A stretch of 64,000 nt of DNA from Candidatus Nitrosomaritimum khambatensis (GTDB lineage Archaea > Thermoproteota > Nitrososphaeria > Nitrososphaerales > Nitrosopumilaceae). Positions 1 to 64,000 of the stretch are shown one piece after another. How positions within the stretch are numbered: the stretch's first letter is position 1; every line of letters starts with the position of its first letter. The notes under the pieces are model-generated. The model searched no databases, was not told the origin of the DNA, and saw only the letters and a program-made list of their open reading frames with translations. The stretch spans positions 3,085 through 67,084 of the forward strand of contig WVWY01000001.1 in assembly GCA_011773785.1 (NCBI GenBank), given 5' to 3'. Position numbers and translations under genes: made by a program.

Positions 1-194
1 TTTCCAACCTTTAGTGGCGAGACTCGCTCAAATCCCAATACATTTTCAGTAAGGTGAATAGCATCACAATTTTTTGATATTAGTTTAATTTTCTCAATGA
101 ATTTTGAAATGGACTCATCCAAATCAACTCCTGGTGTAATTTTAGGTGGATTTGCCTCGTACCTGATGGTCATATGATGATGTTTTTGAACCAT
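1..194 (-). CDS. 5' part of a gene that runs off the window; possibly a methylenetetrahydrofolate-reductase-like protein (tentative)
   Basis: Minus-strand frame is open from ATG 194 (alternative ATG 173) to the window edge: (MVQKHHH)MTIRYEANPPKITPGVDLDESISKFIEKIKLISKNCDAIHLTENVLGFERVSPLKVG. The family guess rests only on the N-terminal xxPPK pattern. Confidence 0.35.
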   Translation of the reverse strand, partial: MVQKHHHMTIRYEANPPKITPGVDLDESISKFIEKIKLISKNCDAIHLTENVLGFERVSPLKVG

Positions 195-247
195 GAATAA
201 AACCTTTGAACGATAAAACCCATATGGAATAGTAGGAAATCAAAATC

Positions 248-796
248 ATGATTTTAGAAGAAATAAAATCAATTCTTTCAAGTGAAATCAATCCTACAAT
301 TGAAGATCCTGGAAAGTACAAACTAGCATCAATACTTGTTGTAATTTATGGCAAATCTCCTGTTGTGGTTATGACTGAAAAACCAAAACATATGAAATTT
401 CATGCAGGTGAAATCTCTTTTCCAGGTGGGAAGCTTGATTATGATGATGATAATTTGCTTGATACTGCTTTGAGGGAGACTAGCGAAGAAATTGGCCTGA
501 CAATACGAAAAGACCAAGTAATTGGACAACTAAAACCTGTAATCACTTTAAACTCTGGATTCAAAATTCTTCCATTTGTTTCAGTTATAGATGAAATTCC
601 TCCACTGTCTGCAAACGCAGAAGTTGAAACAATCTTCCACATACCCTTAGAACCATTTTTAAAAACAATGGCACATGATCCTGATCCTTCACATAACTTG
701 ATTCAAGAAATGTATACCTTTGAGTATCAAGGTCAAATTGTTTGGGGAGCATCAGCTAGAGTACTAAAACAAATATCTGATTGCCTAATATCCTGA
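248..796 (+). CDS. Nudix hydrolase, CoA-pyrophosphatase type
   Basis: Nudix box 'FPGGKLDYDDDNLLDTALRETSEEIGL', preceded by a 'MTEKPKHMKFHAGEISFPGG' stretch like the CoA-type upstream motif. Confidence 0.8.
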   Translation: MILEEIKSILSSEINPTIEDPGKYKLASILVVIYGKSPVVVMTEKPKHMKFHAGEISFPGGKLDYDDDNLLDTALRETSEEIGLTIRKDQVIGQLKPVITLNSGFKILPFVSVIDEIPPLSANAEVETIFHIPLEPFLKTMAHDPDPSHNLIQEMYTFEYQGQIVWGASARVLKQISDCLIS

Positions 797-801
797 GATT
801 C

Positions 802-811
802 ATTTAAAAAG
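802..811 (+). promoter_or_regulatory. TATA-like box upstream of the L39e-L31e pair
   Basis: 'atttaaaaag' is centred about 28 nt upstream of ATG 834. That spacing fits a leaderless or short-leader archaeal promoter. Confidence 0.35.
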
Positions 812-833
812 AGCTCTTCAGGGTTCAAAATCT

Positions 834-992
834 ATGGCTGCACGCAAGTCATCTCCAAGGAAAATTCGTCTGTTAAAGAAAACCAAGCAGACATCCCCAG
901 TACCAGCTTGGGTTATTCTTAGAACTAACAGAACTGTTAGAACAAATCCAAAGCGTAGAGCATGGAGATCAACTGATGCGGAGGTTGGATAG
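834..992 (+). CDS. rpl39e: 50S ribosomal protein L39e (52 aa, below the ORF-track cutoff)
   Basis: Manual translation gives MAARKSSPRKIRLLKKTKQTSPVPAWVILRTNRTVRTNPKRRAWRSTDAEVG. The 'VPxWVxxxTNRxV..NPKRRxWRR' core is typical of L39e. The stop abuts the L31e start. Confidence 0.85.
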   Translation: MAARKSSPRKIRLLKKTKQTSPVPAWVILRTNRTVRTNPKRRAWRSTDAEVG

Positions 993-1451
993 TTGTCTCA
1001 AGAATTAGAAAGAGTTCATACAATTAACTTGGGTAAAGCACTATTATCTGTAGATACTCATCGTGCAACAAGAGCAATTAACATGATAAAAGAATATGCT
1101 CGACGCCACATGAAAGTTGAAGAAATAAAAATTGAAGAAGACTTGGCTCAACAAATTTGGGCAAGAGGGGCAAGACATCCTCCAAGAAAAATTAGAGTTA
1201 GAATGAGTAAAACCGATGAAGGTTATATTTTGGTTTCAAGATTTGATGAAGATGCCGAAGCCGAAATTGCACCAGAAACAGAGACTAAGAAAGTTGAAGA
1301 AAAGGTAGCACCAGAAGCTGAAGAAGCAGAACTAAAAGAACCAGAAGCTGAAGAAGCAGAACTAAAAGAACCAGAAGCTGAAGAGCCAGCTAAAGAAGAA
1401 GCAGAACTAAAAGAACCAGAAAAAGAAGAAAAGAAAGAATCTAAGAAATAG
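993..1451 (+). CDS. rpl31e: 50S ribosomal protein L31e with a long acidic, repeat-containing C-terminal extension
   Basis: TTG start. 'RVHTINLGKA...RATRAINMIKEYARRHMK...IWARGARHPPRKIRVRM' is an L31e core, followed by about 65 aa of E/K/A/P-rich tail. Confidence 0.85.
   Translation: MSQELERVHTINLGKALLSVDTHRATRAINMIKEYARRHMKVEEIKIEEDLAQQIWARGARHPPRKIRVRMSKTDEGYILVSRFDEDAEAEIAPETETKKVEEKVAPEAEEAELKEPEAEEAELKEPEAEEPAKEEAELKEPEKEEKKESKK
1311..1421 (+). repeat. In-frame 30-nt tandem repeat inside the L31e tail
   Basis: 'ccagaagctgaagaagcagaactaaaagaa' is perfect at 1311-1340 and 1341-1370. A partial third unit starts at 1371, and the 'gaagcagaactaaaagaaccagaa' segment recurs at 1398-1421. It encodes PEAEEAELKE repeats. 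Confidence 0.9.
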
Positions 1452-1475
1452 TCTTTTAGAAATTTAAAATTAATT

Positions 1476-2429
1476 TTATTCTAGTTGATACAAATCAAGT
1501 TTGCAATCAATACTGCATTCTGGATTTGACCAATCAAGTGTATCTTCTTGAGGAATTACACCTAGTGGATCATAGTTGTCAAACTTTGTCATTCCTTGAA
1601 CTGCAGATACCATTACAATTTTTGATTCATCTGCAGATGATGAGGACAAATCTACTTGGGAGTTATTTTCATTGAGAACTCCACTTGTTAGATTGGAAAT
1701 AGAGTTCAAAACTCCTACTGGAATGTTATTGCCACCTGCTACATACAAGATTGAGCGTTTTACTGCGTTAGGAGATGTGTTTCCGTAAAGCATTTTGAGT
1801 GAGTCTCTGAGGGATTCTTCAATGTGCTGGCCCTCTTTGCTTGCAGTCAAGATGTTGGTTTCAGCTGAAATATCTGAATTTTCAAGGGCACCTACTACAT
1901 GCAAAATTGCAGAATTTGCAATTCCATAACAGTCCTTTGGACTAAGGTCTGGGTTGCTTTCTAAAAGTGAGTCATTATCCAAAACTACTGTGCAGTCTGA
2001 ATCTGCTCTAAGTCGTTTAAGAGAAACGCCTGAATTGAAAATTCTGTCTTTTTCATACTTGAATGGCATGATTGCAAAGGAAACTAAGCCTACCTCAGAT
2101 TCCTTACAAATTTCTGACACAACTGGAGATATAGCAGAACCTGCTTTTCCTGCCAAGTTGGTCATGAGAATAACTGTGGAATAGCGTGAAATGGTTGATT
2201 TTATCTGGTCTGCAACTTTGTAAGTTGAGCCTCTAATCAATTGAATTGAAGGATTAACTACTGAGTCAGTCGAGATTGCTATTGTCTGGCAGTCTGCCTG
2301 GAGGTCTTTTTGATCGTTACTAATTATTAGACAATCAGAGTTTACAATGTCTTTTGCTTGGGTTGCAAGTTTTGAGCCTGCTCCTCCTAAACCAACAATT
2401 AAGATCGGTGATTTGACTTGAAAACTCAT
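1476..2429 (-). CDS. Divergent FtsZ/tubulin-family protein with a degenerate GTP-binding signature
   Basis: The N-terminal 'ILIVGLGGAGSKLA' resembles the FtsZ 'IGVGGGGxNA' motif, and 'VVLDNDSLLE' resembles FtsZ 'xxPNDxLL'. The tubulin signature GGGTG(S/T)G is replaced by 'NLAGKAGSA'. Confidence 0.6.
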   Translation of the reverse strand: MSFQVKSPILIVGLGGAGSKLATQAKDIVNSDCLIISNDQKDLQADCQTIAISTDSVVNPSIQLIRGSTYKVADQIKSTISRYSTVILMTNLAGKAGSAISPVVSEICKESEVGLVSFAIMPFKYEKDRIFNSGVSLKRLRADSDCTVVLDNDSLLESNPDLSPKDCYGIANSAILHVVGALENSDISAETNILTASKEGQHIEESLRDSLKMLYGNTSPNAVKRSILYVAGGNNIPVGVLNSISNLTSGVLNENNSQVDLSSSSADESKIVMVSAVQGMTKFDNYDPLGVIPQEDTLDWSNPECSIDCKLDLYQLE

Positions 2430-2502
2430 TCTATGAGGTAATTGATTATTTGGATAAAAAACCTTCTTACGTTTTTTTAATCAAATTTCAGATCTAAAAA
2501 AT

Positions 2503-3771
2503 TTAACAAGCGATCCTACCTATTAGGCTGTGGTTTGTTGCCTTGACGATCTCAACTTTGTGTATCTGACCAATCTCGACATCTTGATCCACAAAGATAG
2601 ATTTGTATGCAAAGTTTCTTCCCTTGATTCCCTCATCGGTGTTTTCATTAAACAAAACTTTGCCCTTCCAGCCGATCCATTTTTTATTGCTATCGTTTGA
2701 GATTTGGTTTGTCAAATCAAAAATTATCTTGCTCCTTCTCTTTACTTCTGAAACATCAATTTGCTCCCATTCAGCAGCTTCTGTTCCAGGTCTTGCGCTA
2801 TATCGTGAGAGATTAACAATGTCTGGCTTTGTCTTTTTTAGCAAACTTACAGTTTTTTCAAAGTCCTCTTTTGTTTCTGATGGAAATCCAACTATTATGT
2901 CAGTTGATATTGTAAATTGTGGGAATCTCTCTCTTACTTTGGTAACTACGTCTCTAAATGTCTCAGCAGTGTGTCCTCTTTTCATATCATTGAGAACCTT
3001 GTTACTTCCGCTCTGAACAGGAACATGTAGAAACTTGTAGACCTTGTCATTATCAAAAGAATCAATCAATTTGTCTTTAATGCGAACCATGTACATTGGG
3101 TTCATCATTCCAACTCTTATTCTAAAGTCATCGGGAATCTCTGAAACTGTATTAACTAATGTAGGCAAGTCTGTTCCAATGTCAAAACCATAGCATCCAT
3201 TATCAGTTGATGTTAGCCAAACCTCCTTGCACCCATCTTTGATTTCAGTTTCAACTTGCCTTACAATGTCTCCTATTCTGTAACTTTGGAGGTCTCCTTT
3301 AGCTAATTTTGTCTGGCAAAATGTGCACTCACTCATACATCCACTTGCAATCTCTATGATTCCCACTGCAGGATTCAACCTCACCTTTGGAAGGCCAACC
3401 TTTGAAACATCAGAGTCCTCCAAGGCAATCTGTCTAGTTCCTTTTAGAGTTGAGTCAATTACCTGCAAAGTCTTTCCAAGAGAATTTGGCCCCAACATGG
3501 ATGCGTTTTCTGTAAATTTTTCTACAGTTGATTTTTCAGCCTTTGGCAGGCAACCAGCTACTACTAGTGGTTTTTCTTTAAGGGATTTTATTCTGTAAAT
3601 CATTTTGTTTGCAGTTGCATCTTTAACAGAGCATGTTACAATTACATTCAAGTCAGATTGGTCAGAACTATCAACTAGAGTATGACCTCCATTTGCAATT
3701 AGTCCTGAAATCATCTCTGAATCTGAAAAACTTGCAGAGCATCCGTATGCCTCTACAAAGATCTTTGCCAT
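2503..3771 (-). CDS. Radical-SAM methylthiotransferase, archaeal MiaB/MtaB (CDKAL1-like) family
   Basis: N-terminal 'KIFVEAYGCSASFSDSE' (UPF0004 domain), radical SAM 'CMSECTFCQTK', and a C-terminal TRAM-like region. Confidence 0.85.
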   Translation of the reverse strand: MAKIFVEAYGCSASFSDSEMISGLIANGGHTLVDSSDQSDLNVIVTCSVKDATANKMIYRIKSLKEKPLVVAGCLPKAEKSTVEKFTENASMLGPNSLGKTLQVIDSTLKGTRQIALEDSDVSKVGLPKVRLNPAVGIIEIASGCMSECTFCQTKLAKGDLQSYRIGDIVRQVETEIKDGCKEVWLTSTDNGCYGFDIGTDLPTLVNTVSEIPDDFRIRVGMMNPMYMVRIKDKLIDSFDNDKVYKFLHVPVQSGSNKVLNDMKRGHTAETFRDVVTKVRERFPQFTISTDIIVGFPSETKEDFEKTVSLLKKTKPDIVNLSRYSARPGTEAAEWEQIDVSEVKRRSKIIFDLTNQISNDSNKKWIGWKGKVLFNENTDEGIKGRNFAYKSIFVDQDVEIGQIHKVEIVKATNHSLIGRIAC

Positions 3772-3774
3772 GCT

Positions 3775-5136
3775 CTATCCAAACAAAGAATCAATTTCTT
3801 TGTTGCTCATAAGATTCTTGGAAACTACTAGTTCTCTAATGGTCTTACCTGTCTTGAGAGACTCTTTGAACAACTCTGCAGACTTTAGATATCCAATTTT
3901 TGGAGTAAGCAGAGTTACAATCACTGGACTGTTTTCGATATCTTTTCTTAGCTTTTCTCTGTTTGCAGTTAACCCATCAATTAGATTTGCAGAAAATATT
4001 GGGAAGAAATTCTTTATCATGTCAGTTGATTCTAACATACACTTTAGCATCCCAGGTAACATTACATTGAGCTCAAATTGTCCTGCTTGAGCTGCGTTGG
4101 ATACGGCAGTATCATTTCCAATTATGTTAAAACAAATCATGTTCATGCACTCAGCCAAAGATGGATTTACTTTTCCTGGCATTATTGAAGAGCCTGCATG
4201 AACTGCGGGAATTCCAAGCTCTGCTAATCCCGCAATTGGACCTGATGCCATTAATCTAATGTCATTTGCAAGCTTGTTTACTTCAAGGGCTAAGTTACGC
4301 AACGCAGCAGATAGATTAGCCACTGCAAACTTGCTTTGCAATGCAAACTGCATGTCTTTTTCAGGTTTTAATGGAAGTTTTGAAATTTTAGCAAGCTCTG
4401 CAATTGCAATTTTTCTGTATCCTCTTGGAGTATTTGCTCCTGTTCCAACTGCAGTTCCTCCAAGTGCAACACTTTGTAATTCCTTTTGAGCTGCTACAAT
4501 TGCATTTTTTGCTTTTGTAATTGCAGTAACATAAGCCGCAAATTCATTTCCCAAAGTAACTGGAAGTGCATCCATAAGATGAGTTCTCCCAATTTTTTTA
4601 AATGCAGAAAACTGTTTTGATTTTTTTGTTAATGACTTGATTAATTTATCAACTGCTGGAATTGTTTCTTTTAAATTCATCAAAATTGCAACATGCATTG
4701 CAGTAGGATATGTATCATTACTTGATTGTGACATGTTTACATGATCATTTGGATGCAAGTGTTCATACTGTCCTTTTTTCTTGTGAAGAACCTCTAGGGC
4801 AACATTTGAGATCACTTCGTTTGAGTTCATGTTAAAGGCAGTACCTGCACCAGAGTTTATCATGTCCACTACAAATTGGTCGACGTGTTTACCTGATAGA
4901 ATTTTATCACATGCTGCTACAATTGCTCTTCCGCGTTTAGTGTCAATTGACTTTGTTTTCATGTTGGCAACAGCTGCTGATCGCTTTATCATGACAAAAG
5001 ACTTTATCAAATTCTCATGGGCTTTTTGACCCGTTACATGGTACTGCTGAATAGCCCTTCCAGTAAATGCTCCATAATATGCATCAGCTGGAATCTTTAC
5101 TTTTCCTAGAGAATCTTGGTCTAGTCTAAACTTCAA
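3775..5136 (-). CDS. Class II fumarate hydratase / aspartate ammonia-lyase family enzyme
   Basis: Fumarate-lyase signature 'GSSIMPGKVNP', the 'SSNDTYPTA' motif, and a typical N-terminus 'RLDQDSLGKVKIPADAYYG'. Confidence 0.85.
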   Translation of the reverse strand: MKFRLDQDSLGKVKIPADAYYGAFTGRAIQQYHVTGQKAHENLIKSFVMIKRSAAVANMKTKSIDTKRGRAIVAACDKILSGKHVDQFVVDMINSGAGTAFNMNSNEVISNVALEVLHKKKGQYEHLHPNDHVNMSQSSNDTYPTAMHVAILMNLKETIPAVDKLIKSLTKKSKQFSAFKKIGRTHLMDALPVTLGNEFAAYVTAITKAKNAIVAAQKELQSVALGGTAVGTGANTPRGYRKIAIAELAKISKLPLKPEKDMQFALQSKFAVANLSAALRNLALEVNKLANDIRLMASGPIAGLAELGIPAVHAGSSIMPGKVNPSLAECMNMICFNIIGNDTAVSNAAQAGQFELNVMLPGMLKCMLESTDMIKNFFPIFSANLIDGLTANREKLRKDIENSPVIVTLLTPKIGYLKSAELFKESLKTGKTIRELVVSKNLMSNKEIDSLFG

Positions 5137-5214
5137 ATCATTAAGTCCGTGTTTCCACCGATATTCATTCTTTTTCAGGGCAATTCATACATTCACAGAA
5201 TACACGGATTGGAA

Positions 5215-5226
5215 AAATATTATATA
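5215..5226 (+). promoter_or_regulatory. TATA box of the nirK-like gene
   Basis: 'aaatattatata' is centred about 29 nt upstream of ATG 5250. Confidence 0.4.
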
Positions 5227-5235
5227 GGCTTGACA

Positions 5236-5248
5236 AAGCACCGTGCTT
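5236..5248 (+). promoter_or_regulatory. Perfect 6-1-6 palindrome between the TATA box and the nirK start codon (candidate operator)
   Basis: In 'aagcac c gtgctt' the arms are exact reverse complements. The palindrome ends 1 nt before ATG 5250. Confidence 0.3.
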
Positions 5249-5249
5249 A

Positions 5250-6659
5250 ATGAATAAGCGTACTAGTATGCTCTTTACTATCGCAGCAGTAGCTGTTATG
5301 GGAGCAACCTTATTCGGAAGCACATACACACAAACCCAAATTGCCGGTCAATCTATCGATGCATCCAAAATGGATGTCACCGTCTTAGACCAAATCCGTG
5401 CAATGGGCGGTTTAGAGCTTGTAATGCCTCAAGCATTTGCAGAAACTGATTGTGGTGTCTTAGAAAACTCTGGACGTAATGTCGTAGAGTTCAATTTGGA
5501 AGGTTACAGTGTTGAGCTCCCAATTATGGGCGGCAAGACTTACAACGCCATGACCTTTAGTGGACAAGTCCCAGGACCAACACTAAGAGTTACACAAGGT
5601 GACGTTGTAAAGATGACACTACACATTCCTGATTGGGAAGTTACTGGACACGGTAACGACATGCACGCATCACAAATCACTGCAGGAGCATTCGAGTCAG
5701 TCAATCCTGGCGAAACAAGTCAGTATTGTTACATCGCTGAAGCTGCAGGTATTTTCAAATACCATTGTTCTGGTGTTAAACTAGTTGGTATGGACCAACA
5801 CGTACTTTCCGGCATGTACGGAATTGCAATTGTTGATCCTGCAAACGGTTACAAGAAATTAATGGTAGAGAAGACCAGTGGTAGCGGTGAACTTGACAGA
5901 AAGTTCTACTCTGCTGATGCATTAGAGTTCCAACTCCAATACAATCAATTGTATTTGACTCCTGAAGGCAACTATGATGCCGGAGCAATGTTCCAACATC
6001 ATAACACTGCAACAGTTGTCAATGGTATGCAATTTGGTTATGTACCAAACATGGCTCATAACTTACTTGTAAATGGTGACACAAACAAAAACATCTTTGT
6101 AGCACAACCATGGAATGGACTTGAGCACAAGCAATACCAATCACAACTCATGTTCGTTGAGAACGATCAACACGTGAGAATCTTCATTGAAAACCAAGGT
6201 AACGAACCAGTATTCTTCCACATTGTAGGAGAAATTTTGGACAGAGTTACACAAGGTAACAGAGTACAATCAGCAGCAACTGAAACATGGTTGCTCGGTG
6301 GCTCACAAGGAATGATTGTTGACCTAGTCTTTGATGAACCAGGCGTATATGCCGCAGTTAATCACGACTATGCAGCAATTTACACTGGCGCTGCTTCAAT
6401 CTTTGTAGCAGGAGACCCATTCGGCTTGAACCCAGTTCTAGTTGAGAAAGGAGTTCTCGAAGCACCAGTACCATCTTATGCATATGCATTAGGTAACCCA
6501 AGTGATGCAGTACCACCAATGGGAATGAACAGCATTGCACATCCTGCAGTCAACATTCACGGTTTGTACACTGATGAAGTAGCTTCTGAAATGCAAGAAC
6601 AAGGCATGATCGCATTATGGGAAGTAATTCCTGTAGTTGCAGAAATTCTTACTTCTTGA
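5250..6659 (+). CDS. nirK: Copper-containing nitrite reductase-like multicopper oxidase (NirK homologue)
   Basis: N-terminal signal or anchor. 'GHGNDMHAS' has the HxxxxH spacing of the T1/T2 Cu ligands, and 'KYHCSGVKLVGMDQHVLSGMYG' matches the NirK H-C...H-x4-M ligand block. Confidence 0.75.
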   Translation: MNKRTSMLFTIAAVAVMGATLFGSTYTQTQIAGQSIDASKMDVTVLDQIRAMGGLELVMPQAFAETDCGVLENSGRNVVEFNLEGYSVELPIMGGKTYNAMTFSGQVPGPTLRVTQGDVVKMTLHIPDWEVTGHGNDMHASQITAGAFESVNPGETSQYCYIAEAAGIFKYHCSGVKLVGMDQHVLSGMYGIAIVDPANGYKKLMVEKTSGSGELDRKFYSADALEFQLQYNQLYLTPEGNYDAGAMFQHHNTATVVNGMQFGYVPNMAHNLLVNGDTNKNIFVAQPWNGLEHKQYQSQLMFVENDQHVRIFIENQGNEPVFFHIVGEILDRVTQGNRVQSAATETWLLGGSQGMIVDLVFDEPGVYAAVNHDYAAIYTGAASIFVAGDPFGLNPVLVEKGVLEAPVPSYAYALGNPSDAVPPMGMNSIAHPAVNIHGLYTDEVASEMQEQGMIALWEVIPVVAEILTS

Positions 6660-6691
6660 TCATTTAACCTTCTTTTCTTTTTCTTTTAATG

Positions 6692-6700
6692 AAATATATT
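6692..6700 (+). promoter_or_regulatory. TATA-like box upstream of the dehydrogenase gene
   Basis: 'aaatatatt' lies about 26 nt upstream of ATG 6722. Confidence 0.3.
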
Positions 6701-6721
6701 CAGTGAATCGTGTGCAATGTT

Positions 6722-7654
6722 ATGGGCTTTGATGATACTGTTTTAATTTGTGATGAAGTAGATCCAATTTTAAACAAAGTTTTAGAAGACAATGGTTTGA
6801 AAGTTTCTTACGAACCAACAATTACTCCTGAACAAATTGTGGAAAAAATTTCTGATTTCAATATTGTAATTGTTCGAAGCAGAACTACAATTACAAAAGA
6901 AATGATTGACAAAGCCGATAACTGTAAAATTATTGCACGAGTTGGAGTCGGACTTGATAATATTGATCAAGAAGCTGCCAAAGCAAAAAACATTCGAGTA
7001 ATCAATGCAGTTGAAGGGGCAATGAATGCAGTTGCTGAACTAGTTTTAGGATTAATGTTATCTTTAGCAAGACAAACTGCTAGAGGTGATAGAGGAATTC
7101 GTAACGGCCAGTGGCTCAAAAAAGAATTGAAAGGAACCGAGCTTAGAGGAAAGTATCTTGGAATTGTTGGATGTGGAAACATTGGAAAAAGATTAGGTCG
7201 ACTTGCAAGAGCACTAAACATGAACATTATTGGCTATGACGTTATTCCAATTGATGAAGAGTTTTCAAAAGAAGTTGGATTGATGAAAGCTGATTTGGGA
7301 ACTTTGTTGCAAAGCTCAGACTATATCTCAATTCATGTCCCATTGTTAGATTCTACTTATCACTTAATTGATGCTCAAAAAATCTCTACAATGAAAAAGA
7401 CTGCCAAAATCATCAACACATCTCGTGGGGGAGTTATTGATGAAGATGCACTTTACGAGGCCCTGAAAAATGGTAATCTTGGGGGTGCTGCCCTAGATGT
7501 ATTTGAGAAAGAGCCTGCACTTGAGCATAAATTAGCAGAGCTAGATAACGTAATACTCACTCCTCACATTGGAGCACAAACAAAAGAGGCACAAAATTTG
7601 GCTGCAAATGTTATTGGAGAAAAGATAATACAAATTCTTCGCGGTGTTATCTGA
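6722..7654 (+). CDS. serA: D-isomer-specific 2-hydroxyacid dehydrogenase (D-3-phosphoglycerate dehydrogenase-like)
   Basis: NAD fold 'GIVGCGNIGKRLG', 'NTSRGGVIDEDAL', and 'TPHIGAQT'. I preferred the ATG at 6722 over the GTG at 6710. Confidence 0.75.
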   Translation: MGFDDTVLICDEVDPILNKVLEDNGLKVSYEPTITPEQIVEKISDFNIVIVRSRTTITKEMIDKADNCKIIARVGVGLDNIDQEAAKAKNIRVINAVEGAMNAVAELVLGLMLSLARQTARGDRGIRNGQWLKKELKGTELRGKYLGIVGCGNIGKRLGRLARALNMNIIGYDVIPIDEEFSKEVGLMKADLGTLLQSSDYISIHVPLLDSTYHLIDAQKISTMKKTAKIINTSRGGVIDEDALYEALKNGNLGGAALDVFEKEPALEHKLAELDNVILTPHIGAQTKEAQNLAANVIGEKIIQILRGVI

Positions 7655-7755
7655 GCCTAAAGTTTTCATCTTTACAAAAAATAACTAAAAAAGCTTGACT
7701 GATACGTGATTAATTGTCATCTAATTTGTTTTAACGTCAATTTTGAGGAAAATCC

Positions 7756-8613
7756 ATGTTGAATAATACGGGCAATACTAGTTTGCAATCAGAATTACAA
7801 CGAGGCGTTCCTAAATTGAACTATCTTTTGATAATTTCCTTTGGACTAATTTTTGTTGCAATTCTTTCATCAACTTTTGTATATGCTGAAACTACATCTG
7901 TAAATGTTGAAGGCAACTCGTACAGCATTGATTACAATGCAGATGGTCTAACTGTAAACAATGTAGAGCCTGACTTGGATTTTATTTCATTAATTTTTAG
8001 TGTTGATGTTACAAGTTCTCCTGGAACTTTGGAAGTCACTTTTGAGAGAAGCTTCTTTGATTCTATTTACCAAGGAAGTGATGATGCATTTATTGTTCTT
8101 GCCGATGGTGATGAGCCATCTTATTCTGAAACTGAAACTACTGCTACCTCAAGAACACTAAGTATTACATTACCATCTGGTACAGAAGAAGTTGAAATTA
8201 TTGGTACTGTGTTTGCAAGCCCACAACCAGAACCTGAACCAGAACCAACACCAGAGCCAGAACCTGAACCAGAGCCAGAACCTAAACCCGAACCAACTCC
8301 ACAACCAAAACCTGAAGAAAAACCACAACCAACACCAGAAGAAAAACCAACACCAAAACCTGAAGAAAAACCTAGAACAGAATGCGGTCCTGGAACAATT
8401 CTAAAAGATGGTGTTTGTGTTTTAGATCAAAGATGCGGTCCTGGAACAGTACTTGAAGATGGTGTTTGTGTTGTTGTATCTACACCACAGCCAACAGCTT
8501 CTCCATCTGGTATGGGTAAAGAATTAGTTTATGGAATCATTGCTGCATTTGTTGTTGCGGGAATAGTTGGAATAATTCTGGCATTGATGTCAAAGGCTAG
8601 CAAATCTTCCTAG
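7756..8613 (+). CDS. Secreted, C-terminally anchored protein with a PE/PT-rich linker and a duplicated Cys motif
   Basis: N-terminal hydrophobic segment, a '[35 protein letters not shown]...' linker, two copies of 'CGPGT(I/V)L(K/E)DGVCV', and a C-terminal TM helix plus 'KASKSS'. Confidence 0.6.
8221..8373 (+). repeat. Low-complexity cca/gaa/cct repeat DNA encoding the PE/PT linker
   Basis: Runs of 'ccagaacctgaaccagaacca...' are visible directly. Confidence 0.85.
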
Positions 8614-9131
8614 TCATTATTTTCACACAATGAATCTTCATTCATCATTTGAGTAAAGTCAAATCCTGAATGAGTCACTGTGATTTGATAAGGAATTACG
8701 CCTATAATTCGAGTATCGTATGTGGTTTTTAGGATCATTTCTGTTGGGTCTATTCTCATAGGAACTTCACCTGCAAACTGGCCATCCATATGCATGAAAA
8801 GATACTGGGATTCTGAATAACTATCAGAAGAAAACTTTACTTCCAGGATTTGAGATGATTCTGGTTCCAAGGTCTGCTGTCCTATTGCAAATGTTCCTTT
8901 CACATCCTCTCTGTAAAGTGCCTCAATTCTTAATCCATTAAAGGTGACAAAAAATGGATTGGGATTGCAAAGTTTTATTCTTTCATAGTTTGCCATATCA
9001 AAATAACTAAATTTCTCATCTGCAGTTCTAATCTGAATTTGCTCAATAGAGTAAATATTCCAAAATCCATACAACACAGGAATTACTATTACAATTATTG
9101 CAATTGCAGTAATGATGGTATATTTGTTCAT
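8610..9131 (-). CDS. Hypothetical membrane-anchored protein
   Basis: N-terminal TM '[21 protein letters not shown]'. The gene lies 1 nt downstream of the preceding gene on the same strand. Confidence 0.55.
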
Positions 9132-9132
9132 T

Positions 9133-9798
9133 TTAACCAGTAATTATTTTTCTATCTAGCAAGTTCTGAATAGCGTTTGCAAAAGTTTCATCACTTAGTT
9201 TTTCTTCAAGCCACCATCCGGTAGTAAATTTGAACCATTCAGGAATGTGTATTGTTGCAATGTTATCTTTGTTAATTTCAAATGGAATGCTAATGTCTTG
9301 TTTTTCTACAACTTTGTTAATTGAATCAATGAAGATTCCTGCAGAGACTTGGTTGATGAGCCAACTGTATGCAATTTGTTTTGTTTGAAATGGAATTACA
9401 AGATTTCCCGTATCAATTAATTCAAACTCTGCAGTATGTTCAGCTCCAGAATACTGAACATCAATAAAGTATTTTCCTTCAGGAAAAACCATTTTCTCAA
9501 AAGGATAGAGTGATGGAACATCTGTTTTTAATTCGGATATTTCAAAAGGTATGGCACTACTTCCCTTACCTGATTCATCTCTGATGTGAATTATTGCAAG
9601 GTCTCCGGTGATTTCACTTACCTCTATGGTATAGAACAATTTTTCACCATAAGAGTAGGTCGTTTTTTCCAAAATAATCTGCACATCAGGCTCGGCAAAA
9701 GCTATGGGAATTGCAAATAGGCTAGCCACAAAAACTCCAAGAGCAAGTATGCCTAATTTCACAAAAAACATGGTCGACTTTCGTAATAAAAACCGCAA
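9133..9798 (-). CDS. Hypothetical secreted protein
   Basis: Signal-like 'FFVKLGILALGVFVASLFAIPIAFA'. I recognised no catalytic motif. Confidence 0.55.
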   Translation of the reverse strand: MRFLLRKSTMFFVKLGILALGVFVASLFAIPIAFAEPDVQIILEKTTYSYGEKLFYTIEVSEITGDLAIIHIRDESGKGSSAIPFEISELKTDVPSLYPFEKMVFPEGKYFIDVQYSGAEHTAEFELIDTGNLVIPFQTKQIAYSWLINQVSAGIFIDSINKVVEKQDISIPFEINKDNIATIHIPEWFKFTTGWWLEEKLSDETFANAIQNLLDRKIITG

Positions 9799-9965
9799 GA
9801 ATTTACCAGGAATCTTTTTTAATATCTGCGAGAATTTTTAAACATCGAGTTTTCTGCGGATGCACCTCTTTGAGTGCGGATAAAACCCACTCTTAGAGAT
9901 TTTTACAAATTCAAAGTAAAATGTATGGTTTTACAGTTATTAAAGGGGTTTTTTCTATTGCCGAT

Positions 9966-10424
9966 ATGCCCAGTTTACAAGACAAGGTATGGATACGACT
10001 TTGGAATGAAAATTCTCCTGATATCCGAGATCGAGTAGTTGGATGGCGTAAACAAAGTGCCGTTACTAGAATCGACAGACCTAGCAGAATACAAAGGGCA
10101 AGAAGATTAGGCTACAAAGCAAAACAAGGTATCGTTGTAGTCCGAATGAGAGTTGGAACTGGTGGTATGAGAAAACAAAGACCAACTGGTGGAAGAAGAC
10201 CAAAACATCTTGGTGTTACTCGAATAAAGGGTGATGACAGCATGAAGAAAGTTGCAGAGCGCAGAGTTTTGGAAAAATACCCAAACATGAAACTTTTGGG
10301 CTCTTACTTTGTATACAAAGACGGAAAGCACTATTGGTTTGAAATAATTTTGGCAGACCCACAACATCCAAGAATTGCTCAAGATAAAGAAATTCGAAAT
10401 AGACTAGGCGCATCAGCTGCATAA
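9966..10424 (+). CDS. rpl15e: 50S ribosomal protein L15e
   Basis: 'WRKQSAVTRIDRPSRIQRARRLGYKAKQGIVVVRMRVGTGGMRKQRPTGGRRPKHLGV' is an L15e core. I chose the start at internal ATG 9966 (MPSLQDK); the ORF-track start at 9921 adds 15 non-conserved residues. Confidence 0.85.
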   Translation: MPSLQDKVWIRLWNENSPDIRDRVVGWRKQSAVTRIDRPSRIQRARRLGYKAKQGIVVVRMRVGTGGMRKQRPTGGRRPKHLGVTRIKGDDSMKKVAERRVLEKYPNMKLLGSYFVYKDGKHYWFEIILADPQHPRIAQDKEIRNRLGASAA

Positions 10425-10426
10425 AA

Positions 10427-11251
10427 TTGAATTTTAAATTATTAATTCCAGCATTTTTGATTCTAAGCTTTTCTCCTGCTTTTGGACAACTTTCAGACGC
10501 AACTGGTTTAGTTAATCGGTTTGATATTGAAACTGGAGGTCATATTTTTGAAATCACAACAACTGCAAATTTTGATGTCACTGATGTAGATTTTGACAAG
10601 GATGCAAAACAACTAACATTTCATATTGTAAGTAGCCTTGAAAACAACCTCGGTGAAATTATAATTCCTTCCAACTTGCTTAGCGGAAATTTTACTTTCC
10701 TTCTAAATGATCAGAATTATCAACCTAAAATTAAGACCAATGACAGAATTGCATTTATCACCTTAAACTTCACTGGTGCGGGTGAAAACAAAGTAGATGT
10801 GTTTGCAACAAACTATCTACAAGGTGTTGATGAGGTTGAGCCTGAAATCAATGGTTCTTCTGAAGAAAATCTACCACAAGATGAAGGCGGAGGGTGTTTA
10901 ATTGCAACTGCAACATTTGATTCAGAACTCTCCCCTCAAGTTCAACAGCTCAGAGAATTACGTGATAACAAATTGCTAAAAACACAATCAGGTACTGCAT
11001 TTATCAAACACTTCAATGAATTTTACTACTCTTTTTCCCCATACATTGCCGATTATGAAAGAGAAAATCCCTTATTCAAAGAAGCTGTAAAATTAACAAT
11101 TACTCCAATGTTGGCTAGCCTTTCAATACTAAACCATGTTAATTTGAATTCCGAAGCTCAAGTTGTTGGATTTGGATTAAGTGTAATTGGTTTGAATTTA
11201 GGAATGTACTTTGCAATGCCTGCACTAATCTATTTGAGGTTTAGAAAATGA
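10427..11251 (+). CDS. Secreted protein with a C-terminal 'C-L-I-A-T-A' (CFI-box-like) domain and terminal TM segment
   Basis: Signal peptide 'LLIPAFLILSFSPAFG'. 'GGGCLIATATFDSELSPQVQQLRELRDNKLL...FYYSFSPYIA' matches my recollection of the CFIATAA...REFRD C-terminal domain. The protein ends in a hydrophobic helix plus 'RFRK'. Confidence 0.65.
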   Translation: MNFKLLIPAFLILSFSPAFGQLSDATGLVNRFDIETGGHIFEITTTANFDVTDVDFDKDAKQLTFHIVSSLENNLGEIIIPSNLLSGNFTFLLNDQNYQPKIKTNDRIAFITLNFTGAGENKVDVFATNYLQGVDEVEPEINGSSEENLPQDEGGGCLIATATFDSELSPQVQQLRELRDNKLLKTQSGTAFIKHFNEFYYSFSPYIADYERENPLFKEAVKLTITPMLASLSILNHVNLNSEAQVVGFGLSVIGLNLGMYFAMPALIYLRFRK

Positions 11252-11334
11252 AAAAATCTCTAATCGGAGTAATAGGAATTGCAGTAAGTGTAATTGTATA
11301 TTATTCTCTAATGTCTTATTTGTGGGGCTTTTAG
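11248..11334 (+). CDS. 28-aa single-TM micropeptide, ATGA-overlapped with the preceding gene
   Basis: ATG 11248-11250 overlaps the TGA at 11249-11251 of the upstream gene. The product is MKKSLIGVIGIAVSVIVYYSLMSYLWGF. Confidence 0.4.
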   Translation: MKKSLIGVIGIAVSVIVYYSLMSYLWGF

Positions 11335-11360
11335 AATTTCTAAAGACGTTGAATTGTTTT

Positions 11361-11370
11361 TATTTTAAAT
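11361..11370 (+). promoter_or_regulatory. TATA-like box upstream of the second micropeptide ORF
   Basis: 'tattttaaat' lies about 20 nt upstream of ATG 11386. Confidence 0.25.
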
Positions 11371-11385
11371 CAAATAATTCACCTT

Positions 11386-11466
11386 ATGGAAAATGACAAA
11401 ATAGCAATAATAGCAGGATTTGCAATTGTTGTTGCTTTGTCATTGGCTGTAGTTTACCTACTATGA
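11386..11466 (+). CDS. 26-aa single-TM micropeptide (speculative)
   Basis: MENDKIAIIAGFAIVVALSLAVVYLL, preceded by a TATA-like box. Confidence 0.3.
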   Translation: MENDKIAIIAGFAIVVALSLAVVYLL

Positions 11467-11691
11467 TTTACTTGGAAAATCAGTACAACATTGATAATTT
11501 ATTGAGATACTCTAAATAGAAAAATTGAGGAATGATTATTCCTCGCACGTGTATAATTGCTGTTTTAGCTCTTTGATTTCTTGCTCAAGGAGTCTTTTTT
11601 CTAATTGTATGTTATCAAGGTTCATTGGATTTGATCTTAAAATTTAGGAAAAAGGTCGGAAGGTGAAAAAAATTGATCTTTTGCTTTGAGT

Positions 11692-12357
11692 TTATCCTTC
11701 GTCAATGAGTTTTTGGATCATTGAATCCAGATGTCCTGTTTGGCCAAAGGAGACATCCCTTAAGATCCCTTTTCTATCAACAACTATGGTGGAAGGGGTT
11801 CCCTGCAATGCATATTTTTCAAAGGTCTCTGCAGAATACTCTTTTGACATTAAATGGTCCTTTACTCTTTGGATGATTGAATTGCGATAGTCTTCTGGTT
11901 GAGAATCAAATTCTGGAAGTTGTGCATAGATAAATTTCATAATTTGATCCTGGCTTACTTCTCCTGCTGTTTTGGTAAGATTGTCCATTGCCAATGGAAA
12001 TGGAATTTTAAATGGAAGTTTGTTACCTTCTTTTAGTTGACCATACATTGAGAGTGCATCTTTAGTTTCACCAATAACTTCCCCAGTTTCAGCAAGCATC
12101 TTCAAGTTATCTAGTGTATTTTTATCAAAATCTTCAAAGGCAGTAGCTATTCCCAAAAATCTTACTCCCTCATCTTTGTATTTGTTGTAGAGGTTTATTG
12201 CTTCAGGAATTGCATACATAAAGCATCCTGGACAATTTACTTGAAATACCTCAACGATGACAATTTTGTCTTTTTCTTGGTCTAGGTTTGTTGGTGCACC
12301 TTGTACCCATTCTGAAATTCCTAGATTGGGAGCTTTTTGGCCTATTACTGCACTCAT
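11692..12357 (-). CDS. Thioredoxin-fold thiol-disulfide oxidoreductase (AhpC/TSA / TlpA-like)
   Basis: 'VEVFQVNCPGCFMYAIPEA' contains a CPGC redox motif, and a 'GTPSTIVVDRKG' cis-Pro loop region follows. Confidence 0.7.
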   Translation of the reverse strand: MSAVIGQKAPNLGISEWVQGAPTNLDQEKDKIVIVEVFQVNCPGCFMYAIPEAINLYNKYKDEGVRFLGIATAFEDFDKNTLDNLKMLAETGEVIGETKDALSMYGQLKEGNKLPFKIPFPLAMDNLTKTAGEVSQDQIMKFIYAQLPEFDSQPEDYRNSIIQRVKDHLMSKEYSAETFEKYALQGTPSTIVVDRKGILRDVSFGQTGHLDSMIQKLIDEG

Positions 12358-12432
12358 TGTAAATAATCAAATTTTTTCCATTAAATACATATCTAAAGTC
12401 TCTAGTTTTATGACGAATAATTATTGAATTTC

Positions 12433-12552
12433 TTAATTACACTCTGAACAAATTTTATCACTTTCAACTTTTCCTCTTCTGTGATCCATGAGATATTCAT
12501 GAGAAACTTCTTCCTCTTCCATTTCTTTTCCACACTTTCGACATACAACCAT
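12433..12552 (-). CDS. 39-aa zinc-ribbon-like protein (not in the ORF track)
   Basis: MVVCRKCGKEMEEEEVSHEYLMDHRRGKVESDKICSECN, with CxxC...CxxC pairs at both ends. Confidence 0.45.
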   Translation of the reverse strand: MVVCRKCGKEMEEEEVSHEYLMDHRRGKVESDKICSECN

Positions 12553-12771
12553 AATTAGATTTTCACTTTAATTCTGAGATTCAAAGCCTTTACTGCTGCA
12601 CCAAAGGACGTAATTGCACATACACTATTCCATTTTGTTTAAGGCCTTGACCTCATTATTCGTACACCTTTATCGAATTTAAGAAGTGTGCCTATTATCA
12701 CAACTTAGCATTTGATTTTTGTTTAGTATAATCAGGATCAATCTTAAGTATTATGTTCACATAGTAATAAC

Positions 12772-12865
12772 AACGAGGAACTGCCATTTCCCATTCATGC
12801 GGCAGAGGAGAGCGGATTGGTTTAGTTGCCCCTAGAATTCGTTCGATTTTCCTGAATTCCTCGTT
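12772..12865. other. Structured non-coding element closed by a perfect 9-bp long-range helix
   Basis: 'aacgaggaa' (12772-12780) pairs with 'ttcctcgtt' (12857-12865). Nested inside are ctgcc/ggcag (12781-85 / 12801-05) and two gaattc copies (12835-40 / 12854-59). There is no ORF, and the element is locally more GC-rich than its flanks. Confidence 0.25.
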
Positions 12866-12963
12866 ACTTCTTTTTCAATGAGACGATCAGGATGTAGATT
12901 TTGATATTTGCAAGAAAAATTTTACAAATGATTAGAAAACTATCCTGCGAAATCAGATTAACC

Positions 12964-12971
12964 TAATATAT
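12964..12971 (+). promoter_or_regulatory. TATA box of the HEAT-repeat / multi-cupredoxin gene pair
   Basis: 'taatatat' is centred about 28 nt upstream of ATG 12995. Confidence 0.35.
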
Positions 12972-12994
12972 GACTCTAAAACCACACAAGCCAA

Positions 12995-13483
12995 ATGCAA
13001 GTTGTTACGGATGACCGGCTCCAACTTTTTGCAGAGATGGAGGCAAAGTATGAGCAAAAAGATACTGAATATTTTGTAAAACTATTGGATCATCCTGATT
13101 ATGTTGTAAGAACAAGAGCCACTTGTATTTTGGTAGACTTTGGTGGTGAAGACAAAATTCCTCATGTTGCCAAAGTCCTAAAACATGATGATAATGAACT
13201 TGTAAGACACGAGGCAGCATTTTCTTTGGGTCAAATGGGACTTTCTAGTGGAGTTCCTCCTTTAATTGATGCAACCCTAAATGACCCCAGCATGTTTGTA
13301 AGACACGAAGCAGCAATAGCTCTAGGAGTTGTGGGTTCTAATGATGCCAAAGAAGCTCTGGAAAAAGCACTAAAAGATCCTGATGAACCTGTTGTAGAAT
13401 CAGCAGTTGTTGCATTATCTAATATTGAATTTATGGAAAAATTAAGTAAAAACGAAAAATTTGCAAAATTAACTGGAGGATAA
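12995..13483 (+). CDS. HEAT-repeat (PBS-lyase / EZ-HEAT type) protein
   Basis: Repeated 'D.....VR.EAA.ALG..G' units: 'VRTRATCILVDFG', 'VRHEAAFSLGQMG', 'VRHEAAIALGVVG', 'VVESAVVALSNI'. Confidence 0.75.
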   Translation: MQVVTDDRLQLFAEMEAKYEQKDTEYFVKLLDHPDYVVRTRATCILVDFGGEDKIPHVAKVLKHDDNELVRHEAAFSLGQMGLSSGVPPLIDATLNDPSMFVRHEAAIALGVVGSNDAKEALEKALKDPDEPVVESAVVALSNIEFMEKLSKNEKFAKLTGG

Positions 13484-13486
13484 AAA

Positions 13487-15709
13487 ATGAATCTTACTTA
13501 TGGAATAATGGCAGCAATTGGATTGCTTGTTGCTGGAATCTTGGGTTCTATTGCAATGGATTCAGGATATCTTCAAGATGCACCTGCAATGCCAACAATT
13601 GAAAAACCAACAATTTGTACAAGTGAATATAATCCTGTTTGTGGTGTTGACATGAACACCTATGGAAACCTGTGTAAGGCATTTGTAGCTGAAGTTGAAG
13701 TTTTACACAAAGGTGAATGTGGTGAAATGATTGAAGAACCAATTCCTGTGGATGTTGGAACTTCAATGCCTGTCCCTGAAATCCTAGTATCAATACCTGA
13801 AGGCTCTGGGATGCCAGGATGTGAAGAGACAAACGAATGTTACATTCCTTATTCAGTTAACGTAGGAGTTGGCCAAACCGTATCTTGGAGTAATGATGAC
13901 ACTGCAGCTCACACAGTTACATCTGGAAGCCCAGCTGATGGCCCAGATGGAATGTTTGACTCTAGCATGATTATGGCAGGTGCAACTTTTGAATTTACTT
14001 TTGATGAAGAAGGAACTTTTGTTTACTATTGTATTGTTCATCCTTGGATGATTGGCGAAGTGGTAGTTGGCGATGCTGGTGAAATGATAGTTGAACCTGA
14101 AGAACCTCCACATGATGCTGATATTGATGGATTTACACCTCCACCAGAACCTGAACCAGAACCCGAACCTGAACCCTTAACAGACGTTCCAGTTAGTTCT
14201 GCAATGCCACGAGCTCCAATGACTCATACAGTTGAAATGGCAATTGGCTCTGGAGTTCCAGGATGTGAACAAAACAACGAGTGTTATCTTCCATATTCAT
14301 TAGAGATACTAGTTAGAGACACAGTACTTTGGGACAATATTGATTCAGCTTCACACACTGTAACTGCAGGAACTTCAGCTGATGGACCAACTGGATTATT
14401 TGATAGTGGGTTATTTTTGGCAGGTGCAACTTTTGAATTTACATTTGAAGAAGCAGGAGTTTATCCTTACTTTTGCATGGTTCATCCTTGGATGACTGGA
14501 GAAATTATTGTAAATGAAGTACAAGAAATTATTGTAGAGCCACCACATCCTGCTGCAGATGATAGGGACATGATTGTTGATGAACCAATAGTTGAAGAAA
14601 GAATGTCAGGACCACATGAGGTAGACATGGCAATAGGCTCTGCAGTGCCAGGATGTGAAGAAACTTTAGAATGTTATTTGCCATATCAAATTGAGATTAG
14701 TTCTGGAGAAACTGTTCTTTGGAACAACATTGACTCAGCTGCCCACACAGTAACAAGTGGAGAAGCAGGTGCTCCTGATGGCATTTTTGATTCAGGAATG
14801 GTAATGTCTGGTGGCTCTTACGAGTTTACATTTGTAGAACCAGGTGAATATGATTACTATTGTATGGTTCATCCTTGGATGACAGGCAAAATTATGGTAA
14901 GCGAGTTTGCAGAAATTAAAACCATGGAAGGCGATGCTGTTAGGCAAACTTCCTCAAGTCCATCATCTGAAGAATCACAAACACATGCTTCTCCTGAGGA
15001 GATAAAGGCAATGGTTACAGACGCAATTGCTCTGTATGATGAAATTGGAATGGACTCTTTTGAATCATTTAATTCAAGTCCAGATTTTCACAAATCTGAC
15101 CTTTACATGTTTGTATTTCGAGATTCAGATAGTATAATGATGGCCCATGGGGCAAATGCGGCACTAATTGGAGAATCTGTAGATAAGATTCTTGATATCT
15201 ATGGAGAAAGCATCGGAAAGATGGTTCATGACAAAGCTACCAAAGAAGGTGCTTGGATAGAATATCTCTGGTGGGATCCCACAGACAATGAGACTCATCC
15301 AAAAATTGTTTGGGCGGTAAAACATGACGGCTATATTTTTGGAACTGGTTCATACAGCGATGCTGAACCAACTTCTGTAGAACCCCAGATTGAACCCTCA
15401 GAACTACGTGCGACATCTTTTGAAGTTATTATTCCAGTAGGTTCGCCACTTGAAGGATGTGAGAATCTCAATACTTGCTATGTTCCTTACCAAGCTGAAA
15501 TTAATTCTGGGGAATCAGTAATTTGGAATAATATTGATTCTGCACCACACACAATAACTAGCGGAGCCTCAGAGACTCCTGATGGCATATTTGATTCTGG
15601 ACTGATTATGGCCTCTGAATCATTTGAGTTTACATTTACAGAAGCTGGAGAATATGATTACTATTGTACTACACATCCTTGGATGACTGGCAAAATTATT
15701 GTTGCCTAA
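13487..15709 (+). CDS. Secreted or membrane-anchored mosaic protein: Kazal-like module + 3 cupredoxin (plastocyanin-like) domains + single-Cache-like domain + a 4th cupredoxin
   Basis: N-terminal TM. 'CTSEYNPVCGVDMNTYGNLCKAFVAEVEVLHKGEC' is Kazal-like. Four repeats carry type-1 Cu ligands ('AAHTVTSG...YYCIVHPWMIGEV', 'ASHTVTAG...YFCMVHPWMTGEI', 'AAHTVTSG...YYCMVHPWMTGKI', 'APHTITSG...YYCTTHPWMTGKI'). 'LYMFVFRDSDSIMMAHGANAALIGESV...GAWIEYLWWDP...WAVKHDGYIFGTGSY' resembles sCache_2. Confidence 0.85.
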   Translation: MNLTYGIMAAIGLLVAGILGSIAMDSGYLQDAPAMPTIEKPTICTSEYNPVCGVDMNTYGNLCKAFVAEVEVLHKGECGEMIEEPIPVDVGTSMPVPEILVSIPEGSGMPGCEETNECYIPYSVNVGVGQTVSWSNDDTAAHTVTSGSPADGPDGMFDSSMIMAGATFEFTFDEEGTFVYYCIVHPWMIGEVVVGDAGEMIVEPEEPPHDADIDGFTPPPEPEPEPEPEPLTDVPVSSAMPRAPMTHTVEMAIGSGVPGCEQNNECYLPYSLEILVRDTVLWDNIDSASHTVTAGTSADGPTGLFDSGLFLAGATFEFTFEEAGVYPYFCMVHPWMTGEIIVNEVQEIIVEPPHPAADDRDMIVDEPIVEERMSGPHEVDMAIGSAVPGCEETLECYLPYQIEISSGETVLWNNIDSAAHTVTSGEAGAPDGIFDSGMVMSGGSYEFTFVEPGEYDYYCMVHPWMTGKIMVSEFAEIKTMEGDAVRQTSSSPSSEESQTHASPEEIKAMVTDAIALYDEIGMDSFESFNSSPDFHKSDLYMFVFRDSDSIMMAHGANAALIGESVDKILDIYGESIGKMVHDKATKEGAWIEYLWWDPTDNETHPKIVWAVKHDGYIFGTGSYSDAEPTSVEPQIEPSELRATSFEVIIPVGSPLEGCENLNTCYVPYQAEINSGESVIWNNIDSAPHTITSGASETPDGIFDSGLIMASESFEFTFTEAGEYDYYCTTHPWMTGKIIVA

Positions 15710-15712
15710 ATT

Positions 15713-17791
15713 TCACAGGGAAGTAATTTTACTTCCGTTTTCTGTTGACTCAAACCTGTAAATTCTTTCAACAGTAGAATCTTCAAAAATTTCCGCATCA
15801 TGAGTAATTATTACAAATTGCATTGGATTAGAAGAATTTGCAATATTGGATAATTGTGATAAAACTCCTACTAGGGATTTTTTTCTTTCTACATCAAGAT
15901 GAGTTGTAGGCTCATCTAAAATCATCAAATTGAGGTTTGATGCTCCTAAAAGATGTGCCATTCCTAGTCTCAAGGCTAAGGCCACGCTTACTTGTTCGCC
16001 TCCGCTTAGCGATTCTAAATCAAGAACTTCTTTTTTAGAATAACATGTAATTGAGATATCTCTTGTTTTTTCTGCAAGCTGAAGTCTTTGAATTTTTGTG
16101 TTAAGTAATGTTAGATATTCCGAGGCCTTCGATGAAATGGAATTAAGTGCCCAAGATCTCAAGCTAGTTGCAACTACACCATCTCTATTGAAAACATTTG
16201 TTTGAATATCGTTAAGTTCGTTAATGTATTCTTTCACTTTTCTTAATTCAGTCATTGACTCTTTAATTTTTGAGATATTTTCTTGATGTTTGAGAATTTT
16301 TTCATTGATTGCCCCTAATCTTTGATCCACATTTGATAATTCAGATTGTTTTTCCTCAACTAAATTTTTTAGATTTAAAAATTTGTCTTCTTCAAATCCA
16401 ATAGTTTCATCTTCTAATTTTGAAATATTTTCAAATAATAATTGTGAATGGGAATCTATTTTTGCTATTTCTAAAAGATTACTACTTGATATAACTGGAA
16501 TTTTGTCTATACTTATTTTCTTTATTTGAATCTCTTCTTTGATTTTGTTTAATTCATTTTCATCTTTTACAGAATGTGCTTTTAAAGTGGCTTCGGCATC
16601 AATTGAGCTTTGAAGTTTTTTTGAAAATTCTAATTTTTTAGTATGGTACATTTCTTTTTCTTTTTGTGAAGAAGAGATTTGATTTTTAATGGATTCTAAT
16701 TCATTAGCAAGATGTTCTTCTTGAAACAGCGGGTTTAGTTTTTCAACTTCTGAATCACAAACTGGACATTTGTTATCCATAAGTTGAAGCTTTTTTGCAA
16801 GATTTTGTTTTTCCTTAAGTGCTGTCTCTAAATTAGAAAGTTCTTGGATTTTCTTTTGGGCTTGTTCAATAGCTAACGTTATTTTTTCTAGTTTATTCTC
16901 AAGGTCGTCTTTCAGGCCCGCATATTCAAAACAATGCTCACAATCTTCAATTTTACGCTCTTTTTCGGCAATTTCACGCTGAATTTCTTTAATAGCCTCA
17001 CGTGCATATGACTGAAGTTCCTTTTTCCTCAAATCAAGTTGCTTAATTTTTTCTATTTTAGGGGTTTCATCCTCTAGTTTTTTGCGTAAATTTGAAACTT
17101 CAGACAAAAGCATTTTTTGAATTGTTTGTAGCCTTTCTTTTTCAGGTTTAGATTCTTCAAGTTCTTTTAGATAATTTTCTAGATCTCTTTCAAGAATGTC
17201 TATGTGAGTATCATCAAACCCCTCTTTTTGTTTTATTTCTTCACGAAACTCCTTGATTACCTCTTTCATATTGTTTGATGCAACATCTAATTTATCAATA
17301 CCAATAACTGCATTTAGTAATTCCTTGAATTCCTTAGGTTTTGCTTTTATTATTGAATTAAGTTCTCCTTGTTGAACTATGGATGCAATTTTTAATTTTT
17401 CAAAATCTAGCCCCAAGGTTTTTTCAATTTCATGAGTCATAGACTCTCCAAATTGTTTTCTTTCTCCTGATGCAATCTCAGTAACTTCCCCATTATTTAT
17501 TTTGGAGAATTTTGCCGCTAATGCTCCTTTACTGTCAATTTTTCTTACTGCTTCGTATTGTTGTCCATTTATTGTGAATGTTACTTTGGAATATCCTTGT
17601 GTTGAACCTCTTCGTATCAAGCCTTTACTGGATTTTCTGGTATGTTTTCCAAACAAAGCAAAGGTAATTGCATCAATTATGCTTGATTTTCCTGCCCCAT
17701 TATGTCCTACAAATACTGTAACACCATTTTCAAAATTTAATTTCGTATCTGAATGCGAAAGAAAATTACCTATCTCAACTGAATTAATCAT
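15713..17791 (-). CDS. rad50: DNA double-strand break repair ATPase Rad50
   Basis: Walker A 'GHNGAGKSSIIDAITFALFG', a long coiled coil with the zinc hook 'NKCPVCDS', signature 'LSGGEQVSVALALRL', and Walker B 'LMILDEPTTHLD'. The start at ATG 17791 overlaps the end of mre11 by 8 nt. Confidence 0.9.
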   Translation of the reverse strand: MINSVEIGNFLSHSDTKLNFENGVTVFVGHNGAGKSSIIDAITFALFGKHTRKSSKGLIRRGSTQGYSKVTFTINGQQYEAVRKIDSKGALAAKFSKINNGEVTEIASGERKQFGESMTHEIEKTLGLDFEKLKIASIVQQGELNSIIKAKPKEFKELLNAVIGIDKLDVASNNMKEVIKEFREEIKQKEGFDDTHIDILERDLENYLKELEESKPEKERLQTIQKMLLSEVSNLRKKLEDETPKIEKIKQLDLRKKELQSYAREAIKEIQREIAEKERKIEDCEHCFEYAGLKDDLENKLEKITLAIEQAQKKIQELSNLETALKEKQNLAKKLQLMDNKCPVCDSEVEKLNPLFQEEHLANELESIKNQISSSQKEKEMYHTKKLEFSKKLQSSIDAEATLKAHSVKDENELNKIKEEIQIKKISIDKIPVISSSNLLEIAKIDSHSQLLFENISKLEDETIGFEEDKFLNLKNLVEEKQSELSNVDQRLGAINEKILKHQENISKIKESMTELRKVKEYINELNDIQTNVFNRDGVVATSLRSWALNSISSKASEYLTLLNTKIQRLQLAEKTRDISITCYSKKEVLDLESLSGGEQVSVALALRLGMAHLLGASNLNLMILDEPTTHLDVERKKSLVGVLSQLSNIANSSNPMQFVIITHDAEIFEDSTVERIYRFESTENGSKITSL

Positions 17792-18926
17792 TTTTTTTCT
17801 CCTTAAATTTTGCAAAATTTTCTAAAACCACTTGTAGCGCTTCTTTAGTTTGATTTGTGGTTAGAGGTGGTAATAATTCTCTTATAGCAAATTCTGCCTT
17901 GTCTTCCTTACCTAAAGCGTTAATGGATAATTTGAATAATTCATCATCAATTGCATTTGGTCTTTCTAAAAATATAGATGCATCAGTTTCCTCTTTACCA
18001 CGAATTCTCCAAAAACATCTCAAACTTTTGGCCTCAATGGGTGCAATTTGTGCCTGAATTTGCTCTACCTCTACATTTTGACCTTGAATTTTTAACTCAA
18101 TGATTGGCTTTTTTTCCAAAAGTTCAATTTTTTCTAAAATCTCGCTAACCTCTTTTCCTAATTCATCATAATTTGTTTTAAATGAGAATTGAGGTCTGGT
18201 ATGTAACTCAATCCAATTTGCCTTGGCTTCTTTTTCAGAAATATCTACTTCAAAAAATCCTTTTTTCGCTTCTTTTATCCCCTCGCTTGTTGTAAGTTCT
18301 ATTGACCCTGGATATGCAATGGGACCATTAAGATGATTGAAATTTTTAATGTCTGTGTCATGAAGATGACCCATTGCATAATACGAAAAATTTTTTGGTA
18401 GATCAGTTGATTGTAATTCTCCTGCAAATTTGTTAAATTCAGTTATTCCTTGATGTAATACTAGGATTTTATGACCAGAAAAATTTTTTGCAGCATTATC
18501 TAATTCTGCAAATTTTTCTTCATATCTTGGTATTTCTGCTTTTCTTATTTTATCTAAACCGGCTAAAAGAATTCCTTTGTATTCAAAAGGCTTACCTTGT
18601 CCGATATATTTTGAAAATTCTAAATTATGATAAACATATGGGATTGGTGTTGTACGAATTCTGCTAATATCGTGTTCGCCTAAGATAAAAAATGAATCTA
18701 TGCCATTTTGTTTTAATCTTTTCAAAGCATTTGCCATTTGAACAATAGCTGTTCCACTTGGATTGGGAACATGAAAAATATCTCCTGCAAAAATCACAAA
18801 ATTTACATGGTCTTTAATTGAAGTGTCTATTGCTTCATTAAAAGCTAGATAGATGTCTTGCTCTCTTTCCTCAGAGCCATACTGTGCTAAACCCAAATGA
18901 GTATCTGATATATGCGAAAATAACAT
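17784..18926 (-). CDS. mre11: DNA repair nuclease Mre11
   Basis: Phosphoesterase motifs 'HISDTHLG', 'FAGDIFH', 'ILGEHD', 'VLHQG' and 'AMGHLHD'. Confidence 0.9.
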   Translation of the reverse strand: MLFSHISDTHLGLAQYGSEEREQDIYLAFNEAIDTSIKDHVNFVIFAGDIFHVPNPSGTAIVQMANALKRLKQNGIDSFFILGEHDISRIRTTPIPYVYHNLEFSKYIGQGKPFEYKGILLAGLDKIRKAEIPRYEEKFAELDNAAKNFSGHKILVLHQGITEFNKFAGELQSTDLPKNFSYYAMGHLHDTDIKNFNHLNGPIAYPGSIELTTSEGIKEAKKGFFEVDISEKEAKANWIELHTRPQFSFKTNYDELGKEVSEILEKIELLEKKPIIELKIQGQNVEVEQIQAQIAPIEAKSLRCFWRIRGKEETDASIFLERPNAIDDELFKLSINALGKEDKAEFAIRELLPPLTTNQTKEALQVVLENFAKFKEKKND

Positions 18927-20459
18927 TTAGTCTAATAACAAATCTTTTTGGACAAGTCCCTGGGTTGACTCTACTGCAATCTCATTCATTTTTTTGGTGC
19001 TGGCCCAAGCATTGACAGCACTTTGATCAGCTCCCATCATCTTTTCTTTTACCTCCTCTACATGCACCAATGAAGGTAAATTGGTCCATTGGCCGACTAG
19101 AACCGCATCTCCCACATTAAGTGAGGTCAATTGAGATATCAAATCACGGCTAGTAGATTCGGTGGCCGAGGCTATTTGGCGTTGATCATCTTCTTGAATA
19201 ATCTTCATAATGGCAAATGATCCCATTTGGCTTAATACATTCAAATCCACACTTCTAGGTCTTTGAGAAACAATCCCTAGTCCTAATCCAAACTTTCTTC
19301 CCTCTCTAGCAATTTTTGCTGCCCAATATTTTGCACCAGTGTCGTGTTCTTTGGGAATGAATACATGTGCTTCTTCAATTATTACAAAAATTGGCGAATG
19401 GAATCGATAATTTCTTTCTCTTTTTGATCTCCCATGTTGTGCTATACTTGCATCTTTTCTGTCTTTAAGTAATTGTTGAAGATAAAATGAAACTGCTACA
19501 TTAGCTTGTTTTTCTGATAATTCTGAAATGTTTAGGATGTTTGTTCTTCCTTCCTTGATGAAACTAATTGGGTCTCCCATGTCAGGATCTAAAATATCCT
19601 CGAATCTTTTTTGTGCCTCTTCCACTATGTCTTGAACTCTATAAGCTGAAGCCCGAATCTCTTTTAGTTTTTTATCCTCAGTGCTTACAATGAATTCGAG
19701 TTCATTTTCGAGTTTTGACCAAAATTCCTTAGATTCCCTAACATTTTTTGTAAATGCCATACGCAAAACTCTTTGTTGAACATTTGCTCCGTCTCTTATC
19801 TCTAATACTTCGGAAAATTGATCAGCATCTAAAAGTCTAGGATTAATTTTTGCATCAATAACGTTGATTCTAGGAATATTCAGAGTTGTATAATCATTAT
19901 GATAATCAAATATTATTACAGTTCCATCAAGTTTTCCAATTTGTTTTGCAACCAAAGATACCAAATTACTTTTTCCCATTCCTGTCATTGCCAAAATTCC
20001 TAAATGTCGAGAAACTATTTTGTCCAAATTGACTTTCGCTTCAATTGACTTGTTTCTTAGCAATGTTCCAATTTTTGCCCATCCTTCGTTTTGAGAACTA
20101 AAAATTGATTCTAATTCTTGTTTGGTAGGTTGAGTAATTTTTGTGCCTGGAATAGGGGGAATTGCCGGAATAATTGATTGGCCTTTTTGTAATTTGTCCA
20201 AAAATCCTAAAATTCCGATATTTGCTGTGAATGTTTTATCTCGTTTGTTTATCTCAGCAATCTCTGTACTTTCTGCTGCTTCATCAAAATTTTTAACATC
20301 TGCAAAGGCAGCACTTGATATTTTCGATTTTTCTACCAGCCCTAGAATTTTTCCTTCTTCAGTATCAATAATTGTGTACTCCCCAACAGAAAGAGGTCTT
20401 GAGGTAAGAGCAGTAACAAATGTGGGCTTGGATTCTCCAATAACATATCCTAAACTCAT
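18927..20459 (-). CDS. herA: HerA-type bipolar DNA helicase / ATPase
   Basis: Walker A 'GILAMTGMGKSNLV', Walker B 'FVIIEEAHVFIP', and its position between nurA and mre11. Confidence 0.85.
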   Translation of the reverse strand: MSLGYVIGESKPTFVTALTSRPLSVGEYTIIDTEEGKILGLVEKSKISSAAFADVKNFDEAAESTEIAEINKRDKTFTANIGILGFLDKLQKGQSIIPAIPPIPGTKITQPTKQELESIFSSQNEGWAKIGTLLRNKSIEAKVNLDKIVSRHLGILAMTGMGKSNLVSLVAKQIGKLDGTVIIFDYHNDYTTLNIPRINVIDAKINPRLLDADQFSEVLEIRDGANVQQRVLRMAFTKNVRESKEFWSKLENELEFIVSTEDKKLKEIRASAYRVQDIVEEAQKRFEDILDPDMGDPISFIKEGRTNILNISELSEKQANVAVSFYLQQLLKDRKDASIAQHGRSKRERNYRFHSPIFVIIEEAHVFIPKEHDTGAKYWAAKIAREGRKFGLGLGIVSQRPRSVDLNVLSQMGSFAIMKIIQEDDQRQIASATESTSRDLISQLTSLNVGDAVLVGQWTNLPSLVHVEEVKEKMMGADQSAVNAWASTKKMNEIAVESTQGLVQKDLLLD

Positions 20460-21292
20460 CCTAGAACCTCCCTTGAACCAATTTCATTACTTAAACCCAA
20501 AAGACTTACCATTTTTGCAAGTTCTTTGTCGGATATTTTACAGTTATTATGAGCAAGCTTGAGTGCATATGGATAGCCTCCTACACTATTCTTGTAAAGT
20601 TTGTTCAATGTGGATTTAATTTCATTTTCGGAATGATCTTCCCCTAAAAATTCTAGCTTGATAATGGGTGTTGATTCACTCAAACGAACAAAAGTAGATG
20701 CAATAATTTTATCTGATCCATATTTTTTTTCTACAAATAATTTTGAAAATCCTGGGGATTTGGTTATGTGATTATAATAGAAAATATCTCCGGCAAGGGA
20801 CCCATATTTTTCAAATTGCTTTTTTGTGTTTGAAGTTTTAGCTATGAAAATTACATTGTTTTTCTTTTTCATTGTTTTTACCACTATGGCATCAAGTGAT
20901 GACTGTCTGGTCATAAACTGAGAATGTAAAGAACCATCCATCAAAACTAAATCTACTTCATCAACTGTTTTTTCACATGCTTCAATCTCCATCTTGCTTG
21001 CAATTTTAGATAAATCTACATCGGAACCTAAACCAGAATCATGTAGATCTACTAGTATCTCTCCATTTGATTTCACTGATACTGCAGTAGCAGCCCACAA
21101 CTCTATTCCTTGGAATTTAGTGTTGTTGAAGCTAGAATCTATTCCTGCAGTGACTGATTCATGTTTCTCAGGATTGTACTCTACCCAGTTTTCTTTGGCT
21201 TTTTTTAAAATTTGTTCAAATTTGGGACCCTTGAGAATGGATAGCATCTTATCTCGATTTAATATGGCATCCTTGTAAACGGTATTGAGCAC
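20456..21292 (-). CDS. nurA: NurA 5'-3' nuclease
   Basis: 'AGIDSSF' and 'LVLMDGSL' are NurA-like acidic motifs. An ATGA overlap links it to herA. Confidence 0.75.
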   Translation of the reverse strand: MLNTVYKDAILNRDKMLSILKGPKFEQILKKAKENWVEYNPEKHESVTAGIDSSFNNTKFQGIELWAATAVSVKSNGEILVDLHDSGLGSDVDLSKIASKMEIEACEKTVDEVDLVLMDGSLHSQFMTRQSSLDAIVVKTMKKKNNVIFIAKTSNTKKQFEKYGSLAGDIFYYNHITKSPGFSKLFVEKKYGSDKIIASTFVRLSESTPIIKLEFLGEDHSENEIKSTLNKLYKNSVGGYPYALKLAHNNCKISDKELAKMVSLLGLSNEIGSREVLG

Positions 21293-21371
21293 AAAAATAG
21301 TTAGTAGTTTTGAATAAAATCTTTAGGTTATACTGAAAGTTGACAATGAAAGGGTTCTTTTTGTGGAAATT

Positions 21372-21557
21372 TTAAAAGAAAATCGAAGGCTTGTCCCAGG
21401 CAAATAACAACAAAACACCTGTCAGAATTACAAAGGCAGCCATAAAGTAAATCACAACATGCAGTATTCCGATTTTTTTACTAAAGTAATTTCCAACAAA
21501 CACGACCACTATCCCCATAAACACTAGACCTAGACCTAAAATCAGATTCTCATACAC
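21372..21557 (-). CDS. Small two-TM membrane protein
   Basis: A 61-aa product made almost entirely of two hydrophobic helices. Confidence 0.4.
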   Translation of the reverse strand: MYENLILGLGLVFMGIVVVFVGNYFSKKIGILHVVIYFMAAFVILTGVLLLFAWDKPSIFF

Positions 21558-21595
21558 AAACTTTGAGATATTACTCTTGTATAAGTCTCTAAAGA

Positions 21596-22657
21596 TTATC
21601 CTATTCTGCTTTTCAAAATAATTTTTTCTTCAGTTCCAGACGGTGTTGTAGTATCGATGTACCTTATCTCATACCAGTCTCCAATATGGACTACTTTGCC
21701 ATCAAGTTGGCGTGGAATCTTTATTTTGACTTCAAAAACATCTGTATTCTCACCAGTTTCTAACAAGTAGCTAGAGTTTGCATCAAAGCTAGGTGATGCA
21801 AGACTGATTCTGATTCCTCCTTCTCCTCTGTATTCTAATCGACTCAAAGGAATTCTATCTACATCTTTTGAATCTCTGTTTGCATCAGGTTCGTATAATC
21901 TCAAGATAAACTCATGACCAATCCTTGTCTTGTCTGCAGAGCTTTGAATCTGAGCATAGGTATTTCGTAAAGGAATTGATTTGACAAGAACTTGTGGCTC
22001 TCCAGATGCATCTGATTCATCAAGATATCTTACCTCAACAATATCATCTTGATCAATTGGTTTTCCGTTAATTGTATCAGGTAACTGTAATCTTGCATAA
22101 AATACTCCAGTGTCTGGTCCTGTCTCAATCATTCGTTCTGGTCCTGGAATGGGAATGCCATTGATTAGAAACTCTACTAGTCCTTCAGTTTCAATTAGTT
22201 CAACCCCTGAGTGTGCCAAGTTCAAATCATCATCTGTTATGTAAAAATTCACAATCGAGCCGCCAGAGGCTGGAATGTTTGTAATTTCATCTTGAGCATC
22301 TTTGAATTGAACTGTACGCTCTGGAGTTACAGATTTTGATTCTGGTTCAATATCTGTCACTTTGATTGGAACAAATGCCATTCCTCTTTCTTGAAAGACT
22401 TCGGCAGTAGATGGTTTTACACAAGCAGGAGCACCATTATTTCTAATAATTAGATTCAGCCCTTCTTTGCAAATTACTTCTTCAGCAGCAACTCCTCTCT
22501 TCATTTGTTGTTTAGGCGATTCTATTTGAGCATCAACAGGAATGGCAAGAGTGAAAATTAACGATAATACAAAACCAAATACAATCTTGTTCTTATACAA
22601 TGTACCATTAATCTTGTTTTTATCATAAATAGATTGATGATAAATTCTACTTGTCAT
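21596..22657 (-). CDS. Secreted protein with two internal repeats of about 95 aa
   Basis: Signal anchor 'IVFGFVLSLIFTLAIPVDA'. Repeated blocks: '...ITDDDLNL...ETGPDTGVFYARLQLP...VEVRYLDESDASGEP' and '...YEPDANRD...ETGENTDVFEVKIKIP...YEIRYIDTTTPSGTE'. Confidence 0.55.
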   Translation of the reverse strand: MTSRIYHQSIYDKNKINGTLYKNKIVFGFVLSLIFTLAIPVDAQIESPKQQMKRGVAAEEVICKEGLNLIIRNNGAPACVKPSTAEVFQERGMAFVPIKVTDIEPESKSVTPERTVQFKDAQDEITNIPASGGSIVNFYITDDDLNLAHSGVELIETEGLVEFLINGIPIPGPERMIETGPDTGVFYARLQLPDTINGKPIDQDDIVEVRYLDESDASGEPQVLVKSIPLRNTYAQIQSSADKTRIGHEFILRLYEPDANRDSKDVDRIPLSRLEYRGEGGIRISLASPSFDANSSYLLETGENTDVFEVKIKIPRQLDGKVVHIGDWYEIRYIDTTTPSGTEEKIILKSRIG

Positions 22658-22737
22658 TTGACAATCAGACTAGAGAATCATTGCTGAAAATATGTGCATT
22701 GGTTATATTTGATAAAGATAGAGAGTCTTTGAGAGAT

Positions 22738-23325
22738 ATGAAAAGAGTCCTTGCAGCAACCCCATTATTGTTATTGATGCTTATTCCTATTTCGACTGCT
22801 CATGCAGAGCATGTATTTCCTTTTGATGCACATGCACAATTTCTTGACATTTCTCAGTTAGAGGCTGAAAAAACCTCATTCGTATTTGATGATATAGAAT
22901 ACACTCTCTACTATGGATATCATGGTAGCATTGACAGCTCAATGATGGAGGAATTTGGTGAACCAGTAGTCACAGAGATGATTATCAATCAAGAAAGAAA
23001 GTCCATTGAAGTTTCTTTTGAAAAAGTTCCCGAGACAACTGATTTTTGGGTAAGAATTCCATTTGAGGTCTTAACTGCAGAAAAAGAGGATTACACAGTT
23101 TTGGTTAATGGTGAGGATACTGGATACGACCTAATGAAAATGCCTGATGCATATGTAGTAGGATTGATAATTACTGAAGAAACTCAACATGTTGAAATTA
23201 TAGGCACAAATGTAATTCCAGAATTTGGAACAGTTGCAATTATGGTACTAGGTGTATCGATTTTAGGAATTGTTTACTTTGTCAGAAAATCTCCTTTAGG
23301 TGCATCCTGGACTAGGATTAATTAG
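22738..23325 (+). CDS. Secreted protein with a PEFG-CTERM-type sorting tail
   Basis: Signal 'MKRVLAATPLLLLMLIPISTAHA' (internal ATG 22738). The C-terminus is 'VIPEFGTVAIMVLGVSILGIVYFVRK': a PEFG motif, then a TM helix, then a basic cluster. Confidence 0.65.
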   Translation: MKRVLAATPLLLLMLIPISTAHAEHVFPFDAHAQFLDISQLEAEKTSFVFDDIEYTLYYGYHGSIDSSMMEEFGEPVVTEMIINQERKSIEVSFEKVPETTDFWVRIPFEVLTAEKEDYTVLVNGEDTGYDLMKMPDAYVVGLIITEETQHVEIIGTNVIPEFGTVAIMVLGVSILGIVYFVRKSPLGASWTRIN

Positions 23326-23348
23326 GCAATTTCTTTAAGATTATTCTG

Positions 23349-24167
23349 ATGAAAAAAATCGGGCTTCTTGGTTGTGGTGCCATAGGAACTCAAATAGCTT
23401 TGGCAATTGATTCAGGAAAAATTCCAGCAAAGTTAACTCATGTCTATGATGGCTCAAAAGAAGCTTCTGCAAAATTAGTTGAAAAATTAAATTCCAAACC
23501 AATAATTGTAGAAAACTCTCACCTTTTATCTTCAAACCCAGTTGATATTATTGTAGAGGCTGCATCTCAAGATGCAGTAAAAGATGTCTCACTAAGTGTA
23601 CTTCAAAACAAAAAAGACCTTATGATTATGAGTGTTGGTGCTTTACTTGATGAATCAATTTATGATATTTTATCTGATGCATGCAAGGATTTCAAAAAAA
23701 CAATTTATCTCCCATCTGGAGCAATTGCAGGATTAGATGGAATAAAGGCAGTACATGATGAACTAGACTCTCTTTCAATTACTACTACCAAACATCCACG
23801 ATCTTTGAAAGGTGCAAAGTTTTTTGAAAATTCAGATATTGATTTGGATTCTCTTGATTCTAAAACAGAAATCTTTCAAGGCACTGCAAAACAAGCAGTA
23901 TCGCTTTTTCCTGCAAATATCAATGTGGCAGCACTTCTCTCATTAACTGGAATTGGTAGTGAAAACACCAAAGTGGTGATTGTTGCAGATCCTAAAACTG
24001 ATAAAAACACTCATCACATTGAAGCAAAAGGCAGTTTTGGGAAAATGACTTTTACTATTGAAAATTTTCCAGATCCTAACAATCCTAAAACTAGCAGATT
24101 GGCAATCTTGTCTGCAATTGAAACTCTCAGAAAGTACTGTTCAGATGAAATTCAAATTGGAACATAA
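23349..24167 (+). CDS. nadX: L-aspartate dehydrogenase
   Basis: 'KIGLLGCGAIGTQIA' Rossmann motif, and 'HHIEAKGSFGKMTFTIENFPDPNNPKTSRLAILSAI', typical of the NadX C-terminal domain. Confidence 0.8.
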   Translation: MKKIGLLGCGAIGTQIALAIDSGKIPAKLTHVYDGSKEASAKLVEKLNSKPIIVENSHLLSSNPVDIIVEAASQDAVKDVSLSVLQNKKDLMIMSVGALLDESIYDILSDACKDFKKTIYLPSGAIAGLDGIKAVHDELDSLSITTTKHPRSLKGAKFFENSDIDLDSLDSKTEIFQGTAKQAVSLFPANINVAALLSLTGIGSENTKVVIVADPKTDKNTHHIEAKGSFGKMTFTIENFPDPNNPKTSRLAILSAIETLRKYCSDEIQIGT

Positions 24168-24261
24168 TATGGCAAATATTGCCACTATTACCAAAATATT
24201 ATAGAATTCTGGGCATCATCTTAGTCTTTAAATCCTGTATTTTTTCATTTTTCTTTGGCTT

Positions 24262-25218
24262 ATGCTCGTCCAAGATACATCCAAGCTCAAAGAAGACATC
24301 TTACGTCTAAAAAAAGAAAAAGACGTAGTAATTCTTGCGCATAATTATCAAATTCCAGACATTCAAGATATTGCTGATTTCACAGGCGACTCACTTGGAC
24401 TCTCAAGACAAGCAGCCAAAGTTCCTCAAAAAACAATCTTGTTTTGCGGAGTCCACTTTATGGCAGAAACAGCAAAGATTATCAGCCCACAAAAAAAGGT
24501 ACTAATTCCAGATTTGGAAGCAGGATGTTCATTATCTGATTCTATTACTCTTGATGAATTAAAAAATTGGAAAAAACAACATCCAAAAGCAATAGCAGTA
24601 GGATATGTCAACACTACAGCAGAAATAAAATCTGAATTAGATTACTGTTGCACATCTTCAAATGCAGTAAATGTTGTTAATGCAATTCCTAAAGACAAAG
24701 AGATTTTGTTTTTGCCTGACATGTTTTTGGGCTCTTATGTTGCCAAAGTTACTGGAAGAAAAAATATGCACATTTGGGCAGGTGAATGTCATGTGCATGC
24801 AGGAATCACTCCTGAAGATGTAACTAAAAAATTAGATTCGCTTAAAGATTCTGAATTTGTAATACATCCAGAATGTAGCTGCACCACACCAATGCTTTAT
24901 GATCTTGCTTCTGGTAGCTTTGATGATAGAAAAGTTTCCATTCTTTCAACTGAAGGAATGCTAAATCGCGTTAAAGATTCTAAAGCAAAGAACTTTGTTG
25001 TTGCAACTGAAACTGGAATTTTATATCGAATGAGAAAACAAAATCCCGACAAAAACTTTGTTCCAGCTTCAGACAAAGCCGAATGCCAACACATGAAGAT
25101 GAATACTCTAGAAAAGGTCTATGACTCTATTGTTCAAGACAAGTATGAAGTTACAGTACCCAAAGAGATTGCCGATAAAGCCCGATTAGCAATTGAACGC
25201 ATGCTTGCCATTAGTTAA
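24262..25218 (+). CDS. nadA: Quinolinate synthase
   Basis: 'ILAHNYQIPDIQDIADFTGDSLGLS', 'VHFMAETAKI', 'YVNTTAEIK', 'HPEC' and 'ATETGILYRM'. Confidence 0.9.
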   Translation: MLVQDTSKLKEDILRLKKEKDVVILAHNYQIPDIQDIADFTGDSLGLSRQAAKVPQKTILFCGVHFMAETAKIISPQKKVLIPDLEAGCSLSDSITLDELKNWKKQHPKAIAVGYVNTTAEIKSELDYCCTSSNAVNVVNAIPKDKEILFLPDMFLGSYVAKVTGRKNMHIWAGECHVHAGITPEDVTKKLDSLKDSEFVIHPECSCTTPMLYDLASGSFDDRKVSILSTEGMLNRVKDSKAKNFVVATETGILYRMRKQNPDKNFVPASDKAECQHMKMNTLEKVYDSIVQDKYEVTVPKEIADKARLAIERMLAIS

Positions 25219-25335
25219 TCTGCGAGTCCAACCATCTATTCATAATTTCATTTTTTCACAAATATGAGGAACTTTGCGATCAAACCAAGCACAAACTAGA
25301 CAATACTTAATAATTTTTTATTATTAACGTAAAGA

Positions 25336-26964
25336 GTGAACATAAGAAAACTCCCTACTATTATGTTAATCTTGGGCGTTGCGTTTACCAGTCTTATTTG
25401 GTATGGATTCATTTTTGAAGAAAGAAAGTTAGCAAACAATGAATTCGATTCTAGGACCGAAAATCTGGTTGACTCTGTAGTCAACCGACTCTCTCATCAT
25501 GAACAAGTCCTTATGGGTGCCAAAGGTCTCTTTCTTTCTTCAGAGGAGGTAACGTATGATGAATGGAAAGAATTCATTACTTCTCAGGATATCAGGCAAA
25601 GATTTCCTGGAATTCAAGGAGTTGGTTACATTGAGTCTGTTACCTCTGATTTACAAAAAACTGAATTGAAAAACAAAATGGAAAGCTATGGAATTGAAGA
25701 TTTCTCAATTCATCCAGAAGGAATTCGCGATGAATACTATCCCGTAATCTATCTTCATCCAATGGATGTAAGAAATCAAAAGGCTTTAGGATATGATGTT
25801 TATACACAGGAAACTAGACGTGAGGCTGTAGATTTGTCAGCAACTACGGGACAAACGACAATTACTGGAAAGATAATCTTGGTTCAAGAAGATGAATCTC
25901 TGGGAAAAATTCAAAATGGCTTTTTGATGTTAATGCCAATATATGAAAATGAATCACAAACTAGTGACCCAAAAGGATTTGTTTATGCTGTATTTAGGAT
26001 GGATGATTTTATTTACGGATTGTTTGATTTGGGAGAATTTGAAAATCTAAACATGAAAATTTATGATGTACAACAATCAGAAGATAACCTTTTTTTTAAT
26101 GCCCACGCTAGTACAAATTCACTAATTTCAAACGAGTTTTCTGCAATTTCAAGAGCGACTCTTGATAATAGAGACTGGCTATTCACCTTTGAAGGCACTT
26201 CATTATATTCGACCTCTTATGCTCTTCCAATACTCATTCCTATTGTAGGATATTCTTTTTCCTTTTTGTTATTTTACCTCTTTTCACTTTCTCAAAAAAC
26301 TCTGGATCTTAAACGAAGAGAGTTAGAAGCAATTAAGGTGTCCAAGGCCCAAGACAAAGTAATTGAACAACAAAATCAAGCCCTGCTCAAATTTACAGAC
26401 CAAAATGACAACATTTGTGTTTGTTCGATTGATATTGTAGACTCTACCAAAATCACCGCAAAATTGTCGGATGCTCAAACAAGCCGACTTTATGGCAAGT
26501 TTCTTAACTTTGCAGCAGGAATTATTGAGTCATATCGTGGTGTCGTGGTTAAAAACGTTGGAGATGCTATCCTGTTTTATTTTGAATGTCCTAAAACCTA
26601 CAGAAAGAGTGAATTTATCAGAGTGCTTGATTGCTGTATGGATTTAATCGAACAACAAGATGAACTAAATCAACGATTAAAAGAATCCGAACTTCCTTCA
26701 TTAGATTACAGAATCAGTGCTACATATGGTTCTGTCATGATTGCAAAAATTCTAAAATTTGGAACACCTGATATCTTTGGTTCTACTGTAAATCAAACCT
26801 TCAAAATTAACAGATTAGCCAAGAAAAACGGACTTGTTGTTTCAGATCTGTTATATGAAAAAGTAAAAACTACAAGTGAATACAATTTTGTTGAAGTGGA
26901 TAAAGCGATACCAAAAGAATTTGGATATTCAGTTTACCATGTTTCAAAAAATACATCTAATTGA
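25336..26964 (+). CDS. Membrane CHASE-domain sensor fused to a class III adenylate/guanylate cyclase domain
   Basis: TM1 'LPTIMLILGVAFTSLIWYGFIF'. CHASE-like 'RLSHHEQVLMGAKGLF...EWKEFITSQDIRQRFPGIQGVGYI...YPVIYLHP'. TM2 'ILIPIVGYSFSFLLFYLFSL', then a coiled coil. Cyclase motifs: 'VCSIDIVDSTKIT', 'KNVGDAILFYF', 'GSTVNQTFKINRLA'. Confidence 0.75.
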   Translation: MNIRKLPTIMLILGVAFTSLIWYGFIFEERKLANNEFDSRTENLVDSVVNRLSHHEQVLMGAKGLFLSSEEVTYDEWKEFITSQDIRQRFPGIQGVGYIESVTSDLQKTELKNKMESYGIEDFSIHPEGIRDEYYPVIYLHPMDVRNQKALGYDVYTQETRREAVDLSATTGQTTITGKIILVQEDESLGKIQNGFLMLMPIYENESQTSDPKGFVYAVFRMDDFIYGLFDLGEFENLNMKIYDVQQSEDNLFFNAHASTNSLISNEFSAISRATLDNRDWLFTFEGTSLYSTSYALPILIPIVGYSFSFLLFYLFSLSQKTLDLKRRELEAIKVSKAQDKVIEQQNQALLKFTDQNDNICVCSIDIVDSTKITAKLSDAQTSRLYGKFLNFAAGIIESYRGVVVKNVGDAILFYFECPKTYRKSEFIRVLDCCMDLIEQQDELNQRLKESELPSLDYRISATYGSVMIAKILKFGTPDIFGSTVNQTFKINRLAKKNGLVVSDLLYEKVKTTSEYNFVEVDKAIPKEFGYSVYHVSKNTSN

Positions 26965-27076
26965 AAACTGGATTTAAACACGAATTCTATTATCTAAAAA
27001 TTGAAATTAGTTTTTTACGAAAATGAAAATCTAGTCTCACTAAGGTATTATTTGGGTAGTTTGAGCCTAAATTAGA

Positions 27077-27478
27077 TTGGTTGGATTATTTGGTTTAGGC
27101 TCTAAAGACCCAGAGAAAAAAGGTATTTCCAAAAAAAAGAAAGAACTGCGAAAGTTAGTAAAGGAAAAAAAATATGATTCAGCCCTGAGAATCGGTACAG
27201 ACATTCTCAAAAAAGTACCACACGAAAATGATGTCTTGTTCATTATGGGGGGTATTAATTTTACCAAAGGAAAATACCGCACAGCAATTTCTTATTTTGA
27301 AAAATCCCTAGAAATTGCTACCCATGATGTAGATGTTCTTGTTTCAAATGCCGAAGCTAATTACAGAATTGGAAATTTCACCAGAGCAACTCAGTGTTGT
27401 GATACAATCAAAGAAATTGATTCTAAAAATAAATTCGTAGCAGAAATGCTAAAAAAAATAGAAGACGCAAAAAAGTAA
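27077..27478 (+). CDS. TPR-repeat protein
   Basis: TTG start. TPR-like units: 'YDSALRIGTDILKKVPHENDVLF', 'KGKYRTAISYFEKSLEI', 'IGNFTRATQCCDTIKEIDSKN'. Confidence 0.6.
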   Translation: MVGLFGLGSKDPEKKGISKKKKELRKLVKEKKYDSALRIGTDILKKVPHENDVLFIMGGINFTKGKYRTAISYFEKSLEIATHDVDVLVSNAEANYRIGNFTRATQCCDTIKEIDSKNKFVAEMLKKIEDAKK

Positions 27479-28294
27479 TTAAATTTCCAGGCTAACATCA
27501 ATTCCTTTTACAGAATTAGTTATGCTTCCTATAGAGATGATATCCACTCCGGTCTTTGCATATTGAGATATATTTTTGACATTTATGCCGCCTGATGCTT
27601 CTAGTTTTACTTTATCTCGAAGTTTTTCTTTTTTGAGATTTTCGATAGTTTTTTTGATTTGACCAGGAGTAAAGTTGTCAAGCATGATTATTGTAGCACC
27701 TTCTTTGGCAGCAAGGATGGCATCAGCATTATTCTCGACTTCAACTTCAAACTTTTTGTGTTTTCTTTTGGCTTTTCTAATTAAATTCAAAAGAGACTTT
27801 TCAACAGCTATGTGATTGTCTTTTATCATTACCATTTCGTCTAATCTTAATCGATGTTTTTCTCCACCACCAATCTTTACTGCCTCTTTATCAAAAAATC
27901 TCAGACCTGGTGCAGTTTTTCTTGTGGCATACAGTTTGGTTCTTTTTGGAATTTTACTTACAAGCTCACTAGTTTGAGTTGCAATACCACTCATTCGAGT
28001 TAACAAATTCAAGGCAGTTCTCTCACAAGTTAGGATTTTTCGTGCATCACCTGATATAGTCATTATAGTTTGGTTTGGTTTGATTTTCTGACCGTCTTTT
28101 TTTAGAACTCTAACCTTGCATCCCTTGAGGCTAAAAATCTCTTTTGTGTATTTTACACCAGCAATCACTGCTTTTTCTCGTGAAATAATCCTTGCAGAAA
28201 TATTCTTTTTTGATAATAATGCACTTGTAATGTCCCCTTTGCCAATGTCTTCAGATAAAAAATCTGACAGTTCTTTTTTGTAATTATATCTCAA
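27479..28294 (-). CDS. nadC: Nicotinate-nucleotide pyrophosphorylase (quinolinate phosphoribosyltransferase)
   Basis: 'ERTALNLLTRMSGIAT', 'TRKTAPGLR', 'GGGEKHRLRLDEMVMIKDNH', 'IMLDNF' and 'LEASGGI'. Confidence 0.85.
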   Translation of the reverse strand: MRYNYKKELSDFLSEDIGKGDITSALLSKKNISARIISREKAVIAGVKYTKEIFSLKGCKVRVLKKDGQKIKPNQTIMTISGDARKILTCERTALNLLTRMSGIATQTSELVSKIPKRTKLYATRKTAPGLRFFDKEAVKIGGGEKHRLRLDEMVMIKDNHIAVEKSLLNLIRKAKRKHKKFEVEVENNADAILAAKEGATIIMLDNFTPGQIKKTIENLKKEKLRDKVKLEASGGINVKNISQYAKTGVDIISIGSITNSVKGIDVSLEI

Positions 28295-28341
28295 TGGAAT
28301 CTTATGATAATGTAATAATTTTAAAGATTTGGAAATTTTTT

Positions 28342-28530
28342 CTATGTTACTTTAATTGCATACTTTCCTTTGGAAGTTATTCCTAAGGTAGATGCAATTT
28401 GTGAATTTGTGGGCTCTACAATTAAAACTACTCCATTCCAGTCAGGTGTCAAGTCCGAAGATTTGCAGTTAGGACAAACTTTTCCAACTGTTATAAACTT
28501 GCATTTTCTACAAGCCATCTCTCTTGCCAT
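28342..28530 (-). CDS. spt4: Transcription elongation factor Spt4 / RNA polymerase subunit E''
   Basis: The 62-aa zinc ribbon 'ACRKCKFITVGKVCPNCKSSDLTPDWNGVVLIVEP' sits immediately downstream of rpo7. Confidence 0.8.
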   Translation of the reverse strand: MAREMACRKCKFITVGKVCPNCKSSDLTPDWNGVVLIVEPTNSQIASTLGITSKGKYAIKVT

Positions 28531-28532
28531 TT

Positions 28533-29129
28533 CTAACTTGCCTCAGCTTTTGCTTCTTCAGCTGGCTCATCCGCACCGCCACCTGCTTTTTTGATTTCTT
28601 CGGCAATCCATTCGTCTGCTCCAAGGAATGGTTGTCTACAAGTAATTCCAATTTTACCCATTGTGGCAGCTTTTCCAAGTGAGACTGCTGTAATTCTTGA
28701 ACGTAGTGTTGAACCAACTTTTAGTGTCCTTCCACTTTGATTAGCAATAATCATTCCAGATTTCACATCGCTCTTTAGATAATCGTCCATAACTTGAGAC
28801 AAGTGCAATAAGGCATCAGTTGGACCAATTCTTACAAATGCTCCAAAGTCTGTAATGTCTACGATTTCTCCGTTGACAATTTCTTGTAATTTTGGATAAA
28901 ATGTTAGAGCGTCAAACTCTACTTTGTGGAATGTGCCACCGTCGCCGGCAACCATTTTTCCCATCTCTTCTACTTTGGCATCTAAAATCATAATGATGTA
29001 ACCCAAATCAGCGTTAATCATACTCTCGTACTTTTCTTTGAGAATGTTCATTGCTGCTTTTTTCAGAGTTGTCCCAAACAAGCTTGGGGGAATCCTAACA
29101 ACGTCACCTAGGGTAGATATAGAAAACAA
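28533..29129 (-). CDS. rpoE1: DNA-directed RNA polymerase subunit E' (Rpo7)
   Basis: 'VVRIPPSLFG' at the N-terminus, S1 domain 'GEIVDITDFGAFVRIGPTDALLHLSQV', TTG start. Confidence 0.85.
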   Translation of the reverse strand: MFSISTLGDVVRIPPSLFGTTLKKAAMNILKEKYESMINADLGYIIMILDAKVEEMGKMVAGDGGTFHKVEFDALTFYPKLQEIVNGEIVDITDFGAFVRIGPTDALLHLSQVMDDYLKSDVKSGMIIANQSGRTLKVGSTLRSRITAVSLGKAATMGKIGITCRQPFLGADEWIAEEIKKAGGGADEPAEEAKAEAS

Positions 29130-29278
29130 CTGTGCTGTTTTTCTTAAATTTCAATTTATGAATCTTTGGGTATTTTACGCTCAATACTGCAAAGAATTTG
29201 CGGAAATTTCATTTTTTTTGAGGATTTTTTCAGAAGTCTAACTTATGTTTAAATAAAGTAAACCGACTTTTTAGCGCA

Positions 29279-30394
29279 TTGGTTGGAATAGATCAAGTCT
29301 TAGAAAAACTTAGCACTGTAATTGATCCTGATTTGAAAAAAGACATCGTCTCAATGGGGATGATTAAAGACTTGGAACTCAATGATGGAAATCTGAAATT
29401 TACATTAGAGTTAACCACACCAGCGTGTCCTTTCAATGTTGAAATTGAAGATGACGTTAGAAAGGTGATTGGAGAAATTCAAGATATAAAGAATTTTGAT
29501 CTTAATGTAACTGCCAAGGTCATGGAAGGCCGTTCACTTGAAGAAGACGCTGCAATGAGAACAGTAAAAAACATTATTGGAGTTGCAAGTGGAAAAGGGG
29601 GAGTAGGAAAATCTACAGTTTCTTTGAATCTTGCCTTAGCATTATCTCAAACAGGAGCTAAAGTAGGTCTACTTGACGCAGACATCTATGGTCCAAGTAT
29701 TCCTTTGATGTTGGGAATGAAAGACGGGTATATGGAAGTAGAAGATAACAAACTACAACCAGCCGAATCCAACGGAATCAAAGTAGTATCCTTTGGTTTT
29801 TTCGCTGAACAAGCTCATCAAGCAGCAATCTATCGAGGTCCAATCATTTCGGGAATTTTAAAACAATTTTTGGTTGACACAAATTGGTCTGATCTTGATT
29901 ATCTAATTGTAGACTTGCCACCAGGTACAGGGGATATCCCATTAACTCTGGCTCAAACCATTCCTATTACAGGAATTTTGGTTGTGACAACTCCACAAGA
30001 TGTTGCAAGCAATGTAGCTGTCAAAGCAATTGGAATGTTTGAAAAACTAAATGTACCAATCATTGGTGTTGTTGAAAACATGAGTCACTTTATTTGTCCA
30101 AATTGTAATGATAAACACTACATCTTTGGTGATGGTGGAGCTAAAAAAATAAGCGAACAATTCAATATTCCATTCCTAGGAGAGATTCCATTAAACGCAG
30201 GAATCATGTCTGGAAGCGATTTAGGAAAACCAATAATGATTACAAATCCTGATTCTCCAAGTGCTGTTGCCTTTAAAACCGCAGCAAAAAATATTGCTGG
30301 ACAATGCAGTATCATTGCATCACGGTTACAAGAAGAAATGGCAGCAGAAAGTCAAACTGAAGAGTCTGCCCCTGAAGCTAGTACTCAAAACTAA
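29279..30394 (+). CDS. Mrp/NBP35/ApbC-family iron-sulfur cluster carrier ATPase with an N-terminal DUF59 (MIP18-like) domain
   Basis: 'LSTVIDPDLKKDIVSMGMIKDL' (DUF59), deviant Walker A 'VASGKGGVGKSTVSLNLA', and the 'CPNC' cluster-ligand motif. Confidence 0.9.
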   Translation: MVGIDQVLEKLSTVIDPDLKKDIVSMGMIKDLELNDGNLKFTLELTTPACPFNVEIEDDVRKVIGEIQDIKNFDLNVTAKVMEGRSLEEDAAMRTVKNIIGVASGKGGVGKSTVSLNLALALSQTGAKVGLLDADIYGPSIPLMLGMKDGYMEVEDNKLQPAESNGIKVVSFGFFAEQAHQAAIYRGPIISGILKQFLVDTNWSDLDYLIVDLPPGTGDIPLTLAQTIPITGILVVTTPQDVASNVAVKAIGMFEKLNVPIIGVVENMSHFICPNCNDKHYIFGDGGAKKISEQFNIPFLGEIPLNAGIMSGSDLGKPIMITNPDSPSAVAFKTAAKNIAGQCSIIASRLQEEMAAESQTEESAPEASTQN

Positions 30395-30405
30395 ACTCGA
30401 TTAAT

Positions 30406-30903
30406 TTGAAATTACCTGAAAGACTTCGTGAACAATTGAAAATACCAATGGGAAAATTAATTCCTGAAATTGAAGTCAACAAGGAAAATATTCAAAAACA
30501 TTTGTCAGAAAATTCCTATGTAATTACGGTTGGAGACAGAACAACTGAAAAAATGATTGATTTTGGTTTAACTCCTTCTTTGCAAATTATTGATGGACAA
30601 GAAAAGAGGATTAAACGAGATGCTCCCAAACAATCAAACACAGAAACCTTGCTTACTTGTGATAATCCTGCTGCAGAAATAACGCCTCAAAGCATAGATG
30701 TAATCAAAAAAGCTTTTGAATCTCCCACGCCTGTACGTATAGAAGTAAATGGAGAAGAAGACCTATTGGTGATTCCTGTTTGCATATTTGCCCCTGAAAA
30801 TTCTGTAGTTCTTTACGGGCAACCTAATGAAGGACTAGTAATTGTTCCTATCACTACAGAAATTAGAAATAAAACACAAACACTACTTGATTCAATGGAA
30901 TAA
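30406..30903 (+). CDS. DUF359 protein (archaeal GTP-dependent dephospho-CoA kinase family)
   Basis: 'VITVGDRTTEKMIDFGLTPSLQIIDGQEKR' and 'VNGEEDLLVIPV...VLYGQPNEGLVIV' match the COG1909/DUF359 pattern as I recall it. Confidence 0.7.
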   Translation: MKLPERLREQLKIPMGKLIPEIEVNKENIQKHLSENSYVITVGDRTTEKMIDFGLTPSLQIIDGQEKRIKRDAPKQSNTETLLTCDNPAAEITPQSIDVIKKAFESPTPVRIEVNGEEDLLVIPVCIFAPENSVVLYGQPNEGLVIVPITTEIRNKTQTLLDSME

Positions 30904-30906
30904 TCA

Positions 30907-30964
30907 GGGTGTGATGAGACGGTGGCTGTATGATTTGTGATTACACTACTAAAAACTCTGACCC
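30907..30964 (+). ncRNA. Candidate C/D box sRNA (2'-O-methylation guide)
   Basis: C box GUGAUGA (30911-17), a 12-nt spacer, D' AUGA (30930-33), C' GUGAUUA (30937-43), and D box CUGA (30958-61). Terminal GGG (30907-09) pairs with CCC (30962-64). A TTTT run follows. Total length is 58 nt. Confidence 0.55.
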
Positions 30965-31254
30965 TTTTAATTCATACAAATTGCAAATTCACAAAAAAAT
31001 AAAATACAAAATTAACTTGATGTCTTAGACTTTTTCTCACTTTTTTCCTTTTTATCAAATAATAATTCGGAGTAAATTTTATCAAGATGTTTTTCTATCT
31101 GTTTACCTCTAGACATGGAATTTTTTTCCAAATAATGTTCATTTAAAGATCAAGTATGCACTGCATTACACAACAAGAAAACAAACTATAATGAACAAAA
31201 TTTTTCATAACAATTGACATTTCAAGATAAACGCTAACTCCCAAACAAGAACAT

Positions 31255-31629
31255 ATGAAATTAGACCCTGATCTTAGACTCCAAATTTTAGAAAAGGCAG
31301 GGATCTATGCAAATCGGTTTTCCATCCCCGAACCTCGAGTACTTCTTACTACTAAAGAAGTGCTTGATATGCCAAAGGAAATGACTGAGGGAAGAAGAAC
31401 CTCAGCTTACAAATATTATGGAGTATCATATCTTCAACATAATCTAATTTTTATCAATGTCAGAAAAATACCTGATGAAAAGACACTTGAAAATACTCTT
31501 GTGCATGAATTAATTCACCTTAGATTTCCATATCTGGCTCATGGAAAACGTTTCAACAAGTTAGTCAGGCAAGGTCTTAAAGGAAAAACATTTCTGCCCT
31601 ACCGAAAAAGAACTGCAAAAAATCTCTAA
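31255..31629 (+). CDS. Hypothetical protein with an HExxH zinc-metallopeptidase-like motif (SprT-like?)
   Basis: 'LVHELIHLRFPYLAHGKRF'. Confidence 0.5.
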   Translation: MKLDPDLRLQILEKAGIYANRFSIPEPRVLLTTKEVLDMPKEMTEGRRTSAYKYYGVSYLQHNLIFINVRKIPDEKTLENTLVHELIHLRFPYLAHGKRFNKLVRQGLKGKTFLPYRKRTAKNL

Positions 31630-31669
31630 TTGATTTATATTTCCCAGTATTGGGCATGCAGAGTATATC

Positions 31670-33709
31670 ATGGATGTGCAAGAACTACTGCCAATTGGAG
31701 CAGGTATTGCCTCTTTTATCGTGGCAGGTGGTTTGGTTGCTTGGATAGGTAAACAAGCGCCTGGTACCAAAGAAATGATGGAGATTTCAAATGCCGTCAA
31801 AGTTGGTGCCGCTGCTTTTCTAAAAAGAGAAATGAAAATTATTGTTCCCGTAGCTATCGCTTTATCGGTAATTATTGGGGCATTTTTACAACCATCAAAT
31901 GGAATTGCCTTTGCTGTTGGCGCAACACTTTCAGCAGTAGCAGGATTAATCTCATTAAAAATTACAGTAAAAGCTGCTGTGCGAGCTGCTAATCTGAGTA
32001 GCAGTGGCCTAGGAAAGACCTTTGCCATGGCATTTAGAGGTGGCGCAACTGTGGGTTTGGCTGTTCCTGCAATGGCTTTGTTGGCAATTACGGGATTGTA
32101 TTTGATTTATCCTGACCCAATTACAATTGCAGGAGTGGGTATTGGAGCAAGTCTAATTGCACTTTTCATAAGAATTGGTGGAGGTATCTTCACTAAAGCA
32201 GCAGATATGGGAGCAGACTTGGTAGGAAAAGTTGAAGCAAATATTCCTGAAGATGACCCAAGAAACCCTGCAACTATTGCAGACAATGTCGGAGATAATG
32301 TAGGAGATGCTGCAGGAATGGGTTCTGATGTTTACGAGTCTTATATTGTAACTATTTTGGCAGCACTTTTGATTGCAGCACTTATTGGTGCACCTGAATT
32401 ATTCTTATATCCAATTTTAATCGGAGCATCTGGAATGATTGCATCAATTATTGGTGTGGTGATAGTTGGTTCAAAGAATGTTACTGATGTAATGAAACCG
32501 CTTAATCGTTCCTTCTATGTATCTGCAGCAATTGCAATAGGATTGAATTTTATATTTACTAGTCAATTCATTGGAGATAATCCATCTGCTTATGCCTTAT
32601 TTGGCACAACTGTAATTGGAGTAATTCTTGTACCCGTTATCCAAAAGATTACCGATAGATACACTAACTACAAGTATGGACCTGTAAATGAAATTGCAGA
32701 ATCTGCAAAATGGGGCTATGCTTCATTAACTCTTATGGGAATTATCAAAGGACTCCAATCGACTGGACCATTCATGATTGCTCTAGTTGTGGCAATCATT
32801 GTCTCATATAGTATCTCATCATCTTACGCACCTGAAGGAGCTGACCCAGTTCTTTATGGTATCTTTGGTACATCTCTTACTGCCATGGCTATGTTGAGCC
32901 TTGCAGGAATTGTACTTAGCATAGATGCATTTGGTCCAATTGCTGATAATGCAGGAGGAATAGTTGAGATGACCGGAATGGGTGAAGAAAACAGAAAAGT
33001 TACAGATGAGATTGATGCAGTAGGAAACACTACTAAAGCAGTTACAAAAGGATTTGCAATTGCCAGCGCAGCATTAGCAGCCCTTGCAATGATGCAGGCT
33101 TTCCAGTTTGAAGCATCTCATATCTTTGAGGGTGTGTTGGAATTAGATTATAGTCTGACCAATCCTGCAGTAATCATTGGACTACTTGTCGGTGGACTCA
33201 TTCCATTTATCATCACAGGGCAACTAATCAACGGTGTTTCAAGAGCCGCAGGAAAAATGGTTGACGAGGTAAGAAGACAATTCAAAGCAGATCCTGAAAT
33301 TCTTACAGGAAAATCAAAACCTGACTATGCAAAATGTGTGGATATTGCCACAGTTGCATCTATCAAGGAACTTTGGAAATCCGCAATTATTGCAATCCTT
33401 GCTCCAATTATTCTAGGAATTTTGTTAGGCCCTACCGCTGTAGCTGGATTACTAATGGGTTCAGTTGTAACAGGAATTTTCTTAGCATATCACTTGGCAA
33501 ACACTGGTGGTGCATGGGATAATGCAAAGAAATTAGTTGAAATGAAAGGCAACAAAGGGACTGAAGAGCACAAAGTAGCTGTAGTAGGTGATATTATTGG
33601 GGACCCATACAAAGATACAGCAGGGCCTGCATTAAACACAGTAATCAAATTACTCAATACAATAGCAATTGTATTTGTGTCTGCATTTGTCGCTATTATT
33701 GCAATTTAG
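31670..33709 (+). CDS. hppA: Membrane-bound H+/Na+-translocating pyrophosphatase
   Basis: 'KAADMGADLVGKVE', 'DNVGDNVGDAAGMGSDVYESY', 'GGAWDNAKK' and 'VGDIIGDPYKDTAGPALN'; many TM helices. Confidence 0.95.
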   Translation: MDVQELLPIGAGIASFIVAGGLVAWIGKQAPGTKEMMEISNAVKVGAAAFLKREMKIIVPVAIALSVIIGAFLQPSNGIAFAVGATLSAVAGLISLKITVKAAVRAANLSSSGLGKTFAMAFRGGATVGLAVPAMALLAITGLYLIYPDPITIAGVGIGASLIALFIRIGGGIFTKAADMGADLVGKVEANIPEDDPRNPATIADNVGDNVGDAAGMGSDVYESYIVTILAALLIAALIGAPELFLYPILIGASGMIASIIGVVIVGSKNVTDVMKPLNRSFYVSAAIAIGLNFIFTSQFIGDNPSAYALFGTTVIGVILVPVIQKITDRYTNYKYGPVNEIAESAKWGYASLTLMGIIKGLQSTGPFMIALVVAIIVSYSISSSYAPEGADPVLYGIFGTSLTAMAMLSLAGIVLSIDAFGPIADNAGGIVEMTGMGEENRKVTDEIDAVGNTTKAVTKGFAIASAALAALAMMQAFQFEASHIFEGVLELDYSLTNPAVIIGLLVGGLIPFIITGQLINGVSRAAGKMVDEVRRQFKADPEILTGKSKPDYAKCVDIATVASIKELWKSAIIAILAPIILGILLGPTAVAGLLMGSVVTGIFLAYHLANTGGAWDNAKKLVEMKGNKGTEEHKVAVVGDIIGDPYKDTAGPALNTVIKLLNTIAIVFVSAFVAIIAI

Positions 33710-33888
33710 TTTTCTATACTCAGAGTTAAATCTAATTCATCAATTTGAGCTTGAATTGCTTTTTTCAAGGTTTCATTATGTTTGTCACAAAATTTGAAAT
33801 AATCATCTGATGTTTGAAAACAACCACAAATCCATTTTGTTTTTTTGTCTCCTTCCACTGTACACCTTGCATAAGGATGTTCTTCCAT
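33706..33888 (-). CDS. Small Cys-containing hypothetical protein
   Basis: 60 aa with 4 Cys and a C-terminal amphipathic helix. I recognised no family. Confidence 0.4.
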   Translation of the reverse strand: MEEHPYARCTVEGDKKTKWICGCFQTSDDYFKFCDKHNETLKKAIQAQIDELDLTLSIEN

Positions 33889-33956
33889 ATCTTAAATGAA
33901 AAGTAGTTCTAAAAAAATCTAGATCAAAATAAAATAGTAAAAAGAAAAAAAGTTGT

Positions 33957-34214
33957 CTAAGGACAGCCTTCCATTTTCTGGATGAAATAACCTTTCTCCT
34001 TAATGGCCTGCTCTACAGGCTCTGGAGCTCCTTGGGAGTGACAAAATTGACATTCATTTGCTGTCATAGTTGAATCACCTTCGCCAATTGATTCTAACCA
34101 TTCTTTTCCATATGCAATGGCTTTGTCATGGTCTTTCTCTCCAGTAATTACATCAAAGTGCATGGTGTGTCCATCTGCGGCTTTGACATAAGTATCGTAT
34201 ACGTGAATTTCCAT
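33957..34214 (-). CDS. DUF2024-like small protein
   Basis: 'MEIHVYDTYVKAADGHTMHFDVIT...CQFCHSQ' matches my recollection of the DUF2024 N-terminal pattern. Confidence 0.55.
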   Translation of the reverse strand: MEIHVYDTYVKAADGHTMHFDVITGEKDHDKAIAYGKEWLESIGEGDSTMTANECQFCHSQGAPEPVEQAIKEKGYFIQKMEGCP

Positions 34215-34282
34215 ATTTCTAACTGCAAAAAGCCATATTTAATCCAAAAACTTGGCCAAAGTCACACTACACAAGGCATCGG

Positions 34283-35317
34283 TTATTTGATTACTTCAAT
34301 TAACTCTTTGAGCTTTCTTCTAGATTTTGGTGGCCTTTTCTTATCAGGGTAGCCTATACAAAGAATAGAAGAAGGTCTCAAATCGGTACCCAAAATGGTC
34401 TGTATTTTTTTCTCATCAAGCATTCCAATCCAAATTGAACTCAGACCCAATCCTGCTGCAGCTAATTGAGCATATGCAGCAGCTAAGGTTGCATCCTGTA
34501 AGGAGAACTTGTCTAAAATTTCTTGAGGAAACTTTAGATTAACTCTTGAGGGATCCATGCAAAAGACCAGCACTACAGGCGCATTTACATAAGGTTGCTT
34601 ATTAGCAGCTTCAACCAGTGCTTCTTTGGTTGTTTTGTTTTTAATGTAGAAGATCTTTAGTCCTTGAAAGTTTCCAGCTGTGGGGGCGGTGTCTGCTGCA
34701 GCTAAAATTTTATCAATCTTCCAACTTTCAACTTTGGCATTATCAAATTTTCTAGTTGAACGCCGAGTTGCAAATATTTTAAAAATATCTGTCTGTACGG
34801 CTTTGTCTTTTTGTTCTGGTTTTGAAGATAAAATTGCCTGCAACAATGATGGTTTTTGTGGAGTTCGTTTTGGAGCAAATTTTTTCTCGTCCTTTTTCTT
34901 TTCTTTTCTTACCCATACTGAAGGATAGAATTCTTTGGAGCTAATGTAAACATATTTGGGTTCATGTGGAATTTTTACAAATTCTAGAACTTTTTTTTGT
35001 AATTCAAAAGTATCGGCTTCTAACTGTCTATGGTCTTGTAAGGTAAATTGAGTGACATCAGAGTTTACCATGATGGAGCTATTCATGTCTTCTAGGTGTA
35101 CTCTTCCAGCAACATCTTTTTTCAAAATCTCAACTAGGGAATCTAACTCATTTTTGCTTAAAATTACAGTGTCTGTTTCATCCTCGCCTTTTCCTTCCCA
35201 CACCAAACGACACCCATCCTTTGATGTGTAAGCAGGTTCAACTTTTGAAAACTCCATAATCTTTTGTCTATTGGCATGAAAATAAAAATTATGTTTGAAA
35301 TAAAGATCCCTTTCCAT
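34283..35317 (-). CDS. Nitroreductase-family domain fused to an uncharacterised N-terminal region of about 170 aa
   Basis: The C-terminal half has 'RRSTRKFDNAKVESWKIDKILAAADTAPTAGNFQG...VVLVFC...DATLAAAYAQLAAAGLGLSSIWIG'. The N-terminal half has no motif I recognise, followed by a K-rich linker. Confidence 0.7.
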   Translation of the reverse strand: MERDLYFKHNFYFHANRQKIMEFSKVEPAYTSKDGCRLVWEGKGEDETDTVILSKNELDSLVEILKKDVAGRVHLEDMNSSIMVNSDVTQFTLQDHRQLEADTFELQKKVLEFVKIPHEPKYVYISSKEFYPSVWVRKEKKKDEKKFAPKRTPQKPSLLQAILSSKPEQKDKAVQTDIFKIFATRRSTRKFDNAKVESWKIDKILAAADTAPTAGNFQGLKIFYIKNKTTKEALVEAANKQPYVNAPVVLVFCMDPSRVNLKFPQEILDKFSLQDATLAAAYAQLAAAGLGLSSIWIGMLDEKKIQTILGTDLRPSSILCIGYPDKKRPPKSRRKLKELIEVIK

Positions 35318-35377
35318 ACCAATCGTAACGGTTTTCTATTCATAAATTCAAGAAATTCTGTGAATCGTACAATTCAG

Positions 35378-35746
35378 ATGGTTGTAGAATCTATTACTGT
35401 TGAATTGGAGTTGGATGATTCAAATTCCCCCAAAACTGTTGAATCTTTTTTAAAAAATCTTCCATTCAGCGTAGATCTTAATGTTTGGGGAGATGAAATC
35501 TACACTTCTGAATCTCCGGTGGACGTTTCTGAAGAAAATGCAAAAACCCCCGTATCTCTAAATGATGTCGCATACTGGCCAACTGGAAAAGCAATCTGCC
35601 TATTTTATGGACCTACCCCTATAGGCAAACAAGGAGAGATAACTCCTGCGTCTCCAGTAAATGTCATTGGAAAAATATCTACTCCGGATAAATCCATTTT
35701 AGATATTGCAGAGGGAAAAAGAGCAACATTTCAAAAAAATTCATGA
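35378..35746 (+). CDS. Cyclophilin-like (TM1367-type) small protein
   Basis: 'ELELDDSNSPKTVESFLKNLPF...VWGDEIY...LNDVAYWPTGKAICLFYGPTP'. The start is set at internal ATG 35378, because the longer ORF overlaps the upstream gene. Confidence 0.55.
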   Translation: MVVESITVELELDDSNSPKTVESFLKNLPFSVDLNVWGDEIYTSESPVDVSEENAKTPVSLNDVAYWPTGKAICLFYGPTPIGKQGEITPASPVNVIGKISTPDKSILDIAEGKRATFQKNS

Positions 35747-36142
35747 TTAGTTAATTTCAATTAGGATTTCTTTTTCCAAAGTAAATGATCTGAACTGTTT
35801 TGATATTCCTGAAAAGATTATCCATACCTCGGGATTCAACTCCATGAATTTTCTATCAGTGTTGGATGGCTCTGCCTCCGAATTAGGATGCGAGTGAAAA
35901 ATTGCAACAATTTTTAATCCTGTCTCTCTTTCTATTTTATCTGCCTCCAGTCGCTGTTCAGGGGAAATTGTAAAATTAAGTGGAGATTCTTCAATATTTT
36001 TTGTTAGAAATATTTTTTCAACATTTGCTATATTTTCATTTTCTGTACCAAACAAAATGGCACATGACTCGTTTGGTTTTTCATTTTCTGCATGGTCTAA
36101 AAGAATTTGTTTTTGTTGTTCGGTTATGATGATTTTTTCCAA
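35747..36142 (-). CDS. Stand-alone JAMM/MPN+ metalloprotease
   Basis: Glu motif 'ESCAILFG' and the complete JAMM motif 'HSHPNSEAEPSNTD' (HxHx7Sx2D). TTG at 36142 lies 2 nt after the stop of the upstream cupredoxin gene; the alternative ATG 36175 would overlap that gene by 31 nt. Confidence 0.75.
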   Translation of the reverse strand: MEKIIITEQQKQILLDHAENEKPNESCAILFGTENENIANVEKIFLTKNIEESPLNFTISPEQRLEADKIERETGLKIVAIFHSHPNSEAEPSNTDRKFMELNPEVWIIFSGISKQFRSFTLEKEILIEIN

Positions 36143-36144
36143 TC

Positions 36145-37230
36145 TTATCCAGTTTCTACTGTGCCTACCATCCATGGGTGCACTACGCAGTAATAGTCTA
36201 CTAGACCTGATTCCATGAAAGTATATTCAAATGAATCTCCTGCCATTATCATTCCTGAATCAAATAATCCGTCAGCTCCATCTGCAGGAGTACCTGATGT
36301 AACTGTGTGAGCTGCTGAATCTTCATTAACCCAAACTACAGTTGTTGCAGGTTCTACTTGGAGATTCTCTGGATCATAATAGATTTGTCCTTCTTGTCTT
36401 ATTCCTGCACCTTCTGGCATGATTACTGTTACTGGTTCTTTTGGTTCTTCGATAATAATTTTTGATACCATCCAAGGATGGACAATACACAAGTATTCAT
36501 ACTCTCCTAGCTCTAAAGCAGATGTATCAAGTTGGTATTTTTCCCCTTTATCTAGCAATCCTGAATCAAATGTCTCTCCAATATCTTCTGAACTTGTAAC
36601 AGTATGTGCAAGTGAATCTACATTAGTCCATTCAATGATGTATCCTTGTGGAACATAAGCTACATCTGGTTCATAATCTGGGTTTCCTTCAACAGCAGAG
36701 TTTGCTAAAATTGTAATTGGATATATTGGACCTGTTGGCTCTGCTTCAACTTCTTCTTCTACAATTTCTTCAGCAATTATGTATGTGTCTGGACTTACAA
36801 ATCCAAATGCTACAAAGGAAACTATCCCTGTAATTCCTGCTAATGCAATTATTGTTCCTATAGGTTTGATTCGTGTAGGCATTTTTGCTGCCACATATGC
36901 TATTACTATTGCTGGAAATGCAATTGCCAACAACAAACCTGCAAATATGTTAGTAGATTCTATAGTATTCATAGTAAATGAGTACATTCCAAATCCAAGA
37001 GCAATTGAAAGCACAACTAGCGTAGTTGCCTTGGCCCGGTTGCTTGTTGAGACCCCTCCATCTAAAATTCCTGCTGCAAGAAATATCAGCCCTATAAACA
37101 TGGTAAGGCCTGTAAGTGCATGCATTCCATCAATGAATGTATGAGCCAGTCCTGCATAGGAAATCACTACTCCAGCCAAGCCTATGGCCGTTAATCCCAT
37201 ACCTGGCATCATGAGGTCCCAATTACTCAT
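36145..37230 (-). CDS. Polytopic membrane protein with two C-terminal cupredoxin (plastocyanin-like) domains
   Basis: About 5 N-terminal TM helices, then 'LAHTVTSS...YEYLCIVHPWMVSKI' and 'AAHTVTSG...VDYYCVVHPWMVGTV', which carry H/C/H/M type-1 Cu ligands. Confidence 0.8.
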   Translation of the reverse strand: MSNWDLMMPGMGLTAIGLAGVVISYAGLAHTFIDGMHALTGLTMFIGLIFLAAGILDGGVSTSNRAKATTLVVLSIALGFGMYSFTMNTIESTNIFAGLLLAIAFPAIVIAYVAAKMPTRIKPIGTIIALAGITGIVSFVAFGFVSPDTYIIAEEIVEEEVEAEPTGPIYPITILANSAVEGNPDYEPDVAYVPQGYIIEWTNVDSLAHTVTSSEDIGETFDSGLLDKGEKYQLDTSALELGEYEYLCIVHPWMVSKIIIEEPKEPVTVIMPEGAGIRQEGQIYYDPENLQVEPATTVVWVNEDSAAHTVTSGTPADGADGLFDSGMIMAGDSFEYTFMESGLVDYYCVVHPWMVGTVETG

Positions 37231-37329
37231 TCATGCTAGCTTGTAGGAGTGATATACTTATTCCTTTTGAACTTGTATAGATCATCAAAGTCGAATAAAT
37301 TAAATGGCTTTGGAAGAGGATAGAGTGAA

Positions 37330-38205
37330 TTGGGACTAAAGGAGATTGTGGAGGTTTCTAAACCTCGTATTATAGTACTGCTAGTGATAACTGCTGTTAC
37401 CTCAATGTATGCAGCAAGCAAATTAGTTGGCCCTGAACTGGATAATTTTGGCCTAATCCATATTATTATTGCAGGTGCATTGGCATCGGCCGGTTCAAGT
37501 GCGTTAAACCACTATTATGATAGAGACATCGATCCCAAAATGAAACGAACTAGCCAAAGACCCATTCCTTCAGGAAGAATAGCAGCATCGCATGTATTGA
37601 TTTATGGATTGGCCGTAAGTTGCATTTCTGTAATTTATGGATACTTTGCACTAAATGCAGTTGCTGCTTCCTTTATTGCACTAGGAATTTTTTCATATGT
37701 AATAATCTATACTGTTTGGCTTAAGAGACTAAATTCCTCAAACATTGTAATTGGTGGTATTGCAGGAAGTGCAGCAGCTTGGGCTGGTTGGTCCGCAGCT
37801 ACTGGCTCGATGGATTTGTTAGGATTTCTAATTGGCTTTTTGGTTTTTGTGTGGACTCCATCTCACTTTTGGTGTCTTGCAATGAAAATAAGAGACGATT
37901 ATGCCGAAGCAGAAGTCCCAATGCTTCCAGTAATTATTGGAATGCAAAAAACATCAAAATACATTTTGGCAAACACTTTGATTTTACTTCCCTATTCAAT
38001 TATACCATCATTTTTTGGAATGGGTCTTGTTTATACAATAATTGCACTTATATCTGGAGGTTTAATGCTTGCATATCATTTCAAACTCACAAAGACCCCA
38101 ACTTCGGAATTTGCATGGAAGGCATACAAAGTAACTGCTCCATACTTGACAATAATTTTTGTAGCCGTTGCGTTGGATGCGGCGTTTCACATTCCTTTAT
38201 TTTAG
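37330..38205 (+). CDS. ctaB: Protoheme IX farnesyltransferase (heme O synthase)
   Basis: 'ALNHYYDRDIDPKMKRTSQRPIPSGRI' and 'TPSHFWCLAM'; UbiA-fold TM protein. Confidence 0.9.
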   Translation: MGLKEIVEVSKPRIIVLLVITAVTSMYAASKLVGPELDNFGLIHIIIAGALASAGSSALNHYYDRDIDPKMKRTSQRPIPSGRIAASHVLIYGLAVSCISVIYGYFALNAVAASFIALGIFSYVIIYTVWLKRLNSSNIVIGGIAGSAAAWAGWSAATGSMDLLGFLIGFLVFVWTPSHFWCLAMKIRDDYAEAEVPMLPVIIGMQKTSKYILANTLILLPYSIIPSFFGMGLVYTIIALISGGLMLAYHFKLTKTPTSEFAWKAYKVTAPYLTIIFVAVALDAAFHIPLF

Positions 38206-38212
38206 AATCTAA

Positions 38213-38509
38213 TTATTTCTCAAAACCTGGAAAACTAGCCTCGTAGTCTTTTTCCATCATTTCTTTATTTTGTTCTTCAACTTCATCTATCTCTTCTTTT
38301 TCCGAAATTACTTCTATTCTACGAGTATCTTTTGTAATCCAAGCGACATTAATCAAACCCATTATCTCTAAATCCAATAGAATTTTGTTGAATTTGTCTT
38401 CTGTCATAATATAACCTCCTTTGGAGAGAGCTTTGTACAATTCAGAATCTGTGAGAGATCCTTCCTCTTTGATTTTATCAAATACCGTATTTCTTATTGG
38501 AATTGCCAT
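38213..38509 (-). CDS. Small hypothetical protein (possible winged-helix fold) downstream of cdc48
   Basis: The 98-aa gene starts 3 nt after the cdc48 stop and has an acidic C-terminus. Confidence 0.5.
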   Translation of the reverse strand: MAIPIRNTVFDKIKEEGSLTDSELYKALSKGGYIMTEDKFNKILLDLEIMGLINVAWITKDTRRIEVISEKEEIDEVEEQNKEMMEKDYEASFPGFEK

Positions 38510-38511
38510 GA

Positions 38512-40680
38512 TTAACCGTAAAATGACTTATCTCTTGATTTTGGTACTACATTAGATATACTTTCTCTTACTGTGTTGTACCATTGGTCTACCTCTTTTG
38601 TTATTGAAGGTCTAACTTGTTTTAGGCTATTTGCAAAGTCTTTACTCGTTATTTTTTCTGAATTATTTCTCATTGCTTGTATTGCAGCTTCTCTACACAA
38701 AGCTGCTAAATCGGCCCCTGAATAGTTTTGAGTTGCCACTGCTATTTCTTGTAATTTAACATCTTTATCAAGTGGCATCTTTTCAGTTAATATTTTGATA
38801 ATCTCTAATCTTCCTTTTTCATCTGGAGGTGGAACATAAAGTACTAAATCTAATCTGCCAGTTCTTAGAAGAGAATTATCTAATACATCTGGTCGGTTTG
38901 TTATTCCTATTACTACCACACGCGAGGAAATTCCTTCTTCAATCTCTGTTAACAATTGACTAAGTACAGTTTCAGTAACTCCTCCTTCACCTGTTTTTGA
39001 TCTTACAAGAGAATCAAGCTCATCAAAAATTACGACACAAGGAGAAGATGCTTTAGCTTTTCGGAATATTTCTCTAATCCCTTTTTCTGATTCTCCAACC
39101 CACTTAGATAATAACTCAGGTCCTTTGACTAGAATCATATTTGCCCCGCTTTCTGTGGCTAAGGCTCTTGCAATCAATGTTTTTCCACAACCAGGAGGTC
39201 CATAAATTAAAGCACCTTTGGGTGGTTTGATTCCCATCTTTGTAAATTTGGTAGGGTCTTTCATTGCTGAAATTAAATTATCTTTTAATGCAGATTTTAT
39301 CTCTTCAAGGCCTCCTACATCTTGCCACCATACTTTTGATCTTTCTACGTAGAATTCTCTCATTGCAGTTGGAACAACTTCATGCATTGCATCATAGAAG
39401 TCAATTAATTTAATTTGCATTGATTGTAAAACTTCTGAAGGGATTTTTTCACTTTCTAAATCAATTTCTGGTAGATATCTTCGAATCGATTTCATTGCTG
39501 CTTCTCTACAAAGTGATTTGATGTCGGCACCAGTATATCCGTGAAGTTCTGCGGCAAGGTCTTTTAGATCGATTTCTTCTGCCACTGGCATTCCTCTTGT
39601 ATGAATTAGCAATATCTCTAATCTTCCATCTTCATTGGGCACTGAAATTTCAAATTCTCTGTCAAATCTACCTGGTCTTCTTAGAGCAGGATCGATGCTA
39701 TCAGGCCTATTTGTAGCACCAAGAACTATTACATTTCCTCTGTCATTTAGACCATCCATCAAAGCTAGCAACTGAGCCACAACTCTTTTTTCAACATCTC
39801 CATAGGCTTCTTCTCTTTTTGGTGCTATTGCATCAATCTCGTCTATGAAAATTATACTTGGAGAGTTGTCCTTAGCTTCTTTAAAAATATCTCTTAGTTT
39901 TGCTTCTGTTTCACCATAATACTTGTTCATGATTTCTGGTCCATTAATCAAAAACATGTTTGCCTCTGATTCACTTGCAAGTACTTTTGCAATGAGAGTC
40001 TTACCGCATCCTGGTGGCCCATAAAGCAAAATTCCACTATGAGGCTCTACGCCAAGCCTTGCAAATAATTCTGGATGTTTTAATGGCAGTTCTACAATTT
40101 CTCTCATCGCCTTTACTTCGTGTCCTAGACCTCCAACCTCCTCGTAGGTCACTCTTAGTTTTCTGTCAACAGAAGGTTCAGTAGAAATAGTAAGATTAGT
40201 TGAGCGGTCAATCTTTACAACATGTTTTGGAGTTGTTTTTGTAATTTTAAAATCCATCGAGTTTCCCAAAATCATAACAGATATTTCATCACCGTGGGAG
40301 ATTGGTAACCCTTTCAATCTATTTTTAACAAAATCTGTAAATTCCTTGTCTACTGTTACAGTATCATTAAGAGGTGTAAGTGAAACTGATTTTGCAATTT
40401 TTGTACTTACTTTTTTTACTTTTACAATGTCGTTTAGAGAAGCTCCTATGTTCTTTCTTGTTTGTCCATCAATTCTAATAATGTCTGGAAATTTTTCATC
40501 CTCATCAACTGGCCATACAACTGCACAACTAGATCTTGAACCCATCACATCAATGGTATCGCCAGGAGTGACTTTGAGGTAATCCATAGCTTCTGGGCCA
40601 ATTCGAGCTCGCTTTTTACCAACATCTCTTTGTTTTGCCTCGCCCACTCTCATCTGCAAAGGTTCTTCTTTGCGTGCCAA
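38512..40680 (-). CDS. cdc48: CDC48/VCP-type AAA+ ATPase (two AAA domains)
   Basis: Two Walker A motifs 'GPPGCGKTL', Walker B motifs 'IIFIDEIDA' and 'VVIFDELDS', and an N-domain 'RVGEAKQRDVGKKRARI'. Confidence 0.95.
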   Translation of the reverse strand: MARKEEPLQMRVGEAKQRDVGKKRARIGPEAMDYLKVTPGDTIDVMGSRSSCAVVWPVDEDEKFPDIIRIDGQTRKNIGASLNDIVKVKKVSTKIAKSVSLTPLNDTVTVDKEFTDFVKNRLKGLPISHGDEISVMILGNSMDFKITKTTPKHVVKIDRSTNLTISTEPSVDRKLRVTYEEVGGLGHEVKAMREIVELPLKHPELFARLGVEPHSGILLYGPPGCGKTLIAKVLASESEANMFLINGPEIMNKYYGETEAKLRDIFKEAKDNSPSIIFIDEIDAIAPKREEAYGDVEKRVVAQLLALMDGLNDRGNVIVLGATNRPDSIDPALRRPGRFDREFEISVPNEDGRLEILLIHTRGMPVAEEIDLKDLAAELHGYTGADIKSLCREAAMKSIRRYLPEIDLESEKIPSEVLQSMQIKLIDFYDAMHEVVPTAMREFYVERSKVWWQDVGGLEEIKSALKDNLISAMKDPTKFTKMGIKPPKGALIYGPPGCGKTLIARALATESGANMILVKGPELLSKWVGESEKGIREIFRKAKASSPCVVIFDELDSLVRSKTGEGGVTETVLSQLLTEIEEGISSRVVVIGITNRPDVLDNSLLRTGRLDLVLYVPPPDEKGRLEIIKILTEKMPLDKDVKLQEIAVATQNYSGADLAALCREAAIQAMRNNSEKITSKDFANSLKQVRPSITKEVDQWYNTVRESISNVVPKSRDKSFYG

Positions 40681-40688
40681 AAAACCAC

Positions 40689-40970
40689 CTACTTCATGTC
40701 AACAGACATTCTACTCATATTGAGTACTTCGAACTCGCTGACTCCTTCTACAGATTTTACTGCATCTTCCAATGCATCCATTTGACCTTCAGAGTCATTT
40801 ACAATGAACTCTGCTTTGATGAAATACATGCCAAAAGCTAATGGTTCTTTTGCATGTCTTTTGAGGGTCTGACCTTCTTTAATTGCACCTTTAATGGATT
40901 CTGCCAAAGCGTCTAAATCTACTTCAGGTCCTTTTGGTAGTATTTTTGTAATTAAAAGTAATTCTGCCAT
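40689..40970 (-). CDS. Translation elongation factor aEF-1 beta
   Basis: 93 aa. '[16 protein letters not shown]...[18 protein letters not shown]...[17 protein letters not shown]' fits the aEF-1beta pattern. Confidence 0.8.
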
Positions 40971-40973
40971 TTT

Positions 40974-41171
40974 CTAAGGTCCCTGAAAGTTACATGAAGA
41001 ACAAGTATAATTTCTCGCTGCTTCTCTGCAACTTTCACATCTCCAAATTAAATCATTACCGCAATTTGGGCAATTGAATTTAACACACTTATCATTAGGC
41101 ATAATATGTCTTAAACAACAGCTACATGTTGGTAATGATATGGTAGATGACATAAGTCGATTTTTCTTCAA
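40974..41171 (-). CDS. Zinc-finger protein (COG2888 / HVO_2753-like, four CxxC pairs)
   Basis: 'CSCC...CVKFNCPNCG...WRCESC...CSSC'. It keeps the conserved position upstream of aEF-1beta. Confidence 0.65.
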   Translation of the reverse strand: MKKNRLMSSTISLPTCSCCLRHIMPNDKCVKFNCPNCGNDLIWRCESCREAARNYTCSSCNFQGP

Positions 41172-41208
41172 ACATCATTTATACCTTGCTTAAAAATTAA
41201 GCAACAAT

Positions 41209-42345
41209 CTAACTTAGAATCTTTTTCAATTGACTGCTAATTAATGCCTGCGCAGTCTTGACCGATCCTTTAATTCCAAGAAGTTTTAAAATTGAGCCTG
41301 TGTGAAAATCAAAGTCTTCTGTTTCTGAAATCTCTTTGATTATTTCTGGAGTTACTAAATCAAACAATTTGTTAATCGTGTTATTGTCAAATTTTTCTAA
41401 AATTTTTCTTGCCCATAACTGCTTTTCAAATTCATCCCCAAATTGTTTTATCCATTGTTTTTGATATTCTTCCAAATCTTCTGTCCTTGATGATTTTAAA
41501 AATTTTGAAATTGCTTTTCCGGCAAGAATTCCTCCCATGCCTGAAGTATAAATTCCTCCTGATGTTGTAGGTTTTGCTTGTCCTGCAGCATCCCCAACAA
41601 CTACGGTTTTTCCTTCAACAAATTTCTTAATTGGGCCTTTTATCCAAATGGGCGCAAAAATTTTTCTTATTGTTGAATATTCTCCCTTTCTTTCCAAAAA
41701 CTCTTCAAGAACTTCAGCCACTTTGATTCCTTTTCCAGCAACACCAACTTTTCCTTTTCCCTCCCCTGATGGGATTACCCAAGCAAAAAATCCTGGATAT
41801 TTTTCTTGATCAAAATAAACCTCGACTTTTCCTTTTTTTATCCAGTCTGCATAGATTTCATATTGTGCAGTTGATAAAATCCCTGCACGATCTTTATGAA
41901 TTATTGAAGAAATACCTCTTGCATCGACAAAAACTTTGCATTTAATCTCTTCATCATTTGTTCTTACCCCGTCTTCAGTTAGTTCTTGAAAACTGGTTTT
42001 GACTTTGATGGTTGCACCATTTTTTTGTGCTTGGTGTGCTATTTGCTTGTCTAACTCCCTCCTATTGATTTCTGCAACTTTTTGTTTTTTGGAATTTATT
42101 GAAAAATTTTTTCCATTGGGCGCATAAATTGTAGCTGAATCAATTATGTGTTCAAAAGTCTTTGTAAAAGGGATGATTCCGAGTTTTTCTAATCCTGATG
42201 TGCTAACAAGACCTCCACAGTGCTCAGGAGTGCCTATTTCATAATCTTCTTCAATTACAATCACACTATTTCCTCTACTGGCAATCTCTCTGGCACATAA
42301 CAAACCTGCGACACTTCCACCTGCTACTACAACATCATAGTTCAC
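41209..42345 (-). CDS. Geranylgeranyl reductase family flavoprotein
   Basis: 'YDVVVAGGSVAGLLCAREIA' FAD fold and 'VVGDAAGQAKPTTSGGI'. Confidence 0.85.
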   Translation of the reverse strand: MNYDVVVAGGSVAGLLCAREIASRGNSVIVIEEDYEIGTPEHCGGLVSTSGLEKLGIIPFTKTFEHIIDSATIYAPNGKNFSINSKKQKVAEINRRELDKQIAHQAQKNGATIKVKTSFQELTEDGVRTNDEEIKCKVFVDARGISSIIHKDRAGILSTAQYEIYADWIKKGKVEVYFDQEKYPGFFAWVIPSGEGKGKVGVAGKGIKVAEVLEEFLERKGEYSTIRKIFAPIWIKGPIKKFVEGKTVVVGDAAGQAKPTTSGGIYTSGMGGILAGKAISKFLKSSRTEDLEEYQKQWIKQFGDEFEKQLWARKILEKFDNNTINKLFDLVTPEIIKEISETEDFDFHTGSILKLLGIKGSVKTAQALISSQLKKILS

Positions 42346-42411
42346 AGATTTTGTTTCTTTGTCAATTATTTATTTCAAAAGTTTTTCATTATCCCTTTTT
42401 TTCTTATTTGT

Positions 42412-42765
42412 GTGGGAGAAATAAAACAAGTAATCGTGGTCAGATCAGATCTTGATATGGGTAAAGGAAAAATTGCAGCTCAAGTAGGACATGCATGTGT
42501 TTTAGGAGCTGAACATGTAAGAAAATCTCACCCAGAGTGGTTTGAACAATGGTGGCTTGGTCAAGAAAAAGTAGTTGTTAAGGTACCAGGAATAAAAGAA
42601 TTACAGGAAGTTAAACGTCATGCTATTGATTTGGATCTACCTTGGTCTGAAGTTACAGATGCAGGTCATACTCAAATCGCTCCAGGAACCACTACTTGCA
42701 TTTCAATAGGTCCTGCACCAGAAAATTTAATCGACAAAGTGACAGGCGAGTTGAAATTACTCTAA
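42412..42765 (+). CDS. pth2: Peptidyl-tRNA hydrolase, archaeal Pth2 type
   Basis: 'KQVIVVRSDLDMGKGKIAAQVGHA...KVVVKV...TDAGHTQIAPGTTTCISIGP'. Confidence 0.9.
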   Translation: MGEIKQVIVVRSDLDMGKGKIAAQVGHACVLGAEHVRKSHPEWFEQWWLGQEKVVVKVPGIKELQEVKRHAIDLDLPWSEVTDAGHTQIAPGTTTCISIGPAPENLIDKVTGELKLL

Positions 42766-42813
42766 ATTTGATTTGTGGAATAAGATATAACAAGGTTCAA
42801 TGGAATTTTTTTT

Positions 42814-44406
42814 GTGAATAAGAAAGGTATAGCAGTTGCTGCATTTTTTGGTTTTATTCTGTTAACATCAACAGTCATGATTTCGTTACCAGGCTTAATG
42901 GACCCGGTAGATCCTGATTCAGAAACAACAATGACTGGAACACCAGCTGATAACTATCCAGATGCTCAAAGAGCAGAATTTTGTGGTTCAAGCATTGCCA
43001 AGTCCACAAATTTTGTAAAAGAATATTCTATTCCTACTGTTTGTACGAACCCATTAGCAATTGTAACTGACTATGAAGGAAATGTTTGGTTTGCTCAAAC
43101 AAACACAGGAAATTTAGCTAAATTTGATCCTATAACTGAAACTTTCACCGAGTACGAAAACCCAACTTGGCCACCAAATGGCCGCTCTATGATGTGGGGT
43201 ATGGATGACGCTCCTGATGGTGGAATTTGGTATACTGATGAAACTTTTGATTCTATTTGGAAGTTTACTCCAGAGGAAGAGAGGTATCAGAGATTCACTT
43301 ATCCTTCTCAGGGTGATGCACTTCCTCAGAAATTAAAAATCGAAGGATCTCAAATTATTGTAAATGATTTTACTGGAAACAAAATTACCTTCTTAGATCC
43401 TAATGTAGCAAATCAGGAAGAATTTTTCTATCTCAGTGTTCCTTCTCCAATGGAAAATGCAGTGACTTCTGACTTTGCCATTGATGCAGAAAATAATGTG
43501 TGGTATACTAATTGGATATTTCAACAAGGGGGAGTTCTAGTGAAATTTGATCAAGACGGTTACCGAAATGCTGTGGCAAATACTGGAGAAGAATTTTTGC
43601 CTTTAGGTGATTATGTCGAGGTAGTCGCTCTACCCGAAGATTTGATTGCACCAAACGGTGCTGTAATAACCGATGGAAAAATTTGGTTAGGAGATACTGC
43701 TAGCTCTAATTTCTATAGTTACGATCCACAGACTGATTCCTGGATTCGATATGTTACATCCGATCCACCATCTTCGACTTATGGAAATTCTACTGGTATA
43801 ATCAAGTCGCCAATTTCAAGACCTTATTGGGTTGAAACTAATGATTTAGGTCATCTAGTTTTCAATGAACAAAACGCCAATAGATTGGCAGTATTGGATC
43901 CAAAATCTGAAACTTTGGTAGAATATTTTGTTCCTTCAATGAATCCAAATTGGGGAGACTGTGGTGAAATGCAAAACTGTGGCCTTGCACAAGTTTTTGA
44001 TTTTACTGTGGATGGTGACAAAATTTGGTTTACTGAATGGGTAGAAAACAACATTGGAGTAGTTGATACATCCAAAGCACTGCCTATTGAAATTCAAATG
44101 GATTCTGGGACTGTTTCTTTATCTCCAGGTGAGTCTGCAGACTTGTTCTTCGTAGTTTCACCTACAACTGAAACGGATTTGGCTGAGGTTTCACTAGTTT
44201 TGGCTGATTCTCACGAATTTTTGAATCTTAGCATTGATCAAAGTACTCCTAAATCATTCCAGCTAGACTTTGATGCTCCTCGACCAATTTCTACCACTAT
44301 ATCTGCATCCGAAGATGCTGTTTCTGGAACCTACAAAGTTCTTCTTGGTGCTTATACAGATGAAGTGGCAGTAAGCAAATTCCTTACTGTAGAAATAACA
44401 TCGTGA
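42814..44406 (+). CDS. Secreted beta-propeller protein with Vgb (virginiamycin B lyase)-like repeats
   Basis: N-terminal TM or signal. Recurring blades: 'GNVWFAQTNTGNLAKFDP', 'GGIWYTDETFDSIWKFTP', 'NNVWYTNW', 'DGKIWLGDTASSNFYSYDP', 'DKIWFTEWVENNIGVVD'. Confidence 0.6.
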   Translation: MNKKGIAVAAFFGFILLTSTVMISLPGLMDPVDPDSETTMTGTPADNYPDAQRAEFCGSSIAKSTNFVKEYSIPTVCTNPLAIVTDYEGNVWFAQTNTGNLAKFDPITETFTEYENPTWPPNGRSMMWGMDDAPDGGIWYTDETFDSIWKFTPEEERYQRFTYPSQGDALPQKLKIEGSQIIVNDFTGNKITFLDPNVANQEEFFYLSVPSPMENAVTSDFAIDAENNVWYTNWIFQQGGVLVKFDQDGYRNAVANTGEEFLPLGDYVEVVALPEDLIAPNGAVITDGKIWLGDTASSNFYSYDPQTDSWIRYVTSDPPSSTYGNSTGIIKSPISRPYWVETNDLGHLVFNEQNANRLAVLDPKSETLVEYFVPSMNPNWGDCGEMQNCGLAQVFDFTVDGDKIWFTEWVENNIGVVDTSKALPIEIQMDSGTVSLSPGESADLFFVVSPTTETDLAEVSLVLADSHEFLNLSIDQSTPKSFQLDFDAPRPISTTISASEDAVSGTYKVLLGAYTDEVAVSKFLTVEITS

Positions 44407-45599
44407 TTCCAAAAATAGATTCTGATATTGGAATCTTAACTTACTGTACAGATTTTCAAGGAACTGGTGGAAGAATAAAAGAATCTCCTGAGGATTTTGA
44501 AGTTTCTGAAGTAATATTAGAAAAAATAAAAAATTCAATTGGTGATAAAGGGGACTATGCTGTTTACAAATTAAAGAAGAAAAATATCGATACAAGTCAT
44601 GCTCTTTCTGACATTTTTAGAAAGAAAGGATTGAGATTAAAGTCTCTGGGATTGAAAGACTCTTTTGCTACAACTGAACAATATGTGTGCTCTAATAACA
44701 AAGGAAGATTCATTGATAGTTTTTCTTCTACAAAATACCTTCTTGAAAAAATTGGATTTGTAAAAAAACCCCTGTCAAAAAAGGATATGATCGGGAATCA
44801 TTTTAAAATCAAAATTTTAGATGCAAAAGATAATCCTTCTGAATTTAAAGAACAAGATAAAATACTGAATTTTTTTGGATATCAGAGATTTGGCTCTAAA
44901 CGTCCAGTAACTCATCTTATTGGGAAGGCTATCTTACAAAAAAACTTCGATGAAGCAATTAATTTCATTCTCTCATTTACATCTCCATATGATTCCAAGG
45001 AAAATAATGAATTAAGAGAAAAACTAAAAGATCCTGATAATTACTCTCAAATTTTCAATGAAATCCCACCACAAATGGATGTTGAAAGAATAGTTGTCAA
45101 AGAAATGATTGAAACCAAGGATCCTCAAGCAGCAATAAAAAAAATTCCTCTGACTCTTAGAAGATTTTACATTCAGGCGTATCAGTCTTTTTTGTTTAAT
45201 CAAACTTTGAGTAATTCTTTTTTGGAAAATGAGACACTTTACGAACCTCAAGAAGGCGATGTTTGTTTTGATCATAAAGATGCCCTAGGCAAATTTCTAA
45301 AAGGAGCAGATCAACGACTTGCCATTCCTCTTGTAGGTTATTCTTATTACAAAAAAACTCGTTTTGATTATTATATTTCAAAGATTCTTGAGATGGAAGA
45401 AATTTCTCCCAAGGATTTTTACATAAAAGAAATGCAAGAGCTAAGCAACGAAGGTGGGTTTAGGCAGGCTATAATTTCATGTTCAAATTTTTCAGTGAAT
45501 AAGAATATTGTAGAGTTTACTTTGTCTAGAGGTTCATTTGCTACCATCCTTTTAAGAGAAATAATGAAACCTGAGGACCCAATAAACTCGGGCTTTTGA
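44403..45599 (+). CDS. truD: tRNA pseudouridine synthase TruD/Pus7 family
   Basis: 'PEDFEVSEV', 'KDSFATTEQ', 'NFFGYQRFG' and 'LRRFYIQAYQSFLFN'. A GTGA overlap links it to the upstream gene. Confidence 0.85.
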   Translation: MIPKIDSDIGILTYCTDFQGTGGRIKESPEDFEVSEVILEKIKNSIGDKGDYAVYKLKKKNIDTSHALSDIFRKKGLRLKSLGLKDSFATTEQYVCSNNKGRFIDSFSSTKYLLEKIGFVKKPLSKKDMIGNHFKIKILDAKDNPSEFKEQDKILNFFGYQRFGSKRPVTHLIGKAILQKNFDEAINFILSFTSPYDSKENNELREKLKDPDNYSQIFNEIPPQMDVERIVVKEMIETKDPQAAIKKIPLTLRRFYIQAYQSFLFNQTLSNSFLENETLYEPQEGDVCFDHKDALGKFLKGADQRLAIPLVGYSYYKKTRFDYYISKILEMEEISPKDFYIKEMQELSNEGGFRQAIISCSNFSVNKNIVEFTLSRGSFATILLREIMKPEDPINSGF

Positions 45600-45616
45600 C
45601 CAAAACACTTGTTATG

Positions 45617-45823
45617 CTATTTTTTTAGGACTCTCATTACGATTCCAGCACCTAAAATTATTCCACCAATAATGGCAATTTGAAATCCATAGTTTTCCCA
45701 TTCTGGATTTGCATACATAAAAGATGACTCTGGCCCTACAACTGATTGTCCTTGTAAATGGAAAATTATTCCAAGAATAACAATGATTGTGCCTATCACT
45801 ACTAATGATAGCCAATACCTCAT
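45617..45823 (-). CDS. Small two-TM membrane protein
   Basis: 'YWLSLVVIGTIIVILGIIF' and 'FQIAIIGGIILGAGIVM'. I preferred this over the overlapping 45612-45839 frame because of its clean hydrophobic helices. Confidence 0.45.
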   Translation of the reverse strand: MRYWLSLVVIGTIIVILGIIFHLQGQSVVGPESSFMYANPEWENYGFQIAIIGGIILGAGIVMRVLKK

Positions 45824-45887
45824 CTCTTTTCTTAGGCATGGATACTAAAAAGGGTAAACAGAATTGATTAGTTGACCAAATGATTTT

Positions 45888-46616
45888 TTGATTATTCCTT
45901 TAATGATTTTCCCAGGATTTGATAAAATGTATAATTGGGCGTATGATGTATCAGAAAAACCCAGTCAAAAGTATCTGAATCTTGTATTGTTCTTATCATC
46001 AGCTGGTCTGGCGATAGTATTATTTCTAATATTTCTACCACAAATTAATGAAATTAACAGCGAATCCTCGATTTTACTTAATATTATGTTCTTACCTGCA
46101 ATGGCAGTTGGGTTTCTCTATGGAGTGCGAATTGCAGAAAAGGCAGTAAGGCCTTCTGAAACTCGTAGTCCTCTAAAAAGATCAATCGTGAAAATATTCT
46201 TGTTCTTTTTTGTAATTGGAGGTTTGTTTAGCTCCGTAAACTTTGCAATGAATGGAGGAAGTATAATTCCTCAAGCAGACCTATTGGAAGTTGGCCTAAT
46301 ACCATGGATAAATGATTTTGTTACAAACAATGGCGGTGCCACATTTCTAATTATTTCTAGCATTACTTTGATGGCAGCTGCAACAAAAAGAATTGTTGGA
46401 TTGAATGCTGGAATTTTAAACAGAATAGTAACTTTTGTTGGAACATTTGTTTTCTTTTCAATGTTGGCATTGAGCTTTTCGGACTCTGATCCTGGCTCTT
46501 CAGGAGTTTTTCTCTATACCTTTTATCAGGCAGGAATAATTGGTGGAGCATTTTTTGCGATGAATAGACTAACTAAAAATCTCAACACTTGGGAAGATTT
46601 TGCAAACGGTTACTAA
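45888..46616 (+). CDS. Polytopic membrane protein, unknown function
   Basis: About 6 hydrophobic segments; TTG start. Confidence 0.55.
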   Translation: MIIPLMIFPGFDKMYNWAYDVSEKPSQKYLNLVLFLSSAGLAIVLFLIFLPQINEINSESSILLNIMFLPAMAVGFLYGVRIAEKAVRPSETRSPLKRSIVKIFLFFFVIGGLFSSVNFAMNGGSIIPQADLLEVGLIPWINDFVTNNGGATFLIISSITLMAAATKRIVGLNAGILNRIVTFVGTFVFFSMLALSFSDSDPGSSGVFLYTFYQAGIIGGAFFAMNRLTKNLNTWEDFANGY

Positions 46617-46617
46617 C

Positions 46618-46905
46618 TCAATCTTCTAAATCTACATAGATTCCAGAAATTTCTGAATTTATTCTACTGTGATATTTTTCACAATCTTCTGTTATGAAGT
46701 CATTTGCCTTACATTCATTAAAATGAGCAGTATTTCCCCTCTGAATATTGTCTCCATAAAGAACGTCCCCGCCTATTGCTAGTGCAATAAGCCCAATTGC
46801 TGCTAAACTTGCAGAGACCACAATCATCGAATAGCCTACTTGTCTATGGTTGTGTGGATCCTTCATCAAACCAAAATCCATTGCACTTGAATTTAATCTT
46901 TTCAA
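46618..46905 (-). CDS. Small membrane-anchored protein
   Basis: Single TM 'YSMIVVSASLAAIGLIALAIGG', then a Cys-containing ectodomain. Confidence 0.45.
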   Translation of the reverse strand: MKRLNSSAMDFGLMKDPHNHRQVGYSMIVVSASLAAIGLIALAIGGDVLYGDNIQRGNTAHFNECKANDFITEDCEKYHSRINSEISGIYVDLED

Positions 46906-46959
46906 GATCTAACTCTAAATTTGGAAAAAAAGAAAAGAAAGGAAGGTGTTTGGTATACA

Positions 46960-47469
46960 ATGAGTATTCAAATTTTACAATATGAGTTTCTTGGACCAAT
47001 TAGATTAGATGAGTGGGGGCCACCAATGGAAAAAGTTGTGTACCTTATCTTGTCACGGGTAAAAGACTCCTTTAACATTGTTTATGTTGGGGATTGTGAA
47101 AAAACTGAAGAAAAAGATTTCTTTGTTAGCAATCCAAATTTCAAGTGTTGGATAAATAAAGCGGGTTCGGAGAATTCTCTTTATTTAGCAATTTTACCAA
47201 TGTTTGAATCAAATCAAAGTGCTAGAAAAGGGGTAGTTAACAAAATTCTTCAAAGGTATAGCCCTGCATGTAATGAAAACGAAATAATTGAAAAACCACC
47301 AGAATACAAAGTCCGTGCAAGAGAAGATTCAACCAATGAAAAATCTCAAGACTCCGAAAAAATTTCTTGCCCTTGCTGTGGTTCAGAAATGAAGGTTGAT
47401 CAAGTTCTTGAAAAATCTACCATCATAAAATGTTCAGGTTGTGGCCTAAGTGATACAAGATTAAACTGA
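46960..47469 (+). CDS. Hypothetical protein: degenerate GIY-YIG-like N-domain plus a C-terminal zinc ribbon
   Basis: 'YEFLGPIRLDEWGPP..KVVYLIL....FNIVYVGDCEKT....CW.......LYLAIL...S...RKGVVNKILQRYSPACN', then 'CPCCGSEM...CSGCG'. Confidence 0.5.
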   Translation: MSIQILQYEFLGPIRLDEWGPPMEKVVYLILSRVKDSFNIVYVGDCEKTEEKDFFVSNPNFKCWINKAGSENSLYLAILPMFESNQSARKGVVNKILQRYSPACNENEIIEKPPEYKVRAREDSTNEKSQDSEKISCPCCGSEMKVDQVLEKSTIIKCSGCGLSDTRLN

Positions 47470-47700
47470 TGATCTTGTCTTGTTTTGAACCTCAAATAAT
47501 TGCAAGGTAAGCAAATCAATTGCCTTTTTGAGGTGCTCAAATTCATTGACCGAGTGAATTTGACCCTCGACTAGTGCTCTTAACACTTTTACAGAATTTG
47601 TTTGAAATTCATCTTTTGCTAAAATCTCCATCGCATTAAGTTTGGAAAGTAAATTATCCAAGTTTTTTTTCATTTCTTCAGATGGAACATGTTTTTCCAT
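47461..47700 (-). CDS. Small helical hypothetical protein
   Basis: A 79-aa ORF with predicted coiled or helical character. Confidence 0.4.
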   Translation of the reverse strand: MEKHVPSEEMKKNLDNLLSKLNAMEILAKDEFQTNSVKVLRALVEGQIHSVNEFEHLKKAIDLLTLQLFEVQNKTRSSV

Positions 47701-47737
47701 ATCTAATTTCTCACCAAATTTCTTATATGAACTATGG

Positions 47738-47890
47738 TTAAAGTAAATCTTCGTCTATCTTTTGGATGGGGTCTACATACTGTTTACAGGTACATGTTGG
47801 AATATTGCATTTGCCTAATTTCATTATAGATTCGTTATTTTCTGATGATGAGTGTGCCTCATCAGTATGATGACAAAGACGGCAGTTCAT
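47738..47890 (-). CDS. 50-aa Cys/His-rich protein (not in the ORF track; speculative)
   Basis: MNCRLCHHTDEAHSSSENNESIMKLGKCNIPTCTCKQYVDPIQKIDEDLL. Confidence 0.3.
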   Translation of the reverse strand: MNCRLCHHTDEAHSSSENNESIMKLGKCNIPTCTCKQYVDPIQKIDEDLL

Positions 47891-47932
47891 GAAATGTCTG
47901 TTTTTTCCCAATATTTAAGCGAGAAGATTTTA

Positions 47933-48967
47933 TTATGGAATTAAAACAGCTCTTGCTTCTATTTCGGAATCCTTTAATTTTTTTAATACTTCGTTTGCCT
48001 TTTCTAAGGGAAACTTTTCAGAAATTACTTCCAAATTTTGTTCATCACATATCTTGATCACTTGCTCCATGTCTTTGGTTGATCCAATCAATGTCCCCCG
48101 AATTGTCTTTTCTTCAAATGCAACAAAGGATGGTCTTTCTCCAATTGTTGCAATAACTATCATTCCTCCTTTTTTTACAGCTTTAATTGCAGTGTCTGTA
48201 ACAATATCGGCAGGTGCAAAAACTATTGCTGCATCCAACAATCCATGTTTATCCTTAATTTCTTTTAGAAGATTTTCTTGGTCTGCAGAAAAAACTAGCG
48301 CATCTGTTGCACCTAATCTTTTTGCAACTTTTAGATGATGTGCATTTCTAGAAAAAGCAATGACATTACATCCTTCAACCTTTGCAAATTGGACTGCCAT
48401 ATGTCCAACACCTCCAATTCCAAAAATTCCAATCTTTTTGTGAATGTGTGGCTCTGCAGCTTTTACTGCTTTGTAGGCAGTAATTCCTGCACAAAATAGA
48501 GGCGCTGCATATTCAGGGGTCATATTTTGAGGAACCTTGGTAGCAAAATCCTGAACAACTGGAATGTACTCCGAATATCCACCCTTGAGAGATTCTCCTG
48601 TGATGACAGATGTTTCACAAAGGTACTCTTTTCCTTCTTTACAGTATTGGCATTTTTTACATGCCTCTAACAATGGAGTTATTCCTGCCCTGTCTCCTAC
48701 TTTGAATTTTGTAACATTTTTTCCGATTTCAATAACTGTTCCAACTACTTCATGACCTGGAACTGTGGGGAGAGTTGGTGGTATTCCTAATTCTTTCCAA
48801 TCTCCCTCTATACCATGAAGCTGAGAATGACATACACCGCAGGCTTCGATCTTTAAGAGAATTTCATTTGGTTTTGTAATTTGGTGTTTATCGATTTGTG
48901 TTAATTTTAATGGGTTAGTTTCAATTGGCGCACATTCAGAAAGAACCATTGCTCTCATTTTATCCAT
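47933..48967 (-). CDS. Zinc-dependent alcohol dehydrogenase (MDR family)
   Basis: 'CGVCHSQLH', 'GHEVVGTV', structural-Zn 'CKKCQYCKEGKEYLC', and 'GIFGIGGVGHMAVQFA'. The start is trimmed to ATG 48967 (MDKMRAMVL). Confidence 0.85.
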   Translation of the reverse strand: MDKMRAMVLSECAPIETNPLKLTQIDKHQITKPNEILLKIEACGVCHSQLHGIEGDWKELGIPPTLPTVPGHEVVGTVIEIGKNVTKFKVGDRAGITPLLEACKKCQYCKEGKEYLCETSVITGESLKGGYSEYIPVVQDFATKVPQNMTPEYAAPLFCAGITAYKAVKAAEPHIHKKIGIFGIGGVGHMAVQFAKVEGCNVIAFSRNAHHLKVAKRLGATDALVFSADQENLLKEIKDKHGLLDAAIVFAPADIVTDTAIKAVKKGGMIVIATIGERPSFVAFEEKTIRGTLIGSTKDMEQVIKICDEQNLEVISEKFPLEKANEVLKKLKDSEIEARAVLIP

Positions 48968-49051
48968 GTTGACAAGTTTTCCTATGGAAATTTTAAGATT
49001 GTTACAAATCTTTTTTGAAAATGTATATTCTACTAGATCTCTAGAAAAAAA

Positions 49052-49354
49052 GTGACTCAAAAAGGAAATTGGACCGAAAAAGATGAAGCTACTATTCAAG
49101 CAATAGTTGTCAATATGATAAATCAAAAATCAATGTTCAAAGATCTTGGAGAAAAAGGTGAATTATATGATTCTTTTAAAATAAAGAATTCTCGAGAATA
49201 TATCTTAGGATTATTTACTGGCATTGTAATCAATTTGTTTGCAAACTATTGGATTGGAGAGCATGAAGCAGGATTGCTGCCTGATGATCTGAATTACCTG
49301 TATCATAAAATTTCGTCTTTTGAAGAAGAAATACTACATGGTCTTTTTGAATGA
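49052..49354 (+). CDS. Small hypothetical protein, paralogue of 52280-52606
   Basis: GTG start. It shares the 'G(L/I)(F/I)(T/A)G.V....F......' and '(D/E)D(L/M)N(Y/E)(L/F)(Y/H)(H/Q)(K/I)' blocks with the 52280-52606 product. Confidence 0.45.
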   Translation: MTQKGNWTEKDEATIQAIVVNMINQKSMFKDLGEKGELYDSFKIKNSREYILGLFTGIVINLFANYWIGEHEAGLLPDDLNYLYHKISSFEEEILHGLFE

Positions 49355-49445
49355 GAACATTATCAGTTCATAACAATTGAAATTATTATCTCCAGAAAAA
49401 TCTCAAATACATTAGAAAAATATATGTCAAAATGCATCTAATTTT

Positions 49446-49682
49446 GTGCCTGAGAAAATCACTGCCGAAGATCGTGAACGAGTGGCATTATTGCAATTAA
49501 TCACAAATTCAAAACATGAATTTAACAAACTTTCAATTACACAACTGACCAGATTACAGGAACTCATTGAAAAGAAAGATTACAGCCACGACAAAAAGGC
49601 TCAAAAATCCAAAATGAAACTTTTAGGTAAAATAAACGTCCGATTATACGAATTAGAAGAAGGACGTCACCCTATGGGTTGA
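49446..49682 (+). CDS. Small hypothetical protein
   Basis: A 78-aa helical, charged ORF with a GTG start. Confidence 0.4.
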   Translation: MPEKITAEDRERVALLQLITNSKHEFNKLSITQLTRLQELIEKKDYSHDKKAQKSKMKLLGKINVRLYELEEGRHPMG

Positions 49683-49708
49683 CCAATTAGATACAAATAG
49701 TAACAAGA

Positions 49709-51751
49709 TTGTTTGGTATTGTGCCAAAAAATCATTTAGCTTTAGAAACCAGTCCCTATTTACTTCAACATGTAGAAAATCCTGTTGATTGGTATGGTTG
49801 GAACGATGAAGCACTAAACAAAGCCAAACAAGAAAACAAACCAATCTTTCTTAGTATAGGTTATAGCTCATGTCACTGGTGTCATGTTATGGCACATGAA
49901 TCCTTTGAAAATGAAGACATTGCGAAATTTATGAATGAAAATTTTGTGAGCATTAAAGTTGACAGAGAAGAGAGACCTGACATTGATGACATTTATCAAA
50001 AAGTTTGTCAGATAGCTACTGGTCAAGGTGGTTGGCCCCTTAGCATCTTTCTTACTCCTGATCAAAAACCATTCTATGTTGGAACATATTTTCCAATTTT
50101 AGATTCATACGGTCGTCCAGGATTTGGGAGTATACTCAGACAGCTAGCACAAGCTTGGAAAGAAAAACCAAAAGACATTGAAAAAACTGCAAATAATTTT
50201 CTTGATGCGCTACAGAAAACAGAAACCATTAAAACTTCAACAAAACTTGAACGTGTTTTAGTTGATGAGGCAGCTATGAATCTGTTTCAGATAGGCGATT
50301 TTTCATATGGTGGATTTGGGTCTGCCCCCAAGTTTCCAAACGCAGCAAATGTCTCATTTCTGTTTAGATATTCAAGAATGTCTGGTCTATCAAAATTCAA
50401 TGAATTTGCCCTCAAAACCCTCAAAAAAATGGCCAAAGGAGGAATATTTGATCAAATTGGAGGTGGATTTCATAGGTATTCCACTGATGCCAAGTGGCTT
50501 GTTCCTCATTTTGAAAAGATGCTTTATGATAATGCCTTGATTCCTGTCAATTATGCTGAGGCTTTCCAGATCACAAAAGACCCATTTTACCTTGAGGTAT
50601 TAGAAAAAACATTAGATTTTGTTTTACGAGAAATGACTTCTCCCGAAGGCGGATTTTATTCAGCATATGATGCAGACTCTGAAGGGGAAGAAGGAAAATT
50701 TTATGTCTGGAGTAAGGGAGAAATTAAAAAAATTCTAGGTGAGGACTCTGACTTATTTTGCTTGTACTATGATGTGACTGATGGAGGAAATTGGGAAGGA
50801 AAAAATATTCTTTGTAATAACATTAACCTCTCTACTGTAGCATTTAATTTTGGATTAAGCGAGGATGTCGCAAAAGAGAAGATAACTTCTTGTTCTCAAA
50901 AACTCCTTGAAGCAAGATCAAAAAGAGTAATCCCTGGTTTGGATGATAAAGTTTTAACTTCGTGGAATGCTTTGATGATTACTGCATTTGCAAAAGGATA
51001 TCGAGTTACAAAGAATAAGAGATATCTTGAAGCTGCAACAAACTGCATTTTATTTATTGAAAATCATCTCTTTTTAAAAGAAAAACTATTACGAACATAC
51101 AAAAATGGTACCGCGAAAATTGATGGTTATCTGGAAGATTATGCATATTTTGCAAATGCTCTAATTGATGTTTTTGAAATTTCTGGAGATTCAAAATATC
51201 TTGAATTGGCAATAAAACTAGGGAATCATTTGGTTGAACACTTTTGGGATGAAAAAAATAAAAGTTTCTTTATGACTTCAGACAGTCATGAATCTCTAAT
51301 TATACGACCAAAAAGCAACTATGATTTGTCTTTACCTTCTGGAAATTCAGTTGCGTGTTTTACCATGCTTCGATTGTATCATCTTACTCAGGAAAGAAAA
51401 TTTTTGGAAATCTCTACTAAAATTATGGAATCTCAGGCACAAATTGCGGCTGAAAATCCATTTGGATTTGGATTTTTACTTAATACAATCTACATGTATT
51501 TACAAAAACCAATGGAGATTACAATTCTTAATGATTCAAACAAAGAAATTGTAGAATATTTAGAAAAATCCTATTTGCCTGAATCTATTTTTGTGGAAAT
51601 AAATAATTCTCAAAAACTTGAGACCTTAAAGTACCAATTCTTTGAAGGAAAAAATTTTGATTCAAATACTACCACTGTTTATGTTTGTAAAGATTTCACC
51701 TGCTCTTTACCACTTCAAAAAATTGAAGATGTAAAAAATAATATTTCTTGA
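49709..51751 (+). CDS. Thioredoxin-domain protein of the DUF255 / YyaL (SPATA20-like) family
   Basis: '[56 protein letters not shown]', followed by a six-hairpin glycosidase-like region. Confidence 0.85.
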
Positions 51752-51762
51752 TTAAGAATTTG

Positions 51763-52167
51763 TTATACTTTTCTTAAATCTATTTGGATTACTTCTCCAA
51801 CTTGAGGTCTTCCAAGTCGCTCGTATCTGTTTTTGGGCATTGCCATCGTGATTTGGGTCTGCTGATAACTTTTTACCTTGATAGTTGGTTGAGCTTGAAG
51901 AATTGCCTCAAGTAATGGCATGATTTGCTCTTTTGTTTCAGAGTCTAATTTTTTGGCAACATTTTCAATAATCATCTGTTTTTGAGATATTGGTTCAGTA
52001 GAAACATTTTCAATTAGAGTTAACTGTACCATTTGACCATTATCTACTATTTGTGAAATTTTAAACTCGTTTGTGTCTGACAACAATTTGATAGAATATT
52101 CTGGAGATTTATAATTACCGTAATGCAAAATATAATGATACAAAGGCAATTGCCACAGATGCTCCAA
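51763..52167 (-). CDS. Hypothetical protein; probably the downstream part of a frameshifted, membrane-anchored gene starting at 52207
   Basis: The ORF-track frame starts at 52167. A separate frame from ATG 52207 encodes MKVDGSKVIFGLGVGASVAIAFVSLYFALR* (a signal anchor) and overlaps the ORF start. Dropping one T from the T4 run at 52127-52130 joins the two frames. Confidence 0.5.
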   Translation of the reverse strand: MEHLWQLPLYHYILHYGNYKSPEYSIKLLSDTNEFKISQIVDNGQMVQLTLIENVSTEPISQKQMIIENVAKKLDSETKEQIMPLLEAILQAQPTIKVKSYQQTQITMAMPKNRYERLGRPQVGEVIQIDLRKV

Positions 52168-52279
52168 CTCCTAGACCAAAAATAACCTTGCTTCCATCTA
52201 CCTTCATAAACAAACCAGATACAAATTCAAATTAAATTGTAGCTTTTTACATTGATTTCTAAAACCTTGAAAAAAAGTA

Positions 52280-52606
52280 CTATTCAGGCACGGATTCTGG
52301 GTTCTCAGGACCCTCTGAAGATTCGTTTGTTGGTGCTACCAATGATTTCTTGATTATGGGTGCGCGCTCTTTTAGAATTTGATGAAACTCGTTCATGTCC
52401 TCTAGGCTTGGGGATTGTTGTTGATTTTGATATGCCTGTAAAAATCCTGAATATACACATCCTGCAATTATCCCAAATGCCGTATCTGTGATTGATTCTA
52501 TTTCTGGAACATAATTTTCTGCAATTTGCAAATATGATTGGGACTCACTAATGTAATAATCAATCAGACTGTCAATGAATTCTTTATTCTCTTTTGAAAT
52601 TGCCAC
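52280..52606 (-). CDS. Small hypothetical protein, paralogue of 49052-49354
   Basis: 'TAFGIIAGCVYSGFLQAYQ...LEDMNEFHQILKE' aligns with 'YILGLFTGIVINLFANYWI...PDDLNYLYHKISS'. Confidence 0.5.
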   Translation of the reverse strand: MAISKENKEFIDSLIDYYISESQSYLQIAENYVPEIESITDTAFGIIAGCVYSGFLQAYQNQQQSPSLEDMNEFHQILKERAPIIKKSLVAPTNESSEGPENPESVPE

Positions 52607-52749
52607 TAATTCTCTTAAAATTTTCTTTATTTAACTATCTCAAGTAAATTGTTGCCAATCGACAGGTTGTCAAAAACAATGCCGTAAAATTTGTATTTTT
52701 TAAAATTTCATTAATGTAATTAGTGGATTCATTAATTTAGAACATTACA

Positions 52750-53067
52750 TTAAATGAGAATCCTCTGAGTAAAAACTGTGTAAATTCCTACAACTGAAAA
52801 GCCAAAGGTAATCCCCGACAAAAGAACATAGACATAGTGTATTCTGTTAGTTAATTTTTCCTTAAGTTGGGGGATTGTCATGAATGGTATTACGACAACC
52901 AACAGGCTATAGTACAATAATCTCAAATATCCCCCTGAAAAAGATATTGAATACATAAAATACTTCATTGGGTCATCTGGCAATGTCTCTAATTCAAAAA
53001 CTTCCCCCATTGAAATTAAAAATGATAATCCAACTCCAATAAAAAACAGTTTAAGGGATTTTCTCAT
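52750..53067 (-). CDS. Three-TM membrane protein
   Basis: Hydrophobic segments 'LFFIGVGLSFLI', 'LLYYSLLVVVIPFMTI' and 'VYVLLSGITFGFSVVGIYTVF'. Confidence 0.5.
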   Translation of the reverse strand: MRKSLKLFFIGVGLSFLISMGEVFELETLPDDPMKYFMYSISFSGGYLRLLYYSLLVVVIPFMTIPQLKEKLTNRIHYVYVLLSGITFGFSVVGIYTVFTQRILI

Positions 53068-53102
53068 GCGCTTTTGACCTTGTAATTGCTATTTTTAGAA
53101 CT

Positions 53103-53519
53103 CTAGGTATCTCTTGGTTGTACATAATCTTTGTGAACGATGAGTTTGTCAAAACCTTCCTCTTTTGTTGGGGTTTCTAGATCTCTCAACTGCTTATTGA
53201 TTACTGTAAGGGGAAATGGGTTCCTTCTTCTTAATCTCCTATGTTCAATTAAACCCCTAGATGTATTCATGAAAATCCCTATCACGTTGGCATTGTATTT
53301 TCTTGCCAAATCTATGTGGGATTTTCTAATTTGCCGTGTCAGGTTGGTGTCATCAATTACTACACTTTTCCCCTTTTTGAGGCATTCTTCTATGTATTCT
53401 GATTCTCTTTTTCTATTGTTATTAAAGTAAGAAAGTTGAATGATCTCATGGTCAAAATTGGCCTCTATGTAGGTTGTTTTTCCACTAAGGGCTATTCCAA
53501 TCATCATGACAAAATCCAT
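53103..53519 (-). CDS. P-loop kinase (AAA_33 / polynucleotide-kinase-like)
   Basis: Walker A 'GIALSGKTTY', 'VVIDDTNL', and lid 'RRLRRR'. The start is set at ATG 53519 (MDFVMMIG). Confidence 0.65.
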   Translation of the reverse strand: MDFVMMIGIALSGKTTYIEANFDHEIIQLSYFNNNRKRESEYIEECLKKGKSVVIDDTNLTRQIRKSHIDLARKYNANVIGIFMNTSRGLIEHRRLRRRNPFPLTVINKQLRDLETPTKEEGFDKLIVHKDYVQPRDT

Positions 53520-53722
53520 GGATTCTATGCCACTTCCTATTTGATTACAATTTAACATATGTTTATTCTTTATAATTTGGAAAATTCAATTAAGAAAATA
53601 TTGAGAAAATCAACAATCTTTAGAAACCTTTTTAGCTAATTACCTTCTACTTGTAGTATGAATCAGGTTATGTTGGACAAACCTGTCACAAGTAAATTGT
53701 TATTTATCCAAGAACTATTGTT

Positions 53723-54184
53723 TTGTTGTTGTGGAAATTAGATTTAGAAGACGAATATTTTAGAATCTATGATTCCAACAAACTAATTGCAGGGTATTTT
53801 GATCCTGATTATGGAGATATTTACCCAAAAGAAAATTCTGAAGAAATTATTTCACAAATGTTAAAGAATCATGACAAAATAATTGGGGGATTTGTTATGG
53901 TCCCTATGGTTAAATTTAGTCTGTTTGACCAAGATTTAGAAACCAATGTTGAAACAGTGGAAAGTCAGGTAATTTCTGTTCTTGATCGATTAAAAAAATG
54001 GAAAGCGTTTCTTTCCGAACGCAGTATAAAAATTCATTTTGTTAGAATTTCTCATACTGACCAAGACATGCTTACCATTACATTTCCATGTAAATTTTCA
54101 AAACCAACACCATTAGACAAAAACGAATTAATTGGCGAGATTGAACCTACTTTGGATTTGTTGCAGAAATCAGGTTTGTTATAA
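53723..54184 (+). CDS. Hypothetical protein
   Basis: A 153-aa ORF with a TTG start. Its 3' end overlaps the convergent gene by 38 nt. Confidence 0.4.
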   Translation: MLLWKLDLEDEYFRIYDSNKLIAGYFDPDYGDIYPKENSEEIISQMLKNHDKIIGGFVMVPMVKFSLFDQDLETNVETVESQVISVLDRLKKWKAFLSERSIKIHFVRISHTDQDMLTITFPCKFSKPTPLDKNELIGEIEPTLDLLQKSGLL

Positions 54185-54902
54185 TTCGTCCTGAATATCT
54201 TGAAATTCCAATGTATGCTGAAACTGAGCCTGCAAGCAAAGCAAGAGACCCAATTGGAAACTCTGGAACGGCAGCATATTCTTCAGATTCTGCAACTATA
54301 GTGTAATCTGCAATCTCCGAAATTTGGTTTTTGTCTGGCATTGCAACAACAAAATAGGTATCTTCTTCCGAACCTAGATAATCAGGTTCAGGATGAATCC
54401 TAGATACTGCAGCAACATTTCCTTCTCTATCATAAAGAGTTGCAATAACTGCAACAGTATTTGCTGTGATATCGCCATTGTTTTCAACAGTGCCTGAAAT
54501 TATCAAATTGTTGTGACTATCTCTTGTCAACTCTGACGAAGTAATATCAATGACTTGTCCCTTTGGCTCACTAATGGAGTACTCCAAGTCCAAAGAATAC
54601 GAATTAACACTTTGTGGATCTATGTCAGTAAAAATAAAATCAAAAGGACCTTTCATTTGAGGATTTATTGTATTTACAAGAGTCCCCGTTTCTTTAGTTA
54701 CAAGAACACTTTTGTTATTGTCATAAAGTGTAACAAAAACTGTAACCTGATTCAGGGGAGAATCAAGATTGTTTTGAACCTCTCCTACCACATGAAATGC
54801 GCCATCATCACCAACGTAAGATTTGTCTTTTTGTATTTCTACATCTGCAAATGCCATAGGTATTAGAGAAATCACAAAAATTACAAAAATATACCTAATC
54901 AC
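54147..54902 (-). CDS. Secreted protein with a PEF-CTERM-like sorting tail
   Basis: Signal 'IFVIFVISLIPMAFA'. The C-terminus 'AAVPEFPIGSLALLAGSVSAYIGISRYSGR' has PEF, then a TM helix, then basic residues. Confidence 0.6.
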   Translation of the reverse strand: MIRYIFVIFVISLIPMAFADVEIQKDKSYVGDDGAFHVVGEVQNNLDSPLNQVTVFVTLYDNNKSVLVTKETGTLVNTINPQMKGPFDFIFTDIDPQSVNSYSLDLEYSISEPKGQVIDITSSELTRDSHNNLIISGTVENNGDITANTVAVIATLYDREGNVAAVSRIHPEPDYLGSEEDTYFVVAMPDKNQISEIADYTIVAESEEYAAVPEFPIGSLALLAGSVSAYIGISRYSGRIITNLISATNPK

Positions 54903-55022
54903 AACTCTAAGAGTTTTTGATCTTTAAAGAAGTTTGTGGTATTTGAAATTAATTTTTGCTAACCAGGAAAAAATGGTAGAAAATCAGAACTTGATATTAA
55001 ATAGTACTCCTCAATTAAACTG

Positions 55023-55493
55023 ATGTACAAAAAAATTCTTGTTCCTCATGCAGGCACTTCTGCAGGCGATTTAGCACTTAAGCATGCAATTCATATTGCA
55101 AAATCATCAGAATCAGAAATAATTTTGCTTCATGTTTTAGAGGACTTTCCACATGTTCCAGTTCTTTCCCTTCATTCCTCACAGGCAGCCAAACTCAAAA
55201 GAGAATTTGCGCAAATAACAAAAGACATGAAACAAGTAATGGAAGATGAAATGTCAAAACGAGCACTAATGTGTCAAAAACATGGTATTAAATCCAGTTT
55301 AAAGGTTGTAACGGGACTCGCAGCAGAAGAAATTTTGAAAATCATAAAAAACCAAAAAATGGATTTGGTTGTAATGGCAAAAAGAAGAAAACTCAAGGGA
55401 ATCAAAAGTCTTTTGTCTTTAGGGAGTGTATCAAGAAAGATTGTTGAGAATACTTCATGTCCAGTTCTAATGATAGATGCAGAAAAAAAATGA
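55023..55493 (+). CDS. Universal stress protein (UspA family)
   Basis: 'KKILVPHAGTSAGDLALKHA', 'ILLHV', 'DLVVMAKRR' and 'LGSVSRKIVENTSCPVLMI'. Confidence 0.85.
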   Translation: MYKKILVPHAGTSAGDLALKHAIHIAKSSESEIILLHVLEDFPHVPVLSLHSSQAAKLKREFAQITKDMKQVMEDEMSKRALMCQKHGIKSSLKVVTGLAAEEILKIIKNQKMDLVVMAKRRKLKGIKSLLSLGSVSRKIVENTSCPVLMIDAEKK

Positions 55494-55634
55494 AAGTATT
55501 GTTGACAAACCTCCTATAAACCAAATTGCATACAACTTATTTTGATAAAGGAGATTAAGGTTTGAAATTTAATTTTATGATAATTGACGACATTCTTAAG
55601 TTAGTTAAAAACAAGAAATCTCTAGGTTATTGTA

Positions 55635-55853
55635 ATGGATGAGACTGATGATTTGGAGGCAAAAAAATGTCCTGCATGCAATAGATTGATGATTAAGCAA
55701 GAATTTGATCTTACTTGGTTTTGTGAAAATTGCGACCAACCTCATGGAAAAGAACGAGCATCTGTTGAGGAAATTAACTTTAGAAAATGTACGAAATGTG
55801 GAAAAGATAGCGGGATTTTTGACCTATGCATAGAATGTAGGCCTAAAGATTGA
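55635..55853 (+). CDS. Small double zinc-ribbon protein
   Basis: 'CPACN...CENCD...CTKCG...CIEC'. Confidence 0.5.
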   Translation: MDETDDLEAKKCPACNRLMIKQEFDLTWFCENCDQPHGKERASVEEINFRKCTKCGKDSGIFDLCIECRPKD

Positions 55854-55895
55854 CTTGATATTCTTCAAATAGGCCAAAATTTTGAGGTATGGGAA

Positions 55896-56261
55896 ATGAC
55901 TGCTTTTGATAAATGGCTTCAACTTTATGGAAAAGCTTGGAAGCAAAGAAATCCTGATTTGATAAAAGATCTTTTTGCACAGAATGCCACCTATGCTGAA
56001 AAACCATTTTCTCCACCATTCAAAGGAATTGAAGAAATTACAAAATATTGGAAAGGAGTTTCTAATACTCAAAATGATATTTCTTTTGAATATCAAATTA
56101 TTTCTGAAAGCACCAATACGTGTGTAGCACATTTTGAAGCATCTTTTGCAAGACAACCTGGAAATGTGCAAGTAAAACTTGATGGAATTTTTCTTATCAA
56201 ATTTAATTCTGAGAATAAATGCACTAGCTTTTCAGAATGGTGGCAGAGTCAAAAATCCTAA
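55896..56261 (+). CDS. NTF2/SnoaL-like fold protein
   Basis: 'FDKWLQLYGKAWKQRNPDLIKDLFAQNATYAEKPF....GIEEITKYW' is typical of SnoaL-like or DUF4440-type small proteins (recollection only). Confidence 0.55.
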   Translation: MTAFDKWLQLYGKAWKQRNPDLIKDLFAQNATYAEKPFSPPFKGIEEITKYWKGVSNTQNDISFEYQIISESTNTCVAHFEASFARQPGNVQVKLDGIFLIKFNSENKCTSFSEWWQSQKS

Positions 56262-56269
56262 AATCTTTT

Positions 56270-56779
56270 CTATGGAGGCAAGTCTTCTGGGTCTATCCCA
56301 GTTTTTGCAGAATAATATTCCACCAATCCTGTCATTTCATATTCTAGTGATTGTTGTATTTGAGAATCAGATCTTACCTTGTAAGATTCCTCTCCCGTTC
56401 TAACCCATTCAATGAATTGTTTATCTCCTTCCAGTTGACTTTCTGATGAAAGTTTTAACAAATCTACTGCAGACTGGAATGATTCAGGCGAATCTAATTT
56501 GTCATATCTTGTGATGATTATTTCAAATTCATCAACATGTTTTTCATAAAATTGGAATAATTCCTCTTTAGTTATTGATCCTTCTTCCCACTGAGTTTTT
56601 TTAGAATAAAATTGTGTTTGTAATTCTTTGACATCATTTTGAATTTTTTCTAATTCCACACCAAAGACAAAACCCTTTTGCCTGGTTTGCTCGGTCGAAT
56701 AATTATAAACTATAATGCCGATGATTATTGCTGCAGCAATTGCTACCATGACCAAATTTTGCTTTTTTTTCTTTTTCAA
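56270..56779 (-). CDS. Membrane-anchored hypothetical protein
   Basis: 'KKKKQNLVMVAIAAAIIIGIIVY' anchor followed by a helical ectodomain. Confidence 0.5.
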   Translation of the reverse strand: MKKKKKQNLVMVAIAAAIIIGIIVYNYSTEQTRQKGFVFGVELEKIQNDVKELQTQFYSKKTQWEEGSITKEELFQFYEKHVDEFEIIITRYDKLDSPESFQSAVDLLKLSSESQLEGDKQFIEWVRTGEESYKVRSDSQIQQSLEYEMTGLVEYYSAKTGIDPEDLPP

Positions 56780-56781
56780 AC

Positions 56782-57069
56782 CTAATCGACGTAATTTCCA
56801 TTCTCATCTAGCTTAAGTTCAATAGTCAAAAGGGTTCCGCTGATAAAAGAATCATTTCTAATAGTTCTTACTTTTGCCACATCCAAATGATATGGCCAAA
56901 TTTCAACAACAATTGCCCCTACTTTGACATTTTCTGGAGCATCAGTAAGAACAATATCTTCTCGTTTAATTCCATATCTTTCTAAGGTATGAAGAGAGTG
57001 TTCAACTAGAGGTTCTGGATTATTATGATTAATTGCCCAAACTGTTCCTTCGTAATCAATCTTCTCCAT
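56782..57069 (-). CDS. Small hypothetical protein
   Basis: A 95-aa ORF that ends 2 nt upstream of the start of the next gene on the same strand. Confidence 0.45.
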   Translation of the reverse strand: MEKIDYEGTVWAINHNNPEPLVEHSLHTLERYGIKREDIVLTDAPENVKVGAIVVEIWPYHLDVAKVRTIRNDSFISGTLLTIELKLDENGNYVD

Positions 57070-57102
57070 TTTGAATTATACACAAAATGACTACTATAAC
57101 AA

Positions 57103-57336
57103 TTATTCGGGGTTAATGACATTCAAAGTCATTGTACTTACAACTCGTGATAATTTTCTAATTGCTGATACTGTTTTTTCAAATTCATCTTGATTGTCAG
57201 TCTGTATTTCGGCAATAATGTCATATGCACCAAAAGTCAAGTATGCGTTACTGACACTAGACATTTGTTTTAATTCATCTACGACATACTCTTCTGCCCC
57301 AAGGTCACAATTTAATAAAATAAAGCCTACGTGCAT
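57103..57336 (-). CDS. Stand-alone Lrp/AsnC ligand-binding (RAM) domain protein
   Basis: 'HVGFILLNCDLGAEEYVVDELKQMSSVSNAYLTFGAYDIIAEIQTDNQDEFEKTV'. Confidence 0.7.
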   Translation of the reverse strand: MHVGFILLNCDLGAEEYVVDELKQMSSVSNAYLTFGAYDIIAEIQTDNQDEFEKTVSAIRKLSRVVSTMTLNVINPE

Positions 57337-57384
57337 TTTGTTTTTCTTAACTTGATTATGATTTAGAAGCCTTTAAGTTTTGCA

Positions 57385-58698
57385 TTACCATCTACTACGG
57401 CCACCATATGGGTTTCTTCTTCCTCGGTCACCAAATTTTTTACGGTCTCGACCTCTATCATCTGATCTTCTTCTGTCTTGTTTACCATACCCTCCATAAC
57501 GTGAGCCTCTTGAATAGCTTGAGCGCTCTTGTCCACCATATCGTCTAGATGGAATCTGTCTTTTTAGAGGATCAGGTATTGCAATTTCAATTCCCATCTC
57601 TTTGTTCAGGTCTTTAATTTCAGTTTTGATTTGACGCTTGATTAGATTCCAATCTCCTACTGAAGAATATGATACAAAAGTAATTGCTCTACCTTTTGCA
57701 CCTGCTCGTGCAGTTCTACCTATTCTGTGAAAGTATACCATATCTTGATTTGGAACATCATAATTTATCACAAGCTCTACCCTTGGAACGTCAATTCCTC
57801 TTGAAGCTACATCTGTTGCAACTAGGATGTCTGCTTTTCCTGATCTGAATTTTGCCATTGCTTGCTCACGTCTATGCTGAGACATGTCTCCCTCTATTGC
57901 TACTGCATCAAATTTTTCTTGGTGTAAGAATTTTGCAACATCTCGAGTTCTATATTTGGTTGAGCAAAATACTATGACTTGTCCTTTTACCTTTTTTATA
58001 AAATCAATGAGAAAATCAAATTTGTCCCGGTCTTTAATTACCAAATAAGCTTGGTCAATTCCCTCTCCACTCAGATCATCTGCATCTAAGAGGAATTGCT
58101 TGGGGTTTTTGAGGTATTCTTCAGATAGTCTAAGAATCTCAGTTGGCATTGTTGCTGAAAATAGTGACATTGTTCTTTCTTCTGGTGTCAAATCTAAAAT
58201 AAACTGGATATCATCAATAAATCCCATATCCAACATGGTATCTGCTTCATCTAACACGACATGTTCTATGTCTTTGAGTTCAATTGAACCGCGTTTGAGA
58301 TGATCAATTAGTCTTCCTGGAGTTGCAACAACAATCTCTACTCCTTTATCCAGAGCATCAAGCTGAATTCCCATTCCTTGGCCACCATAAATAGTCGCAA
58401 CTTTAATTCCGGTATATTTTCCAAATTTTGTAATTTCGCCAGATATTTGCATGGCAAGCTCCCGAGTTGGTGCAAGAACCATTCCTTGAATTCCTCTCTT
58501 TGGTGTGATGTTTTGAAGCATTGATAATGAAAATGCTGCAGTTTTTCCAGAGCCTGTATGGGCTTGTCCAATCACATCTCTTGCTGACAGCAAAACTGGC
58601 ACACAAGCTTCTTGAATTGGGAAGGCTTCTTCAAATCCCAATTCGTCAAGAGCTTTTAGAATCTCTTCTTTTATTCCTAATTCATCAAACTTTGTCAT
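57385..58698 (-). CDS. DEAD-box ATP-dependent RNA helicase with an RG-rich C-terminal tail
   Basis: Q-motif 'FDELGI...GFEEAFPIQ', 'AHTGSGKT', 'PTRELA', 'VLDEADTMLD' (DEAD), 'SAT' and 'HRIGRTARAG'. The tail is 'RGSRYGGYGKQDRRRSDDRGRDRKKFGDRGRRNPYGGRSRW'. Confidence 0.9.
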   Translation of the reverse strand: MTKFDELGIKEEILKALDELGFEEAFPIQEACVPVLLSARDVIGQAHTGSGKTAAFSLSMLQNITPKRGIQGMVLAPTRELAMQISGEITKFGKYTGIKVATIYGGQGMGIQLDALDKGVEIVVATPGRLIDHLKRGSIELKDIEHVVLDEADTMLDMGFIDDIQFILDLTPEERTMSLFSATMPTEILRLSEEYLKNPKQFLLDADDLSGEGIDQAYLVIKDRDKFDFLIDFIKKVKGQVIVFCSTKYRTRDVAKFLHQEKFDAVAIEGDMSQHRREQAMAKFRSGKADILVATDVASRGIDVPRVELVINYDVPNQDMVYFHRIGRTARAGAKGRAITFVSYSSVGDWNLIKRQIKTEIKDLNKEMGIEIAIPDPLKRQIPSRRYGGQERSSYSRGSRYGGYGKQDRRRSDDRGRDRKKFGDRGRRNPYGGRSRW

Positions 58699-58802
58699 TA
58701 TTTTTCTTCTCTTCAGCAATGACGAAAAAGCTCATTGCCTACTCGTCATCATTTTCGATATTTATCAAAGAGCATTTTAGGTCTAATAAACGCTTGTTAA
58801 AT

Positions 58803-59735
58803 TCATGCTTCTAATTGAGCATCTATAATTCGTTTAAATGACTCAAATGGTTGAGCGCCATTTAGTTTTACAAAGCCAATCTCGTCATTTCCAATAAAAA
58901 AGCCTGGTGTACCAGTAATCTCATAACTTTGCCCATCTCTGAAATCATTTTGCACTTCGTCCAAGTATTTTCCTGAAGCTAAACAAGAATTGAATTGCTC
59001 CATCTCTAACTCTATGTCTTGTGCATATTGAGTAAATGTTGCAATAGCAGTATTACTGTCAAGTCTTGCCCAAGAACTTTGTTTTTCAAATAATGTATCG
59101 TGATACTCCCAGTATTTTCCTTGTTCGTCTGCACATTCAGCAGCTACTGCTGCTGGTAATGCATTTGGGTGAATGCGCTGAATTGGATAGTCCCTATAAA
59201 CAAAATTTACTTTTCCTGTGTTTATGTACTCCTCCATAAGAGATGGTAATGTTTGCATATGGAATCTTGCACAAAATGGACATTGATAGTCTGAAAATTC
59301 AATAATTGTAATTGGTGCATTAGGGTCTCCTCGTACTGGATCATCATCTGCAGAAATTCTTAATGGTTGAGGAGGCGCAGCAGAAGGCTGAACTTGAACT
59401 CTCTCTAATTTTGCCTCTAGTCTAGATATTGCGTCTTCTAATTCTGATTGAGTTACTGTATCTGAATCTAAATTGGAAAAATACGAACCTGCAAAAAATG
59501 CTGCTACTGCAACAACTGCGACAAGAGCAACAATCAAACCTGTTGGAGTAGATTTTTTTTGTGATATTTCTGAAACAGGTTCTCTATTTGGCGGAGGAGT
59601 GGTGTTTTCTATTTTTGGTTGCTCTGAAATATCTGAAGATTCATCCTCTGTGGAAATATCTGAATTATTAGAAATTCCTTCCTCATTATTTGTCTCTAAA
59701 TTAATCTCATCATCTCGTTTTTCTTCTGAACTCAT
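58803..59735 (-). CDS. Membrane-anchored DsbA-like thiol:disulfide oxidoreductase
   Basis: Acidic N-terminal region, TM 'LIVALVAVVAVAAFFAGSYF', 'EFSDYQCPFCARFH' (CPFC), and 'GTPGFFIG'. Confidence 0.8.
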   Translation of the reverse strand: MSSEEKRDDEINLETNNEEGISNNSDISTEDESSDISEQPKIENTTPPPNREPVSEISQKKSTPTGLIVALVAVVAVAAFFAGSYFSNLDSDTVTQSELEDAISRLEAKLERVQVQPSAAPPQPLRISADDDPVRGDPNAPITIIEFSDYQCPFCARFHMQTLPSLMEEYINTGKVNFVYRDYPIQRIHPNALPAAVAAECADEQGKYWEYHDTLFEKQSSWARLDSNTAIATFTQYAQDIELEMEQFNSCLASGKYLDEVQNDFRDGQSYEITGTPGFFIGNDEIGFVKLNGAQPFESFKRIIDAQLEA

Positions 59736-59831
59736 GCATTGTTAGAGGTTTTTCGTGTATACTTATTTCTATTGCCAAGTTCTACATCAGTATGATTGGC
59801 GCCTAAAATGTATCAGAGGTTTGTTACATTT

Positions 59832-59866
59832 ATGCTCAACACAATCAATCATTGAGCATTTTTTTA
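59832..59866 (+). terminator. Hairpin plus T7 run (intrinsic-terminator-like) in the intergenic region upstream of the pilin gene
   Basis: 'atgctcaa' (59832-39) pairs with 'ttgagcat' (59852-59), and a ttttttt run follows. No annotated plus-strand gene lies upstream. Confidence 0.25.
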
Positions 59867-59933
59867 TTTTGAAAAGTTGTTCAATCTGAACAGAATTTGA
59901 CTGAAGTAACATTCGTCAATAACAAACAGTACA

Positions 59934-60581
59934 ATGAGCTCCTTTTTTTCTTTTAAAAAAATAAAATCAAAAAAAGCCGTTTCTCCAGTTATTGCAACAC
60001 TATTACTTGTGGCAGTTGCAGTGGTGGGTAGCGCCATTAATTTTGGTTTTTCTCAACAATACTTCAACTCAGCTCAAGCAAGTGGTCTGTATGGAATAGA
60101 ATCAATTGTGTTTCTTGGTTATGATGCTACTGACACGGATCATTTGACATATCATGACGGGATAATCTCTAATCCGGTAGCTAATTGGCATGGAAATCAA
60201 ATTTCAGATGGAATAAACCGCGGAGAACGAATTGCAATATACGTTCAAAATAATAGTGTTGAACAAGTTACATTGGCCCAAATTAGATTAGCAGGAAACA
60301 TTTACTCTTACCAAAGTTTAGATTCTGATAATAAAATGACTCCATACACATCAAGTGTTTTACTTGAAGGCGGATATACCATTGTAAAAAATGGAAACCC
60401 TGGTGCTCCTGCTGACGTAATAGCTAGTGCCTCTCCTACGCTTCAGCCAGGACAACTGGCAACTATTGTAGTGGAATTGGATGAGAATTATCAACTCGGT
60501 AGAGACATGCAATTTAAGATAATTACTGGCAAAAACAATGCATTTGTTTATACTGTAGCATCAGGTCAGAACACAAATTAG
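59934..60581 (+). CDS. Archaeal type IV pilin-like protein (class III signal peptide, DUF1628-type N-terminus)
   Basis: 'KKIKSKKAVSPVIATLLLVAVAVVGSAI' has a basic leader, the A/G-hydrophobic prepilin-peptidase site pattern, and a hydrophobic helix. Confidence 0.65.
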   Translation: MSSFFSFKKIKSKKAVSPVIATLLLVAVAVVGSAINFGFSQQYFNSAQASGLYGIESIVFLGYDATDTDHLTYHDGIISNPVANWHGNQISDGINRGERIAIYVQNNSVEQVTLAQIRLAGNIYSYQSLDSDNKMTPYTSSVLLEGGYTIVKNGNPGAPADVIASASPTLQPGQLATIVVELDENYQLGRDMQFKIITGKNNAFVYTVASGQNTN

Positions 60582-60589
60582 AAAATCAA

Positions 60590-60664
60590 AGCCAATGATG
60601 GGATCTGAACCCATGACCTTTCGCTTACAAGGCGAATGCTCTAGCCAGGCTGAGCTACATTGGC
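60590..60664 (-). tRNA. tRNA-Thr (anticodon UGU), with no intron and no encoded CCA
   Basis: Manual cloverleaf: acceptor GCCAAUG/CAUUGGC, D stem GCUC/GAGC, anticodon stem UUCGC/GCGAA with loop CUUGUAA, T stem AUGGG/CCCAU with loop UUCAGAU, discriminator U. Confidence 0.9.
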
Positions 60665-60690
60665 ACGATGTAAAATGAAAGGTTGGATGT

Positions 60691-60696
60691 TTTAAA
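60691..60696 (-). promoter_or_regulatory. TATA-like box for tRNA-Thr
   Basis: 'tttaaa' is centred about 29 nt upstream of the tRNA 5' end at 60664. Confidence 0.35.
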
Positions 60697-60787
60697 GTGT
60701 TACCAGAAGTATGTTTTCTGGCCAATCCAAGTCCCAAATTTTACTAACATTCAATTTATAATGTTGCCCAATGCTGAAAATTTGTAA

Positions 60788-61024
60788 ATGAAGTACATTC
60801 AGCCTCTCAAGCTCAAAGTCTTAATGATGATGTTTTTTGGGACTGGGATTCTTGGTATTGTTATTGGATTAACCATTGCCCCAAACTTTTCCTCTGATAC
60901 TTCTATTCTTATCACGTTTATGGGCGTCATCAATTTATCTTTGGGTGGTTTTTTTGGCTGGATATTTCTAACTCAGCCCTCAAAAGAGCCCGACAAAAGA
61001 AAAAGAAAACCAAAAGGAAAATAG
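60788..61024 (+). CDS. Small two-TM membrane protein with a polybasic tail
   Basis: 'MMMFFGTGILGIVIGLTIA' and 'FMGVINLSLGGFFGWIFL', ending in 'KEPDKRKRKPKGK'. Confidence 0.45.
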   Translation: MKYIQPLKLKVLMMMFFGTGILGIVIGLTIAPNFSSDTSILITFMGVINLSLGGFFGWIFLTQPSKEPDKRKRKPKGK

Positions 61025-61135
61025 ATTTTCTTGTTTTGAAATTTGAATCAACTTTATAATCATTATTTCAAAAATATTTGAAAATCAAAACCTCATACAA
61101 AGTATAAATAATTAAGATATTTCACCAATGAAAGA

Positions 61136-61687
61136 TTGCTTGACCTTGTTGCCAAAAAATTATTTCTTACAAAGGGTGTAGGGGTTCATGAAGATCGTCT
61201 TACAAGTTTTGAGTTTGCGTTAAGAAATGCAGGAATTGCTGGAACCAACCTTGTATTGATTTCAAGTATATTTCCTCCACATGCAAAATTAATTTCCAGA
61301 AACGAAGGTCTAAAACAAATCAAACCTGGGCAAATACTATTTACCATTTATTCTAAAAACCAGACAAATGAGCCTCATCGTCTTTGTTCTGCATCTGTTG
61401 GAATTGCCAGACCTAAAGACCCTAACCGATATGGCTATCTCTCTGAATACGAATCTTATGGGCAAAACCAAACTCAGGCAGGCGATTATGCTGAGGATAT
61501 AGCAGCGCAGATGCTAGCATCCTCTTTGGGGATTCCTTTTGATATTGATAAGAGCTGGGATGAAAAACGTCAACAATGGACCATTTCAGGACAAATTTAC
61601 AGAACACAAAACATCACTCAAAGTGCCAAAGGTGACAAAGATGGAAAATGGACTACAGTCTTTGCAGCAGCAGTTTTGTTGATTTAG
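61136..61687 (+). CDS. pdaD: Pyruvoyl-dependent arginine decarboxylase
   Basis: 'KKLFLTKGVGVHEDRLTSFEFALRNAGIAGTNLVLISSIFPP' includes the Ser-Ser self-cleavage site context. Confidence 0.85.
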   Translation: MLDLVAKKLFLTKGVGVHEDRLTSFEFALRNAGIAGTNLVLISSIFPPHAKLISRNEGLKQIKPGQILFTIYSKNQTNEPHRLCSASVGIARPKDPNRYGYLSEYESYGQNQTQAGDYAEDIAAQMLASSLGIPFDIDKSWDEKRQQWTISGQIYRTQNITQSAKGDKDGKWTTVFAAAVLLI

Positions 61688-62839
61688 TTATTTTCTGTAT
61701 CCTTTGAGGAAAAATATCGCAGCAGCTATTCCACCAATTATTATGATTATCAAAATTATGATTGACTCATCAAATGAGGTCTCCGTAACTGTTGGTTCTT
61801 TTTCTTCACCTATTGAGAACTGCAACATGTTTGCTTTAACAGAAGATTGTTCTCCGAAAAGATATTTCCCCTGAATTCTTTCCCCTTGTTCAGGATCAAA
61901 AACCCATCCTTGTTTTGTAAGTTCTGTTGGTATTTTTTCACCGTCTACTATCTGTGTTGGAATAAAACTACCTTTGACATTTGAAACACTGGTTGACTCG
62001 GGAGATAATATTAGGATTTGAAAGATTGAATTAAGTGGATAAAATCCACCAGAAAAGTATTGGGATCTTTTGAGTTCATCTGTGTGTAGAAATTCTAAGG
62101 GACTAAGTTCTGAAATATTTAAAGTAGAATTAGGATAATTTGCAGATACTTTCAACTGCATCAAGGAACTGTTTTCCATTGGGATGATTGAAAAGGTTAC
62201 TTTGGAATTTTCTTCAAATGACAAATTTTTTGCAGTCTCATAAAATCCTCCCGCCTCTCTGATTTCTTTTGGAATCAACAAACCAGAAATTTTTTCATAC
62301 ATTGAGCCAGAATCCTCCATTGGCATAGTGTATACCGAAGAAATCACTCCTCTACCAGAAACCATCCCGGAAGTCTCTAACCCTCTGTTGAATTGGTCAT
62401 CTGTATGAATATACACCGAATGAAACTTTGCATCAGTATCAAATGCTTCATTAATGTCATGAATGTATGATTCTCCAATCTCTTTTGTAGAGTCTTGAAT
62501 GGCAATCACTCCTTTGTCCTCTGGATTTCTAAGAACATTTATCATAATGCAAGATTCATTGACTACTCCTAGAATGCATTCCTCTTGATTTGTCAGTATT
62601 ACCGAAGTAATACGAGAATCTTCTCTTATCATTTTTTCAAGTTCTGAGGGAATTTTTATTTCCTGAATGCTTGTAGTCTGCAAGGTAATTGATGCTGTAA
62701 TTTCTTGTAAAATACTTCTATCTACCAAAACTTGAGCAGTTTCTTGAAAAGTCGCCAGCCCTATTTCTTGCGAGTATGCAAAATTAGCAGAAAATGAAAA
62801 AATTCCAATCAAGACAAAAAATACAACTATTTTATTCAT
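61688..62839 (-). CDS. Secreted protein with a C-terminal TM anchor
   Basis: Signal 'IVVFFVLIGIFSFSANFAYS' and C-terminal 'IIILIIIIIGGIAAAIFFLKGYRK'. Confidence 0.55.
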   Translation of the reverse strand: MNKIVVFFVLIGIFSFSANFAYSQEIGLATFQETAQVLVDRSILQEITASITLQTTSIQEIKIPSELEKMIREDSRITSVILTNQEECILGVVNESCIMINVLRNPEDKGVIAIQDSTKEIGESYIHDINEAFDTDAKFHSVYIHTDDQFNRGLETSGMVSGRGVISSVYTMPMEDSGSMYEKISGLLIPKEIREAGGFYETAKNLSFEENSKVTFSIIPMENSSLMQLKVSANYPNSTLNISELSPLEFLHTDELKRSQYFSGGFYPLNSIFQILILSPESTSVSNVKGSFIPTQIVDGEKIPTELTKQGWVFDPEQGERIQGKYLFGEQSSVKANMLQFSIGEEKEPTVTETSFDESIIILIIIIIGGIAAAIFFLKGYRK

Positions 62840-62973
62840 GGCTTGCTCCTTGTAGGCAAATTATTAAATTTACTCTTAGCTGATTTTTTCCAAAAAATTC
62901 GTCTTCACGCTAAAAGCTGAAAACTTTTTATCATTTTTGCCATTATCGGCTAGCTTTTAGCTAATATGCCCAC

Positions 62974-63570
62974 TTGTCTATATTGATATTAACAATGGCA
63001 TTGGTTCCTTTTCTTTCGGATATTTTTACAGATCCTGTATTTTCACTAGTTGGAATTTCAGTTGCATTTGCAATAGGATTGCTGCAGGGAATAATTTTGG
63101 GAAAAGCCATCCTTCTTAGATTTCCTCGCCTTCAAAACAACTTGAAAAAAGTCTCAATCTCTTTGTTTGTTTTATTTTTAATTAATGCAATTTTGAGTGT
63201 TCCAAGATTTGCCTCTCCTGAAAAAATTGACCTTTCTTCTATATCTCAAGCAACAAGTTCTGGAGAAGTTGCATCACTACTATTTCTAATTCTTGGAATC
63301 AATACTGGATTTTTGGCAGTACTTGCAATATCAGTAACTGTGATGACCTTGATTCTTCTAAAAATGAGCCCAATTCATGGAGTATCCAAAATTTTTGTAA
63401 TTTTCTTTAGCATTGTAATTTTGGCGTTTACCGGTCTTAGTAGATTTACTGACCTTACGCCTAGCACCTTTGAAGTCTTTTTGTATTTTCTTTATCAGAT
63501 GGGGCTTACTATTGGAATTTTAGCAGGAACTATCAGAAAGGTTAAACCAAAAAAACCAGACTTGAAATAA
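62974..63570 (+). CDS. Polytopic membrane protein, unknown function
   Basis: About 6 hydrophobic segments, TTG start, and a basic C-terminus 'RKVKPKKPDLK'. Confidence 0.5.
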   Translation: MSILILTMALVPFLSDIFTDPVFSLVGISVAFAIGLLQGIILGKAILLRFPRLQNNLKKVSISLFVLFLINAILSVPRFASPEKIDLSSISQATSSGEVASLLFLILGINTGFLAVLAISVTVMTLILLKMSPIHGVSKIFVIFFSIVILAFTGLSRFTDLTPSTFEVFLYFLYQMGLTIGILAGTIRKVKPKKPDLK

Positions 63571-63632
63571 GAATCTCAAAGGTTTAAATCTACAAAAAAT
63601 TTCCTCATATTGACATCGAATTCAAACCGTTC

Positions 63633-63674
63633 GGGGAACAAGCTGGCAGTCCGTGCGTTGGACTGTCAGCCCCA
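63633..63674. other. GC-rich extended stem-loop between convergent genes
   Basis: 'gctggcagtcc' (63642-52) pairs with 'ggactgtcagc' (63660-70) as 11 bp including one G-U, with loop gtgcgtt. It is flanked by gggg (63633-36) and cccc (63671-74). This is a high-GC island in an AT-rich genome. Confidence 0.3.
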
Positions 63675-63678
63675 TTAA

Positions 63679-64000
63679 TTAATTCAGAGTTTCTAATTCC
63701 TTGACTTGAGTTTTGATATAATCAAAACCTTCTTGCCAAAATTTGGTTGAGGTAATATCTAGACCGTGTTCTGACAAAAGTTCTTCAGGCTTTTTAGATC
63801 CGCCTGCAGCCAAGATATCAAAATAATCGTTTTCAAATTGAGTTCCCTCTTTTTTATATCTCTGAAACAATGACAGTGCAAGCAAGTTTCCAAAAGAGTA
63901 TGCATAGCAGTAAAATGGAGTGTGATAAAAATGAGGAATGCAACTCCACTCTACTGAAAAATCATCAGATAAATTAACAGAATTTCCAAATTGTTCTTTG
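63679..64000 (-). CDS. pepF: 3' part of an oligoendopeptidase F (M3B peptidase) gene that runs off the window
   Basis: The frame stays open to the window edge. '...WSCIPHFYHTPFYCYAYSFGNLLALSLFQRYKKEG...FENDYFDILAAGGSKKPEELL' is typical of the PepF C-terminal region. Confidence 0.8.
   Translation of the reverse strand, partial: KEQFGNSVNLSDDFSVEWSCIPHFYHTPFYCYAYSFGNLLALSLFQRYKKEGTQFENDYFDILAAGGSKKPEELLSEHGLDITSTKFWQEGFDYIKTQVKELETLN

Follow-up and report, generated by a model that had tools for sequence, protein, structure and literature searches.

An archaeal protein that combines a Kazal domain, four cupredoxins and an sCache_2-type domain

Results

Gene organization and N-terminal anchor

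The window, the whole 64,000-nucleotide stretch of DNA analyzed, derives from a sediment archaeon of the Nitrosopumilaceae and contains a HEAT-repeat gene followed by a gene for a mosaic protein (Table 1). From its N-terminus, the mosaic protein has a hydrophobic anchor, a four-cysteine Kazal domain and three type-1-copper cupredoxins, followed by an sCache_2 domain (hereafter Cache) and a fourth cupredoxin. All features listed in an earlier, sequence-only reading of this DNA were found at the coordinates given there, and a Pfam profile search returned matches for Copper-bind, sCache_2 and Kazal_1, with Kazal_2 just below its cutoff.

Table 1 Coordinates of the features at the locus
Feature	Position	Strand	Details
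HEAT-repeat protein gene	12995..13483	+	162 aa, without signal peptide; HEAT_2 (PF13646) 92.6 bits, HEAT_PBS (PF03130) 49.9 bits (Pfam)
GGAGG Shine-Dalgarno-like motif	13475..13479	+	Read in sequence (AACTGGAGGATAAAAAATG)
Mosaic protein gene	13487..15709	+	ORF, 740 aa, stop codon included
N-terminal hydrophobic segment, signal-anchor or signal peptide	13487..13558	+	Residues 1-24, core 6-24; Kyte-Doolittle
Kazal domain, two-disulfide non-classical type	13616..13720	+	Residues 44-78, CTSEYNPVC...GEC; C44, C52, C63, C78
Cupredoxin 1	13784..14071	+	Ligands H142, C182, H185, M188
Acidic, proline-rich linker, cupredoxin 1-cupredoxin 2	14072..14227	+	52 aa: 14 Asp/Glu, 14 Pro
Cupredoxin 2	14228..14515	+	Ligands H290, C330, H333, M336
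Cupredoxin 3	14618..14902	+	Ligands H420, C459, H462, M465
Left copy of 26-nt direct repeat	14870..14895	+	CATCCTTGGATGACAGGCAAAATTAT, 3' end of cupredoxin 3
Ser/Thr/Glu-rich linker, cupredoxin 3-Cache	14903..14989	+	29 aa
sCache_2-type domain	14990..15361	+	Residues 502-625; Pfam, AlphaFold2, Foldseek, profile alignment
Pro/Glu/Ser-rich linker, Cache-cupredoxin 4	15362..15421	+	20 aa
Cupredoxin 4, cassette-type	15422..15706	+	Ligands H688, C727, H730, M733
Right copy of 26-nt direct repeat	15674..15699	+	25/26 identical, 3' end of cupredoxin 4

The close coupling of the two genes noted in that reading is borne out. Only 3 nt separate the HEAT stop codon from the ATG at 13487, and the GGAGG motif, which falls within the final codons of HEAT, lies 7 nt 5' of that ATG. 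The HEAT gene adjoins the mosaic gene or its orthologue in 7 of 7 loci examined, which are the window and six distinct loci with HEAT directly upstream (L001, L002, L003/L006, L004, L005 and L013), and the two genes are probably in one operon. Scores of the HEAT open reading frame against the NCBIfam equivalogs NblB and CpcE are far below their cutoffs. The HEAT-repeat protein is predicted to be cytoplasmic, and its gene would accompany the mosaic gene as a conserved operon partner throughout the family.

Residues 6-24 form the sole hydrophobic segment of the mosaic protein (Kyte-Doolittle maximum 2.2), in agreement with the proposed transmembrane anchor. The segment is conserved among orthologues, where it is followed by D(S/P)GYL. 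Because it has no positively charged n-region, the topology is not certain. The protein as a whole contains 126 Asp and Glu against 21 Lys and Arg residues, and its domains are separated by the acidic or proline-rich linkers noted previously. The linkers that flank the Cache are of low complexity and variable in length, with 20-29 residues here and up to ~70 in relatives (P0011). We propose that this very acidic protein is an extracytoplasmic 'beads-on-a-string' protein that the N-terminal hydrophobic segment would hold at the membrane.

The Kazal domain

The Kazal-like module that had been proposed has exactly the predicted boundaries, and its residues 43-64 match Kazal_1 (PF00050; MEROPS I1) with 29.6 bits (cutoff 21); the Kazal_2 score is 20.7 against 22.8. 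It contains only four cysteines, as opposed to the classical six-cysteine, three-disulfide pattern, the Cys1 and Cys5 positions being occupied by other residues; this pattern matches the recognized non-classical two-disulfide subtype of GmSPI-2. A profile built from 18 archaeal modules matches 74 distinct Kazal sequences in the PDB, with multi-domain agrin giving the best E value (4.6e-41) and GmSPI-2 (2m5x/4hgu) the best single-domain match (E 1.2e-18). The AlphaFold2 model (pLDDT 88) consists of a strand, a helix and a strand and superimposes on 4hgu in Foldseek with TM scores of 0.79/0.90 and an rmsd of 1.4 Å.

The seven-residue reactive-site loop, C44-TSEYNPV-C52, aligns with C-TLEYRPL-C of the ovomucoid third domain and C-TTEWDPV-C of GmSPI-2, which places the predicted P1 residue at Ser46 (Cys+2). 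The four cysteines are fixed across 95 family members, in which P1 is Lys (37), Leu (28), Met (24), Asn (5) or Ser (1), and nothing else in the family is as invariant as this domain. Ser here, and Asn in the nearest relatives, is a weaker P1 residue than those that predominate in the family (Lys, Leu or Met). GmSPI-2, with two disulfides and P1 at Cys+2, is highly active on subtilisin and proteinase K (PMC4169406), despite having Thr as P1. A Kazal domain with this canonical loop would most likely bind and inhibit subtilisin-like serine proteases, and could thereby shield the ectodomain with its many linkers or let it dock to a protease-like partner. The description of this domain as a 'cap' does not hold: it adjoins the membrane anchor and forms the base of the chain.

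Four cupredoxins

All four type-1 copper ligand sets (His, Cys, His, Met) are complete, as the sequence-only reading had recognized. Copper-bind (PF00127) matches four stretches (E 3.7e-34), and each repeat has an additional Cys-x5-Cys pair. The ligands align with those of 9cck and amicyanin, and the PDB matches of cupredoxin 1 are the C-terminal domain of 9cck (E 2.3e-15), 5fc9 and amicyanins. The equivalog TIGR02657 for amicyanin, a single-domain protein that accepts electrons from methylamine dehydrogenase, scores 158 against a cutoff of 110.2, a threshold exceeded only when the four repeats are summed, and the surroundings of the gene show no methylamine dehydrogenase context; we do not assign the protein to the amicyanins.

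The entry 9cck is Nmar_1354, whose C-terminal cupredoxin is an experimentally metalated His2Cys+Met type-1 copper domain on a 15-residue tether, 13.5 Å from the enzyme's own T1 site. We propose that each of the four cupredoxins would bind one type-1 copper and that they would act as tethered one-electron carriers, like this 'dangling' cupredoxin.

Four high-affinity copper sites on a single, very acidic surface protein might also be expected of a protein that chiefly stores or buffers copper for a copper-hungry organism by sequestering it in the cupredoxins, and the invariance of the Kazal domain might be expected of a surface protease shield. We regard either role, in place of electron transfer, as improbable: the ligand sets are canonical for type-1 sites of electron transfer, the nearest relative of solved structure is a tethered electron-transfer domain of an oxidase, and known copper-storage proteins have folds other than cupredoxin.

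The Cache domain

The presumed sCache_2-like segment at ~14990-15355 is confirmed in fold and extends to 15361. Residues 531-624 match sCache_2 (PF17200) with 37.8 bits (cutoff 25) and dCache_2 with 28.9 bits (cutoff 26.5). The AlphaFold2 model (pLDDT 77.9) has a long N-terminal helix (2-29) and a PAS-like sheet; its confidence is low in one loop (segment residues 48-57). The top Foldseek matches are the sCache_2 receptors 4exo, 5g4y and 4k08 (TM up to 0.72), with E values of 5e-7 to 5e-5 for these three and TlpB. The C-terminal signaling helix of receptor Caches is absent from the model, and Pfam, NCBIfam and hydropathy searches of the mosaic protein detected neither a second transmembrane segment nor an output domain, the latter as previously stated.

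The predicted pocket consists of Y540, F542, H554, M579, Y593, W595 and K606. In a profile alignment to 4k08 and 5g4y, which we read against the ligand contacts of PscD (PMC5062169), Y540, H554, Y593 and K606 align with PscD Tyr90, His103, Tyr143 and Lys156, F542 and W595 with Trp92 and Trp145, and M579 with Met129. The four residues that form hydrogen bonds do not vary among 7 archaeal sequences, and across 570 clade domains their conservation is 72-87%. With the residues that bind carboxylate in solved sCache_2 domains retained, the Cache is likely able to bind a ligand. Its ligand could nevertheless differ from C2-C3 carboxylates, as Phe126 of the PscD pocket has no counterpart and Trp92 is replaced by Phe.

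This Cache belongs to a large, output-less clade in which tandem repetition and fusion to solute-binding proteins are frequent. Among the top 150 representatives, 138 have 2-16 tandem copies. None of the 26 members scanned contains a signaling output domain, and all 26 have solely extracellular partners, which include SBP_bac_3/5, Peripla_BP_6, 5'-nucleotidase, Laminin_G/Ig, LRR, collagen, autotransporter and cupredoxin domains. Such arrays of up to 16 copies and the fusions to LRR, collagen, Ig and autotransporter domains suggest a building block, and receptor sCache_2 domains dimerize; the Cache might accordingly serve, independently of any small molecule, as a spacer for structure, oligomerization or adhesion, for instance by dimerizing chains through its long N-terminal helix or by binding an S-layer component. 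We consider this unlikely, as there would be little reason for a mere spacer to retain the four pocket residues. We instead propose that the Cache would be a non-signaling ligand-binding module, with a small carboxylate or similar planar oxyanion as its most likely ligand, which it would capture or localize beside the last copper domain while transmitting no signal.

Origin and distribution of the Cache–cupredoxin cassette

Kazal–multi-cupredoxin proteins form a large Nitrosopumilaceae family with a conserved, HEAT-linked locus, and most members, including the closest orthologue, are without a Cache. In the closest positional orthologues, P0001 and P0002, the protein stops at the counterpart of cupredoxin 3. 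Cupredoxin 3 is orthologous to the terminal cupredoxin in Cache-less relatives and shares 92% identity with the third one in P0001. DNA collinearity with L001 stops at 14898 and resumes at 15730, and the terminal codons of L001 match the end of cupredoxin 4. The intervening Cache and cupredoxin 4 block, which has native-like GC and GC3, is flanked by the 26-nt direct repeats. Cupredoxin 4 clusters with the post-Cache domains encoded by free-standing cassette genes, namely P0162 and P0321 (Ca. Nitrosotenuis), P0320 and P0319 (signal peptide–Cache–cupredoxin); this clade, a separate lineage, has bootstrap support of 98% in the cupredoxin tree and 76% in the Cache tree. Cache and cupredoxin 4 constitute a mobile two-domain cassette that occurs elsewhere, in related archaea, as a free-standing protein, anchored or secreted. 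We propose that it was appended to a pre-existing Kazal and three-cupredoxin gene, probably through recombination at the repeated cupredoxin 3' ends.

A junction of this kind could also reflect a chimeric assembly or a recent accident of a pseudogene-like kind. The exact 740-residue protein is absent from a collection of 5.8 billion sequences, the closest full-length relatives terminate before the junction, and a short contig whose linker and cupredoxin part are 100% identical (P0318) itself looks chimeric. An independent assembly of the same species (L013; 98.3% nucleotide identity over 9.3 kb), however, has the same layout and reads in frame through the cupredoxin 3–Cache junction, with a 6-N scaffold gap as its sole interruption. 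Together with the collinearity of both flanks with L001, the native-like base composition, the intact open reading frame and the complete ligand sets, this makes an artefact highly improbable.

The order Kazal, three cupredoxins, Cache, cupredoxin was seen only in the window and in L013, and two sequence patterns of the block match only 3 of 185,579 species-representative genomes. Because the block is absent from the closest orthologues and most of the family, and so rare among these genomes, it is an accessory module: the Cache piece is an optional add-on and not part of the core ammonia-oxidizing machinery. The suggestion that the protein serves the ammonia-oxidation machinery is weakened to the same extent.

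Orthologues of the Nitrosarchaeum type carry a different Cache insertion, so that the fusion to this gene family probably arose twice. Only 21% of bootstrap replicates unite all post-Cache cupredoxins, and those of Nitrosarchaeum group with cupredoxin 3 at 57% support. In every archaeal protein that can be read past its Cache, in free-standing genes as in both mosaic layouts, a cupredoxin follows directly, which hints at a functional coupling tighter than mere capture. Ligand binding by the Cache, with its conserved pocket, might alter the geometry or dimerization of the chain and so switch the flow of electrons between cupredoxins 3 and 4, or that between cupredoxin 4 and an enzyme partner. 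The bound ligand might instead itself be oxidized or reduced by the adjacent copper site. The apparent joining of a Cache to the same orthologous gene in two ways adds to this case, but the adjacency may reflect common descent of one cassette, and 57% is low support for the Nitrosarchaeum grouping. The variable, low-complexity linkers argue against rigid allosteric coupling, the Cache has no C-terminal helix for transmission, and its clade is otherwise fused to many non-redox extracellular partners. Such a ligand-coupled wire therefore seems to us a minor prospect. Of the two functions that the sequence-only reading had offered, 'ligand-gated or substrate-tethering', tethering or capture is the better supported, and gating is without direct support.

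Discussion

All parts of this protein are real, and their combination is undescribed: our search of the searchable literature found no paper on a Cache–cupredoxin or Kazal–cupredoxin protein, consistent with the earlier remark that none was known. Sequences of this kind are present in public databases, annotated merely as plastocyanin or blue copper protein.

We favor, with modest confidence, the view that the protein is a tethered chain of blue-copper electron carriers that has a protease inhibitor at its base and an accessory module for ligand capture. A bolder proposal, which we judge quite unlikely, is that the cassette is a hitherto unrecognized two-domain functional unit of ammonia-oxidizing archaea that pairs a small-anion pocket with a type-1 copper and delivers, senses or turns over a metabolite of nitrification. 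If this were true, repeated independent Cache fusions would mark a ligand-coupled branch of the archaeal electron-transfer chain. In such a unit, the carboxylate-type pocket geometry might also accommodate nitrite, formate or some related nitrogen oxyanion.

Each part of the favored arrangement has a known counterpart. The Kazal domain shares with GmSPI-2 an identical C-x7-C-x10-C-x14-C spacing, a gap-free alignment with 48% identity and, as P1 at Cys+2, a small polar residue (Thr in GmSPI-2, Ser here). GmSPI-2, however, is a free, secreted insect inhibitor of 36 residues, whereas the archaeal domain is a membrane-proximal module of a 740-residue redox protein.

The Cache resembles the chemoreceptor sCache_2 domains of PscD-SD (5G4Y), Adeh_3718 (4K08) and a Vibrio protein (4EXO) in its fold, its Tyr/His/Tyr/Lys carboxylate-binding residues, one of the two sandwiching Trp residues and the pocket Met. 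It differs from them in lacking the two flanking transmembrane helices, the C-terminal helix, a HAMP, MCP or kinase output and Phe126, in having Phe for Trp92, and in belonging to a clade of tandem, output-less extracellular domains.

Among positional orthologues, P0001 and P0002 ('Ca. Nitrosomaritimum yanchengense' plastocyanin/azurin family protein) and P0007 ('blue (type1) copper protein') share the locus, in which L15e, a 274-residue protein, a redoxin and HEAT precede the gene, as well as the anchor and the Kazal domain. Cupredoxins 1-3 are 84-92% identical to their counterparts in P0001 and P0002, which differ in stopping after the third. In the Nitrosarchaeum type, represented by P0007, two copies of a His-rich domain replace cupredoxins 1-2 and the Cache precedes the terminal cupredoxin, whereas in the window the cassette comes after it.

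The closest systems for the copper domains are Nmar_1354 (MCO4; PDB 9CCK) of Nitrosopumilus maritimus and, grouped with it, the multi-domain plastocyanin-like proteins of ammonia-oxidizing archaea. The cupredoxins share with the 'dangling' domain of Nmar_1354 their subtype, the His2Cys+Met ligands with C-x2-H-x2-M spacing, attachment through a flexible linker, a predicted extracytoplasmic location and an origin in an archaeal nitrifier. Nmar_1354 joins its cupredoxin to a catalytic multicopper oxidase core, whereas the mosaic protein is without such a core and combines four serial carrier domains with a Kazal domain and a Cache.

A mosaic cupredoxin protein encoded beside a HEAT-repeat gene

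The window has a G+C content of 30-40%, and its genes match those of Nitrosopumilaceae. In the protein encoded by the mosaic gene, the three expected families all exceed their Pfam cutoffs, namely Copper-bind on four stretches (E 3.7e-34), sCache_2 (37.8 bits, cutoff 25) and Kazal_1 (29.6 bits, cutoff 21), as does dCache_2 (28.9 bits, cutoff 26.5); Kazal_2 falls slightly under its cutoff. HEAT_2 scores 92.6 bits on the upstream ORF, which encodes a HEAT-repeat protein. The ORFs, these matches and the exact boundaries agree with the sequence-only reading, which had described the domains and their coordinates correctly. Each of the four cupredoxins contains a complete His/Cys-x2-His-x2-Met ligand set and an additional Cys-x5-Cys pair, the linkers are acidic, proline-rich or Ser/Thr-rich, and the whole protein has 126 Asp+Glu against 21 Lys+Arg. 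The protein would be anchored by its N terminus and extend outside the membrane.

Features of the mosaic gene, its protein and related loci (nucleotide positions refer to the window unless a related locus, L, is named; residues are those of the mosaic protein; P, related proteins)
Feature	Position	Strand	Remark
Secreted-protein gene	10427-11251	+	274 aa
Redoxin/AhpC-TSA gene	11692-12357	-	
HEAT ORF	12995..13483	+	162 aa; 3 nt between its end and the mosaic-gene ATG
GGAGG motif	13475-13479		7 nt upstream of the mosaic-gene ATG
Mosaic gene	13487..15709	+	740 aa
Hydrophobic segment	residues 6-24		sole one in the mosaic protein
Kazal	residues 44-78		
Cupredoxin 1	residues about 100-195		
Cupredoxin 2	residues about 248-343		
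Cupredoxin 3	residues about 378-472		
Cache	residues 502-625		
Cupredoxin 4	residues about 646-740		
PscD Tyr90	Y540		profile alignment
PscD Trp92	F542		profile alignment
PscD His103	H554		profile alignment
PscD Phe126			no counterpart in the window Cache; falls in an insertion absent there (profile alignment)
PscD Met129	M579		profile alignment
PscD Tyr143	Y593		profile alignment
PscD Trp145	W595		profile alignment
PscD Lys156	K606		profile alignment
DNA repair cluster	15713-20459	-	
Second blue-copper gene	36145-37230	-	361 aa
HhH-GPD DNA glycosylase gene	L001 7475-8092; L002 6853-7470		exact place of the window 14899-15729 block
Nitrosarchaeum-type orthologues with His-rich domain	L003 6001-8145; L004 2422-4560; L005 2642-4816		P0006-P0011; also P0004
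P0319 full ORF	L014 1429-2886		485 aa
Tandem sCache_2-like arrays	L012 5001-11300		also clade entries P0122-P0270

A search of 5.8 billion clusters returned 1,061 relatives of the mosaic protein at E <= 1e-10 and no self-match. The best 120 of these 1,061 are mostly Nitrosopumilaceae proteins in which a Kazal module accompanies two to four cupredoxins. Among the matches listed, the closest are P0001, 471 aa long and 79% identical, and P0002, a 452-aa protein of 'Ca. Nitrosomaritimum yanchengense'; each stops directly after cupredoxin 3. A Cache is present in six clusters (P0006-P0011 and P0015, Nitrosarchaeum-type), arranged differently from the window: Kazal, an unknown His-rich domain in two copies, cupredoxin, Cache, cupredoxin. 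At the common locus, L15e is followed by a secreted protein of 274 aa, a redoxin encoded on the opposite strand, a HEAT gene of 162 aa and the mosaic-gene orthologue; the Cache-less and Nitrosarchaeum-type genes are positional orthologues whose domain content has been shuffled. The proposed operon with the HEAT gene, based on the narrow gap between the two ORFs, is upheld by their adjacency at orthologous loci with and without a Cache; the HEAT partnership is independent of the Cache.

Several neighbouring features accompany this locus. The His-rich copies of the Nitrosarchaeum-type orthologues lie in tandem between the Kazal module and the first cupredoxin (about 125 aa each; GW.RMES..H.GIGHESHQ ... 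HTK) and have no significant Pfam match; they could be a further metal-binding module. The secreted protein has a GGGCLIATA motif, a C-terminal hydrophobic tail and no Pfam match, and its gene, upstream of the HEAT/Kazal-cupredoxin pair, retains its synteny in all related loci. Divergent from the HEAT operon, and likewise syntenic, is the gene for a CPGC-containing Redoxin/AhpC-TSA protein of thioredoxin fold; this protein could conceivably be linked to the formation of disulfides in the Cys-rich ectodomain, yet is without a signal peptide. Directly downstream, on the opposite strand, is a Rad50/Mre11/HerA(DUF87)-type DNA repair cluster, with the end of the Rad50 ORF only 3 nt from the mosaic-gene stop codon.

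A chimeric assembly is ruled against by an independent assembly of the same species (NCBI assembly GCA_012974945.1). Its contig L013 is 98.3% identical to window 6780-16126, the only break in its mosaic ORF is a 6-N scaffold gap within cupredoxin 3, and the cupredoxin 3-linker-Cache junction is in frame; P0317, encoded on this contig, is 98% identical to the block formed by Cache and cupredoxin 4. Because the accession of a sibling assembly is listed in a paper about deep sediments from the Gulfs of Kathiawar, the source organism is likely of marine-sediment origin.

Cupredoxin and Kazal modules

Extracytoplasmic electron transfer of ammonia-oxidizing archaea is thought to run on copper proteins, and we know of no c-type cytochromes in these organisms. 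The four type-1 Cu domains would serve as one-electron carriers on a tether. Among solved structures, repeat 1 is most closely related to the C-terminal cupredoxin of the Nitrosopumilus maritimus multicopper oxidase Nmar_1354 (9cck; domain E 2.3e-15), then to 5fc9, a 95-aa blue copper protein, and to amicyanins. This 'dangling' cupredoxin of Nmar_1354 is metalated by His2Cys and an axial Met, and is held on a 15-aa linker 13.5 Å from the enzyme's own T1 site (PMC11761707). An NCBIfam equivalog label of amicyanin was rejected because its cutoff is exceeded only by summing the scores of the four repeats. A second blue-copper gene in the window encodes a polytopic membrane N terminus followed by two cupredoxin domains with C..HPWM motifs and 43-46% identity to cupredoxin 4.

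The Kazal pattern C-x7-C-x10-C-x14-C is fixed in 95 relatives, in which the residue two after the first Cys is K (37), L (28), M (24), N (5) or S (1). A profile of 18 archaeal modules matches 74 distinct solved Kazal sequences, with GmSPI-2 (2m5x/4hgu), the Galleria silk proteinase inhibitor 2, as the top single-domain match (E 1.2e-18, gap-free) and with identical Cys spacing. The AlphaFold2 model (pLDDT 88) superposes on 4hgu with TM scores of 0.79/0.90 and an rmsd of 1.4 Å. Because of this Cys pattern, profile match and superposition, the archaeal module is a genuine non-classical Kazal domain, and the Kazal-like assignment made at first reading is borne out. In the alignment to ovomucoid third domain (C-TLEYRPL-C), Ser46 falls on the position of OMTKY3 Leu18, which we take to be P1. 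Ser46 as P1 also agrees with the Cys+2 rule given for GmSPI-2, a four-Cys, two-disulfide Kazal inhibitor that has Thr as P1 at Cys+2 and is highly active against both subtilisin and proteinase K (PMC4169406). The predicted P1 of the archaeal modules varies among residues typical for working inhibitors, and the Kazal base may bind subtilisin-like proteases.

The Cache domain and its clade

The AlphaFold2 model of the Cache (pLDDT 77.9, pTM 0.76) consists of an N-terminal helix of 28 residues and then a sheet, without a C-terminal helix. Its top Foldseek matches are all sCache_2 receptor domains, namely 4exo/2qhk (TM 0.72), 5g4y, 4k08 and TlpB, and so the segment described earlier as Cache-like has an sCache_2 fold in this model. 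In PscD (5g4y), a carboxylate receives hydrogen bonds from Tyr90, His103, Tyr143 and Lys156 and is sandwiched between Trp92 and Trp145, in a pocket lined by Phe126 and Met129 (PMC5062169). We mapped these positions by profile alignment of the Cache to 4k08 and 5g4y, and the four hydrogen-bonding residues are invariant across seven archaeal sequences.

A Cache-only word-index search returned one fragment, because the method has little reach for short queries, and was superseded by an exhaustive profile search; of the 1.84 billion representatives covered, 2,521 proteins match at E <= 1e-3 and 697 match at E <= 1e-10. Two or more tandem Cache copies, up to 16, occur in 138 of the 150 best matches, and the Cache makes up at least 70% of the protein in 79 of them. 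In 26 of these 150 proteins, Pfam scans detected neither a kinase nor an MCP or cyclase; the partners included solute-binding domains (SBP_bac_3, SBP_bac_5 and Peripla_BP_6/ANF_receptor), 5'-nucleotidase, Laminin_G/Ig, LRR, collagen, autotransporter beta-domain, cupredoxin and Kazal. Several clade proteins start with lipoprotein-type signal peptides. Across 570 clade domains, the pocket residues are conserved (Tyr 85%, His 72%, Tyr 87%, Lys 82%) and both sandwich positions are aromatic. The clade thus appears, from its sequences, to be output-less and extracellular with a retained pocket, so ligand capture would fit it better than signalling or a purely structural role. The view of Cache thereby broadens beyond 'sensor input', to that of a general module for extracellular ligand capture. 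The tandem sCache_2-like arrays, of up to 16 copies, are secreted or lipoprotein-type, and fusions of the clade's domains to solute-binding proteins, adhesin-type repeats or 5'-nucleotidase are frequent.

Origin and distribution of the Cache-cupredoxin cassette

The window and L001, a Cache-less locus, are collinear at the DNA level up to window 14898 and again from 15730. Between these points lie linker-Cache-linker-cupredoxin 4 in the window, and a stop codon plus an HhH-GPD gene in L001. The 64-kb window lacks this HhH-GPD gene throughout, and contains neither a second Cache nor a second Kazal. The 16-copy poly-Cache gene of L012 also neighbours an HhH-GPD gene, probably by coincidence. The block, whose GC and GC3 resemble those of the remainder of the mosaic gene, is flanked by a 26-nt direct repeat, one copy at the 3' end of cupredoxin 3 and the other, identical at 25/26 positions, at that of cupredoxin 4. 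In its last three codons (GTT GCC TAG), L001 resembles the end of cupredoxin 4 more closely than that of cupredoxin 3, which is suggestive of an origin of P0001-type genes by recombination between the two cupredoxins that deleted the Cache, but the remainder of the P0001 terminal cupredoxin matches cupredoxin 3 throughout.

The cassette also occurs as a free-standing protein. A search with the block identified TM-Cache-cupredoxin proteins of 290 aa in Ca. Nitrosotenuis (P0162, P0321), at an unrelated locus on 29 contigs, as well as P0320, in which an anchor and about 100 aa precede Cache-cupredoxin. The closest free-standing protein, P0319, has a cleavable signal peptide, Cache, cupredoxin and a C-terminal extension of about 200 aa, which contains a IPDWVKNTMQWFSQGLISEQEMINGIQFLVSEGII motif and may be a surface-anchoring or interaction domain. 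P0318, a signal peptide-Cache-cupredoxin fragment with a linker and cupredoxin part 100% identical to the window, was rejected as evidence; its short ENA contig (1,095 nt) ends in unrelated, bacterial-looking sequence and is probably chimeric.

Neighbour-joining of the cupredoxin domains, with bootstrapping, places cupredoxin 4 with the free-standing cassette cupredoxins (98%) and the Nitrosarchaeum-type post-Cache cupredoxins with the terminal cupredoxin 3 of Cache-less orthologues (57%); one clade uniting all post-Cache cupredoxins reaches only 21%. The Cache tree agrees with this, its sister clades having 76% and 81% support. The cassette is optional and has a separate ancestry. The most economical reading of these trees, moderate in strength and not decisive, is that a Cache joined the orthologous gene twice, before the terminal cupredoxin in the Nitrosarchaeum type and as a whole cassette after it in the window. 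A scan of species-representative genomes detected at least three loci and did not recover the window's own genome; because only two narrow peptide patterns were used, three loci is a lower bound on the distribution.

Discussion

We propose that the Cache would bind a small carboxylate-like anion and localise it beside cupredoxin 4, with no signal passed on. A tighter coupling of Cache and cupredoxin is possible: the Cache adjoins a cupredoxin in every case among the archaeal proteins, and the fusion seemingly happened twice. Arguing indirectly against ligand gating are the flexible linkers of varying length, the lack of a transmitting helix in the Cache and the fusion of its clade to many unrelated partners. 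Of the ligand-gated or substrate-tethering redox protein envisaged in the sequence-only reading, capture is therefore favoured by the kept pocket and the output-less clade, and gating is disfavoured by the linkers and the missing helix. Its placement in the ammonia-oxidation machinery does not hold for the cassette, which is not a core component of ammonia oxidation, because the nearest orthologues, P0001 and P0002, are without it.

We found no description in the searchable literature of the Kazal-multi-cupredoxin family with its HEAT partner, of the Cache-cupredoxin cassette or of the output-less tandem Cache clade; the sole relevant mention is an arCOG label, 'Kazal-type serine protease inhibitor', in a sponge-symbiont paper. 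Our analysis points to a widespread Nitrosopumilaceae family of membrane-tethered multi-cupredoxin proteins, carrying a Kazal module and accompanied by a cytoplasmic HEAT partner, that has probably recruited a ligand-binding Cache more than once. Once identified, the ligand of this 124-residue domain would be a concrete chemical clue to the role of the protein. All of the domains are already known, as are multi-cupredoxin proteins of ammonia-oxidizing archaea, and public databases already contain sequences of such layouts, generically named; the exact layout of the window is seen only in the window and in L013.

Follow-up and report, generated by a model that had tools for sequence, protein, structure and literature searches.

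What an ammonia-oxidizing archaeon does with a membrane receptor that has the layout of a bacterial receptor cyclase, and where such a gene came from, are the questions raised by positions 25336..26964 (+ strand) of the window, the 64,000-nucleotide stretch of DNA that was analysed. In bacteria, proteins in which a CHASE domain lies between two transmembrane (TM) segments ahead of a class III adenylate cyclase exist, for example cyanobacterial CyaA; the CHASE domain itself was reportedly defined in two papers of 2001. The first-pass annotation read the gene as a CHASE receptor fused to a catalytically competent class III cyclase in an ammonia oxidizer, and called both kinds of protein rare and essentially unstudied in archaea. 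The host is well assigned, since the genome encodes an archaeal AmoA (384 bits), and the lack of study agrees with the available part of a 2023 review, according to which no archaeal protein for making, degrading, or binding 3',5'-cAMP has been characterised (PMC10249747). No archaeal CHASE-cyclase is described in the available parts of PMC6944256 or PMC11442133, and a literature search on adenylate cyclase and Nitrosopumilus found no study of the cyclase proteins described below. The rarity and the competence of the enzyme needed revision.

Domain architecture and fold

The gene encodes 542 amino acids from a GTG start in the open reading frame list, with an alternative ATG at codon 10. The same protein in the homologue set (P0002) is called from codon 10, and the residues ahead of that codon are conserved among fusion orthologues; the named homologues come from Nitrosopumilus or Nitrosopumilaceae. 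Residues 71-254 (25546..26097, + strand) form the core of the CHASE domain, which matches Pfam PF03924 at 167.2 bits (cut-off 25) across profile positions 2-189 of 189. At the other end, the class III cyclase homology domain occupies residues 351-538 (26386..26949, + strand), and Guanylate_cyc PF00211 is matched over residues 356-523 at 42 bits (cut-off 21.9), a modest score. Both matches are significant. NCBIfam profiles gave a single 11-bit LipJ match, which is meaningless.

A Kyte-Doolittle scan places one hydrophobic segment on either side of CHASE, TM1 at approximately residues 8-28 (25357..25419, + strand) and TM2 at approximately residues 296-318 (26221..26289, + strand). About 265 residues separate them (approximately 29-295), and this region, which contains CHASE, is taken to be extracytoplasmic. 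In the AlphaFold2 model of the complete protein (pLDDT 77.8, pTM 0.50), TM1 opens a helix at 6-68, followed by an alpha/beta domain at 74-287, a continuous helix at 296-348 opened by TM2, and a second alpha/beta domain at 351-538. The cytoplasmic linker from TM2 to the cyclase domain, approximately residues 319-350 (26290..26385, + strand), follows that continuous helix and may be a coiled coil; residues 349-353, where it meets the cyclase domain, belong to the predicted dimer interface. The sensor half resembles the CHASE domain of PcrK from Xanthomonas (PDB 6k62) in both fold (Foldseek TM 0.79, rmsd 3.4-4.1 Å over 263-280 columns) and sequence (E 8.7e-12), and the C-terminal domain resembles the class III cyclases CyaC, Cya2, CyaB, and RhGC (TM 0.66-0.81), with a Foldseek probability of 1.00 for 1wc1, 2w01, 3r5g, and 6sir. 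Pfam, hydropathy, model, and fold thus agree on the TM1-CHASE-TM2-cyclase layout of the first-pass annotation, and the motifs that it cited are found at residues 364-371 (SIDIVDST), 407-412 (NVGDAI), and 485-493 (VNQTFKINR). The reading of the gene as a fusion of a CHASE receptor with a class III cyclase domain is confirmed.

Domain order, topology, and presumed logic, with an extracellular ligand controlling a cytoplasmic cyclase dimer, are shared with the bacterial TM-CHASE-TM cyclases. The present protein differs from these in being archaeal, in its lysine at residue 490, and in scoring only 42 bits against PF00211; its CHASE half is closest not to bacterial cyclases but to Nitrosopumilaceae histidine kinases (approximately 48% identity). 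Among solved structures, PcrK matches the sensor half best, at approximately 21-22% identity, although its output is a histidine kinase rather than a cyclase. The PcrK of Xanthomonas campestris is reported, in the part of PMC6944256 available, to sense cytokinin; the likeness to the archaeal sensor is one of fold and sequence.

Catalytic residues and predicted dimer

Two metal-binding aspartates had been claimed for the cyclase domain, and both hold. D366 (26431..26433, + strand) and D410 align with the canonical metal aspartates of solved class III cyclases and are invariant in the 21 fusion orthologues; among 150 representatives of the subfamily, Asp is found at position 366 in 140 and at position 410 in 146. 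The segment K406-N-V-G-D410 (26551..26565, + strand) lines up with K-x-x-G-D in CyaC and includes, four residues N-terminal of D410, an adenine-type lysine that is present in all 21 orthologues and in 148 of the 150 representatives. The second adenine-type specificity residue, D479 (26770..26772, + strand), lies seven residues N-terminal of N486 at the predicted dimer interface and is likewise kept in 21/21 orthologues, with Asp in 146/150 representatives. These positions, a lysine four residues before the second metal aspartate and an aspartate seven residues before the asparagine, are the adenylate-type positions of class III cyclases, in which a Lys/Asp or Lys/Thr pair goes with ATP and a Glu/Cys pair with GTP. 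The substrate-specifying residues had been left by the first-pass annotation to a structural alignment; the pair K406/D479 is of the adenylate type throughout the 21 orthologues.

The transition-state pair is less conventional. In the stretch from N486 to K490 (26791..26805, + strand), identified by alignment, conservation, and the model, the asparagine is kept in 20 of the 21 orthologues (Ser in the other) and is Asn in 139/150 representatives. K490, four residues on, stands opposite the canonical transition-state arginine in 5/5 displayed alignments with class III cyclases of solved structure, yet is itself invariant in the orthologues (21/21) and Lys in 144/150 representatives. An Asn/Arg pair had been read from the VNQTFKINR motif: the asparagine stands, but R493 (26812..26814, + strand) is neither homologous to the canonical arginine nor conserved. 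Position 493 varies across the subfamily (Ser in 53, Arg in 25, His in 18, and Lys in 13 of the 150 representatives) and is absent from the listed interface, while N492, two residues past K490, is kept in 143 of 150 clusters. D366, K406, D410, D479, and K490 are invariant across orthologues of 36-80% identity, and the full D/K/D/D/N/K signature is present in 123/150 representative clusters. Five of the six canonical class III catalytic residues are therefore present, with lysine in place of the transition-state arginine at N+4, and because just five are carried we file the domain as a member of a divergent Lys-type subfamily rather than as a canonical class III enzyme. A literature search found no report of lysine replacing the transition-state arginine.

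A homodimer model scored 0.74, against 0.00 for the best control; that mark is reached by 20/30 proteins whose solved structures are homodimers and by 1/23 solved as single chains. At least 80% of contacts are shared between model runs, and the pLDDT of the partner is at least 79. The predicted interface includes residues 349-353, 370-372, 406-409, 479, 485-486, and 490, with cross-subunit contacts T371-K490 and S370/T371-N486, and the catalytic residues of both chains face one another. The pass may reflect resemblance to solved cyclase dimers. Relative to Spirulina CyaC (1wc1/1wc0), Synechocystis Cya2 (2w01), Pseudomonas CyaB (3r5g), and RhGC (5oyh, 6sir), the domain has the same fold, the metal aspartates, the asparagine, and K-x-x-G-D align, and a head-to-tail homodimer is predicted; identity is approximately 17-21%, and the arginine at Asn+4 is lysine here.

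A ligand-gated adenylate cyclase is predicted because both metal aspartates, the adenine-type Lys/Asp pair, and the asparagine are retained. The catalytic competence claimed by the first-pass annotation has to be put more cautiously: most catalytic residues are there, the transition-state arginine is not, and activity with an Arg-to-Lys variant is plausible from the residues conserved. If loss of the arginine, held by 5/5 of the displayed solved cyclases, has instead left the domain catalytically weak or dead, it might act as a dimerization or nucleotide-binding regulatory module, and the cAMP receiver and phosphodiesterase not found in the host genome, like the CAP-type domain not found in 151 genomes of the family, would fit such a role. 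Pseudo-enzymes usually lose several catalytic residues, whereas here five of six remain and the replacing lysine is strongly constrained (21/21 orthologues; signature in 123/150 clusters); the lysine also retains the positive charge and, in the model, faces the S370-T371 loop across the active-site interface, and the bacteria that received the gene, which have cyclic nucleotide (cNMP) receptors, have kept it intact. A dead domain is for these reasons considered quite unlikely, and a working adenylate cyclase is the preferred reading.

Distribution of the Lys-type cyclases

The Lys-type change, with its 144 of 150 representative clusters, marks a large subfamily. Lys-type domains are encoded in 48/56 genomes of the host's own family and 2/2 of the sister family, and in 0/342 genomes from the remaining families of the phylum that lie outside the order; the host genome has four cyclase-domain genes, all with Lys at N+4. 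Since 48 of 56 genomes carry the domain, class III cyclases are common in Nitrosopumilaceae, where CHASE histidine kinases are also widespread. The rarity claimed earlier for cyclases and CHASE receptors in archaea thus fails for the separate parts and holds for their combination: among 301 species genomes the CHASE-cyclase fusion was found in two, full-length in the host genome alone and as a contig-cut fragment in one other (G248).

Apart from the fusions, the proteins most closely related in the catalytic domain are the Nitrosopumilaceae dCache_1-HAMP-cyclases (approximately 580-600 amino acids, 47-53% identity), one of which is encoded in the host genome (G000:C36:79807-81573). These share the Lys-type signature with the fusion but have another sensor, dCache plus HAMP; nearly all genomes of the family have one, in syntenic position, in contrast to the rare, mobile CHASE fusion. 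The available part of PMC2535757 includes in a tree the 'AC' of N. maritimus (YP_001583100), grouped here with the dCache_1-HAMP-cyclases.

Insertion at the nadA-TPR locus

The receptor gene is a recent single-gene insertion. The inserted segment of approximately 1.8 kb (25221..27035) holds this gene only and lies between a gene read as nadA, for quinolinate synthase (24262..25218, + strand; the name was read from the translation alone), and a gene for a small TPR protein (27077..27478, + strand) that matches Pfam TPR_19 and further TPR models and is syntenic in relatives. In blastn comparisons with two same-genus loci (L029 and L030), homology stops at approximately 25217-25220 and restarts at 27036, and 6/6 congeners examined lack the insert and have the TPR gene immediately after nadA; the nadA flank is 87-96% identical in same-genus genomes. 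The GC content of the insert is 0.343, compared with 0.354 for the window, and the open reading frame list includes no transposase or integrase within the insert. The only repeats found are short and AT-rich, among them a 14-nucleotide inverted repeat near both insert ends (25243-25256 and 26996-27009), and are regarded as chance.

Direction of transfer

Full-length fusions are not confined to archaea. Eleven loci with bacterial flanks were found in Verrucomicrobiota metagenome-assembled genomes, and the type is patchy there, being present in 7/201 genomes of the Verrucomicrobial family. The fusion gene has a GC content 4.5-10.6 points below its flanks in 11/11 of these loci, and it is also below the flanks in 3/3 further metagenome loci, whereas in the archaeal fusion loci it matches them; low GC could partly be specific to a membrane-sensor gene. 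The contig of one archaeal fusion, P0008, has flanks 74-80% identical to proteins of the host genome.

In a CHASE tree rooted with ten Verrucomicrobial CHASE domains, for which every fifth histidine kinase was sampled, the bacterial fusions (support 100/100) nest within the archaeal fusions P0008-P0011 (100/100 for both together), and these together fall inside a Nitrosopumilaceae clade (99/97). Monophyly of all fusions is weakly supported in that tree (81/34). The cyclase-domain tree did not resolve how the three fusion groups branch and has a very long outgroup branch; it sampled every fourth Cache-cyclase and REC-cyclase protein, and loci from Nocardioides and other actinobacteria were left out, being 21-30% identical in the cyclase domain only and below the domain-length filter.

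The rooted CHASE tree, the low GC of the gene in Verrucomicrobiota, and its patchiness there point to transfer of the fusion from archaea to bacteria. The opposite direction, with a fusion of Verrucomicrobial origin acquired by Nitrosopumilaceae, was allowed by an earlier CHASE tree that was unrooted, had no outgroup, and sampled every fourth histidine kinase; the cyclase-domain tree also puts the fusions on the outgroup side of the starred branch, and TM-CHASE-TM-cyclase is an architecture known from bacteria. Once bacterial CHASE outgroups are included, though, archaeal sequences enclose the Verrucomicrobial clade, and the GC contrast is seen in every bacterial locus (11/11 and 3/3) while the archaeal loci are flank-like. 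The parent parts, a CHASE sensor and a Lys-type cyclase, are both near-universal in Nitrosopumilaceae. In four Verrucomicrobial genomes, by comparison, other cyclase matches score 89-105 bits in three, with one further match at 33, against 40-51 bits for the fusion, and three of the four have no CHASE protein besides the fusion. The fusion type is present in just 7/201 genomes of the Verrucomicrobial family, and on all these grounds an origin in those bacteria is judged very unlikely.

Product and downstream receptor

If the archaeal receptor makes cAMP, something would be expected to receive it. The search for CAP and GAF effectors suggested by the first-pass annotation came back empty: the CAP-type cNMP-binding domain (PF00027) is present in 0/151 genomes of the family, the host included, and no GAF, GAF_2, or class II phosphodiesterase match was found in the host genome, which is 89% complete. 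Because none of these was found, no recognised cAMP receiver or degrader can be named here. The recipient Verrucomicrobiota have cNMP-binding proteins in 4/4 genomes.

An active cyclase with another product, whether cGMP, a cyclic pyrimidine as made by PycC of Pycsar systems, or something else with a receptor of an unrecognised type, would account for a host genome with neither a cNMP-binding nor a GAF receptor. PycC and the Lys-type domains are both divergent class III-like domains, and the PADLOC profiles for PycC, which come without a curated cut-off, match all four host-genome paralogues. Three of these score higher against PycC than against Pfam (54 versus 40.7 bits for solo-217, 39 versus 26 for solo-236, and 52.5 versus 20-22.6 for the Cache-cyclase), while for the fusion the order is reversed, with a best PycC match of 36.2 bits (E 1e-9) below the Pfam score of 42. 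According to the available part of PMC11224242, the specificity residues of PycC vary from clade to clade, so that rules from sequence are weak there; even so, the fusion keeps the adenine-type Lys/Asp and so differs both from guanylate cyclases, with their Glu/Cys, and from the pyrimidine-selecting residues listed for PycC clades in that part, and the pair is almost invariant in the subfamily (148/150 and 146/150). No effector gene adjoins the receptor, its neighbours being nadA and the TPR gene, no cNMP-binding protein is encoded genome-wide, and a CHASE-cyclase has the architecture of a ligand-gated membrane receptor, unlike the soluble, phage-triggered cyclase of Pycsar. A product other than cAMP is accordingly judged unlikely, and cAMP is retained as the predicted product.

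Proposed mechanism and origin

The account favoured here, which is probable but far from assured, is that of a homodimeric receptor adenylate cyclase of the Lys-type subfamily, crossing the membrane once outward and once back inward in each chain and encoded by a fusion that was born within Nitrosopumilaceae, is mobile, and passed in one branch to marine Verrucomicrobiota. An extracellular ligand would bind the CHASE domain between TM1 and TM2, and the signal would travel from TM2 through the continuous helix 296-348 to the cyclase domain. The cyclase domains would pair head-to-tail with two active sites at the interface, where D366 and D410 of one chain would hold the metals, and K406, D479, N486, and K490 of the other would bind ATP and stabilize the transition state leading to 3',5'-cAMP. 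K490 would take over the role of the canonical arginine. The layout, the fold, the conserved residues, the insertion, and the trees are observed, whereas catalysis, cAMP as its product, gating by a ligand, and a downstream receptor other than a CAP-type domain are inferred. The fusion itself would have arisen by joining the CHASE line of Nitrosopumilaceae histidine kinases to a Lys-type cyclase domain, with one archaeal branch later reaching the marine Verrucomicrobiota.

A wider proposal, which we offer as doubtful though worth stating, is that the Lys-type domains are the missing second-messenger synthases of ammonia oxidizers, producing cAMP or a related nucleotide that acts through receptors that are neither CAP nor GAF proteins, and that the CHASE fusion is a mobile plug-in sensor that has moved between loci within Nitrosopumilaceae and from there into marine Verrucomicrobiota. 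A P-II protein (G000:C36:81581-81907) and USP proteins are encoded beside the family-wide dCache-HAMP-cyclase paralogue and are candidate receptors.

Significance

Ammonia-oxidizing archaea are among the most abundant microbes of the ocean. For their family, the analysis delimits a conserved subfamily of cyclases that is typical of the lineage and in which the Arg-to-Lys change is fixed, shows across 151 genomes a lack of the classical cNMP receptor domain, and names proteins as test subjects: the CHASE receptor, the dCache paralogue that nearly all genomes of the family carry, and the P-II and USP proteins encoded beside it. It appears that a complete sensory receptor passed from archaea to bacteria, a direction that is, to our knowledge, less commonly described than the reverse. 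Archaea and Verrucomicrobiota thereby offer two natural hosts in which the ligand could be sought and, if a plug-in sensor has indeed moved between the domains, Nitrosopumilaceae and marine Verrucomicrobiota would be listening to the same extracellular cue.

CHASE Receptor with a Lys-Type Cyclase Domain

The gene at 25336..26964 on the + strand of the window has a GTG start, encodes 542 amino acids, and is a real gene, correctly delimited. Both domains match Pfam above the curated cut-offs: CHASE (PF03924) with 167.2 bits at residues 71-254, and Guanylate_cyc (PF00211) with 42 bits against a cut-off of 21.9 at residues 356-523. A hydropathy scan places two hydrophobic segments at approximately residues 8-28 and 296-318. 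The AlphaFold2 model, built from 21 orthologues of the fusion (pLDDT 77.8, pTM 0.50), has a helix at 6-68, an alpha/beta domain at 74-287, an unbroken helix at 296-348, and another alpha/beta domain at 351-538. In Foldseek comparisons the sensor half resembles the CHASE domain of Xanthomonas PcrK (6k62, TM 0.79), and the C-terminal domain resembles the class III cyclases CyaC, Cya2, CyaB, and RhGC (TM 0.66-0.81). The genome containing the window (G000) also encodes archaeal AmoA (384 bits), and the named homologues come from Nitrosopumilus or Nitrosopumilaceae. The layout and the organism, an archaeal ammonia oxidizer, are therefore as stated in the first-pass annotation, and architectures of this kind are known.

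All of the cyclase motifs quoted in that annotation are present, but its "Asn/Arg pair" was mis-assigned. HMMER printed five alignments with class III cyclases of known structure, namely Cya2, a phytochrome-cyclase chimera, two CyaC chains, and RhGC, and in each of them the canonical Arg (Asn+4) pairs with K490; R493, the Arg of "VNQTFKINR", lies three residues beyond. Among the 21 fusion orthologues (36-80% identical), D366, K406, G409, D410, D479, K490, and N492 are invariant, and N486 and R493 are each kept in 20. An exhaustive search with the cyclase domain only returned 2063 representative clusters when the threshold was E<=1e-3; 285 of them passed E<=1e-10 and 57 passed E<=1e-30. Over the best 150 of these 2063 clusters, position 490 is Lys in 144 and Arg in 2, position 366 is Asp in 140, 406 is Lys in 148, 410 and 479 are each Asp in 146, 486 is Asn in 139, and 492 is Asn in 143; the complete D/K/D/D/N/K signature occurs in 123. 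Position 493 is mixed (Ser 53, Arg 25, His 18, Lys 13). These counts indicate that Lys at 490 is a fixed trait of a large subfamily, here called Lys-type, and that R493 is no conserved stand-in for the canonical Arg. Because that Arg is missing, a weak or dead enzyme can be proposed, but the conservation pattern is contrary to such a reading and we regard it as improbable.

K406 sits four residues ahead of the second metal Asp and D479 seven ahead of the Asn, the adenine-specifying sites of class III enzymes; the K-x-x-G-D segment aligns with CyaC. A product other than cAMP is unlikely, if slightly less so than an inactive domain. PycC profiles (PADLOC) match all four cyclase paralogues of G000 and outscore the Pfam profile for three of them; however, the fusion itself scores 36 bits with PycC and 42 bits with Pfam, has no adjacent effector, and keeps the adenine-type pair. 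For PycC clades, PMC11224242 describes specificity residues that differ from those of the fusion.

A homodimer of residues 330-542, predicted with two ATP and two Mg, scored 0.74 against 0.00 for the best control; of proteins solved as one-chain pairs, 20 of 30 attain this mark, compared with 1 of 23 among those solved as single chains. At least 80% of contacts agreed between runs, with partner pLDDT of at least 79. The modelled interface is of the class III head-to-tail type: S370 and T371 of one chain are predicted to contact N486 and K490 of the partner, residues 406-409 and 479 are also at the interface, and R493 is absent from the residues listed there. Because cyclase dimers have already been solved, the modelled pass shows likeness to those dimers and is no independent proof.

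Cyclases in the Genome and Lineage

G000 (1.37 Mb, 89% complete) has four genes with a cyclase domain, encoding the CHASE fusion, soluble proteins of 217 and 236 aa, and a 588-aa dCache_1-HAMP-cyclase, and each of the four has Lys where the canonical Arg would be. Of its two CHASE genes, the second encodes a histidine kinase of 542 aa with a CHASE sensor. Approximately 400 bp from the 217-aa cyclase gene there is a stretch of unknown bases (L002:2500-3009, on contig C24), translated as X and possibly an assembly gap. In 401 genomes sampled across the phylum (E<=1e-15), the Lys-type domain was found in 48 of 56 genomes of this family and both genomes of one sister family, and in neither the single genome of another family in the order nor any of the 342 genomes of remaining families. 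Class III cyclases, described in the first-pass annotation as rare and essentially unstudied in archaea, are therefore common in this lineage, although a literature search turned up no work on them. According to a 2023 review (PMC10249747), proteins that make, degrade, or bind 3',5'-cAMP had yet to be characterized in archaea, and a comparative genomics study of sponge Thaumarchaeota goes no further than counting COG2114 (PMC9289680). Fusions of the Lys-type domain with a receiver domain also occur (360-410 aa; clusters P0208-P0230), and the domain is found at the C-terminus of giant proteins of 1070-1750 aa (P0254, P0270, P0284, P0287, P0310, P0321), one of which is named Nitrososphaera sp.

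Single-Gene Insertion and Patchy Distribution

A whole-protein search gave 22 clusters with both CHASE and cyclase domains (P0001-P0022). The next-best matches are Nitrosopumilus CHASE histidine kinases, with approximately 48% identity over the N-terminal 60%, followed by dCache-HAMP-cyclases, whose 51% identity covers the C-terminal 39%; when the comparison is confined to the cyclase domain, dCache-HAMP proteins share 47-53% identity with the fusion. Of 301 species genomes in the family, G000 alone has a full-length match, and G248, a genome from another genus, has a 70%-identical fragment truncated at a contig end; these tallies include five genomes flagged unpublished, on which no claim depends.

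The gene order nadX-like, nadA, TPR, nadC, spt4, rpoE', mrp (all but TPR named by reading translations) and a nadA-TPR gap of approximately 85 bp are found in all six same-genus genomes examined. Nucleotide homology to the two closest relatives ends at 25217-25220 and restarts at 27036, so a segment of approximately 1.8 kb, with the fusion as its sole gene, is extra. Its GC (0.343) is close to that of the window (0.354), and neither a mobile-element gene nor a convincing terminal repeat was found with it among the ORFs or in a repeat search of the segment. A 14-nt inverted repeat (93% complementary) in its non-coding ends, at 25243-25256 and 26996-27009, is probably due to chance because the sequence is AT-rich.

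Metagenome contigs L105 and L106 (99.4-99.8%) carry the same insertion in the same population, and a contig from another relative (L121) has a 75%-identical orthologue in the same nad locus. Other orthologues are in a C12-like region (L107, L109), beside an orthologue of the 236-aa cyclase (L104), or beside tmk-like and HD genes named from their translations (L098); the fusion thus occupies at least four loci within the family. On L104 the fusion (1788-3425, 57% identical) is next to a 92%-identical orthologue of the 236-aa cyclase (294-1010), which places two Lys-type cyclase genes side by side in that organism. The copy at L107:1062-2610 (65% identity) looks disrupted, with a match that breaks between residues 457 and 478 and an ORF of only 455 aa; a pseudogene or a fault in the assembly may explain this.

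Apparent Transfer to Verrucomicrobiota

Scanning species genomes yielded 11 full-length orthologues at 36-39% identity; every one is in a MAG that carries a Verrucomicrobiota label (Akkermansiaceae, Oceaniferula, Verrucomicrobiales). They are flanked by DUF1501, PPC, PLD, DUF748/AsmA, and SBF genes, and these flanks have no match in G000. Fusion GC is 4.5-10.6 points under that of the flanks in all 11 loci, is also lower in three of three additional metagenome loci, and is similar to flank GC on archaeal contigs. In four Verrucomicrobial genomes checked, the fusion gives a cyclase match of 40-51 bits; other cyclases match with 89-105 bits in three genomes, with one further match at 33 bits, and the fusion is the only CHASE protein in three of the four. 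Across 201 genomes of that bacterial family, any CHASE protein occurs in 18 and the fusion type in 7.

In a cyclase-domain tree of 61 rows, with every fourth Cache- or REC-cyclase sampled, a starred branch (95/99) puts the fusions on one side and the Cache, REC, and solo cyclases of archaea on the other; every fusion group is monophyletic, the tree does not resolve how the groups branch relative to one another, and the outgroup sits on a very long branch. The CHASE tree (50 rows, every fifth histidine kinase sampled) was rooted on 10 CHASE domains that belong to the Verrucomicrobia themselves, and its outgroup split (99/97) leaves all Nitrosopumilaceae kinases and all fusions as the ingroup. 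There the fusions fall among the kinases as a single, weakly supported clade (81/34), and the bacterial fusions (100/100) nest within clusters P0008-P0011 (two together 100/100, nesting 94/91). The flanks on the P0008 contig are 74-80% identical to G000 proteins, which indicates an archaeal source. Flanks, GC, the bacteria's other cyclases and CHASE proteins, patchiness, trees, and the archaeal P0008 together favour a history in which the fusion would have formed once, in Nitrosopumilaceae, spread patchily within that family, and passed in one branch to marine Verrucomicrobiota. On the same evidence a bacterial origin of the fusion is very unlikely, the least supported of the rival explanations.

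Candidate Receivers of the Signal

The search for cNMP-binding (CAP/GAF) effectors proposed in the first-pass annotation came back empty: cNMP_binding domains are absent from G000 (89% complete) and from all 151 family genomes searched, 147 of them high quality, and G000 at that completeness has no GAF, GAF_2, or class II phosphodiesterase. All four Verrucomicrobial genomes checked have cNMP-binding proteins. The dCache-HAMP-cyclase paralogue is near-universal in the archaeal family and has conserved neighbours. A P-II gene (PF00543, 63 bits) is tail-to-tail with it in G000, outside the window on the - strand (L004:2084-2407 = G000:C36:81581-81907), an arrangement shared by 5 of the 14 relatives examined; approximately 10 of the 14 have genes for a USP and a DnaJ-like protein upstream of the paralogue. 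G000 has 13 USP domains, including one at 55023-55475 (+) of the window (G000:C14:58107-58559); four further matches are tightly clustered at G000:C36:22515-25182. The cyanobacterial PII-like protein SbtB binds cAMP. The mycobacterial USP Rv1636 also binds cAMP, according to PMC11107214. The neighbouring P-II, USP, and DnaJ-like gene products might receive the cyclase signal in a non-canonical way, and are leads only.

Conclusions

Sequence and structural models together make it reasonably probable that the protein is a receptor gated through CHASE whose class III-type cyclase domain belongs to a Lys-variant subfamily typical of ammonia-oxidizing archaea, most likely an adenylate cyclase. New here are the variant catalytic site, the absence of a recognized receptor for the signal, the insertion of a single gene, and what appears to be a transfer from archaea to bacteria.
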